A stretch of DNA of 58,261 nt, filler included, from Dugesia japonica (lineage: Eukaryota), in NCBI GenBank assembly GCA_001938525.1. It is 5 parts of 5 records of this genome, joined end to end, with 100 filler letters (N's around TTAATTAATTAA, not from the genome) between each part and the next. Parts side by side here need not be neighbours in the genome. Positions count along the whole stretch, not along the records: positions 11,998 to 28,131 come from MQRL01521228.1; 4 more parts are not named here. The stretch is one strand, 5' to 3'. A program made the position numbers and the translations under genes. The notes below the pieces were generated by a model. The model was not told where the DNA came from. It was given only the letters and a program-made list of their open reading frames with translations, and made no database searches. This document shows, in pieces, positions 1-58,261 of this stretch (its first letter is position 1; every line of letters begins with the position of its first letter).

Positions 1-180
1 TAATTTCATTTCTTTTTTATTTCAATTTAATTAATTTTCTTCTGTTACTTAATTAATTTCTTTTTTGCTTTTTCGTCGTTGACCAATATAAATTAGTAAT
101 TTTCTTAATTAATTATGATGGTGGTTGGTTATGTTATTCATATTTATCAACTTTCTTCATTTTTCGTTATCTTTTGACGA

Positions 181-263
181 TATTGGGGTAGCACCTTTTC
201 CTTATTTCGTGTTTGACGACCCCATGGGTTTGGTTCTCATTATCTGGGTGTTTCACCCCAACA
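181..263. repeat. 83-nt imperfect inverted repeat/hairpin ending ACCCCAACA; probable terminus of a relative of the 18819-22992 repeat family
   Basis: TATTGGGGTAGCACC (181) can pair with GGTGTTTCACCCCAACA (to 263); same CCCCAA(C/T)A end as 22992 and 31221. Confidence 0.5.
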
Positions 264-409
264 CATGTTTAATACGTAAAAAATAACAATAAAAAATTTT
301 GTATTGTGAAGGTAAATTTCAAAACCAAAAAAGGAATTCGACTTTTAAGGTTTACTTATGTAGGTGTCTTTTGTTTGTAATTTTTTCAAATATAATAAAA
401 TTTAAAAAC

Positions 410-645
410 AATAAAATCAAAGAATATACTTGTAATGATTGTAAAGAAAGATTTGATGGTAAAATTAATTTATATAAACATTTAGACTTAGGTTAATGTA
501 GAATCATTTTTATAATGAATGGCAATGTTATTGTTGTAATAAAAAATTAAAGATTAGTAAAAGTAAATTTAAAAAACATAAAAAATTATGTCTTATAAAT
601 AAATTAAAACCACCCGGTGTTGTTTTATTTAAAAGAGGAAATTGA
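410..645 (+). pseudogene. Disrupted two-finger zinc-finger ORF
   Basis: YTCNDCKERFDGKINLYKHL, then after a stop/frameshift WQCYCCNKKLKISKSKFKKHKKLC. Confidence 0.5.
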
Positions 646-795
646 AGAACTTCATAAATATTATGTTAAAAATTTTATATATTGAAATCATCATAAAAAA
701 TAGTTTTTGTTATTTTGTATTTATAGAAATGCGAATGCTAACGCAAACAAAAATACAAATGGATTTTTAATTTTATTATTTTCTATTACTTGAAA

Positions 796-1107
796 ATGGT
801 TTCTAATAATATGAGTGAAGAAGAATTTTATAAACTCTTAAAAAGTTATAATTTTATGGAAAATTCAGTTTTGAGTTTTTCTAAACAAAATGATGTAAAT
901 GAAAAAACAGTAATAAAATATTTAAGAGAATTAAATATTCCATATAATAGAAGAATAAATATTAAGGGACAATATGAAAATCAAAATGAAAATGAAAACC
1001 AAATTTCTAAAACTCTAAAAATCCCCATCGATTATAATAAAATGAGTGATTCCGATTTTTTAAAACATGTTGAAAAAACAATAAGAGGTTGTGTAAATCT
1101 TAAGTGA
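796..1107 (+). CDS. Small putative helix-turn-helix protein, probably element/virus-encoded
   Basis: Open ATG-TGA frame; SVLSFSKQNDVNEKTVIKYLRELNI resembles the HTH-like segment of 1717-1959. Confidence 0.45.
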   Translation: MVSNNMSEEEFYKLLKSYNFMENSVLSFSKQNDVNEKTVIKYLRELNIPYNRRINIKGQYENQNENENQISKTLKIPIDYNKMSDSDFLKHVEKTIRGCVNLK

Positions 1108-1132
1108 TTTTGTTATTTTATCACTTAGAAAA

Positions 1133-1487
1133 ATGGAAGTTTATTGCAGATGTAAAACAAGATCTAAAATTAATGAATAATCTAAAACATGATTATATTC
1201 AAGTTATGAATTCTACCCCTCAAGAAAAAACTTTAATATTAAAAGATATATATCCAAAATTTTAATTATTTGAAGAAGCTGTAATTATAGCAGGTAATGC
1301 AATTTATGATTTAGTTATTGAAAATGAAACTTTGAAAGATGAATTAGAAAAAGTAGCTGAATATGATGAAGAAAAAATAAATAGATTAACTGCTTAAAAG
1401 AAAATAGAAGAAGATAATAATAAAACTGATAAAATATTAAATGCTCTAAGAAAATCAAATATCAAAACAAAACAATTACTTAAATAA
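1133..1487 (+). pseudogene. Decayed small coiled-coil ORF
   Basis: Near-continuous frame (…LVIENETLKDELEKVAEYDEEKINRL…) with a 5' frameshift and two in-frame TAA. Confidence 0.4.
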
Positions 1488-1716
1488 AATTACTCTAGAA
1501 AATTCCTGTAGAAAAAATTACAAAAGAAATAAATGATTGTATAAAAAATGTTAATAATTTAAATAAAAAATGTGAAAATCAAGAATATATAATTATATTT
1601 TTAGTAATATTGGATAACAAATCGATATTTCGAACTGGTCTTCGTCAGAATATTTTTAGTAATTATTATTTGCATAATTATTTCAATTTTTATAATTTAT
1701 TATATTAATAAAGAAA

Positions 1717-1959
1717 ATGGCTGTAGAAAACAAAAAATATTTGTGTGAAAATGTTGTGGATTATATTAATTATGCAAACAACTGTGATTCATAGTTTTTA
1801 AATAAATCTCAAAAGATTTTTATAGCATGTAAATATCAAGAACTTGTTTTTAAAGATCAAAACTTAAAAGATTCCGTCATAGCTAAAAAAATGGGGATAT
1901 CTGTTCAAATGTTGAATAAACATTTAAGAGAATTAAATTTGAAACCTCAGAGAAAATGA
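1717..1959 (+). pseudogene. Small HTH protein with one in-frame stop
   Basis: MAVENKKY…DS*FLNK…DSVIAKKMGISVQMLNKHLRELNL; IAKKMGIS is a typical HTH turn. Confidence 0.55.
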
Positions 1960-2059
1960 TATCCAAGAGTAAAATATTCTTTTGATGAAAAGTCTCAAAA
2001 ATATATTAAAAATAATTATGGTGATTATTTATTACATCTATTTAATAATAATTAATAAT

Positions 2060-2530
2060 TTTCTTTGTTATAGTTGCATCAGTTATGCATTTTCTTTGTT
2101 ATGTTGCATTATTGTTTCATTTTCCTTATTTAAATTGATTTCATGTTGCATTTTCCTAGTTATAGTTGAATTCATATAGCATTTTCTTTATTATAATTTC
2201 ATTCGTGTTGTCTTGTCTTTGTTATCATTGCATTCATGTTAATAGGAAAACATAATAGCATGTCACCTCTTCCAGTCGGGAAGAAATTTTTTTTCCCAAG
2301 TTCATTGATGTTTTTTTCTTTAATGCATCGATTATTTTTAGGTAATAGAATATTTTTGTGGAAGTTCTATACAAGTTTTAAATTATTTCACTGACTTATA
2401 TGTAATTTTTGTTTTTTTAATGTTTGTAGACTTCTTTGTAATTTATAAAATATTTCAACGACTTCTATGTAATTTATTAGAAATTGTAATGACTTCTTTG
2501 TAATTTTGGACACATTTTAACGACATCTAA
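2060..2530. repeat. Two degenerate ~31-nt-period tandem arrays
   Basis: TTCTTTGTT-like units at 2061/2092/2122/2153/2184/2215; GACTT-like units at 2429/2460/2491/2522. Confidence 0.75.
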
Positions 2531-2613
2531 TTAATACAGATGAGATATCTTTGCAAAGATAACACACAATAGACAATTATATGAAAGATTTTTTTAAATC
2601 ACAACAGTTTTTA

Positions 2614-3016
2614 TTACACACTTGAAAATCCAATCAATATGTCTTCATCAGTCATTTCTTTATCATTTATTTCCTCATTGGACTGTGAATCAGTCATTTC
2701 TTCACAAATTATATCTTTATTTGTACTTGTGTCAGACATTACATCATCAGAAATATCACCATTTGGAGACATATCGATTATTTCCTCATCAATAATGACA
2801 TCAATCAATTTCGTATCAATAATGACATCATTTGGTTGAGTATTGCTCAAATCCTTTTCTTTCGATGCATCTATTTTAACTATTTCTTCATCATTTTCTT
2901 GAAAATCATCTACTATTAAATATTTATTTAGATTAATATTAGTTATTATTATTATTACCTTGAACCGATGAAGTTAGATGTTCAATCATATCGTCTATAA
3001 TATTAAACAAATCCAT
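2614..3016 (-). CDS. Predicted two-exon, 118-aa highly acidic protein (exons 3016-2959, 2912-2614)
   Basis: ATG at 3016; 46-nt GT-AG intron 2958-2913 joins in frame to the 2614-2850 ORF; about 35 D/E vs 6 K. Confidence 0.55.
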
Positions 3017-3149
3017 TACTAATCAGTTGTTAAGTTTATATCAGTCCTTTGTTTATCTTACATTTTCATTGCTTAACANGTATTTATGGTGCACATAAGG
3101 ATTAATATGTATAAAGTTTAAATATTCCCACGGGAAACTTTAATATTAA

Positions 3150-4640
3150 TAATTTTAATAGATGAGTATATTAGTGTACAATGTGTATTATATGATCCTA
3201 TTTGGTTTATTGTATATATTTACCGATATGTATTGGGTTTATTGTATCTTTTAACTAGTTCGGTTGATGTATTTGTATGTATTTAATGTTATTAGGTTTA
3301 TTGCAAGTGTATTATATGAAATTATTAGGTTTATTGTATGTATTATATGACGATATTGAGTTAATTGTATGTATTATACGGCAATATTGAGTTTGCTATG
3401 TAGTTATTACTCCATAAGAATTATTGAATGAAATTAAGAAACTCTATTGAGTTACGTGTGTGAATTATATAAATTTATATAGTTTATAGTGTGCATTGTA
3501 TAAATCTTTAAGGTTTATAGCGTATATTATACCTTTTGGGTTTATTATGCGTATAAAGTCCATTGGGTTTTCTATATATAAGCCTCGTTAGGTTTATTAT
3601 GTGTATAATACCCATTGATTTCATGTGTGTATAAAGTCCATTAGGTTTTATGTATATAAGACATATNNNNNNNNNNNNNNNNNNNNNNNNNNNNNNNNNN
3701 NNNNNNNNNNNNNNNNNNNNNNNNNNNNNNTGTATTTAAGTGACTTTATTTGGGTATTTGTATGTATATTATATGACTATATTGAATTCATTGTAAGTAT
3801 TATATAACTACATTAAGTTTATTGTATGTTTTTATTTGTATGTATTTATTTGTATGTATTAGGTGTATTTTGTGTATTTAAAAGAATTTATTGGGTTGTG
3901 TGTGTATTATATGACCATATTGAGTTAATTGTATGTTTTATATGACTATATGGTATATTGTGTGCATTTAAATGATTTTATTAGGTTAAATATATGTATT
4001 ACATGGCATTATTGTATGCAATTTATGGTATTATTTCGTGTATTGTGTGCATTATAGGGTACATCATATGTATTATATGAAAATGTAGAGTATATTATGT
4101 GTGTATTTTATCACTATATTAGGTTAATTGTCTGTATTATATGACTTTATTGATCTTAATGTGTATATAATAAGAACCTATTGGATTTATTGTATGAATC
4201 TTGTGACACCTATACAAAACATTACTTGATATCATGTAATTATTGTGTATATAATATCCATTGGTTTACTGTTTAGAAGACTCAATTAGTTTACTGTGTA
4301 TGAAGCACTATTGAGTTTTTTAATAGACATACACCTATGTTATGTTACGGAATAATACATAGACATCTATACTATGTCTAAGAATATAACATATACATCT
4401 ATGTTATGTTTGAAAACATAATATAGATGTATATGTAATTTATGTAAACTTTTCTTGACTTCTATGCAATATTTGTCTTATTTTTCCTATTTTTATTTAG
4501 GAATTTGTAAACGTTTAGCTACATTTACGTCATGTTTGAAAATATAACATAGATATCTATGTAATGTTTGAAAATATTACATAGACATACATACAATTTT
4601 TCAATACATTACATGAACATCTATACAATTTCCAAATATT
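3150..4640. repeat. Degenerate 31-nt then 32-nt periodic arrays
   Basis: ATTATATGA-like units at 3311/3342/3373, 3768/3799, 3906/3937; CATAG-like units at 4548/4580/4612. Confidence 0.75.
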
Positions 4641-5103
4641 TGATCAATAAGCACATATAAAACCCTACAAAACACAATAATAACATATAAATCCTATAAT
4701 TGTAATAAAAACCTAGTAAAATCCTATAAGACCATATAAAATCTTATAATATAATTACCCTTTAAACCTAATAATAATAATAATAATATAAAAACTTTAA
4801 AGAAACCATATAGTTACCATATAATCACCTTAAAAAATCTAATAATTATCTTATAAAACCCTATAGAAAACCATATTGAAGTTAGTTTAATATGTTTCAT
4901 GAAATTTATGAAGATTTGTAGGAACTTTGTATATTTTCTTAATAAAATGATATGTAAATTGTACAGATTAGGCGAGTTAATAGGTTTTTGAATGTTCTGT
5001 ATACATTTAATATATAGATTTCTTTGAATTATTTGCGTTTATATGATGTAATTTTTGAATGTATGCTGTTTATTGTTTCATTGAATGCATTTGGTTCATT
5101 GCA

Positions 5104-5354
5104 TGAGTTTAATGAATATATTAGTTTTTCATAACTCAAATAACTTTTCAGGGACATATGGTAGATATTTACTAGATGTCCCTAAATTATGTCGAAAGGT
5201 TACCAGAGATCTGGTAATTTTTGCAAAACGTTACCAGAAGTCCTTAAATATTTTTAAAAAGTTACTTAATATTATGTATTTATTTCTAAATATTTACTAT
5301 ATATCCCTGAAAAGTTATTAGAGTTATGAAAAACTAATACATTCATTAAAATCA
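5104..5354. repeat. Foldback element with 68-nt inverted arms
   Basis: 5104-5171 is the reverse complement of 5287-5354 (6 mismatches by eye); internal TTACCAGA-GA-TCTGGTAA hairpin. Confidence 0.85.
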
Positions 5355-6409
5355 TTCATTAATGTAACTTTAACAAAGAAAATTCAACATTAATTCAACT
5401 ATAGTAATGAAAGTGCAACAGGAATTCAATCAAACAAAGAACATGAATTATATTTGTGCAACATGAATGCAATGAAAATGCACTATAAATCAAAGTTTTA
5501 ATAAGGTTCCTTTAGAATATTATGGGATTTTATAAGTTATCTTTATAGTTTTACATATTCCTAAAGAGTTTTATAAGATTTTATTGGTTTGAAAATGTTT
5601 TTAAAGTTCATAAGATTTTAATTAATAAATTTTAAATTAGTATTAAATTAATTTTTGTTGAAGTATATTTTATTAAAAATGGCTGATAATTAATTATTAT
5701 TACATGGAAATTATTATATTTATTTGTTTTACTGAGCTAAATTAATAAAATGGTAGATGCCCTTGAAAAATCTATTATAAATAAGTGAATATTTATTTGT
5801 TAATTTTTTTTGATGATTTGTTTTTAATTTTAGATATAAACAGAATGAATTCACAGAAAAATATTTCAAGAAACATGACGAGAAGCTTTAACATGGTAAG
5901 CTTAATTAATTAATTTATTGTTATTGATTTATATTTTAATATGAAAAAATAAATGATGTGTTTGAAGAATTTTATGGCAATATGACAAAGAAATTTATGA
6001 AAGAGGTTAGATTTATTAAGATTCAATTTAAGGTTAATGACTTTCGTTAATATAAGTGAATGCTTTTATTTTATTAATTTTAAGTTAATGATTTTATCTT
6101 ATTTTAATTATAATTTCATTTCAATTTTTATTATAATGATTTAAACTTTACATAATATTATCAAATTTTAACTTTATAATTTTAACTTAATTTAATGATT
6201 TTAATTAAACTTAATGATTTAACTTATTGTTATAACTTAATTATTATGAAAAGAAGCACATTCACAGGTTATTTATATATTATTTTAATATATTATTTTT
6301 AACATTGTCTGAGAAGCATCTAATCTTAATATTGTACGTAGCAATTATTATTGATATGAATTTAGCCCGGGGGAAATTTACTTAAAAATTAGAAAATTTA
6401 AACAAAATA

Positions 6410-6850
6410 AGTAAGATCTCCATCACAAGAAAACAACAATCTGCGCTTGGTTGGACTGCGAATATTTGTTCTACTGAGAAATGCTAGTGAAGAAGAATGA
6501 TGTAGATAAGAAACGCTATGTTGTCAAACTTTATCGAGTTAACGAAATAATTTAGCAGAAAAAGGTCGATCATCAGGACAATCATACTTCTTCAAGACAA
6601 TGCGAAACTACACATTGTAATCATCATAAATGAGATGTTATACTACATACTCAATACTTTCCAGACTTTGTAACAACGGATTATCACCTCTCCCCCATAA
6701 TGATGAGCGAAATGAGAGAAATGTCTTTCGTCAACGATAAAGACCTCAAAAACTGATTTATACAATTCTTCAACAAATATCCAAACTATTTTTAGGAGAG
6801 ACGGCAATAACAAGTTGGTTAATAGGTGGCAAAAGGTCGCAATAACATTT
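6410..6850 (+). mobile_element. Mariner transposase C-terminal remnant
   Basis: IILLQDNAKLH; DVILHTQYFPDFVTTDYHL (cf. HPPYSPDLAPSDYHL); GNNKLVNRWQKV; many stops. Confidence 0.8.
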
Positions 6851-6851
6851 A

Positions 6852-9182
6852 GGCCTAAAAATATCCACTCTTTATATTTCTTACCCTTACTCTCATCCTT
6901 GAATTTTTTGATGGCACTGTTTAAATCGTATGAGTAAAGAGGATGGTTTGTGCTATAATTGGACATGTCCAATATCTGATCTCTTACCATCAGTCCGGTT
7001 AGTTTTTCCAAACTAATATTTACAACCTCCAGGAAAAAATTATCCATATCGCCGGCTACAATATTTATTGTACAATTTTCTTCTATCCTGTACTTTTCCA
7101 ACTGATTTTATTGTAATTGATACATTCAGAGTTTTGATAGGTCCAGTACAGTCTGTCCGATGTAGCTCGGTTGATTCAAACAAACAATGTCCTTATTAAG
7201 AAGAACAGCTATTAGGTTCTGATCTATTTTTATAGTTTTCCTAAAACTAGCTTTTGACGTATATGTCATCAGCTTTTTGTTTGAATTGCACAAGTGCAAA
7301 TTTATTCTTTTTTTCAAATTCTCTACAGACTTACCGTACAGACTATTATTTAATAACTTGTACTAGTTTTTATCTAATTCTGTTGTACATTGTGATCTCA
7401 GTATTATATTTTTTCTAATGTATTCTTCAAAAATCAGGTTCCATTTTGGAAATGCACTTAATCCATATTTAAGAATATGATGAAGATCATACCCTTTTAA
7501 GTTGTGAAATACAACCGGTAGTTGTATATTCACTCTTCTGGTTAAATTACATTTCAAACAGGCGGCTCCTTTATTTTCTCATGTGAAATGATCGTGATCA
7601 CGAATGGGGTCTATTATCTCTTTTTTGCATAAATAACAATTTTTGCTCCTATTAAATTCCAATTGTTGAGCCGGTGTAATTTTCATTTTCTTTTTTCCAT
7701 TTTGTGCATAATATGGATACTCCACATTTTTACTTTTATTCTCGATTTCCTTCAAAACTTCATAGATACAATCATTTCCAACAAACTGGCTGTATTTGCT
7801 TACGTTGGTAAAATTATTTACCAACAAAAGTCTAACCAAAACTGGTAAATGTTTTTGGAAATGACGATCATCCGCCGGGAGAACTGATTCAAAATCAGCG
7901 TATATTACAAATGGGGGAGTGACGGTTTTAGAGTAATCATTAAACTATAAATCTTTCTCTGACGGCATTGTATATAGTGTTGTGCCGGATTGTATTCGTT
8001 CGCAAATTGCTTGATGCTTGTTGTAAGCATTGTTGTTGCTGAATCCGTTTAGGCACATTTCGCATCAGAGTGACTGTATTCGTTCCCCGTTCTTTTTGAT
8101 ATCCCGATTCATTAATCTATTGAGATTCATTACCACCGTGTAATGAAATCTGTTTCCTTTTTCTAATAATAATAAGTTTATTTTTTCTCTATCACATTTA
8201 GACCCATGTATAATGTCTAAATTTGGGGTGTTGCATTACTACATCTTCAATAATCAGTTCATCATCATTCCAGGATAACAAGTTGATAGATAAACCTGGA
8301 TTTTCTCTCTCAAATTTGGGTATGTCTGTCAATTTTATAGGTAAATCTTCTTCATCATATACTAGTTCCGACAAGTACTTACTATATTTGCTAGCTCTGC
8401 ATTTATTGTTTCCAATTGAATTTTGCTTAAGTATAGCCAATATACTATACAGGAAACATTTATTATCTGTGTTCTGAACATTTATAATAGCCATTTTCTT
8501 GTTCAGTTTCCTAGGAGTTGGAATATAACTGTGTCCACTCAATCTACTCATATTTGCTATTTTACTTATTTTGAAATTAACTTCAAGGATTCTGCTCAAA
8601 TTCCAACTTGATCCTATTTCATTTCGTATCCCAATTTTCTCATTTAGTGGATTTATTCAATGAAAAATGTATCACTTAATGGAACGGCACGATTAGACAT
8701 CCGACACGTTTTTAAATCTTCTTCTTTAACAAATTTGACATTGATGCCGAATTGTATTTTAACATCTCACAGCTCCTCTATCGTTTTATTTAGTTGATCA
8801 ATCAATGAATCCGGTAAAACTATTTCCGTTGTATTCCATGATGAGATATCAACTTTTAAAATCTAATGATAACGATACAAATCCATTTCAATTCCCACAT
8901 CGTTTATCGATCCACCAACAAAACACTCTTCCGGACCACTTATTTCATTATGTAAAATTTCTTTTAATAGTGTATTTTTTATTTAATGTGAACTGTGCTA
9001 TGTGGTCTAGATATGTAATCCATAGAAATTTATGTATGCACCTAAATCTGCAGACCGACAAGTCGGACATATGTAGTACTTTTTCTCACAAAACGTTTGC
9101 CCATAATATTTTCCCNNNNNNNNNNNNNNNNNNNNNNNNNNNNNNNAATTGCAACAATATTGCTTGTATGTTGCACATCGGT
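6852..9182 (-). pseudogene. Polinton/Maverick/adintovirus-type protein-primed family-B DNA polymerase, decayed and internally deleted
   Basis: GSSW…GHSYIPTP…IINVQNTDNKCF; PFVIYADFES; EndoVII-like CYLC…RDHDHFT…CLKCN; VVFHNLKGYD; KLLNNSLYGK; YIGQTVLDLSK; GDMDN (degenerate DTDS); HPLYS…KFKDE. Confidence 0.9.
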
Positions 9183-9699
9183 CTAAAAGTAATATTTGAT
9201 TTTAATACTATGTTAAAGAACGAGATTAAAAAGTAATTATTAATAAATCAAATTTTATTATTTAAGTAATAATAACTAATTTATAATAAGTTTCATTTAT
9301 AAATTAAACTTGTATGCAATATAAATGCAACTAAAAAAAAGAAAAATTTAAAATTGTATTATAAATGCATATTGAATGCAATATGAATACAAATATAACA
9401 AAGATGTATTAAAAATGCATCTTTCGGATTAGTAAAATATACTATGTTATTAAATATATTTTACTTTGAATTTAATAAATATATTTTTTTACTTTGAAAA
9501 TTAATTATTACTTATAAGTAAAATAAATTATTAAATAAATCATAATAATAATATTGATTAATGATCATTAATAATTAAATAAACATAATAAATAAATCAT
9601 AAAATAATAAAAATGATATTAATAATCTTAATAAATTATAATAATAATAATTTTTTTTTAAAAATCAAAATATATTGATATTAATCAATATCCAGTGCG

Positions 9700-10418
9700 C
9701 TACTATCTACCTACTACCGATGATGCCATCTGACCTGGCTGAAGCCACTGTCTTTTGATAATAGGATATTTGAGATATATCCACTTTTTATCACCAGTTA
9801 TGATTCGTCTCCAGAACCTGTCATCTTTAGGATTATCCAACAATCTCTAATTTCTTCTCTCCTTTGTGCTTGTTGTTCAGAAAGTTCATGGCAAAGAAAT
9901 CTGGTTTTCTTATTTGAAAAACCAAGTTTGTGAAGGTGCCGAACAATAGTTGATTGAGACGTCTCAAGTTGAGTAGACAGTATGCGAGTGCTGGTGTCTG
10001 GCCTTTGTTGAATGCCTTGTAACAAAGCTTCATTTAACAGAACCGATGGCCTTCCAGAACGTGATTTGTCTTCCAGAATAATATCGCCTTCTTTAAATCT
10101 ACGAAACCATTATCTTACAGTGGCTTTTGAGACTATCCCAGGACCTTCAATTTCACATATTTTCATGGCTGTTGCTCTTACGCTTAGACTGTGTTTCCAA
10201 TAATGACGCAGGATACAGAGAATTATGATTTTTTCGTCCGCCATTTCGTCAGCCTCGATAATAAAGATTTTTTTGAAATTAAATCTATAAGAATTGACTT
10301 AGTATAAAAAAATAGATATAAATAAAATATAATAATACAATTGTTTTAAAATAATGATAATTTTTTTTAATTAAAATAGACAAAACATAGAGTGTCTGGA
10401 AAGTTTTGACTCAACCTA
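9700..10418 (-). mobile_element. Mariner 5' half (TIR + N-terminal transposase)
   Basis: ATG at 10244: …WFRRFKEGD…RSGRP…CHELS…RIITGDKKWI; TIR-like TAGGTTGAGTCAAAACTTTCC at 10418. Confidence 0.85.
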
Positions 10419-11059
10419 GCAAGATTGTATACGAAAGATTTGTTCCCAATCCAATGTTATTAAAATTTAAAGAAGTTTATTTTGTTTACTTTATAAGCAA
10501 TTCATAAAAGTATAATAAAATAAATGATTTTAAGTTGTATCTCATCTATTAGGAGAACAAATTAAAATCGATATTCATTTAAAAAGAATGAACTAATTAA
10601 ACAAAATTGAATGCAAGTTTGTTTAGAACAACGATACATGTAAATAATAATATGTTATGCTAATATTTATATCGAGGAAACCTTCTTACTAAAAATAAAT
10701 TTAGTATTAGAGTATATAACTTACACCGGTTTTTCATTGAAATAACTAAAGAAAAACATTTCGTACAACTTTCAAGCTCAAATCATATTGAAATTATAAA
10801 GTATTTAATTTCCAGTTATAAACAAATTCTAATAACGGAGGTGTTAAAATGTCAATCGATGTATTGTCATCAACTGAATTGTTTACATATATTTTGGCAA
10901 CAGTTTCAAAGTAATGCAGCAGGCATAATGAATATGAATTAATAAACAAACAAACGATAAATAATAATTTCGTTATAATATTTAAGATATTTATGAAGAG
11001 CACAAATTATTAATTTATAAATAAGTTAATTAAAAATATAATATCTCAAAAAAATTGAC

Positions 11060-11355
11060 AACGTTTTCATAAAAATAAAAGAACGATATTTATCAAAATA
11101 TTTATTAGCTGCAAATAGTTTCGACGGAATAACCGTCATCATCAGGCAATGATGATTAAAATAAACTATTTATTAAGTTTAAATGATTATACACTTTTAA
11201 TTGTGCATTCTCAATAAATAATCAATAAAATCATTTTAAAAGAGATGTTAAACTGGTCAACTATAAATTAATTTTAGGATGTAATGCTCATATCAATAAA
11301 GCTTCACACATCACTCTATCCCAATAATTATTGAATCCACTGCACAATACAAAAT
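11060..11355 (-). mobile_element. Penelope-like retroelement 3' end (GIY-YIG C-terminus + pseudo-LTR)
   Basis: NNYWDRVMCEALLI*ALHPKIN (cf. EALxIxxxxPxLN), followed by a hammerhead-like motif and AATAAA. Confidence 0.7.
11110..11148 (-). ncRNA. Degenerate minimal type I hammerhead ribozyme
   Basis: UGC-CUGAUGA-U-GACGG-UUAUU-CCGUC-GAAA-CUAUUU-GCA; stem II perfect, 3-bp stem I, stem III has a C-U mismatch. Confidence 0.65.
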
Positions 11356-11897
11356 AATTATCTTTATTTGATTTATATATATTTTATTTCATTTAATTTT
11401 TCTTCACTCAAATTATGAGTAATTAAAATTTATTTCTTCAAATAGAAATATATATATATATATATATACTCCTACAGAATTAGCATTCAGTTCATCATAA
11501 CTTTTTATATTCTAACGAATTCAATTTCACAATTAAATAATAAAAGAAATACCTGATTAAAATTAAACTATAAAATACAAATAACAATTAATTAATCAAT
11601 ATTTATTGTATAATTATGATTTATAAATTATTAGAACTTACAAACATTAATTGAAACTTAACAAAAATGGATTTATAAATATAAATATTAACAAAAATGT
11701 TTAAAAAATTATTTAGTAAATCTATTAATAAAATTATTAAAAGTTTACGAAGAAAAATATAATTGCGCATTGGTTTCCTGTGTATAAGAAAGAAAAATGA
11801 AGGAGATAGAAAAAAAAATAAAACTGATCACAAAATTACAAAATAGTTCAAATAGTTTAAGCAATAGATTGGAATGGTGAAATTATTATTATTATTA

Positions 11898-11997
11898 NNN
11901 NNNNNNNNNNNNNNNNNNNNNNNNNNNNNNNNNNNNNNNNNTTAATTAATTAANNNNNNNNNNNNNNNNNNNNNNNNNNNNNNNNNNNNNNNNNNNN
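11898..11997. other. Artificial 100-nt assembly spacer
   Basis: 44 N + TTAATTAATTAA + 44 N; identical spacer occurs four times. Confidence 0.97.
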
Positions 11998-12930
11998 TGT
12001 ATAGAAATGTTGTTCAGATAAATTATCGCTCTAGTTCTTCTACCAATCACTTTTTTCATTATCTTTTGGAATGTTCCTGACACCGCCACCGTACTAAATA
12101 GCATTTTGTTATAGCAATACTGCTCTATCTGTCTTTTTCTGTGATTCAGTTTTCAATTCTTTTTGGAAAAATACATTATTCAAGTTGATTACGATAAATT
12201 ATTGCGATACACTCAAAACATTCAACATTTTTTAAATATTCTTTAGTGAAAATGCTTGACTCTCTCTTATCGCGTTCAAATTACAGTCTGATGTCCTGTT
12301 TACCTTTCATTCAACCGAAGTATTTTAATTCTTCTATTTAAATGCAATCACCTTTCATAAGGTTTTTAATTTATTGGTGTGCCTTTTGTTATGATCCTAT
12401 TTATTTATGAGTCTTTCCCACATCCTACTTATCAGGTATGAATATCTTCTCATACTCTTCACACAACTTCTTCAATATTTCATCCCCACCAAATTTTACT
12501 TTCAAAATTCTCTGTCACCTTTTTCATTTCATTGTCTTTCTTCCTAATTTAGCTTTCATGCCGGGCACACTTCCTCCAGAAATTAAAGATTTTGAATAAT
12601 TCCCTCACAATTATTTCTGGAGCCAATATTTTAGCAAAACCAAATTCAGTCATCTCGGTTTTTGTCTCCATTTGCACTTTCATCAATGACCACCTCACCA
12701 TTTCCAATGCACTATCATTTGGACATCTTGATTTCACCACACTTTCTACCAAATTTGCATTGCTTACTTTCTCCAAACAAATTTTACTCATCACATAAAT
12801 TTGCGCCTTAGTATAAAAAAACACTGTAGCTTCTTTACGTTTAAACTTTGTCTATATTCCTAGCCTCTTTTGAAATGATCGACATGGCTTAGCTAACGCC
12901 TATTCATTGTCTATTGCTCTTATTTGTTGT
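11998..12930 (-). pseudogene. Heavily decayed coding relic, possibly non-LTR retrotransposon
   Basis: Coding-like composition and a 91-codon ORF; no diagnostic motif recognised. Confidence 0.2.
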
Positions 12931-13525
12931 AAGAAAATAATTAATAATTTCAAACAATAGAAAGTTATTGAAATGATTATTAATTTTAATTATTTATTTT
13001 TACCTATATTTATTTAAATCAGTCATCTGTGTTAATTAAGAAATAAATATGTCTACAAATAATTGTTCTGATTTCCAAAATAAATTATCATTTGAAGATT
13101 ATTATTATTATTGTTATTATTATTATTATTTTTATTGTTATTATTTTTATTATTATTATGTAATTTTAACTGTCAATTGCTTATAATTCAAAAAATTTAA
13201 TAATATTTAAAACTTAAATTAATGGTTGTACCAATTGGATTGAATTTATTGTAGTGGACAATTTATCTCCACGTGTTATTTGTGGGATTGATCTTCAAAG
13301 GAAATGTAATATTGAGCTTAAAACTTAATTAAAACTTTAATTTCATGATTATCATTCCGTACTTAAAAAATCTATACACTTTATCTAAGAAACTTCTAAC
13401 ATTCTACCATTTATCAGCATCTTAAGAGTACAACACTATTTGTTCTCCTATCGAATGATTACAATCAGTTCTCTTATAGAAAGAGCCTTCTTATCGAGTA
13501 TTTTCCCTTTTTTTGTGTCTCCATT

Positions 13526-13717
13526 TGTAATTATTTCAATTAAAGTAATATTTAAATATATCGAAATTCAAATTATTGAATATTTAAAATTAAATATTCA
13601 GAATATTAAAATGAATTTGATTTATTTTAAATTAAAACTTTTAATATTGCTATTTTATTATAAATATAATTTAACTTGTTAATCATTTTATTATTTAATA
13701 TTCACATCTATATTACA
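13526..13717 (+). mobile_element. Gypsy 5' LTR (~190 nt) followed by PBS-like TGGCGTC
   Basis: TGTAAT…ATTACA ends; similar to LTR 51101-51287; TGG follows at 13718. Confidence 0.85.
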
Positions 13718-14690
13718 TGGCGTCAAATGAGCAGAAATTTATGTTTAAAGAAATGGAAGCTAAGTGGTTCAAGTTCGGATGGGATAATGAAAGCTCTGTC
13801 AATTTTCGAGAACACTTAAAAAACGTCAAAGAATTTATCAATTTATTTGATGCTTGTAAAATAATTGCAGAAGAGAGAATTACTATATTTAGCAAATATT
13901 TTGATGACAATATGATTAAGGAAAATGCGATCCAAGCTTTGAAAGTGCGAAGGTAGATATCGATTACTTGGAAAACATCCTATCAATTTACTAGATGTTA
14001 AACCATCAAAAATTAACCAAGCTATGCTAATATTTGAATTAAAGCAGTCTCGTGGGGGAGATAACAGAGTTTGCTAAGCGTATTCGTATGGAGAGCTGCT
14101 TTTTAACTGGAAAGAAAGAGGAAATCATGGTAAAAGCATTTTATTAATGGCTTGTGACATAAGAAATTGGCAAATGCACTCAAGATATTCAAACCAAAAT
14201 CATTGGAAAAAGCAGTAGAAAGTAGAAAAGATAGAATGATAAATGACTATGGAACGAATTAAAATATATTGTGTAATATACGCCAGGAGAATGAAACCAT
14301 AAAAAATTTGAAAATTGAAATAGAAAAGATAAAGAATGAAATTTCAAACTAAGAAGACACAATTACGAATCTCGCACAACAAGAAATTTAATAAAAATAG
14401 TAGTAATAATGTACAAAGTTCTGAAAAAACACAAAACTGGATAACCGTAGTAGACAAAAAAGAAGAGCATGCTTTACATGAGGTAAAAAAGCCATATAGC
14501 TAGAGACTTCAATATCAAAAAGATTTCCAGGCGTGATGGCAATCATCTTATAAACAGCTGCAAACAAACAAGCAATTTAAGATAATATCAGTAAGAAAAA
14601 GAGTAAACAACGAGAGACCAGAAAAAGAAGATTACAGCTATCAAGTGAATACGATAAGTGAAAATAAACCATCTTGGAACATTTAAAAAT
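13717..14690 (+). pseudogene. Decayed Gypsy gag
   Basis: Directly downstream of LTR; degenerate CCHC knuckle CFT*GKK-HIARD near 14468-14510. Confidence 0.75.
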
Positions 14691-14769
14691 CTACTGAATT
14701 AATTAAAACATTTAAATCGTTACTCGAAAAAAACTATGTTTTTAAAGAACACCTCAAGTTTTTCACCAC

Positions 14770-15110
14770 TCCGACGATAGCTTACAAAATACTGTAAATC
14801 TTTTACTACATCTCTCTTGCTCTCAAAAGCTTATCGCAATCTCTCTTTATATCCGTCCGCTTTCTTTAATGTTTTCACACATTCTTCCATTAGATCTTCC
14901 TCCAGCATACATGTTATCAAACGTTCTTCTTTCTTAACAATGATGTTCTTTGCCTCAAAGTATATTTCACACTGTTTAATAAACTTCTCTAGATCATCGC
15001 CTCTACAAAATATTTTTGGCAACAATCATTTTTTGATTGCGCCGGTGTTTACTGCTACCACCATGTTAGATGAGTTTTGAGAACTCGTCGGATTATCAAC
15101 ATCAGAAGTC
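14770..15110 (-). mobile_element. LTR-retrotransposon gag N-terminal fragment
   Basis: PKIFCRGDDLEKFIKQCEIYFEAK; related to 16000-16290. Confidence 0.6.
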
Positions 15111-15594
15111 GAATTCATTACAAGATTTATTTAAACAAAACTATACTTAACATTATTTGTATATTCAAACCAATTAAAATCCCGTGTTTTCATTGGTGAT
15201 CATTTTTTAAAATCTTAAATTGAAAATTAATTTAATTTTATTTATTTAACATTATTTTATTTATTTACAATTAATTTAATTTAATTTATTTAAAAACATT
15301 TTATTTATTTATTCAAAATTTAAGACAAAATTTTTGTTCATCTTAAAAATTTTATTTATTAAAAAATTTTACTTTTTTTAATTAGACTAATTTTCGTTTA
15401 CTCAAAAATTTTAATTTATAATTAAATCAAATATTTGTTATTTGAATTTGTCACAATAATTTAAATCTTTCTTTTAAAAAAATTTCAAAAATATGATCAC
15501 TAATCACACAAAATTTCAACTCGATTTCCAAAGCCCACTCATATTGATAATCAATTTTATAGAATTGCGGTATCTGAAAATGTAGATGTAATTG

Positions 15595-15945
15595 GAATTG
15601 GATTATGCTTAGCACCAGCGAAATTTCAGCGGCTTATAAATATTGCATTACGAAATGAAAATTGCAAAAAGTGCGTATTATATTTAGACCATGTTTTAAT
15701 ATTCTTTAAAACTGTAGAAGAGCACAATGAAAGATTGAATCAAATATTAAGAAGAATCAGAGAATAAATTAGCCTCAAATAAATGTAAATTTTTACAGGG
15801 AAAAATAAAATTTCTCGGACATATAATAAATAAAAATTTAATAGCAGCAGATCATGATAAGATTATGGCAAACCAGAATTCGAGATTCTACAATGTCGAA
15901 AAGAACTTCAAACATTTTAGGGTTTTCTAACTATTATAGGCAATT
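15595..15945 (+). mobile_element. Gypsy reverse transcriptase fragment
   Basis: GLCLAPAKFQRLIN…CVLYLDHVLIF…KCKFLQGKIKFLGH; closely similar to 52300-52560. Confidence 0.85.
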
Positions 15946-15999
15946 TTCATCTCCATATTACTCTCAACAACCAATTTACCAAGTCTATTACTTTTTAAA

Positions 16000-16290
16000 G
16001 TTAGTTTTGATATTTTAGCTTTTTCGCCTATAATTCAATAATTTTTTCAATCCTTAACTACGTCTTTTTCGTAACCAAATGCAATTCTTACCCTGATCAA
16101 AAATTCTTCTACTATTTTAGAATTTTTGCAAACTTTTCTAATCAATCTTTATTAACATTCATGCTGTTGATATATCTGGTTCTTTCTTTTGAGTGATGCC
16201 CTTGACTTCAAAATAAATTTCACGTCTTTTAATGAACCTCTCTAAGCCATCACAGTCAAACATTTTTACCAACAATCTTTGGGTGATTTG
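16000..16290 (-). mobile_element. Second gag N-terminal fragment
   Basis: GLERFIKRREIYFEVKGI aligns with LEKFIKQCEIYFEAKNI. Confidence 0.5.
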
Positions 16291-16685
16291 TAGGTGCTTA
16301 CCTCTACAATCATGTAAGAGGAAACGATTGTTGATGTTGGAATATTTAAATCATTATTAATAGATGTACCACGTAAAAATGGATTCAAATGTAAATTATT
16401 AGTAAATTAAAACTCTTAATTAAGCATGTTATTATGTTTTATATTTGAAACCTTTGATTAAATTGTTTACTATAAATGTTTTTTAAAATATATAAAATAT
16501 TTGTAATGTCAATTTTATATTATAACTGTAATATTTTAATATTTATATTTAAATCTTTATTTTAATCTGACAAATCCTTCTTTTCTATAATAAATTTCTT
16601 GGAAATTTTCAAAATTTATCGATTTAATATTCAAAATCAAAATTTAATAATTCAATAAATTGCCTCAAAATTACTGATAAATCAA

Positions 16686-17552
16686 ATGGCAAAAAGTAGT
16701 AGTCCTAAGAAAGATAACAAAAATAAAAGTCCTAAAAGTAAAAGTCCTAAAAATGACAGCAAAAACAAAAGCCCTAAAAAGGGAAGTGATAAAAGTTCAA
16801 AAAAAGATAAAAGTTCCAAAGTTGAGCTTACACAAATTGAAATGGATAAAGCTCCGATAACTCATGTTATTTTTGATTTAGACGGTGTCATTTTGGACAA
16901 TCGATATTTTATGGACATTTTTATCAAAAAATTAATGCATCCTTATGATATCCATTTACCACTTTCAGTGAAACTAAAAATAAAAGATAAAAAATTAGAA
17001 ACCATTGCTAAAATTATTATCAAAGAGTTTAGTATACCAATTTCTAATGAGGAATTCATGTATTGTTATAAAAAGTGGACGCCTGACATTTTAAAAAATG
17101 AGGAATTATTACCTGGAGTAAGTCGTTTAGTTATGTACTTTCAAAAGCATCATGTACCCATGGCAGTAATAACAGATTTTTCACAAGAAAACTATGAAAG
17201 TAAAAAGTGTCGCCATAAGCTAATTTTTGATAAATTTTGTCATGTAGTTTGTTATGGGTCTGATGAAGAAGCAAGAAAAAATAAGCCGGATCCATTTATT
17301 TATGAACTAGCAGCATCAAGATTTACTGATAATAAACCAAATGGTCCGTATAATATACTAGTGTTTGAAGATACCATAGATGGTGTAGATGCTGCACTCA
17401 CAGCTGGAATGAAAGTTGTATGGGTACCTGATGCAATAACTGATGCATCGTTAAAAGATTTTAATAAAAATTTAATGGTTATCAAAAATTTGGAATGTTT
17501 TCAACCAGAACTATGGCGTATGCCAGTTTTCAGTGATTTATACAGTGTTTAG
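16686..17552 (+). CDS. HAD-superfamily phosphatase, HDHD1/PUDP (pseudouridine-5'-phosphatase)/GS1-like, with Ser/Lys-rich N-terminal extension
   Basis: Intact 288-aa ORF; VIFDLDG (motif I), KPDP (III), VFED…G…AAxxAGM (IV), C-terminal FQPELWRMP; no introns. Confidence 0.9.
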   Translation: MAKSSSPKKDNKNKSPKSKSPKNDSKNKSPKKGSDKSSKKDKSSKVELTQIEMDKAPITHVIFDLDGVILDNRYFMDIFIKKLMHPYDIHLPLSVKLKIKDKKLETIAKIIIKEFSIPISNEEFMYCYKKWTPDILKNEELLPGVSRLVMYFQKHHVPMAVITDFSQENYESKKCRHKLIFDKFCHVVCYGSDEEARKNKPDPFIYELAASRFTDNKPNGPYNILVFEDTIDGVDAALTAGMKVVWVPDAITDASLKDFNKNLMVIKNLECFQPELWRMPVFSDLYSV

Positions 17553-17788
17553 ATTTATGTTATTTTTAAAAAGTCTCTCTACAACAGAGTTTGTATAAAG
17601 GAAAGTAATAATGATTCATTAGTCATTATTTGAATTTCAATTATTTATTTTTCTAAAATTGAAACACTAAACTTTTAGTTACAAATTACCGAAAATTTAC
17701 TAGAAACCAAAACATTCTATTATATTTACATTAAAAATGCACCAAAGGTTCTAATTCATTGGCTAATGAGTAAAATTAAAACTACAAA

Positions 17789-18413
17789 TATCCCCCGATT
17801 TACACTGAAGATAAGTTTCTTAGAAAATTGTGTAAATCGAAATCGTAGATTTCTATACGTAAAACCGTGTAAATCGTATAAAAATTAAAGTGTGCATAAT
17901 TCAGCCATTTTTTTTACGTAAAATAAAACTAAATATATCTTAAAAACTTATAAATAACGGTGTTTTCATAAATTTACAAAATATCACTTGAGTTTTACAA
18001 TTACAATTATTGCGAGAATAATTGTTGAACTTAACCATTGATCGCATTTGAGATTTTATTGAAATAATAGCTTCAATCAAATTAAATTGTTGTTTTAAAA
18101 ATATTTGAATTTTTTACTAGTGTCTTGTTTGAATTTAATTTAAATTTGATTAAAATAATAAATTTATAATATAAAACAAACAATTTTGTAAAGGATTTCT
18201 AATATTAATTAAATCTATCAAAAAGTTATATTCTTGAAAAGGATAAAATCGAAAATTCGAATAACAACCACAAAAAGAAATAAAACAACATTTTGATCGC
18301 AGCTATTATTTAAATGAAATCTCAAATGCGATCGATGGTTAAGTACAACAAATATTCTCGTAATAATTGTAATTTTAAATCTCAAATTTTAAAACTTGTG
18401 TAAATCGGAGGAT
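17789..18413. mobile_element. Non-autonomous TIR element containing a MITE with ~95-nt inverted arms (17988-18081 / 18292-18385)
   Basis: Arms are near reverse complements; outer CCGATTTACAC…GTGTAAATCGG pair; another arm copy at ~37241-37302. Confidence 0.75.
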
Positions 18414-18818
18414 AGGTATTTTTATGTTTCAGTACGTAAAATTTATAATTGTAGTGACATTTTAGTGAACTTAGTTTGTTACTACCAATTCAAATAAACT
18501 GAAATTTTTGGCAAATAAATAAATTATCAATTTATAGAAGGATTAAATATCAAATTTGATTAATTTTTAAAATTTTGGTCTCCTAAAAACTTCAGGATCA
18601 ATTTTTATGCATCAGCACAATTGAATCCAAGAACCTTTACAATTTTTACTAACACTTATTAGTTAATTATTTTGGTACTTTTATTTTGATCTATTATAAA
18701 GGTTCTGTAATTATGTCATAAATGTGTCATTTACAATTTACTTCAGATATTATTTCGATTCTAGTCTGAAATAAAGATTTTATTTCTTTAGTAAATAGGT
18801 AAATCTGCTTCTTACTAT

Positions 18819-21800
18819 TGTTGGGTTTCTAGGATGTTTGATGTTAGAAAATTATTCTTCCTCTTTCATATTCTCACTTTCATGTTTTATAATCCATTTT
18901 GTAATCTAGAGGCATACCTAAAAACCTCAAGTGTTTATGACACCTTTATGTCACCCGTCTTTCCACGGGTCTAGCTCAACTTTATGGTATCGCGTCTTAC
19001 ATTCTCATTTCATGCACCACATCGCTAACCTGCTTAGTATTGACTTCTTTTAGGCAACAAACAAATTGTTATAATGACCATGTAGAGTCGTAACACATTA
19101 ATTTGAACACATGTTTCAAATATTTTATTTGCTATACACATAACCGTAGCATCATCGGCTTAACCGTCAGTCATCTAAATCCACGGGTTTGTCCTGAGCA
19201 TCCATCTTCTCTTCTGGCGATCGATAATTTAATTACAAGGTTAGGAGTGCTGTAAGCATTGTGGCCTCGCGATCGGCAGAGGTTTTGATTACATCTGCCA
19301 TCAGGCAAGTTGCAAAGCCAATTCTTTTTCTTAAAGTTGTTGGGATTTTTAGGCATTCTTTAATACCTGCCCCTTCAAACGGAGCACTTCATTCCTTAAT
19401 TCGCGTCACTCCTCTTTCCTGTGGTTCTGTGCATTTATCAACTTTTTTCTGTGCATCGTTTCTTCGTTACTTTTACTCACTAAAATGTATGAACAGATTA
19501 TAATAATTAAACTTCTGTTGGAGTGAAACACCCAGTCGGTAAAGAAAATCAAAACCACAAGAAAAGTAATTGAGAACAACCAGTATGGCTGAATTAATAA
19601 AAAGATAAAAAAATATACAAAGGAGATGGAGATGAAGATTTTGGGTCAACAAATCTGACCACATCAATTACAATAATTAAAAGAAATTATGAAATTAAAA
19701 ATAAAAGGCAAGAAAAGCATTACTGGAAAATAATTAATTATCAGGAAACATTAATTTATTTTAAATAAAAAATAAGTTAAAATTAGACAAAAAATTAGTT
19801 TTTTACGATTATCTTGGCCCAGAGGAATCAGAGAAACTCGTTGTAAGAAAATCTGAGAGGAAAGTGTATTAGAGTAATGGAATTTTGGCAGTTGAAAACC
19901 TTAACATTATCAGGAGGACCCTTACAGGAACGTGAAGATTGGACCAATAAAGGCCAAGAAAATAAAAATAAAACAAAGAAATGACAATCACATGTCACTC
20001 CAAAAATAGATGCCAATAAGAGTTCTACAACTCTGTAAAAAATTCAGAAAATTGGCACTAACGCCAATGAAAATTAAGAGATCTAAACTAAAAATAACCG
20101 ACCAACAAGAACATAGTCGGGTTGGATCGAGAAACCATATAAAAGGACACGAAAAATTAGCCTAAAAACAACAATTTTCATAGATTTTAAGTGTTGAAAA
20201 AACCATCCATTAATCAACTAGTAGAAAACTATTGGCTACTCGTTTAACTATTGAAGTGTCTACTATTAAATTCAAAGAGGAATTATTTGAGTATTAATTG
20301 GAAAAGATCAAGGTAAAAAAATCTAATAACCATATCTAATAATATAATGGAATTAATTGTTAAAAAAAAATAAAAACAGGAATCATTCACCAACTCTAAT
20401 TTGAATCCTTATATTGGCATTTCAGAACACCTGTTGCAGAATTTTGATTTTCACTAGTAAGTAATGTGTTCTAATCATGTTATTGTTATATATTTAATTA
20501 GTTGTTAATTAATAAATCTATCAATGTATGTTTATATTTGATAAATTTAATTCAAGTTTATGAATATAATTAATGTAGACGGTAAACAAATTCTAAATTG
20601 GTATTTTACCTACTCGTTAGCAGCCTCTCTATTACTCGCAATGCCTGTTCTTTCTGATACCCATTTATAAAAAAGAGAAATCGCTGATCTTAACTTCTAG
20701 TCACACTAAACACAACTACCGCCCAGATATGATGAATTCTTTTTAGTGAGCATTAAACTCCGCAAAAATCAATAACTCGGATTTACTATCTAACTAAGTA
20801 GTATGTGTGTATACAAATAACTAACCAATGAGTCACTCCAGGGAAGATGATGACATCAGTTGGTGTTAGCATAAAATTCACATTAGTCAGCACTTCTGTC
20901 ACTTGCCATACCATAATCCAGTTAATAATGGAACTAATCTAAATATCCGTGTCGTAAATTAAAATTCTATCTAAATGAAATTTTTCTACTAAATAACAGA
21001 TGTTGGATTATGCTGACTTCTACTAATAGATCCCCACTTTTGTGATCATGTAAATCATCGTTTTTTCTCATATCCAAATCAGACCATATCAATAACCAAC
21101 CATTGTGATCCTTACGAAATTTCTAGACACTAATGAACTTCATCTTGGATTACGTTCCAGTTATGTTGCTGAGATGCAAGTAATGTGTGAGGAATCCCAA
21201 ATTGGAATTATTTCAGTTAACCCTTTCTGTTTGGGTTAATGTTATATTAATAAAAGAAGTTTCAACCTCTAAATTTGATTTTTAATGCATGGGTAATTAT
21301 TAAATTTAACCATAATTATAATTAGGGCAGTTTTATTGTTTGATTTAATTCGAAAAGTACCATCCATTTAAGAACACTTAGTCCACTAATTTATTTATGT
21401 GTTTGAATGCCAAGCTTTTTATCAGTGTAACGGCCCCGATCGCACCCAAGAAGTACTGCATCGTGTTACCACCATAGATTCAGTGACCAATCAAATTAAT
21501 AGTGCATGGCAGCACGGTCCGGCATTGGTACCTGTGTCAGGCACCCACCTACCACGGAATACTAGGGTCACCATAGACATAGGTAACACCTTATGGGAGT
21601 TAAGGAACCTCGCTAGTGGAGGAGAATCAGAAAACAACGTGCTGAACCCTGATATATAAAGACAAAATTTTTTCTTTGGATTATTCATTGTTTAATATCT
21701 ATAATAAATGTGTTAAGGAATTTTAACTTCCTTTTCTCTTAACTGTTAAAGTTCACCTATTTGGATTCTGTAATTTGATTATTCGGTCTATTTAGCTGGT

Positions 21801-22992
21801 TCTCCTTAGTTGAAAAATTAAAATTAAATACCAATTTTTATAATAAATATTTTGTAGTGCATTCATCACTGAACCGAACTACAACTCCAACCAAAAAGAT
21901 GAAGGATACCAGTGAGGACCAAGAAATGACTTGGGACCTCTACCCCCTCGCTAAACATCGCTGGGAAGCGGAGATGGCCACCGCGAATAGTAAAGTTATT
22001 CGGTACAAGAAGAGATGTATCGCCTTTAAAAAGGAAGCCGAAGCCTTCCACATGCAAGAACGTGTATGGAAAAAACAAGTCGAGTCCTTCGCGGAAATTA
22101 TCCGGTCCCACCATGACCGAGAGAATAAATTAGTTAGTGACATCTTGCATCTCAAAGAGAAAATGCCTCTCGAACCTTTGATGATAAAGAAGAGCACTCA
22201 AACCCCACGGCCGTAGTTATCTTTGTTCATACCACCCTGTGAATAAACATTTCTTCCTGTTATTATGATTTTGTGTTCGCTCATCTAAAATATGAAAATA
22301 AAATTGTCGTCGTCCGGGTTTCGGACTAATCTAGTTCATTATTATGTTATCTTTAATATTTCACTCTTTTTAGTGCCACGTATTCAATTGCCCCGTAGCC
22401 TGAGACGGTGTCACTGACTAATCCAGAAACTTCTGCTCGAAAGACACCTTTAGCGCTAATCCGAGCGTGCTTTACTTCATCATTTAGCACAACGTAATAA
22501 ACTGATAAAGCGTTTGGACGTGATTGTGAAGAAACAAAATGACTTAGCTGAGAGCACGAAACAACTTCTACTGCACAAAATTGAATTCTCAAAGCACTAA
22601 ATTGCCAACCTGTCGCGCCAGTTGGGTAATGCTGCATACCTCAACTGGGATGATAATGAAGATTCACTGTTGTTCGACTTTATCCCAGAAGAGCCGACTA
22701 AGTGGTTAGACCCGGGTGCTCTAGATGGCATGTGATTTAAAAACAATATAATGTATTATTAATCTGGTGCTTAATTTTTTTTTGTGGTATTTTAAAATAA
22801 TAAGGAAATTATTGCGAACCCGAACCATAGGTGTATGAGTGTGAACCTCGCATGAAGTTGAAGGTCAACCGCTCTACACTGAATATCTAATCTTGGGACA
22901 TTAGATTAAATTCTTGAAAGGGATCCCCTGAGGGCCATGTTTTCCCCGGCCAGTTTTTCCGTTTTATCATCAACTCAGGTGAAACCCCAATA
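18819..22992 (+). mobile_element. Unclassified ~4.2-kb multi-ORF repeat element (copy A)
   Basis: Collinear similarity blocks with 28480-31221 and 48780-49170; TGTTGGGTTTC…GAAACCCCAATA ends; flanks CTAT/CTAC. The 5' boundary is tentative. Confidence 0.55.
21858..22216 (+). CDS. Terminal exon of an element-encoded coiled-coil protein
   Basis: TTTGTAG acceptor, open to TAG; homologous over its length to 48840-49169. Confidence 0.6.
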
Positions 22993-23283
22993 CTACATTA
23001 GAATGTTTTGAAAATTAATTTCTCAGAAAAATAGAATAACAAATAAACTAAATTTCTTAAAATGCACTAGAGAATTTTGAAATTTAAATTCTTTGAAAAA
23101 TTATTTCTATTATTGCGTGACAAAACAATTAAATATGGTTACGCAATATAGTACTGCCTCTGCAGTTTATTCATAATTCGAATTATACAGACAACTGAAA
23201 TTGAAACTTAGTGACATACATATCACAATATCTTAATCGAACAAAAAACACTCTTTATAGATTATTAACAGCGATTTATCTTT

Positions 23284-23960
23284 CTAATCAACGTTTAGAT
23301 TTATCAACCGGGCGACATTCAAATACATGAATTTTTGCATTAATTTCAACTCCTCGGCTTCTTCATCCATCTTGATGGCATTGGAAATAGATAGTACATC
23401 GGTTGCTTTCAAAGTACTGCCGGACAACTCCTCTTTTAGTTTTCTTATTTTTCCTCGTAAGATTCTTGTACCCGATCTTACTGGCACTCGAGTGCTCATA
23501 GATTAGTATTCTTAACTGCCAATTGTGGCTGGGCCGATTCTAAATCTGCTTCTAGGTTCTGAATCTCCGCAGTGCTATATCCCCTTTTCTTGGCTATCAT
23601 GACTTGTACCTCTGCTTATTCGATGTAGTATCGACCCTGCTCGTCAATATACGGTCAGGTGTAGTGAAGCCTCCTTCTTCTTGTTCCCTTGAAGCTATTC
23701 ATCTAGTAAATGCAAAATAAGGTAAATATCATGAATAATATTACAATGAAAATTTAAAAATAATAAAATTAATATACGAAACCCCCAATCATAGCTAATT
23801 TTTAACGATTTTTTGGCTTGTGACCCTAGCACGGCTTCGTCCTCGCTTCTGTAACACGATCAGAGAAAATGACCACTTATAGCAGCCATTTTTTCTTGTC
23901 TCTGCTAGTGCAAAGCTCTAGCAAGAATTTCTCAATGATTTCCTTTTTCCGTAACACAAT
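23284..23960 (-). pseudogene. Decayed, probably spliced coiled-coil ORF of unknown origin
   Basis: GC-richer island; EIQNLEADLESAQPQLAVK… with stops; acceptor-like TTTACTAG near 23703. Confidence 0.3.
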
Positions 23961-24599
23961 TAATGTCATTTCATAATCAATGTTATTCAGCTTTTCACTC
24001 GAAATCGCGCTATTAAATACGAGCAAGTTTTAATAATTTTTGAGAAACAACTCAATGAAAAATGAACAAATAAAATCCTTGTAAATATTAAAGTATGATT
24101 GCACTAGTCAATAACATTAAAAGTAAACAAAAATTAACTTCCTTAATTGTCAAATCTTTATTATCAATCATTAATTACCAACATTTAATTATAAAATCAA
24201 TGACATGGTTCATTGAACTCTTCGATCTATTAAAGTTATCCAAATAAATGTTTTATAGTATAATTAAAGTTAAGAATCACGTAAAGAAACGATTTACACA
24301 TAAAAAGAATTATTAGTTAAATTTAAGCCATAAAATATATAACTTGAAATTCAGGTATATTATAATTATATTTCCTTTTTTTAAAAAAATCAAAACAAAA
24401 TTTTACTATTTTCACAATGCCGATTTGCAATCACACAAAATCAACAAAAAAAATTCTTAAGTCTTTAAAATTCATGTATCGCTGTTCGAGCTCCCGCATA
24501 ACATTACTACCAGATGTTGGAATAATACATCACTACTCCGATCCCGTTTACCTTACCCTTAACGGATTCATTCAATTTCTACCTTTCTATCACATAAAT

Positions 24600-24950
24600 T
24601 TGCTCATTAGCCTCTCGAAAAAATACCGACTTCCGTTTCTCTCATGATTTTAAACTCTCGTTTACGTAATTTTAACCATGGTCTCTCAAAGAATCGTAAA
24701 TTTTCTATCACATAATCTTCTCAATTGTCTCGTGTTATTTTAAACTCGTATTTGCACGATTTCCGCAGTAGTTTCTCAAAATAAAAATTTTCTTTCATAT
24801 TATTTTCTCATTCGCCTCGTATAATATTAAACTCTTGTTAACATCATTTTTGCAACGATTTCTCTGATAATCGTAAATCTACTTTCATATGCTTTTCTCA
24901 TTTGCCTCGTATAATATTAAGCTCTGCTTTACATAATTTTCACCTCAGGA
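24600..24950. repeat. Degenerate ~87-90-nt tandem repeat, about 4 units
   Basis: CTCGTATAATATTAA-like cores near 24640, 24728, 24815, 24905. Confidence 0.7.
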
Positions 24951-25129
24951 CTCAGATTTATTTTATCGTTTCAACAGCTAAAGGAAGTACAATCCTGGTT
25001 TCGGGGCCACTCGGATTTTTATAATTTTACACATTAAATTAATAGTTAATTAATAATATCCTAAAATATACTTGCTATTCTGGATCAGTGTTGCCTGCTT
25101 TATAGTGGTGAAAACAGAAAATAAATTTT

Positions 25130-25370
25130 TGTTAGTGGTTCCGACACGTATAGTTGATAAATTGATAAATGAAATTCATGAAGATGGTAGAACAGATGAT
25201 TCGAACAGTGGGGGACATCATTACGATAACGATAAAAGGGAAATGTAATGAGAAAGAGTAGAAGACATTATTACTTCGAGTAGAATTTGGTATTAATACT
25301 ACATTACAAGAGTCAACAAAATTATATTCTTTCGAAATCGTATTTGGTCGAAAGATAAATCTGCATACCA
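25130..25370 (+). mobile_element. Gypsy integrase fragment (deleted)
   Basis: LVVPTRIVDKLINEIHE joined to VEQMIRT…VEFGINTTLQESTKLYSFEIVFGR. Confidence 0.65.
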
Positions 25371-26147
25371 AAGAGGAAATGCTCTCACGAGGAAGGACAG
25401 ACACAGAAGATATATTGCGGCAGAATCACTAGAACTTTTACGGATAAATTAAATTTTTTGCGGATATGTTTTTAATATGCAATTTCAAAAACCATAAAGC
25501 TACAATATTTAATATTTTGTTAATACGGATATATGTAGTCTTTTCATAGAATTATGTTATTATTTTACATCCTAATAATTTTAAATGCTTACAATTATAC
25601 ATAGACAAGTTAATATTGCTGACCATTGTAAAGTCTTTGATATAAGTTTTGACAATGCATGTTATTTTTTATTATTAAAACATGGTTAAGTCTTAATATT
25701 TGCTTTAAAATTTAACTAAATTTTCTATAGATATCCTAATATTCACACGGACTTTTATAAAAATGTCCGTAAATTTTCGGATAATTGACAATCTTGATAA
25801 AGTCTATATTTAAAAATATAGTAATACTAAATTTATATAAGACTACATTTGACACACAATGTAATTCATATTGAATTTTTTAGTGCTTAATTTATTTTGA
25901 ACAAAATCCACTTAGTTAACTATTAATTATTTTTATATATTACTAATTATTTTCCAAATAGAAATCCCTTTTTATTGAATTCAGATAAATTTTGCTTTAT
26001 TTAAAATCAAATTTATTTTAATTATATTTATAATTTATTAGTTTTATATTAAAAACGTTGTTTATATAATGAAATTCAAATTGATATTTTTTAAAATAAA
26101 AAGTAACATTTATTTTTAATTAAATTATATCCTCTAATAGACATAAA

Positions 26148-26692
26148 ATGGACACTTTAAAATTAAATCAAACGCTTAATGGACACACAGATCGTGTTTG
26201 GAATTTATCTTGGAACTATAATGGAACTTTATTGGCTTCATGTAGCAGTGATCGAACTGTTAGAATTTGGTCTTTCTGTATGTCTATTATAATTCTAGTA
26301 AAATAAAGTTTAAAATCATAACTTTAGCGACATCAACAGGAAACTGGACTTGTTTATGTGTACTTGATAACAGACACCAGAAAACTATAAGGTGTGTTAC
26401 ATGGTCTCCTTGTGGGAAATATTTGGTGAGTTCGGGTTTCGATGGGGAAGTTTTCATTGAAGAAATGGTCAGTAAAGACCCATTAGAATTTGAATCAATA
26501 GAATTCCCCACAGAACACAAGTATGAAGTAAAATCAGTTAGTTATTCGCCAAGTGGAGCGTATTTAGCAACTTGCAGTCGTGACAAAACCGTTCAAATTT
26601 TCGACATCGAAGATCTCAGTAGTCCATATAATATTGAGGTATTTTCACATTCTGAAGATGTAAAAGCAGTAACATGGCATCCTCTTGTTGAT
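26148..26692 (+). CDS. CIAO1: Cytosolic Fe-S assembly WD40 protein CIAO1/Cia1, exons 1-2 (26148-26277, 26328-26692); remainder not found
   Basis: GHTDRVWNLSW…LASCSSDRTVRIW; HQKTIRCVTWSPCGKYL; EVKSVSYSPSGAYLATCSRDK; HSEDVKAVTWHP; 50-nt in-frame intron; GTAAGT donor at 26693. Confidence 0.93.
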
Positions 26693-26894
26693 GTAAGTCA
26701 AATTTGTTTATTTTATTATTATATTAATATTTCACTTTATTTTTATTTGGTAAAATTTTAACATTAACAGTCAAATAAATTATAAATAATAATTATTATC
26801 TGTTGATTATAGTTAATTTAATTTTATTAATAAAGTACATTTATTATAATTATTATATTGTTATCGTATTGATTGGACTTAAATCGAACCACCT

Positions 26895-27860
26895 ACTAAC
26901 CAAATCGATTAATTAGACACAAAAACCGTAGAAAAATAACATTTTTATCAGGGTTTTCAATTTTCGTTCAGGCTTCGGAACTGCTTCGATTTTTATTTTT
27001 TGGAGCTCAAATTTTCAATTTAGATCCGTAATTTCGTAAAATTAAACCCGACAGATGATTTTTGAACGTTTATTTCTTAAATACAAATGAAAAATCTAAA
27101 ATAAACTACTCCCGCATCAAAATCAATATCGTTCCGGAAAATAGCGTTTCCCATAGTTTTTGCATAGAAAATTCATTTTTGCTTTTTTATTTACAAAAAA
27201 ATTGACTTGTTAAAATTCATTTTGTTCAACAAAATGCCAATCAATATTTAATACAGTCGAAACACTCAATTTCCTAAAAAGACCAATGAAAACTGCAGGA
27301 AACAATCATAATCGTTGCATAATCATGTTTGCATAGAGAGCTCCTCTTTTTTATATATAATCACCTCAATAATCAGAATTTAACTGTTTCCATTCCTACT
27401 TTTCAACAAAACACCACTCAACACAAATCAATCAATAATGCTGACTGTTAATACAGTAGAACCTCTCTAATATTGTTATCATATTGATTTTTATTGAAAT
27501 TTATCCACTTACTTACCAAATCGATTACTTAAACAGAAAAATCGTAGAAAAATAACATTTTTCAACAGGGTTTTCAATTTACGGAACTGCATCGATTTTT
27601 TGTTTTTGGAGCTCGAATTTTCAATATAGATTCGTAATTTCGTAAAATTAAACACGGCAGATGATTTTTGAACGTTTATTTCTTGAAGACAAATGATACA
27701 TCTAAAATAAACAACTCACACATCAAAATCAATATCGTTCCGGAAAATAACGTTTCCCAAGTTTTTTTGCATAGAAAACTCCTTTTTGGTTTTTTTATTT
27801 ATCCAAATTGAATTGTTTAAATTCTTTTTGTTCAACAAAAATCCAGAAAACCTCTCTAAA
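26895..27860. repeat. Two direct copies (~350 nt) of a non-coding repeat with pogo/Tigger-like TA-CAGT(C/A)GAA motifs between them
   Basis: ~26900-27240 realigns with ~27515-27845; TACAGTCGAA near 27252 and TACAGTAGAACCTC near 27452. Confidence 0.75.
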
Positions 27861-27957
27861 TTGATTGTAAAACTCTGAAAAATTCTCTTTATACTACTTT
27901 ACAAATCAATTAATAAGCGGGAGGTAATATTTATTTCCCGGTCTCGACTAGGTTACA

Positions 27958-28131
27958 CCGAAACAATGCTCTATACCAATATTTCTCAACATAAAACTAA
28001 CCGCGGACCACCGAATGAGAAACAATGCTCTATACTAATATTTCTCAACATAAAACGAACCGCGGACCACCGAATGAGAAACAATACTCTATACCAATAT
28101 TTCTCAACACAAAACAAACCGCGGACCACCG
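27958..28131. repeat. 59-nt minisatellite, ~3 copies, running into contig end
   Basis: AACAAT(G/A)CTC at 27962, 28021, 28080. Confidence 0.92.
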
Positions 28132-28231
28132 NNNNNNNNNNNNNNNNNNNNNNNNNNNNNNNNNNNNNNNNNNNNTTAATTAATTAANNNNNNNNNNNNN
28201 NNNNNNNNNNNNNNNNNNNNNNNNNNNNNNN
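28132..28231. other. Artificial 100-nt assembly spacer
   Basis: 44 N + TTAATTAATTAA + 44 N. Confidence 0.97.
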
Positions 28232-31221
28232 CGAACAGGAAATCATTGAACTAAGAGCACTCTGCCAGGAAAAAGAAAACGACATCGCCGAAAAACCACA
28301 ACATTTAATCGAACAATTTTCCGAAATTAATGAACTCCATCAATCACATACAGCCGGTCGACCTATTTCTCACCCGTTAGTTTTACGAATTCTACCCCAC
28401 CCAAGAAGTTTAATCATCCTCAATTCATACAAATCAACATTAAGCCCCGCTGCTCCCAAATGGCAACCAACACTCTCAGGTCTACCAAGGCAATCCACAC
28501 CATTAATAATTCAGGACCCCATTGCAGCTCCGGTTAAATCAAAAATTTCAGAATGGATAAATAAAATAATCAATCAAGGAAATACTCAGGAAAAAAAACA
28601 ATTAATTATTGGAAAATATCAATTAATTATAAACAAAAAATAAAATGTAAATTAGTTACAAAACAGTTTTATAGCAATATCTCTCCTCCAATTAATGCTG
28701 GAACTAACGGATAAGAAAAACTGTAAAGGATTTCTATCTGGCTATCAGAGTTTTGACACTAGAAAATGGTGCCACCATCCAGAGGGTCTCCACGAAGATT
28801 TTAAGATTGATCGAATAGCAGTCTAGAATTAAAAAATAAGACAAAGAACAAAAACTCACCTGATGATCCAAAAATATCTGCCAACAGAATCACAGAAAAT
28901 CGGCATAACTTTAGAAAAGTGGCACCACCGCCAATGAAAATGGGTTATTTCATTTTAAAAATAACCGACCAACAAGAAAATAGTCGGGTTGCATTAGAAA
29001 ACATAAAAAGCACCCGAATTTTAGTAGAAAACAACAATTCAGCAACAACATTTTTACTACGTTTCGATCGTAACCATACATCGTATTACTTTTACATTAG
29101 AGAAAAATTTTTCACGGAAAAAATATTTAATCTATTACGGTATTTTATACGGTAAGATCACCAATTCTATTCGACTAATTCATTGGTGTCACATTTGAAT
29201 TTTTCAGAGAAGAAATATTCTATCAATTAAAGGAAGAATTTGAACAATTAAAATCGACCACTAATTCCAGGTGTAACTAAGTTTTATTTTGAAGATTAAT
29301 TCGTTGCAGAAATCCTTGTTTTAATAGTAAGTGTCGTTGCTGTATTATAATATTGTAATAAAAATTTATGACATTAATAATAAAAAATGTTTAAAATTTG
29401 ATTCATGTGTTTAAATTGAAATTATAAAAAATCATCAATTTAATCTATAAAGGATAAAGTAGTCAAAGTACATCATTAAAGATTTTTATAATTTGATCTA
29501 TTTAAATTAACCTGACAATTTTATCTAGACAGTAAAATTGAGCGGACATGTATTTTAATTGATGCAGTCAGAAATTTTTTTTTATGACAATTCGTTGATA
29601 ATGCATGAGAAATACCACCCCGGTATATTTAAAATCAATAGTTTAACGATTGCCTCACTCGTAACTAAGTTTGTATAAACCGCTTGTCAACACCAGAAGA
29701 GTGAGTCACCCAAGTGTGAATATTGTAACATCTGAATCCGCATCCAGGAATAATGGAAATCATGTGTGACAACACGATCATGGTGTTGAGTGGAATTATT
29801 CTCTCTCTCGTGATGAAATTTGTAAAAGTGATTTTCGTAATGTGATGGAAACGGTTGACAACGATACAGATCCACTGACAATTAGCTAACATTGTTATCA
29901 CCCAAGTTAGCGGTAAGAACTTCATTTTGTGTAACGTGTATTTGAATTAAGTTTTTTCTGTTTGTGATTAGTTATCATTATTATCAATAAAATTTGGCTT
30001 TACAGTGAATAATTACTATTTTACTATTGTTATTAGTGTAATTATCATTGGTGGAATGATTAATCTGATTACTAAAGGCAGAATTAAACTTGTATCATTA
30101 AAATTTATAAATATTCCGGGAGTAGTTATAATTTTCCAGTAATTCTTAGGGTGATGTTTTGGACATATACTTTTTTTCACAAACTATAATATGGAATGAA
30201 TGGTATTTTGCCGATAAATCTGAGGTCTAATTGGCGTATGGTAGGGTGTCCGTCTTATGTTCATAATCTTAAGGCAATTATGTTATTTATCATTATCATT
30301 AATATTATATTAATAGCCATGTTCCGAATGGAAGTTTTCACCATCCTGACGAAGGATACGAATATCTATAACCACTATTAGGGGTTGCCAGCATATTGAT
30401 TTTTGGCTGTTTCATTGTGATTAAACATGGAAATTATTGTTACTATAGACCTATCTACTACTAATGACATCGTGATTCATCGCTAGTAACATTAACTAAA
30501 GGAAGTACTGCGCGGCTGAAGAAGTTTAGAATACCTTATAGTTAGTAGTGGTAGTGTCATTAGGGGTATTATCATTCTAGAGATTATCACTTTTACTTAT
30601 ATTATACATTCGTGTTATCAATGAACCTTCGTGACTTACGAGGACTCTATGGTTACCCCTTTCCACCAGTATTATATTTAGAAGTCGGGTAAGGTAGAAT
30701 AAATATTTTCCGTATACTCATATATGAACCACGCAAATCTTTTTGAATCTAATTTGATAATATGTTAATCAAGGTATAGATTTCCTCATGGGTGATATTC
30801 TAACAAGAACTCTCCTATGATTGCTATGGTCACCACAACAGTATATTGTGGACCTCTCACGTCAGCTAAGAAACCCCACGTGGGTCCAGTGGGACGATAA
30901 TGACGATGTAGCAGCATTTAATTTTGTAATGACTGATCCGCTCAAGTAGCTAGACCCGGGCGCATTGGATCTTATGTAACTTTTATGTAAAATAAAGCTT
31001 TCATTATTTGACTCAGTATAGTATAAATTCGTGATAATAGGGAAATTAGTGAACCCAAACTCAAAGGCGTATGGGCGTGCACCTCATTAATTGAGAGGTC
31101 AACCACCATATGCTGAATACCTAACCTAGGAGCATTGGATTAAATTCTTGAAAGGGTTCCCTGATGGCTGTCTTTTCCCCAGCCACGTTTTTCTTCGTCT
31201 AACTCAGGTGGAACCCCAACA
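28232..31221 (+). mobile_element. Diverged copy B of the unclassified multi-ORF repeat family (5' end probably cut by contig edge)
   Basis: Shares in order AAAATAACCGACCAACAAGAA…TAGTCGGGTTG, GTTGCAGAA…TAGTAAGT, the WDDN…LDPGALD peptide and a ~190-nt terminal block ending GGAACCCCAACA. Confidence 0.65.
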
Positions 31222-31299
31222 AATGTTTTAAAAAATCTATTAATTAAAAAGGCACAATAAATATTTTGAATTAAAAAAATTATCAACACGATTTTGCAT

Positions 31300-31520
31300 C
31301 ATCCCATACTTTTTAATTGACGTAAAATCGAAATTCACTTGTAATTTTACTCGTAGGACGTAAGAAGTTTGTGATCCTAGATCATCGCCAATAGTTTCCA
31401 TCTATTAACCAAACGACCACACAAAACGTGTTCAGTAAAACCTCAAAAGAATATCCATCGTCTTTAATTTTAATTTAACGATCTAATTATTACGTGTACA
31501 AATATGACTCCAGCTTTTTT
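31300..31520 (-). mobile_element. Possible piggyBac-like transposase remnant
   Basis: DDGYSF and DLGSQ…VLR…VNFD-FTSIK resemble the DNxFTS region; very decayed. Confidence 0.35.
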
Positions 31521-31829
31521 GAGTAAAGAAAACCGTCTTTCTTTTAAAAGTTTCATTGAAAACATTTGAAGCTACAAGCATCAAATAAATTTATCGCAAG
31601 AAAAACTCTGATTCTTTGAAGCAATGCAGTTATTTACTCAACGTCGATAGTCTTCATCGGCAGAAACAAGCTCTTCAGAAAGTACTCATTACATTGAGTG
31701 AAACAAATGATATTCTTAAGGATTATCCCATTTTCTGCAATATTTTACTGGAATATTTTAACTGGCAACACAGTTACTTTCAGATGAGTCTGTAGCGACA
31801 TCTTCATAAAAAAATAATTTGCATTAGTT

Positions 31830-32680
31830 TTATAATATTGGAGTTATAAGTGCAAGAAGTGAAAAGAATCTGGTGGGTAACGAGTTTTTATCAGGTGAAT
31901 ACATCGAGTGGTGTAAAACTTTTTAGTTTACTGTTAAGTAATTCTTGACAACCGATTAAATGTGTGACTTAGCGTTATTATGTTGGTAAATTATCTTGGT
32001 ATGTCTATTCTCTCATTCTGGTATTTAATCGAATTAATTGCAATCGATAACATTTACTAGTTTTGGTTTACGATTGTTTTAGTAGTTCATAATAGATGAC
32101 ACTTTTCTTATCCCACAAGATACACTGCATAACTTTAGAACCACGGATATTCAATTTTGACTTGATATACCGGGTTCACCTGGCTTTATCCAAAAAAAGT
32201 TGCGTTTTAAATCTTCATAGTGAATCTATTTTGCGTCTTTTGTAACAATTCAATTCTGAAAAACGTGTTATTTTCTATCTCTGAGGAAGAAAGACATTAA
32301 AATTATTTTAACCCTGCCATGTCTCTTCGACATTTCAGGTAGGACCCTATCCCAAAATTTTCGAATCATTACCATAACCTATAATGACCTCCCGAAATAC
32401 ATTTTGGGTATTTAATGCAACAGCGAATTAAGATTGTGTTTGGAATGGGCTTCATCCAGCAACATTACAAATTTTTATCTTCAAGTTCTTTTGGTGGTTT
32501 TAAATTTGCCATTTCTAAATCTGCAAAACCAATCCTATTATGTCGTAGCTGAAGGAGCATATTCGCGATAAATTTCTTTAAGCAAGCAGTACGTTTCTGC
32601 TTCGCTTTCTTGACAATATGATAATAAAGCATGACCTCTTGCAAATATTGCAGATAATTTAGATTGAGACATTATTTAAT
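31830..32680 (-). mobile_element. Near full-length decayed Mos1-like mariner transposase
   Basis: IYREYAPSATT**DWFCRFRNG; IVTKDAK*IHY; GSKVMQCILWDKKSVIYYELL; VLHHSMYSPD. Confidence 0.85.
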
Positions 32681-34161
32681 GGATGAATATCTAAATAGTA
32701 AAGACTTAAACAAATGTCATGTGTTAACATTTATAACATAATTTTCGATTTTACAAATATTAATATGTAAGCACAATTTTTAGCGGAATTTTTACAAAAT
32801 AATATATACTCAAATGACTTTAATCTTGATAGTTCTCTTAAAAATTTTGAATTTTTCTTATTAATCTTATACGAAATCAGTAGAATTAACAACAATTTAA
32901 AATATAAATAAGTCGTCTTTAGTCATTTTAAAATATTCTATTATATTCCACTATCATGTTATTGCACCTTCAACGATGTAACTCAATGAAAAAAACTTTT
33001 GTATTAGTAAAACCGAAAGCCGAGAAGACAAACGGAGAATTTTAATCAACTTTTAATCCCATACGATAACTCACTTGAACTTTTAATCTTTTTCTAAAAC
33101 AATATTTTTAACCTTTTATAAATGTTTTGAGTTTGTCGTTAAACTCTTTCGCTCAACTTTCTTAAAATTATTTCGAAACTTATAATGAAAAAAATCCAAA
33201 TTTAAATGAAAACAGTTTTCTTTTCCTGTGATTTATCTGTTTTATTTTAATTTTCTATTTTTTGTATTTTTCATTTTAAAATAAATTAATTTCTAAGTTT
33301 TTTTTCTTATTTTGCTTCTCATTTGTAATCTTAATTTCTTATAAAATAATGATGAGATTTTATGCATTCATTAACCATTATTTTGCTCGTAAGTAATTTC
33401 CATACTGTAGCTTGCTTAGGCATCCGTAAACTCAAATTTTGATTTGCTCTAGTATTTTAGAAATTTCAGAAATTGTATTCTTTTATTAATTTAATCATTT
33501 TCTTGTTATTATTTATTATTCATTATTTTCTTTTATTCCTGATATTCTTTGAAGTTATGTATTAATTTGTCTTAGGGTTTGTTAAAATATACCTATGACC
33601 TTAATTATGGTTTTATTTCTTTTCTAACAAATATCTTAATTAATTTTTTGCTGAATTTCCTTCGAATAACGTACCTAAAGGTGTTTAAATGGTTTTGATT
33701 CATTTGATATAATTATTGCCTCCTGGCAAGCATTCTAAAATAAGTTTTAAATGTAATAATTGCTTTTTCAGAATTTCTGGAGAAATTATAAGATTTTAAA
33801 AATACGTTTNNNNNNNNNNNNNNNNNNNNNNNNNNNNNNNNNNNNNNNNNNNNNNNNNNNNNNNNNNTCAAATATTACCGGTTTACAGTTATTATTCTAG
33901 AATTAAATAGAGCAGTCGGTAATGAATTAAAAAAAGTTCTAATGAGAAAATGTTATACGATAAGCTTTTCTAATGCATGAATTCTAAAATATAATGAATT
34001 AGAACACAAGATTTTTGAATTTTATCGGATTTTAAGTGGTTGAATAGTCTCTATTCGATTATGTGATCTTATTGCCAAATAGTATTTGGTTATTTTCTTT
34101 TACATAACTTTACAGCTAATTTTAAGTTAACGAACTTTTAGATTTATGTAGATTGCATATA

Positions 34162-34230
34162 CAGTCGAACCTCCATATAAAGTCATTCAGTTCAGATACC
34201 GATGGGTAACGTCATAGGGAGGTTCGACCG
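34162..34230. mobile_element. 69-nt pogo/Tc1-type MITE
   Basis: TA-CAGTCGAACCTCC…GGAGGTTCGACCG-TA (12/13 TIR match, TA TSD). Confidence 0.85.
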
Positions 34231-34440
34231 TATAATACTCAAACCAAAATTCATAACAAGCATTAATCAGATAAAATGTTAACTTCGTGCTACTAGTTTT
34301 TTCATTTGTGGTATTTTTTCAAATCCGTTCAAAATTGTAAAATTCAATATGTCGAATAAGTCAAAATGAAATTAGATCAGAATGACAAATGCGGAAATCT
34401 TTAATTGATTTGAAAAATCCAGATTTACAACGCATGACTT

Positions 34441-34714
34441 GAATTAGAATCAATATTAGTAAAATTAGANNNNNNNNNNNNNNAATTAGAATCAATATTA
34501 GTAAAATTAGATTCAATATTAGTAAAATTAGAATCAATATTAGTAAAATTAGATTCAATATTAGTAAAATTAGANNNNNNNNNNNNNNNNNNNNNNNNNN
34601 NNNNNNNNNNNNNNNNNNNNNNNNNNNNNNNNNNNNNNTCAATATTAGTAAAATTAGATTCAATATTAGTAAAATTAGATTCAATATTAGTAAAATTAGA
34701 TTCAATATTAGTAA
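34441..34714. repeat. 21-nt minisatellite (TCAATATTAGTAAAATTAGAW)
   Basis: Near-perfect tandem units interrupted by N gaps. Confidence 0.95.
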
Positions 34715-34896
34715 AAGCTTTTTACAAAAATAAAATTAAAGTTGAAAATGTTATGTTAAATGTGTTTATAAAAAGATTTATGTGATGAGTTTTCTTTCTT
34801 TTCTGGATTAAATTATTAATAGCAACAATGATTTATAGATTTATAATAAATGAGATAAACTAATATTTTATTTTGTCAACCAATTCATCTAGTTCA

Positions 34897-35455
34897 TCAT
34901 AAAACATAAAACATAACGATTTGTAGTGCTTCAATTAATCCTTCACCAGAAACCGCAGAACATGGTCGAACACAATATCTACGAGAACCATTGAATAGAC
35001 TTAATTCCAATCCATTTATGATTTCATTTAAAGACATAGGATTTGGTAAATCTTGCTTATTAGCAAGCACAACGACTGGAACCTTAACAAATAACATTTA
35101 TTTGAATATATTGTAAAACAAATAAAAATTTACTTCTTTCATTTCTTCTTGTTCAAGAATAAATATTAATGCATCTTTTGATTCTTGCAATCTTTTTCTA
35201 TCATTTATGTCTACCACATATAAGACACAATGAGAATGCACACAATGATTTATCCAAGATGATCGATAAATTTGACGGCCTCCAATATCTGTGATTTCGA
35301 ATTTGATATTCTTTCTTATTTTTACACTTTCTACATTGCATGTCACAGTTGGGATTGTATTAAATTGTCCATTGATTTTCAATTTGTAAATAATACTTGT
35401 TTTGCCAGCACCATCGAGACCCACCATCACAATTTTAAAGGTTCCATATTTTCTA
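34897..35455 (-). CDS. ARF/ARL-family small GTPase unit 2 (exons 35455-35134, 35082-34897)
   Basis: GLDGAGKT, TIPT, DIGGR, LANKQD, CSA motifs; 51-nt in-frame intron 35133-35083. Confidence 0.9.
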
Positions 35456-35496
35456 CTGAGATGAGATATATCATTTTTAGCAAGTTATAAATCAAA

Positions 35497-36110
35497 TTAA
35501 TCATACTCATGAAATTCAAAAAACTTCACCGATTCGAATTGTTCTAAGATATGTACGAACATTACCATCGCTTGAATTAAACCATCGCCAGACACCGCAG
35601 AACATGCTCGGACATTCCATAAACGAGAACCATCCAATCGCCATAATTCCAATCCATTTATGATTTCATTTAAAGACATGGGATTTGGTAAATCTTGCTT
35701 ATTAGCAAGCACAACAACTGGAACCTTAACAAATAACATTTATATGAATATATTGTTAAACAAATACAAATTTACTTCTTTCATTTCTTCTTGTTCAAGA
35801 ATTGAAAATAATTCCTTTTGTGATTCGTCCAATTTTTTTCGATCGTTAATATCGACCAAATAAATGAGAGAATGACATCCTTCACAAGCACTTATCCATG
35901 AGGGTCGACTTGTTAATTGTTCATTAACCTTGTGTATTTGGAGTTTCGTATTTATTTGCACTTCTTTAACTTCGAAGGCACTCAAAATGATTTTAACGCA
36001 TCCATTAGATAATATTGTGGATTTCCCAACACCATTTAGCCCTATTATTATTATTTTCTTATTTTGAAAGTAAATTACGCAAGAAAACAATGGTAATAGG
36101 TGTTTCAATC
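35497..36110 (-). CDS. Divergent ARF/ARL-family unit 1 (exons ?-35776, 35724-~35507); 5' end unresolved
   Basis: GLNGVGKST, LANKQD, CSA; no G2 Thr or DxxG; 51-nt intron 35775-35725 at the same position as in unit 2. Confidence 0.8.
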
Positions 36111-36825
36111 CAACCCGCTCGTGCGGTCTAATGTTGGAAATGCGAAGCCCGCAGCTAAAAAACGGTCATTTTATTTCGGGTTAAGAGGACCGGTTCATAT
36201 TGCGCACACCACAGTTCATATTCACTGAGGAGCGACTAGAGACGATATTAATAATGTTCCGTAGGAATTCTAATATTGTCAAGCATAATTTACTTAACTA
36301 CTTAAAATTTTGGTTAATTTAGTGGAAAATATACTTTTCCGTGGATTGAAACAAAACAGAAATTACAAAAAAATAAGACAATTGAAACAGAAACCATAAA
36401 TTTTAAAAAGTAATTTCACTACATTTCAACATGTAAATTCTTGCACCACAAAAAATCTGATCTCTCGAGGATGGAGGGCTTGTTCGCAGTGCAGAACTAA
36501 AAACAAAAGAAAGATTTATTTTGAAAACAATATATTACAATCAAACAATGGTAATCATCATGATGACATGATTAATTAATATCAGAAATAAGTTAACATA
36601 TCCGATTTTATTTTCTCTCTCACCCTCTTCATGATCAGAAACCTAAAACCATCAATAATACATATGCTGAAATAAAGTATAAATGGTTTAAGTGGAAGTA
36701 ATAGAATTTAGTAATAATAACAAAATAAATATCAAAATATGTGGCATGTGACGGTAGTAGGATTGATCAAAAGGTTTATGATCATTTTCATAGATAAATT
36801 TAATAGAAGACTAATTTTGAGCTAT

Positions 36826-37054
36826 TCATGTGAATTTGGAATTAGCAGCAATAGTTTCTGACGGTTTAGGTTCACCGAAATATCTGAGCAAAACTTTAGC
36901 ATAACCATGTAATTCTTGCTCACTAGATACGCCTGTAGATGGTAGAGAATTCTGCAAGAGATCTTAAAGATTCAATGAAATATAAAACTCACCAATGCAA
37001 ACACTCGCTCTCTAACTGATGGATTTGCCACAAGCTCACTCATATTATGAGCAA
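36826..37054 (-). CDS. Last two exons of an unidentified gene (37054-36993, 36951-36826)
   Basis: 41-nt GTGAGT…TTGCAG intron joins …NPSVRERVFAL to NSLPSTG…AANSKFT* in frame. Confidence 0.55.
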
Positions 37055-37302
37055 CTAAAATAGTGTAAAAATGAAAAATAGTGATATTATTATTAATATT
37101 GAAAAAAATAACAAAACAATCGATAATGCATTCTGGATATACAATTAATAAAATTGACAAGAAAAACAGAAAATCCTTAGAAATACAATAAGAACATATC
37201 AAACAAATAAGGAATAAAAAAAAATAGTATACAACATTTTATAATTACAATTATTGTGAGAATAATTGTTGGACTTAACCATTGATCGGATTTGAGATTT
37301 CA

Positions 37303-37402
37303 NNNNNNNNNNNNNNNNNNNNNNNNNNNNNNNNNNNNNNNNNNNNTTAATTAATTAANNNNNNNNNNNNNNNNNNNNNNNNNNNNNNNNNNNNNNNNNN
37401 NN
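37303..37402. other. Artificial 100-nt assembly spacer
   Basis: 44 N + TTAATTAATTAA + 44 N. Confidence 0.97.
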
Positions 37403-38102
37403 TTATATTTACTTAAAATATCTCTAATTCCCTGTTTTAAATTAATTTCTTCTTTAACTTCTAATTTACTAAGTAAAATTTTTTATGTCTATCAGAATTG
37501 TAATGTGTTCTTGCATGATTTTGTCTTAAAAATCGTTTGTTGCAAATTTCACAGAATAATGNNNNNNNNNNNNNNNNNNNNNNNNNNNNNNNNNNNNNNN
37601 NNNNNNNNNNNNNNNNNNNNNNNNNNNNNNNNNNNNNNNNNNNNNNNNNNNNNNNNNNNNNNNNNNNNNNNNNNNNNNNNNNNNNNNNNNNNNNNNNNNN
37701 NNNNNNNNNNNNNNNNNNNNNNNNNNNNNNNNNNNNNNNNNNNNNNNNNNNNNNNNNNNNNNNNNNNNNNNNNNNNNNNNNNNNNNNNNNNNGTTTTTTT
37801 TCCTCTTTAATTTTTATATATTCCTCTTAAATGTTATCATGTTTATATTTTCTATAGAATTAATTTGACATTTAATGTTATGTTCAACATTTTCACAAGT
37901 TGACTTTTGATATTCTAATGCCATTTTCTATAGCACTTTATTAGCAGTTTATATGAACTTTGTATCATATTTTAAGTAACTTTGTGTATTTTTACATGAA
38001 ACATTGAACATTTTTACATTTTACATTTTTCATATTTTACAGTAGTATAACCCTGAGAAGCGAAAGTAAATATTCTATTACTTATATATATATATATATA
38101 CA

Positions 38103-38280
38103 CATAACTCAATTACTCGGTTACTCAGTAATATAACTCAATTAATCAGTAAAATATATTTCACTGATTTACTCAATTACATAATTGAGTTACTCAGTTA
38201 TATATATTTTTATTGATTTACTCAGTTACGTAATTGAGTTACTCAGTTATTTATATTTAACTGAGTTACTCAGTTAGTCA
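38103..38280. repeat. Cluster of direct and inverted ACTCA(G/A)TTA motifs
   Basis: Repeated TACTCAGTTA / TAA(T/C)TGAGT; resembles subterminal repeats of DNA elements. Confidence 0.65.
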
Positions 38281-38392
38281 TTTAATCAATACAATAATAA
38301 TAATAAATAATAATAATAATAATAATAACCAATATTATAATTATTATTTTTATTATTCTTATTATTCTTATTATTTATCATTATTAATATTA

Positions 38393-38433
<41 letters not shown>

Positions 38434-38489
38434 TTCATTTTATCATTCGGCTCTTTTTAAATATTAGATTTATAACATAGTTTTTGTAG

Positions 38490-39230
38490 GACTATGTCTG
38501 CTATACAAGAATTACTGTTGCCATACTGTCATGGAAAAGTATTATTGCCGCCGTAATAACAAGGTGGTATATTTCATATGTCCCACATGCAACACGTTAA
38601 GTATTATACACAGATTTCTATAGGATTCATGCACATCATTTAATAGAATTTAATAAGAAGGCATTATTTTCAAAATTAATTACTAACTATATTCCACCGT
38701 GTAAAAAAATAAAATTAGAGCCTGAGGTTATAGATATTAGCGATGATGAAACAGTAGTTAAGTTTGAGGTTTCTTTTACTCCAGTTGTTGATCCGATTGT
38801 CGATCTGACTGTTCATTCAGTTAATGATCCTAAACGCCCTTAATGATCTATTGAGAGTTACTCAAGAAACCAGACCAGTGGTAGTGTTTAAGACATATTG
38901 GCAAATAATTAATAATCATAGTGATATAGCAAATATGGGCAACTCAGTTTGAAAGCAAGGGCATCCTGATGGAAAGAAAATAACCCTTTACGAAGAGGAA
39001 GTACTGAACACGCCATCCATATCAGATTATTCAGTCAGAGTAAGCCTACTCAGTAAAAGAGGTACAATAAAAATAATAGAAATGTTAAATCTCGAAGGAT
39101 TAACAATAAAACATTTAATCAAACCAGTTAAGAAGTGGATATAGTCTAAATCACTCAAGAAATATAAAATCCAAGCTAGACTAGTAATTATCAATAGGAA
39201 AGTAAGGACGATCATGTTTTTACCTATGAT
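38490..39230 (+). pseudogene. Cys-rich zinc-finger relic homologous to the 5' end of the PolB gene
   Basis: CLLYKNYCCHTVMEKYYCRRNNKVVYFICPTC vs CATYKQYCCN[gap]GKYYGQTFCEKKYYICPTC at 9182-9050; then IKLE, EVIDISDDE, IVDLT. Confidence 0.65.
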
Positions 39231-39928
39231 GTGAATCCAGGGGAGATAACGGATATTAAACTAACACCTTTAAAGATGACGACAGAAGCACCACTACCAA
39301 AAACACCGGACTAGCTTATATTCAATATGATGAAGTTATATATACAGAACGGTTCTATGAAAATTTCGCACAATATGAAATTATTATATGAATTTTTATA
39401 TAAATTTATATATGAATTGGTTATATGATATCACATATATATAGAACTTCAAATGTTCATTCTTAATATTTTTACTTTTGAAATAAAATACAAAGTAAAG
39501 AAAGAACAAATAAAATAAATGTAATATTAATACTCCCAATTTAAATTCGCAAAGCAAAATGTTGAAAACACTAAATACTACCGAATATTTTCACTCTATA
39601 TTGAAAATCAACAACTCTGTCACTAAAACCAAAAGTTGAACAATTGATAAAATTCCTGGACGAATGTTTAGGTCAATCTAGATAAAAAAAACCATAATAC
39701 ACAAGAACTTCCCAGAACCCCTACTACACTAGTATATTTTTATTTTTTATGAAAATATATGAAACTAGTAAAGATATTATTTTATTTCCACATTCTTTAA
39801 TGCTACACCGTACAGTTTTTATTTAATAAAATTTTATATTTATAAATTTTTAAATTTATAAATTTTTTTATATTAATTACATTTCAACTATTTAATTAAA
39901 CTTAAATGAAAAATACCTTTTTCTCAAA

Positions 39929-40720
39929 ATGTTGAAGAAACGTTCCAAAGGGTGGAAATATTATGAAAAATGCAATTTCCTAGAGAAAGCAAAATGTAAA
40001 ACATGTGAGAAATATTGGAAATGTAAGAGATCATCTACCAGCAGTTTAATTAGTCATTTGAAAAATGTATATGAAATTAATTTGTTGAAAATATCAGAAG
40101 AAACTTTTGAAAATTTAGAAAAAACACCAACAGAAAAATTTTTAAAAATGTACAAAAATGAATATTTGATTACACACAAAATAAACGTAATTTAAATGAA
40201 TTTATTGCTAAATTCGCAGCAAAAGATGGATTCTCAATTAATGAAATTACAAATTTGTCTTTCATTCTAGATTCTCTCACAAATCAAGCGTTTCATCTTA
40301 ATAAAAATCAAAGTCATGTAATGGATTTAGTGCATACATTCTTTAAAGAAATCGGGGCAAAATTTATTCAAGAAATACCTCAAGGAAAAATACAATGAAA
40401 ATAAATTTAGATTAACTCTTGACAAATTTATAAAGTTTTACAAAATGTTCGCACGGTAGTCAATTATTTTCGTAAATCATATTTTAGGAATATTATTTTA
40501 CAATCACTTATTGATAAGTTAAATTCACCTATTGAAAGTGCATTAAATGAAAATGTGGAATCGAAAATGGAAAGGACGCTCTTCTGAAATAAATTTTGAA
40601 AAGAAATTTAATTTATTTGAAACGATAAGTGAAAGAACAAAAATTTATAATGCTATAATGACTTTGAAACTAATTTCTACTAAGAGCAAACATTCATTTT
40701 CCTCAAAAATTATTTTAATT
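39929..40720 (+). mobile_element. hAT transposase remnant with BED zinc finger
   Basis: WKYY…KAKCKTC…STSSLISHL; AAKDGFSI; FRLTLD; VRTVVNYFRKS; degenerate C-terminal dimerisation motif. Confidence 0.85.
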
Positions 40721-41569
40721 TAAAAAATGAATAAACGCTCCTTAAATATTGAAAAGACTCGTGAAAAGTTATTTGAATTATAGACTTTGTTGTTATTATA
40801 GAAAAAGTATAAAAAAAATAATTTTGTTCATTTCATAATTTTAATATGAATTCTTACGTTTATGTTATTTGTCTTAGCCTTTTTTTCATTTTTTTAAAAT
40901 TTACATGGATAAAAAATATTTCCCAACAAAAAAGACTTTTTACTTTCATTTTTTAAAAAATAAACAAAAACCGTCCAAAAACCGATTTTTTGATTATTTT
41001 TAAAACTGAAAACCTTTAGTGGAAAAACCTCAGTTTTTGTTAAATCCTAAGCATAATCACCAAATGAAATTTTCCTATATTTTAAATTCTTTTTTCTCAA
41101 TTATAATTATAATTTTAAAATTATTAAACGTAGAAAAATCCATAAATAATAACATTTCAATGTATTTTTAATTTACTAAACAGTGAAGATATGCTTTTCA
41201 CTTTGATTCATTTCCATGTAAAATTTTTTTTTAAAATATTTTGTAAAATATGAATTTATTTTTTGTGTATTTTAAAATTTTTAAAGACATATTGCTATAG
41301 TTTCAAGTTTATTTAACTCAAATTTGCTTACATAATAAATAATATCATCATATTTATTAAGTAAAAATGGTTAGATTAATATTTTAATTTAATACTTCTT
41401 AAATTTAATAAAGACATTAAAAAAGAAGACTAAATTTCAAGCTGAAAATAAAAATTATATTGCAGAACAGGATATTGATGAAGCTTTTGTTCATCCCTTA
41501 GTTTTATAATAAAATAATAATAATAACGTAGTAATAAAAAGGAAATTAAATACAACATTTTATTATTGC

Positions 41570-42750
41570 AAATTAGCTATTCTTTTCAAATGTTGTAATT
41601 TATCTTCCACTTCATTATAATCCTGAACGGTCTTAGATAGGGCTTCATGTAAACTTTTATCTTTCTTATTTACTCTTTCTGGCCGAAAATATGCAGCATT
41701 TGGTAATGTTAATCGATGACAAGCAATATCTCATTGTAATCCATCAAATAAATTTTATATACTATGATGACTGTGAAAGAACAATTAATTAAGAGCATTA
41801 TGAAAGCCTTCACAAAGTTAATTGTCTTGGGAGAATCTTCTAGGGCTGTGTTATAATGGTTCCATAGCTCCATTACAAATTATGTATTTCTACCCACAGC
41901 CCCTTCAACGTAATTAGTAAAGAAATACTCAAAACTTAATTGTAACTTTCTTGATTTGGATAGCTTTCAGCAAGTTGATAAAACACAGTTCTCACATCTA
42001 CTATGTGTACAAATGCTAAAGCTGGCAAAAATTTAAGTTTAAGTTTTATATCCATATTACTCTCAAAAGTACTTTTTAGTCCAACATTATTAATTTTTCT
42101 TATTATACTTTGAGTAAAATGAAAATAATATCTTTTAGCTTCGGCATTTTTAAAAGCATTTGTAACTGCTATTATCGCAACCTTTTCTAGATCCCCCAAT
42201 ACTTTTTGAGGTGCTAAATGTGGGAGTAATAACATTAAACCATCCATCATCCCATTTTATGTATTTAATATTTTGTTCGGTAACAAAAAATATACGCAGG
42301 GCGGATATGAGTTACTTAACAAGCGTACGCCAAGTATAAAGTTGATAAAAAAATCTGGGGCTTTATCGAAATTTCCATCTCCAAATATTATAGCTTTCTT
42401 TAATTCCTTTAAAAGGCTTGCATGTCCCAGGGCCAGAATTCCAAAGAACTAATTCCACATACTTTTCTGGTATTAAAAAGTTCATTGATGTAAGACATTG
42501 TTTAAACACATCTCTTCTTTAATTCAAAAAGTTCTTCATCAGACTAGATCTCTTAAGCATGTTACCAATTTTTGTTGCTGACCTCAGAAAGCAGTTCATC
42601 CATGATATTTCTTTAGTTTGAATTATTACCACTGATTGCCTGTTTCATTTTTCTTCTCAGTATATTAGCTTCCATTTTTAGGGCAATACTCAGAATGTGG
42701 TTGGATAATGATCTCACCTTCTGTTTTATTGATTGCATGACACTTATGGT
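41570..42750 (-). mobile_element. MULE (Mutator) transposase remnant
   Basis: FGDGNFDKAPDFFYQLYT; DLEKVA…YFHFTQSIIRK; LPALAF; WNHY…EGFHN. Confidence 0.9.
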
Positions 42751-42779
42751 GTAACATTACCTCGAAAATTAAGAAAATG

Positions 42780-43200
42780 GAGAATTATAAAGGTGGACCA
42801 ATATATTTTAGCCACACTAAATTGGATCGTTTAACATCTTCTCTCAATTTATAAGGCGCTACATATGGCCTCTGTTTAATACGTTTAAAATTGCCGGTAT
42901 CAATTGCATGCTATATAATATCTGCTTCACTCATATCAAATTCATGTTTTGCTAAGACGTCCTCATATTTGTCTATTACGACTTGTAGTTGTTATCGTTG
43001 AAATTTTATTTATAAATTACTAGTGGTTATTTTTGTTTTTTCATAAAATTTTGTTTGTTCAGGTTTGATTTTATTATATATTAATATCTCTTTTACTATT
43101 CGATTTTGTTTTAGTTGGTTGTTATCATCTATGGTAATCTCGTTTATCTCACAGTTCTCATTTTTAACATATAATTTTCCTAATTTCATACCTTGAAGAA
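42780..43200 (-). mobile_element. Gypsy pol fragment (protease-RT linker)
   Basis: YEDVLAKHEFD…HAIDTGNFKRIKQRPY. Confidence 0.7.
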
Positions 43201-44989
43201 GAATAAATCTTGATTATTATAATTAGCAATACTCTTATACTCATTGTCCCATATTTCGGAATGAATGATATATTGAGTTTATTTTCTAATTGATTGTATG
43301 GTTCAAAAAATTAAGTGTTTTCGCTACGAAACCCTATTGGTATGAGTAATTTATTTTTGTATTATATCTTAAATATAAATTATTAGTTAAATTCAAAACC
43401 TCACAACTCTCCATAAAATTGTATTTATTATTACAATTGTTTTTGATTAAAATAAAATAATGATGAAGAATAATTCATAGTATTCAAACAAATAATCTGA
43501 GAAATTTTTCAATAAAATATTTTAAAAATATCGATTTTTCATTTTATAAAATATTTAACTTTACATAAAAATTTCATAAAATATTTTACAAATATTAATT
43601 TTTAATTTTATGAAATATTATACTTTACATAACAATTTCATAAAATAAATTAAAATATTGATTTTTAATTTAATGAAATATTTTATTTTACATATGTTTT
43701 AAAAATAAATTTTAAAATTATATATATATAAAATTATAAAAGAATTTCTCAGGTATTTAAATCTATTGTTGGACTGAAACAGCCTTCCGTAAAATATGAA
43801 AAGCAGAGAAAGAAATAAATTAAATGGTAATAAGAAAATAAATAAGAAAATAATTAAAATAAAAGAAATATTAATCTATGAAATGAAAAGGAAATGATTA
43901 TTAAATAATAATAACTGAAGTTAAAAGGAGTAAGAAAATATCGAACAAAATCTAGGGTAAAACAATAAAAAGAAAATAAAAATGTAATAAGTTGTCGAGA
44001 AAATGAAGAATTTATTAAATATTAAAAGATACAATAATTGAAAATAATTAATAATTAGATGGCTAATATAAAATATGCTCAGAAAATAAATCAAATTGTT
44101 TAAGTGATCGAAAAGAAGAATGTCAATAAAACTAGGAATATATATTTAGAATTTAAATAAACGCGTTGAAAGTATTCATATATTAAAATAAAATTATATT
44201 GATGAGAGAAAAGGAAAAATTAAAGCAAATAATTATATTAAAATATTTTGATATTTTAAAGTGAAATTATGGGAAAATAAAAGCAAAATAAATCATGATA
44301 ATCATTATAAAAAATGAAATAATAGATTATTAGTCAGGTTTAAGTACAAGAATGGTATTATTATTATAATTTTATATAAAATATAAAAATGTGAAATTTT
44401 TATTATTATCGATAAATGTAATTAAAATTATTATTATTCGATAAATATTATTGTTTATAATGAACAAGAAGGAATTATAANNNNNNNNNNNNNNNNNNNN
44501 NNNNNNNNNNTATGTAAGAATTCAGGATTGATATGTTCATATTTGTGTAACTTTCTCTATTTCCAAAACTCTTGCAAGTTTCAGAAAAAAACATAAAACA
44601 TCTGTAAGCACCTAATCTGCTACAGAATTAACAAAAAAACGAAAATCATCACGTTCATATTTGGACATCTCTGTAGACGTTACAGGTGGGCATCGAGTGA
44701 TTTTTTGAATTAACAGAAATCTGAAGTGAACGCCAACTGTATCTGTCAAAATTTGACGATACCATGAGATATAAAAGGAAATCAAATTCATTAAAAATGT
44801 ACTTTTAAGAATTTCAATGAGTGGTCGATGATCTGCTAATCAAGAGTAGTGTAGATAAACGAAACGAGATTTACCGGTTAACATTCCTTCAATTAATAAT
44901 ATTTAATGTTGTTTGAGTTGATTTAAGATTTTTCAATATCTATATATTAATAACTTAATAATATTATTACTTAGAACATAGATGACCTA

Positions 44990-45990
44990 TCAATTCATGA
45001 GAGCAAAGGCTATCGCCAATTTAATCGAAGCAGGATTCAGTTTCAACACCTGTTCCAACAACAACATATCAGACGTTTTGGATGGGAGGTACCGATACCG
45101 AGCTCTGGTGGATTATTTAGGATAAGCTAAAACGGAAGAACGAGTATATCCGCACATTGGAAGAAAAGATAGCCAGGTAAAAGCGTCAACACGCAGAGAA
45201 ATTGGATCAACTCGATAACTTGCCGAAAATCCTGGATAATTGGGAACAACTATATGATCAATAGCTGCAACTCTCGTAACAACACAAGAGGAACGTGAAA
45301 AGGAATTAGTACGGTTGCTTATCCGGACTACGGACGTCTCCAAGCATCAACAGCATTTAATTAAGACGATGAGAGCCACTCAACTCGAAGCCGAGGAATG
45401 CACGAAATTATCAAGAAAGTTATCAACAAAGATCGTAACGGATACTTCTTCCTTTAGACGATGATATTATTAATATCGAAGCAACAATGTGACGATGTAG
45501 ATTTAACAATATAATATTTTCCTTAGCAGTTTTTTCTTTCTATAAATAAGATACTATTATTAAATTTTAAGTTTTGAAATCAATTTTGAATTCCGTATCA
45601 TTGTGATAATTAAATAAGATATTCAGATATTTACCAATGGATTAACTGTCTAATTTTGATTCAGTGTGTAGTGCCAGGAAAATGACAGCCGATACATCCC
45701 TGATGGATTTGCGTAAAAAATAGAACTTCTTATACAGGAAACTACAAAATGAAATAGCTGAACTCCAGCGCAAAAACAACATGATCCAAGAAAAGAACAC
45801 TTAGCTAAAGGAACGAGATCTTATTCTCTCACAAACGTGCTGCATGATGGCCGATATTAATAAGGCATACAGCGATCGAGAAAGCATACTGATTTCAACG
45901 GTACAAAGATTAACACAGGTATCGAAACCCGAAAAGGAAATGGTAAAAGAGAAAATCAAAGAGATCATCGACTTGGACGAATGATAGATT
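44990..45990 (+). pseudogene. Two tandem decayed coiled-coil ORFs related to the 21858/48840 family
   Basis: ATLVTTQEEREKELVRLL and ADINKAYSDRESILISTV vs AEIIRSHHDRENKLVSDI. Confidence 0.45.
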
Positions 45991-46399
45991 GTAACTGAAA
46001 AAAAGGTTTTCTTGCAAAATTGTTTTAATTGCAAAGAATGATCAATTAATAAAGACTGATGACATCAAGAGCCAATTAAAATCGAAATAGAAAACCACAA
46101 TACAGGATACAACATAGTCCCGCTGAATCTGGGAATAGGGGATCATGATGCAAGGAGTAGGAATCACAAATTTCTGGGTTACTAGATATCATCCCCCAGA
46201 CATCAATGTAATTCGGAAAGAGGAAGAACTAATCAGGAGAGAAGAAATCAAATTAACATCAAAAGCCTAGTAACCCAACAATATGAATGATTCTTTTTTT
46301 CCAAAATATTCTTTTTCTACTTATGTCTTTCGACCAAACAAAATGCAAAATTTCTAAACCACTTTGTTGACAATGAAAAGATTATTCATTGCGCTACTG

Positions 46400-47150
46400 G
46401 TATTACTCATTCATATGCTTAATTTATTTTGATGTTAAATCTTAAATATAAAACATTATTTTGTTCTTTATGATCTGTTGGAATTGATTTTGATAGTTTA
46501 TTATTTTTTAAATCTATAGGATACCATTTTAATTTAGAATGAAGATCCATCACCCAAAAAGCAGTCTTGTACTCTTTGATACGCTACTCAGAATGGGTGT
46601 TGTATATTTTCATTTTCTAAGGTAATGTTACAATTTTTTACCCCTTTGATAGGTAATTTATCATCCGTAAATGATTTTAATTCTTCTGACAGTTTAGTAT
46701 CAAGATTCTCTTCTTGTTGTTTATTAAGAAATATCTCTGATTACTTAGCATGCTGCTCTTGTATCTATTAGTGAATGGATGTTATACCCGTTTACTGATA
46801 TGGTCATGATAATTATAGGATTGTTCCAATTTTATTACATATACCAAATTTGATTTTGAAGGTGTGGTATATCTTATTAATTTTTCATTTTCAGAATTTG
46901 ATTTTAATTCATTGAGTTTATTCGTTTCTGTTTGAAAGGGTTTAAAATCATTGTTTTCTTTATCATTAGTTTCGTCATTATTGTCGCCCGATAAGTTCAT
47001 TGTGTATGGTTGGTTTTGGGTTTGTTTTTCTAGATTTCTTATTATATCGTGATGTGTTTGCATAATTAAATGTTTTGTTTCAATGATATTAATTGATGAC
47101 ATGCTAATTTTAATATAATGGCTATATAATAGAGCAATAGAAAAATAAAA
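46400..47150 (-). mobile_element. LTR-retrotransposon gag/aspartic protease remnant
   Basis: SLIDTRAAC*VI (cf. LIDTGA) and LKSFTDDKLPIKG. Confidence 0.65.
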
Positions 47151-47399
47151 ATATGCCGCCGATTGCCCAAAAATCTGTCGATAAATATTTTTATGGCTCT
47201 TTTATAGTGCTTTACATGTAATAATGATTAAAAATTTATTTCATCTGCCTGTCTCTGCATTTCACTGTTTCTCCTTTACCAATAAATTTCACCAAATCTC
47301 TTGAGGAGTTCGTGACATATATTGTTGAAGTTGTTTTCTTGTACTAATGTCATTTTTCTCTTCATGTTTCTTGTTTCTTTTGCCAAATTTTATGCGAAT

Positions 47400-48780
47400 C
47401 TTTGTCATGCAAAGTAGATAGATAGTGTCGTCCGTAAATATCCTTGAATTCATGTTGCATTTTCTTTGTAATAATTGCAGTTATGTTAGTAGTGGAACAT
47501 ATGAGGATGTTACCACCCACTTTCAGAAAAAAAATTTTTTTTGTTGTTTTAATTAATGAGGAATTTTTGTGGGAATTTTAGAATTTGTTTTACTTTTTTG
47601 TTATATTTTTTTTGAAGTTTTTTTTTAAATTAATTTTTTGTTAATTTTTTTATTTTGTTAACTTTTTTTTCAAATTTTTTTATAAATTTATTTTAATTAA
47701 CGATAATATCCCCTGGGCAATATTAATAATAATATCTGCCGGGCAATATTTATTTTAATGCCCTCTGGGTAATATTAATGTTTTACCACGTGTTTTGTGA
47801 TTTTCTTGGTTTTTTATGATTTTATATTGTTTTATAGACAATTGTTTGGCTTTATTATATATTTATATGGTTTTGATAGATATTTTTTAATAAAGTGTTG
47901 TAGGGTTTTTATAAGGTTTATATAGAGGTTTATAAGAGTTTTTATGAGATTTTATAGGTTTTTGTAAGCTATTATAGGGTTTTGTATTGTATTTATAGTG
48001 TTTCTCTAGAGGTCTTATAAGATGTTATAAGGTTTCTTTAAGGTTTCCATAGGGTTTATATAAAGATTTGTGAAATTTTATAGGATTTTTAAAGTATTGT
48101 AGGACGTATATTACTTTTCAAGCTACTATAGGGTTTTAAATTGTATTTATAGTTTCTATATAGATTTTTCGAAAAGGTTATAGGTAGAAAGGATAAGAAA
48201 AAATTCATAATAAATGGATAGATAAACATAATAAGTTCCGAAAAATGCAGATAATGGTGATGTTTCACCATTTTGTAATAATATCAACAATTAAATAAAA
48301 ACGAAAAAGAAATTAATAGATAATAACGATATTTTGTTATTATTACAAATGAAAAATCTCACAGTAAACAATTGAAAAAAACTAATTAAAAAATTACCGA
48401 AAATCTTTGATAAATATTTAGTGAAAATATAAAACAAAACAAGTGAAAAGTTTCACGTGAAAGAATGTAAAGATTTATCGGAATAAAATTTATAAATATC
48501 AAGATAAATCAAATAAATTGTTGATTATTAAAGTAAAAATAAACAAAACAATCATCTTACATTTACTGAGATTTCTACAAATATTTAATTTTTAATAGGT
48601 TATATTTAATTACAGATTGGCCTAATTTGTAAATCTTTTTATATGGTTTTTAAGGGAGTTATCTATAAGATGGATTAGGGTTTCTATAGAAATTATGTAG
48701 AGTTTTTTAAGATTACATTACATCTACTAGGGTTTGTAGGGTTTATAATGCTTAAAGACTATTATAAGAGAACGAAGTGA
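47400..48780. repeat. Periodic low-complexity arrays related to 2060-5600
   Basis: 47440-47540 resembles 2190-2295; 26-nt GGGCAATATT units at 47715/47741/47767; ~11-nt TTTATAGG-type periodicity. Confidence 0.55.
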
Positions 48781-48839
48781 ACAACAATTTCTAGATTATA
48801 ACCGAGACTTTATTTTGTACAAATAGTTATAACTTATCA

Positions 48840-49169
48840 CTATCGTGAGGTCTGTGTTGACTTATCAGTCATCAACGGTTCGAGGGACATGCATTTCCGC
48901 AGCTCCATCACATCAACCACCAATATATTTTTACGGTCGTGGAGGGACCGTATGATTCCAAGTGCGCTCCAGCGCATGTAGAGCCTGTGCTTCCTTACGA
49001 AACATGATGCAATTATTCTTATACCCCTTTACCTTGCTCTCCGTGGCAGCGGTGTCAGCCTCCCACAATCGTTTAGAGAGTCTGTAGACATCCCATATCA
49101 TGTCTATGTCTTCACTATTCTCTCTAATCTTTTTTGTGGGAGCAGACGGTCGATTGAGTGATGAGTGCA
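48840..49169 (-). pseudogene. Frameshifted homologue of the coiled-coil exon 21858-22216
   Basis: Same AG|TG CAY TCA acceptor/phase; HSSLNR…PTKK…WD…WEA…SKV, then IIRSLHDRKNILVVD…LEPLMTDKSTQT after a short deletion. Confidence 0.8.
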
Positions 49170-49825
49170 CTATAAGAAAATGATAACAATAACCACTGAA
49201 TTTCATACAAAAATATTTAAACAGTACTTAACGAAGCTAAACGCTATTTTATTGATTAATAAAAGCACAACAAATTAATGAATCAATAAAAGCTGTAAGA
49301 CAAAGTTACAAAGAAGAAATTTTATTCTTAACCAACTAAACGACACCTAATTAATTCTCGGAGTCTCTGAGTATCTATAATATGTTGTCGATAAACTCAT
49401 CTAACACAGAAAAAGGTAACAAGTGTGGTGTTGAAATCGGGACAACGGAGGGGCATTCCCGCCAATAGCTGGTTTTGCGAAGTTCACTACTATTATTCAC
49501 GTGGGTAGTCGTAGCAGAGTGATAGGTTTCTCGAGCACGATTGGGGCCTGACGCTCAGTGGCGTCCCAATGCGTTTCATCATTTGCCTCCTCAGTTGACA
49601 AGTTGGAGCGGTCCGCTAAAACTCCAGCATCTCTATTGTACAGATTTTTATACCACTTAAAAGTCATTCGCCCGGTCCGACGATCTAGTTGCATCTCACA
49701 CTTAAATTCCATTAAATTAAATAAGGATTTACGTGTGCAAACAGAAGAAATGTAACAACGAATTTATAATTAAAATTTAAAACAATTATAGCACTGATGT
49801 GTTCTTAACAATGAGGAATTTCATA

Positions 49826-49925
49826 NNNNNNNNNNNNNNNNNNNNNNNNNNNNNNNNNNNNNNNNNNNNTTAATTAATTAANNNNNNNNNNNNNNNNNNN
49901 NNNNNNNNNNNNNNNNNNNNNNNNN
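49826..49925. other. Artificial 100-nt assembly spacer
   Basis: 44 N + TTAATTAATTAA + 44 N. Confidence 0.97.
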
Positions 49926-50631
49926 ATAAGCAGATGCATTAATTCTAAGTCTCTGTGGAAAGAAATACGGAGGCATAACATGACCTTCGTTGCTGACAAG
50001 CCCCAATCCCATTAAATTTTTGATCTTGAGTGAAAAGCTTTTCATCGGAAAAGAACCATAGAATGTTTGGATGATCAGGATGCTTGATTTTGTTTAAAAG
50101 GCACTTAGAGCGGATTAAACGATTTTCTTTGCATTTGGCCGATACAAAATGTCTTCTTTTCATGACGTAGGACTTGCATTTTAAAGCATTGTGTACCGTC
50201 CGTCTCACTGTTGAATCAGAAACCGATAGTCGCTCTGCAATTTTCCTCATTGATGTTCCCGGACTTTCATGAATAACATCCTGGACCTTTTGAATAAAAT
50301 TAACATTTCTGACATTGTCTGAACGTGATGAATGTGTTTTTCTTTTCGATATAGATGAAACATTTCGATCAGACGCCAAACATTNNNNNNNNNNNNNNNN
50401 NNNNNNNNNNNNNNNNNNNNNNNNNNNNNNNNNNNNNNNNNNNNNNNNNNNNNNNNNNNNNNNNNNNNNNNNNNNNNNNNNNNNNNNNNNNNNNNNNTCT
50501 TCCATTTCTAAAATAAAAAATATTTATTGAATGTTGTACCAACAAATATTGCAAATCCATTTTAGCGCCAATAAAATAATTATNATGATATATTTAAACA
50601 AATTTTGTCCTCAAATAGCTGACGCACCCTG
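49926..50631 (-). mobile_element. Tc1/mariner superfamily (maT/DD37D-like) 5' part
   Basis: SMRKIAERLSVSDSTVRR HTH, FFSDEKLFT; TA-CAGGGTG TIR start at 50631. Confidence 0.85.
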
Positions 50632-51100
50632 TATTTTACTAATTTTAAATTTGAAATGAAAAATTATAAAAGATCCACAGTTATATTTGTAATCATACAG
50701 TTCATCACTTATTTTTTTTCTACTTTCTGCTCTGACTTTAGATAAAATTAGATGTTGGGAACAATTTTAATCGTTTGAAGAGAAATCCTTTCTCAAGCCT
50801 CACCAAAAATACTATTTGAACTTATAAATTGCATCAGCTCAAGTATAGATGATTTTTGGATTTTTATAATTTCTCGATAAATATTACGATAGTATTAAGA
50901 TTTCTAAGGAGCTGAAGAAAAAAAGCGGAATCCNATTGTTATTAACTTGATGCGTGTCATGAAAACCTGAAACAAAAACAGCCGGCATCGATGAATCGCA
51001 AATGATGATATGACTCTGATTTCTTCAAAGCCGTTATAAATAAACTCATAGAATGTTGGAAAAGTGTGATAAAAATTGTTTTCCATTACGACGTTTGATT

Positions 51101-51287
51101 TGTGATATCTGTTATATAAATGTAGATATTAAATAATAAGGTATTTAACAAGTTAAAATTATATTTCATAAAATAACAATATTAAAACAAATCAAATTCA
51201 TTTTAATATTTTGAATATTTAATTTTAAATATTCAATAATTTGAATTTAGATATATTTAAACATTATCATAATTTAAATATATCACA
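51101..51287 (-). mobile_element. Gypsy 3' LTR (187 nt)
   Basis: TGTGATAT…ATATCACA ends; preceded on the minus strand by polypurine tract AAAGGGAGGAA. Confidence 0.9.
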
Positions 51288-52759
51288 TTCCTCCCTTTGG
51301 TTTATCGATATTGAGGATTCGGATTCCTTGTCATTCTTTCTGGATGACGTCTCATGATATCGCTCTCAATTCGTCGGTCATGTTATACTGGTAAGGCTTT
51401 TTTCTGTTTGCTTCTTTCTGATATTTGTGTGCTTCAGGTATTCATTTTATCTCTGTTTCTATTTCTATTTCTTGGTATTCTTTTGATTTGGTTGTAATTT
51501 CATTGAATTAAAGTGTTTCTATTTTCACCAAGCAAAGTGTAAGTTCATTCAATTATTGTATTTATAACTTTTTCTGAGCGAATACTTTGTTCCTCATCTT
51601 TGTCTGTTGTTTTGTATATTTTAACGTTTCTTTTCCTTTTTGGATCCTCATGTTTTCTTAAACACTGCTCGCAATTTAGTAATCGTGAAAGTGCATCAGC
51701 ATTAATATCTTCACTACCTTTTCTAAATTCTACGACCATATCAAATATTTCCAGCTCAACTTTCCATATGCAATTTTGTGACGTATTTGGGCTATCTCAA
51801 TTAAGCATCCATTTTAATGCTTGATGATCTGTTCGTACCACAAATCGTGATCCCATTAAATAGTGCTTAAACTTAAGAACAAACACATATATTGCCAGAA
51901 GCTCTTTTCTTGTGATGCAGTACTGTTTCTGACTTTTTATTAGTGTCTTCAATGCATAGTATAATACTCGTTCCTCACTATCTTGTACTTGAGAAAGTTC
52001 AGCACCAATTGCGTTGTGAGAAGCATCTGTATCCAAGATATATTTTCCATCCTTTGTTGGCAAAGCTAGCACTGATAGTTCTGTCAACCTTTTACGTAGC
52101 TTGTAAAAATATTCTTTATTTTCATCTGTCCATTGAAATTTGTTTTCTTTCTTTAGCATCGAACTAAGAGGTTCTGATAAATTTGCATGATTCTTTATGA
52201 ATCGCCTATAATAATTACAAAACCCTAAAAAGTTTGAAGTTCTTTTCGACATTGAGGAATCTCCCATTTTTGGATTGCCATTATCTTAACAGGATCTGTT
52301 GCGGTTCCATTTTTAGTTATTATATGTCCGAGATATTGTATTTTTTCGTGTAAAAATTTACATTTATTTGGTGCTAATTTAAGTACAGCTTCTCTTATTT
52401 TTCCTTAATACTTGATCTAGTCTTTCATTATGCTCTTCTACAGTTTTACCGAATATTAAAACATCGTCTAAATATATTACGCACTTTTTCCAATTTTCAT
52501 TTCGCAATACAATATTTACAAGCCGCTGAACTGTCGCTGGTGCTGAGCATAATCCAAACTGCATTCTGGTAAATTCGTATTGTCCAAACTTTGTGCTGAA
52601 TGCTGTTTTTTCCTGATCTTTTTTAGCTATCGGCACTTGGTGATATCCACTCGAAATGTTTAGAGTTGAAAACTAGTTAGCTCCAGCAATGCTGTCAAAC
52701 ATTTCCTCTGAAGATTGTATTAGAAATATTGGTTGGTTTGTTTTAGCATTCAGTGCTCT
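51288..52759 (-). mobile_element. Gypsy pol (RT + RNase H), integrase core missing, frameshifted
   Basis: SGYHQV, KTAF, MQFGL, YLDD, FLGFCNYYRRFI, LDTDAS, ELLAI, TDHQAL, NADALSR. Confidence 0.95.
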
Positions 52760-53025
52760 GTTATTTATGCTTATCGAATTTACCGACATTCGATTTGAAA
52801 TATCGCCAATGTATTAGTTCTTGTTTTCTTATTGGATTTTTCAATAATCATCAAATGGATTCTCAATTAATTATCGATTATTTCAAACTTTTCCATACTA
52901 TATTTGATATTAATAAAATTTTCATTTCCGATAAATTATTGATTAATCTAATAAATCAAAAATTCCAATTTTCATTCGCAATTGAAGATTTTACGAAATT
53001 ATTAAATTTATTTCATTCAATGGAA
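52760..53025 (+). other. Displaced near-identical duplicate of TARBP1 segment ~53475-53740
   Basis: Same sequence with a few substitutions, adjacent to an N gap; probable haplotype or assembly artefact. Confidence 0.8.
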
Positions 53026-53075
53026 NNNNNNNNNNNNNNNNNNNNNNNNNNNNNNNNNNNNNNNNNNNNNNNNNN

Positions 53076-56000
53076 TGGTTATTAATTATTATCGAGAAAG
53101 CTTCTTTACACGAGAGTACAATAATATTAAAATGGACTTTCTCTCAGTTTCTTAATCTTCCTGTTTTCTTAAATTGTTTCACTTATAATCAATTACTAAC
53201 GAATTTTTTTATTAATACACTCAACAATTCCAATCTCTATTTTTCACCTGAATCTGTGTCTGATAAGAATGGATTTTTTGCAAGCGAAACAATGAAGATC
53301 TTTCTCAACAATTTGTTTGACGAATTTTCACACGAAAATAACTCTACTAAATTATCAAATTTTCTGAATTTAATCTCATCAATTTCATGGAATACTCAAG
53401 CTCTTCTATTTTTTGCAGAATCATTTTCTGAAATTTCTTCAAAAAATTTTAATATTCAATTTCTTTTGAAAATCTGTTATTTATGCTTATCAAATTTACC
53501 GACATTCGATTTGAAATATCGCCAATGTATTAGTTCTGGTTTTCTTATTGGATTTTTCAATAATCACCAAATTGATTCTCAATTAATTATCGATTATTTC
53601 AAACTTTTCCATACTACATTTGATATTAATAAAATTTTTATTTCCGATAAATTATTGATTAATCTACTAAATCAAAAATTCCAATTTTCATTCGCAATTG
53701 AAGATTTTACGAAATTATTAAATTTATTTCATTCAATGGAAAAATCATCGGATTTAAATTTCAAAACTTTTTCCAATAAAATTGCTTGTTTTTCGTTGTT
53801 TTTCATGATTTTGCTAAACACAAAATTGCCCAAACATATTTTTATTGATTTTCTTAAAAGTCTATTTAAATCGATTAATAATTCANTGATGAATCCTTAT
53901 GCTAATTTCGACGAAATTCTAAAATCGATTATTTGTCTGAAAGAATTTCATTTGAACGGTTTTTTTGATAAAAAAGAAAAATTTCTTGAATTATTAAATT
54001 TTGAAATTAATGAAAATTTGTCTTTAATAATTAATACATTATCGTTTTTTATACAAAATAATAACAGCAACAACAACGATAAANNNNNNNNNNNNNNNNN
54101 NNNNNNNNNNNNNNNNNNNNNNNNNNNNNNNNNCTAAAATCGATTATTTGTCTGAAAGAATTTCATTTGAACGGTTTTTTTGATAAAAAAGAAAAATTTC
54201 TTGAATTGTTAAATTTTGAAATTAATGAAAATTTGTCTTTAATAATTAATACCTTATCGTTTTTTATACAAAATAATAACAGCAACAACAACGATAAAGA
54301 ATCTCAACAAAATTACATAGAATTATTGCAATATTTTGTAAAAAAATTTCCCGATAAAATAATGAAAATATTTTCCAATGAAATGAATGGAAATTCTCCT
54401 CTAAAACTAATTATTGGTGCTAATATCGATTCTGATTCTCAAAGAAAGCTTGTAGCTAAAATTGATATTAATTTTTCAGAAAATCGTAATGTTCTTACAT
54501 CATTAGATTATGAAAAATTTAATTTATTTTCACAAAATATTGATTTATTTTTAGAAAAATTTAACAATAATAATGATATTGAAAAATTATTTACAATCTA
54601 TTTGAATTTATTAGATGTGAGTTCTTCTGTTGAATGTCTTATTCCGGTTTTGAATTTGATTGGATCGTCTTTACAATATCTGGTGTGTAATTCAATTAGT
54701 AACGTCGTCAATCTTATTCGTTCTACTTGGTCTAGTGTTTTAGAATTTATATCAAATGCTCAGAAATTTTGGAAGATTTACTCTTTATTTATTGACAGAA
54801 TTTTTCTTCAATTTCTGAAAACACTTTATTATGTTAATGATAACATCAAAGAAGAAATTATTTCTTGTCTTACAGAATTGATTGATTTTATATTTGAAAT
54901 AGCAGAAAATAAATTTGGATTGGTTTATATTCTCGGAGATAAATTACATGATTTTTTGATTGAAAATCAATTTTCTATTGAAAATGATTTATTGGATTTT
55001 TATTTGGAATTAATTTGCAAACTTGTATTATTCGGTCCTTGTCATAGAAGAAGTTTACGTTTTGAAAATAAAATCGATAGATATTTATCGGAGAAATATG
55101 ATAATAGATGGAACTCTAAATTCGTCAATAAACTCGCTGAAAGTAGTGATAGAGTATCTGGAATTTTAATTCTCTCAATTGCTAATTCAAATATATTATC
55201 GTCAAAGTTTCATGGAAAAATCATTATGAAACTTAGTGAAATCGATAAAGAATTATTATTGAGCAATAGAAGTTGCTATAAAAACTACATTAATAATCGG
55301 CTTCATAGATCAAGACATCGATTATTTTCAGTTGTATTGATTTGTCTGAAAATGTCAATAGAAACCATTCCTAAAGAATTTATTGATTTTATTGAAAATT
55401 GGATGTTGAATAGTATTGAAAAAGAAACTTTAAGCTCTATCAGACATTTGGCAGAATGGAGTTTAATGTTGATTTATTTTCAAAGTAAAACTCGACTTGA
55501 AAAACTTATTGAACTTCTTCGTTCAACGATCGATAGTAAACCTGCCTATGTTTGTTCATTGATCTCAATTGCAAGACATTTGATTCAATTGGATTCGTTA
55601 AATACTGACATTGATAATTTTATTGAACAATTAATTCTTGTAATTCTTCCGTTGGGATCAGCACAAAATTATAATGTGAGATTGCATTCAATGTCATTTA
55701 TAAATATAATTAAAAATCTTGAAATTATTCCTAAAACGAAAGAATCGATATCGACAATTATTTCCAGCTATATCAATTTCATGAATCGCAGTACGACTGG
55801 TAAAAATATCAATAAATTATCAGATAATTTTTGGTGGGCAATATTTAATCCTATTGATGATGTGTGTCTGGAAACTGTGTTTCATATTTTACCACAACTG
55901 TTTGATTTGGTTGAAGAAGAACTTATTTCATTGGATCAATTTACAATGGTATCGAAACCGTTAAAATTCTATCAAATTAAATTTGCAAATCAACGATCAG

Positions 56001-56487
56001 TTTGGAATGGCTGTAAAGATTCTGTTTGGAGAGTTAAAACAGAAACATTTACCGATGAACATGTTCAAAATGAAAATGGTATTGTTGATGTACAAAAGAA
56101 AATCCAACCATGGTTAACATCAAGACCTGATGAAGATATGTTAAGAGAATTGTGTGGTTCAACTATTCCCGCTTCCGATATAGTTTTGGTATGTTCTTTA
56201 TTAGATAAATCAACAAATATCGGTGGTCTAGCGAGAACAAGCAATATTTTTGGAGTTGGAGAATTTGTTGTTGATAATTTGCGAATAGTCGATGATAATA
56301 ACTTTAAACAATTAGCAGTTACGGCTGACAAATGGATCAATATGACAGAAGTTTCCTCAAAATCATTAGTAGCTTTTATTTCGATGAAAAGAATGGAGGG
56401 ATTTGAAATAGTTGGTATAGAACAAACTGCAAATAGCGTTCCGTTACAATCCACTGTTTTCGAAAGGAGAACCGTTTTGATTCTTGG
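53076..56487 (+). CDS. TARBP1: tRNA Gm18 2'-O-methyltransferase TARBP1/Trm3 (partial; start and last exon not seen; artefactual overlap around gap 54084-54133)
   Basis: Long helical region, VQKKIQPW, then SpoU domain SLLDKSTNIGGLARTSNIFG…AVTADKW…VGIEQT…LILG ending at a GTAATT donor. Confidence 0.92.
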
Positions 56488-57639
56488 GTAATTATTTTTG
56501 TATATATTTGCAATATTTATTTGTCTATTTATCGAATCTTCAAATATTTCCCTCTTTTTATACTTTTAAATATCGATTCTTATAGTTTTAGTTGATTTGT
56601 TCACCAATTGCCATTGGATACTTATTCTATTTATCTTATCATGAAGATGACTAAGTGATTGTTCATATATTACGTACTCATCGAGGGGAGGATCGTTGGA
56701 TTTAAAAGATTTTGCGCGCGGAGAGGGATAGAGGTGTCGACTGAATGTGTACGTATGGATAAATAGCCTACGAAAAATATAATAAGTAAAGCCCTTAAAA
56801 ATCGGTTTTTTAAATAATAAAATCCTAAAAAATTTACTAAAAAGTAAGCCAAAAATACGGTACATCAGAGGTGTACAGCGCAATAAGAACTCCTCCAGAT
56901 AATGCGGGCGCAAAACACTATGATGACATTGTGATCATTTTCAATAGAATTTTTATATTTCACTTAACTTTTACTGTAAAACTCATAGAAATACTAGATT
57001 AAGAAGTGTCAAAGACGCGAAATATATATAATGAAATTTGTTATGTTTAACATGTATTCAGTAGCTCATGTCTAATTTTCTAGAATTTTTGCAGTCTGAG
57101 AAAAGTTAATGAGAAAACTTCTGTGTTTTTGAATAAAGTTTCCAAATCCGCGAGGACAGCTGTCTATCTTCGTTAGGAATAATTTTTCCCAAGACGATTA
57201 TTTAACTTTGTCCAGTCAGTTTTTTATTCTGAGTTAAATGATAGCAAAGTTGAAGCCATACTAGTTATGTACGCCGAGGAAATTTAGCGCCAAAATTTAA
57301 GATTTTTTGAGCCAAAACATTTTTTTTATTCCATTTAGGATAATATTTGGCGTTTTTAAGTTAAGACATGATAAGAATAGACATGATAAGATTTGAGAAA
57401 TAAAATCAAATTTTGCATCGATTGATATAAAAATCTCGATAAAAATTTTCGAAATTCGGATTGGTCACCTGGATTCCCATAGAAACTATAATTATTTTTA
57501 AATATTTAGACAAAATGGACTTTCCCCCNNNNNNNNNNNNNNNNNNNNNNNNNNNNNNNNNNNNNNNNNNNNNNNNNNCCCCCAAATTTCCGTAAATTAA
57601 AAACTTAAAAATTTAAACAAAATCACCTAAATGAACACC

Positions 57640-57977
57640 TGTCATGAACCTGAAGAAGATGGTTATTATGAATTTTAGAAGTTAGTAGCAAACAGCCTCA
57701 TTTAGAATTAATAGACGAAGTGCAATCGTCTGGATCAGACAAAAATGAAGTTTACTTTCACAAGTATTCAGGCATCATTAAATAGTTTCCTGAAACAGAA
57801 CGTTTCTTTGTGCACCATGGACAGTATAAGGTTTGAGACAATTTATTACCTGTAATTAATGCCACGAGAGAGATAAGAGGCAAGAGTTTTGTCCCAAAAG
57901 ATATTATTTCATAGTTCTCTTAGTAAATACCTAGTAAATACAATATCTGAATCAATATTCCCGGGTCAGTCGGTTAA
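57640..57977 (+). mobile_element. Probable piggyBac 3' end
   Basis: EF*KLVANSLI…RL…LCTMDSIRFETIYY (decayed Cys-rich domain) and terminal CGG|TTAA. Confidence 0.45.
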
Positions 57978-58261
57978 CAGAGTCACAAAGTATTGAAACT
58001 ATATATATTTTAGTATACGATATTTTATAAATTAATATTAATCAAAAAAAACTTCAATTTAATTAATTTTATTTTGCAGTGATTTGGAATTTCATTAAAA
58101 ATTAAATACTTAAAAAATATGTTAGTTCCTAATATTTAAATGAACACAGAAAAAATAAGATGAAAAATTATAATTCAGTGAAAGCTGTGTGTGTGTGTAT
58201 GTACATTTACATGTACTTTTATTGTTAGAAATGTATTTAGTGATTTAATGAAATTTTGTTA

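What the first reader, a model, noticed from the sequence alone, without database searches (positions are those of the whole stretch)
18819..22992. Unclassified multi-kb repeat family with TG…CA-like ends, spliced cargo ORFs and no visible transposase/RT
Seen: copy A and copy B (28232-31221, a separate contig) share several collinear blocks and stop at the same CCCCAA(C/T)A end; part recurs at 48780-49170. Copy A starts TGTTGGGTTTC, nearly complementary to its end, with CTAT/CTAC flanks. No PBS, PPT, gag, pol or DDE motif was recognised, but there are small exons and coiled-coil ORFs. Inference: a giant gene-carrying solo LTR, a Ginger-like TG…CA non-autonomous DNA element, or part of an endogenous DNA virus; possibly undescribed.
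Basis: partly seen in the sequence, partly recalled or inferred. Interest (0 to 1): 0.7.

Follow-up and report, generated by a model that had tools for sequence, protein, structure and literature searches.

The report
Gene-carrying solo LTR of Burro retrotransposon
This repeat is the left-behind terminal repeat (solo LTR) of a roughly 31-kb envelope-carrying retrotransposon that is likely a member of the known planarian Burro group, and the repeat itself carries three small conserved protein-coding segments that are likely the element's own accessory genes.

Summary
The repeat is real but mis-bounded. Copy A is a 3,477-bp solo LTR at 19516-22992 (TGTTGGAGTG…CCCCAATA; flanks CTTC/CTAC; 6 of 6 complete relatives have exact 4-bp duplications). 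Elsewhere in the genome A's 3' end is followed by an 18-nt tRNA primer site and its 5' end is preceded by a polypurine tract. One contig holds the 22-kb interior: gag-CCHC, SUMO-like, Bcl-2-like, fusion glycoprotein, protease, RNase H, integrase, BIR and coiled-coil ORFs (RT, dUTPase-like and RING were scored on a second contig). This is the published Burro/GYPSM1 layout. Copy B is an interior fragment plus its LTR. Ginger and DNA-virus readings fail. Not found in print: the LTR carries three ORFs under purifying selection (pN/pS 0.31-0.50; control frames 0.96-1.63), each opening at a splice-acceptor-like AG in the same phase. Splicing and expression are untested. The scan noted similar LTR micro-genes before on other DNA of this genome (e1-9268182).

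The parts
19516..22992 (+). Copy A: solo LTR of family 'R' (3,477 bp; lacks about 1.34 kb at 21405-21408 relative to L119/L123, so the full LTR of this subfamily is about 4.7 kb)
19512..19515 (.). Left target-site duplication CTTC
   Evidence: 4-bp length from relatives
22993..22996 (.). Right target-site duplication CTAC (3 of 4 match)
21405..21659 (+). LTR ORFx, 3' remnant (5' part lost in the deletion)
21858..22216 (+). LTR ORFy, helical/coiled-coil-like, opens after TTTTGTAG; open in A
22374..22735 (+). LTR ORFz, opens after TTTTTAG; 4 internal stops in A
18819..19515 (-). 3' part of an older sister-family ('L') LTR, ending ...CCTAGAAACCCAACA at 18819; interrupted by copy A
23718..23942 (-). 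Continuation of the interrupted L-family LTR beyond copy A (its 5' start was not found on the contig)
28232..28577 (+). Copy B, element interior: piece of the last coiled-coil accessory ORF that precedes the PPT
   Evidence: 81% to L149, 75% to L148/L140
28578..31221 (+). Copy B, R-family LTR lacking the PPT and about its first 200 bp; ends CCCCAACA
48844..49789 (-). Copy C: decayed R-family LTR fragment with ORFx and ORFy remnants
43767..46280 (+). Shortened L-family solo LTR (flanks CTAT/ATAT)
1..263 (-). 5' start of another LTR with the same start motif (91% to the 3' LTR start in L180)

Best explanation
Copy A (19516-22992) is a solo LTR of a giant Ty3/gypsy-type retrotransposon, likely of the planarian Burro group, inserted into a sister-family LTR and likely left behind when its two LTRs recombined and removed the 22-kb interior. 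Shown: LTR ends, a tRNA-type primer site, a polypurine tract, 4-bp target duplications, the interior gene order, and purifying selection on three ORFs inside the LTR. Inferred: the full element (about 31 kb) was copied by tRNA-Pro-primed reverse transcription and inserted by its own integrase; LTR-LTR recombination made the solo copy; a later deletion removed 1.34 kb. Also inferred: the three LTR ORFs are alternative last exons joined by splicing to one shared upstream coding exon, giving small helical accessory proteins, as complex retroviruses do. Copy A itself is decayed.
For: PBS: CCCAACA + spacer + 18-nt TGGRGGCWCAGYCGGGAT, 340 exact matches, 0 in controls; 11 of the 30 fetched junction loci have A's R-type end, 8 the L-type end; L068, 85% identical to A over 22601-22990, carries it. 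PPT: 10 of the first 100 of 2,884 5' ends share an interior flank ending GGACGGAATTT...GAGAG + 5 nt. TSD: 6 of 6 complete R-type solos have exact 4-bp duplications (2 lie in ATT repeats and say little; in the other 4 a 5-bp reading fails; chance per pair about 0.008); 2 of 3 L-type solos exact. Interior: contig C609115 runs from PBS to PPT over about 22.2 kb with Retrotrans_gag (E 0.002), zf-CCHC, Rad60-SLD (E 0.0025), Bcl-2 (E 0.003), Monjiviricetes_fusion, protease, RNase H, integrase, BIR; C604510 adds RVT_1 (E 6e-35) and dUTPase (E 2e-4) in the same order, and L140/L142 add RING. L170 links an R-type end (78% to A) to PBS, gag region and the Bcl-2-like segment on one contig; L140 links BIR-RING, PPT and a full 4.4-kb LTR 60-65% identical to A. 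Same layout in the Burro section of PMC6431247. Nesting: L022/L023 match 18819-19511, stop at A, resume at 23718-23931. Coding: pN/pS 0.50, 0.33, 0.31 vs 0.96-1.63 in control frames; nucleotide-only alignments give third-position excess in the ORFs (0.24, 0.44, 0.43 vs 0.14-0.24 at positions 1-2) and none between them.
Against: No Burro/GYPSM1 reference sequence was compared, so membership rests on domain order and size. The gag, SUMO-like, Bcl-2 and dUTPase hits are below Pfam cut-offs; MATH and ankyrin domains were not seen. The interior-linked LTRs are other subfamilies (60-78% to A), not A's own. A's TSD has one mismatch (3 of 4 arises by chance about 8% of the time). No shared upstream exon was found, and RNA reads showed no splice joint and almost no cover of the ORFs (146, 15 and 7 reads, all partial, nearly all under 95% alike). 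Stops occur in 8 of 15, 17 of 27 and 13 of 29 ORF copies, and pairs are not independent.
Confidence: 0.92

Rival explanations
1. Solo LTR of a different giant env-carrying gypsy family of flatworms (GAG-ENV-POL errantivirus) that resembles Burro in layout but is a separate lineage.
For: No direct sequence comparison with Burro; MATH and ankyrin not detected; GAG-ENV-POL order arose in several host clades (PMC13524379 passages).
Against: The rare run gag-CCHC, PF11976, Bcl-2, env, PR, dUTPase-like, RT, RH, IN plus BIR/RING/coiled-coil and >30 kb matches the Burro description item by item.
Confidence: 0.06
2. Non-autonomous Ginger-like TG...CA DNA transposon of 4.17 kb (18819-22992) with spliced cargo.
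For: TG...CA ends, short inverted ends and 4-bp duplications fit Ginger (recalled); most ends face unrelated host DNA.
Against: Ends join PBS, PPT and gag-env-pol; 18819 is the 3' end of another LTR; none of 20 fetched loci with that end carried an R-type end in the orientation this unit would need.
Confidence: 0.01
3. Segmental duplication or part of an endogenous DNA virus (Polinton/adintovirus-like).
For: Polinton-like ORFs (judged by eye) lie in some flanks and in the window.
Against: Sharp ends with unrelated flanks in thousands of places; homology stops at CCCCAACA; retroelement interior is linked.
Confidence: 0.01

Closest known systems
Burro1-4 / GYPSM1 giant gypsy-like LTR retrotransposons of planarians (PMC6431247 section 7, read; citing Grohme et al. 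2018 and Jurka 2007, not seen)
   Same: Interior up to 25 kb and total over 30 kb (here about 22 kb and 31 kb); gag with CCHC knuckles, SUMO-like PF11976, Bcl-2-like, env between gag and protease, dUTPase-like before RT, RT-RH-IN, BIR, RING, coiled-coil ORF; thousands of copies; the review reports decaying fragments in a further Dugesia species.
   Different: MATH and ankyrin not detected here. The section read says nothing on PBS type, TSD length or genes inside the LTR. No sequence comparison was made.
Platyhelminthes GAG-ENV-POL errantiviruses with HSV/gB-type Env (PMC13524379, passages and supplementary table rows read)
   Same: Env before pol; the Smed_errantivirus_1 Env row printed shows the same cysteine motifs by eye.
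   Different: The six Schmidtea rows list PBS 'none' and no LTR coordinates; here LTRs and a PBS 6-8 nt from the LTR end are defined.
Ogre/Tat giant plant LTR elements (from the same review) and LTR-borne accessory ORFs of complex retroviruses such as MMTV sag and HIV nef (recalled)
   Same: Multi-kb LTRs; protein-coding sequence inside the LTR.
   Different: Here a row of three short ORFs with same-phase acceptors in the last 1.7 kb of the LTR; no sequence likeness found.

Membership tests
LTR retrotransposon (solo LTR) | TG...CA ends with short target-site duplication | tested here: met
   4-bp exact in 6 of 6 complete R-type relatives; 3 of 4 in copy A
LTR retrotransposon (solo LTR) | tRNA primer-binding site after the 3' end of the 5' LTR | tested here: met
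   340 matches; spacer 7 nt in 39 of 45, 6 in 5, 8 in 1; complement of a tRNA-like 3' end in L164. The Pro assignment is recalled; ARAGORN called 0 genes in 3 loci
LTR retrotransposon (solo LTR) | Polypurine tract before the 3' LTR | tested here: met
   10 of first 100 listed 5' ends; sequences
Ty3/gypsy | pol order PR-RT-RH-IN | tested here: met
   C604510
Burro/GYPSM1 | Interior up to 25 kb, total over 30 kb | tested here: met
   PBS to PPT about 22.2 kb on C609115; LTRs 4.4-4.7 kb; total is a sum, not one contig
Burro/GYPSM1 | Env-like fusion glycoprotein between gag and protease | tested here: met
   PF24664 upstream of protease, E down to 4e-80
Burro/GYPSM1 | Retrotrans_gag with CCHC knuckles; SUMO-like PF11976; Bcl-2-like; dUTPase-like | tested here: met
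   zf-CCHC above cut-off; the other four weak (E 2e-4 to 8e-3, below cut-off) but in the published order
Burro/GYPSM1 | BIR, RING and Smc-like coiled-coil motifs | tested here: met
   BIR E 2e-14, RING E 6e-14; the coiled-coil ORF has no Smc Pfam hit
Burro/GYPSM1 | MATH and ankyrin motifs | tested here: inconclusive
   Not hit in the ORFs scanned; only part of the broken ORFs was scanned; the review says MATH placement varies
Burro/GYPSM1 | Sequence identity or RT clade with Burro1-4 | not testable with these tools
   No Repbase/Dfam or Burro library held; Grohme et al. 2018 not held
Ginger-like DNA transposon | Unit bounded by TIRs with no PBS/PPT/RT linkage | tested here: not met
Polinton / endogenous DNA virus | Long TIRs, 6-bp TSD, linked PolB/capsid (recalled) | tested here: not met
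   4-bp TSD; linked interior is retroelement

The most novel reading that the evidence does not exclude
Burro-type elements run a retrovirus-like accessory programme from inside their LTRs: a cassette of small helical proteins made as alternative last exons, conserved across subfamilies 55-65% alike, so that thousands of solo LTRs scatter promoter-plus-gene cassettes through the planarian genome.
Probability: 0.45. Interest if true: 0.6.

Novelty: new member of a known kind. Interest (0 to 1): 0.32.

Why it matters
The element class is known, so the finding mostly dissolves into a nested pair of Burro-type LTRs. What adds to the record: defined LTR ends, a 4-bp TSD, a likely tRNA-Pro primer site set 7 nt from the LTR, at least four LTR families sharing it, and protein-coding ORFs under selection inside the LTR. 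If those ORFs are expressed, the multi-kb LTR of these elements is partly gene content rather than spacer, and they are candidate regulators of the element or of its host that can be tested by RNAi in a tractable animal.

Tried and rejected
4.17-kb unit from 18819: rejected. First PBS test with TGG within 0-6 nt of the end gave 53 unrelated hits because the spacer is 7 nt. One search used a mistyped pattern; its 0 hits mean nothing, so no genome-wide count of R-type PBS junctions exists; by eye 2 of the first 100 R ends and 4 of the first 100 L ends show a PBS. Rows left out of the TSD count: L122 and L097 (poor motif matches), L093 (another end type; flanks did not match), L135 (a 5' LTR followed by a PBS). 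Homology searches for the LTR proteins gave nothing usable: Pfam, no hit above cut-off for 9 ORFs; ESM Atlas top scores 0.89-0.90 to unnamed clusters, recognition low; 0 hits for ORFy; one 4,202-aa protein with short matches for an ORFz profile, not examined. Search for a shared upstream exon by codon periodicity: inconclusive, few copies cover the middle. RNA: no RNA holder listed; three raw RNA runs gave only partial reads of relatives and no joints; a second lay gave no result. ARAGORN did not call the tRNA. Literature: searches found no description of genes inside Burro LTRs; I saw listings, passages of PMC8532177, PMC13238120, PMC11410931, PMC13524379 (plus supplementary rows) and section 7 of PMC6431247. 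Grohme et al. 2018, its supplements and Repbase entries could not be seen and may already describe the LTR.

Full report
Setting. The window is a pack of five stretches, about 22-31% GC. The stretch with copy A is G000:C521228, in an 854-Mb assembly of 648,594 contigs. The host is likely a planarian; this rests on composition and on the element found, not on a label.

The observation. The shared blocks between A and B, the common 3' end and the third match are all present. But no locus carried both in the needed order: none of 20 loci with the 18819-type end showed the 22992-type end downstream, though four ran on for 3.9-6.6 kb.

The ends are LTR ends. Listing flanks showed a recurring sequence after CCCAACA. 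A direct search found 340 exact cases of CCCAACA, a short spacer and an 18-nt TGGRGGCWCAGYCGGGAT, with 0 for the reversed control. It is the complement of a tRNA-like 3' end in the same genome (L164); the Pro assignment is from recall, and ARAGORN called no gene there. So 18819 is the 3' end of another LTR on the minus strand. The true start of A is TGTTGGAGTGAAACACC at 19516. That motif has 2,884 matches, and 10 of the first 100 listed share an interior flank ending in a purine run 5 nt from the LTR. Relatives align from 19516, or a few AT-rich bases earlier, with unrelated flanks.

Solo LTR and nesting. Six of six complete R-type copies among the loci have exact 4-bp duplications; two lie in ATT runs, and in the other four a 5-bp reading fails. 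Two of three complete L-type copies do too. Copy A has CTTC/CTAC. L-family copies L022 and L023 match 18819-19511, stop at A and resume at 23718-23931, so A sits inside an older L-family LTR. A lacks about 1.34 kb at 21405-21408 against L119 and L123 (89% and 84-86% identical), putting the full LTR near 4.7 kb. Copy B begins with 345 bp of the element's last interior ORF (81% to L149) and jumps into its LTR about 200 bp in.

The interior. Walking in from the polypurine tract reached C604510: fusion glycoprotein PF24664, two proteases, dUTPase-like, RT, RNase H, integrase, a membrane-protein-like ORF, the BIR-RING region, a coiled-coil ORF, PPT and LTR start (BIR and RING were scored on the matching regions of L140 and L142). 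C609115 spans PBS to PPT, about 22.2 kb, and adds gag, CCHC knuckles, SUMO-like PF11976 and Bcl-2-like before env. L170 ties an R-type end to PBS and gag on one contig; L140 ties BIR-RING and PPT to a full 4.4-kb LTR 60-65% identical to A. The env-proximal segment has 1,750 first-look candidates. Section 7 of PMC6431247 describes this order and size for Burro/GYPSM1 and reports decaying fragments in another Dugesia species. Against: several domain hits are below cut-off, MATH and ankyrin were not seen, and no Burro sequence could be compared.

Genes in the LTR. Three ORFs fill the last 1.7 kb. Across 15, 27 and 29 copies pN/pS is 0.50, 0.33 and 0.31, against 0.96-1.63 when the same DNA is read in shifted or reverse frames. 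Protein-guided alignment could bias this, so I repeated it on nucleotide alignments: third positions differ 1.5 to 3 times as often as second positions in the ORFs, and equally often between them. Pairs are not independent, and about half of the copies carry stops, as expected for dead insertions. ORFy and ORFz open at a conserved pyrimidine-rich AG followed by TG and then the reading frame, and end in their own stop; ORFx has a candidate AG in the same phase in L119. ORFz has no start codon. A shared upstream coding exon with alternative last exons is the simplest reading, but I did not find that exon and RNA reads gave no joints and little cover. No family or clear homologue was found.

Mechanism. 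Shown: LTR anatomy, linkage to a gag-env-pol interior, nesting, selection on the ORFs. Inferred from established gypsy biology: tRNA-primed reverse transcription, integrase insertion with 4-bp duplication, solo formation by LTR-LTR recombination. Most ends face host DNA (2 of 100 and 4 of 100 listed 3' ends show a PBS, 10 of 100 5' ends a PPT), so solos likely dominate. Inferred and untested: the ORFs are spliced accessory genes.

Novelty and verdict. The element is a new member, in this genome, of a described group. My searches found no account of genes inside Burro LTRs, but the primary Burro paper and Repbase were not available. The errantivirus survey lists no LTR or PBS for its six Schmidtea elements. 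An earlier scan note on other DNA of this genome reached a similar reading (e1-9268182); it is not independent support. Interest 0.32; novel case probability 0.45, interest 0.6 if true.

Noticed in passing
L051-L080 (loci): At least four LTR end types share the same primer site: 11 R, 8 L, 6 ...GGGTAAAACCCCAACA, 3 ...CATGACCCCAACA, 2 unclassed of 30.
   Followed up: partly
L165 (G000:C378538, around 153-174, minus): About 60 nt of tRNA-like sequence ending in CCA abuts an LTR end; it looks like a primer tRNA copied beyond the 18-nt site, and its anticodon arm differs from the Pro-like L164.
   Followed up: no
L148:4030-6102 (-), L185:3-1226 (-): A second membrane-protein-like ORF follows the integrase; no Pfam hit.
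   Followed up: no
L159:1-1893 (-), L185:5230-8538 (-): Two aspartic-protease domains in tandem after env.
   Followed up: no
window 18819-19515, 43767-46280; L022, L023, L094: L-family LTRs also carry short helical ORFs that resemble ORFy by eye; selection not tested.
   Followed up: partly
L086, L087, L006, L097, L125, L132: LTRs often sit next to or inside each other, some tail to tail across short ATT runs; an AT-rich target preference is likely.
   Followed up: no
window 16659-17552 (+) and 26264-26761 (+): Host genes flank the nest: a HAD-family hydrolase and a WD40 exon.
   Followed up: partly
window 6643-8656 (-); L033:1-342; L038:5643-6233: Decayed ORFs that look like Polinton polymerase and minor capsid pieces by eye; no Pfam hit for the two window pieces scanned.
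   Followed up: partly
window 51797-52672 (-); 9798-10109; 49945-50523: An ordinary gypsy RT/RNase H remnant (RVT_1) and two mariner-like remnants (by eye).
   Followed up: partly
window 17988-18385; 5100-5358: Fold-back repeats of MITE type; one end recurs at 37237-37302.
   Followed up: no
window 34928-35266 / 35570-35908; 54083-56491 (-): Tandem ARF-like small GTPase exons, and a long open frame ending in a SpoU-like methyltransferase motif (both by eye).
   Followed up: no
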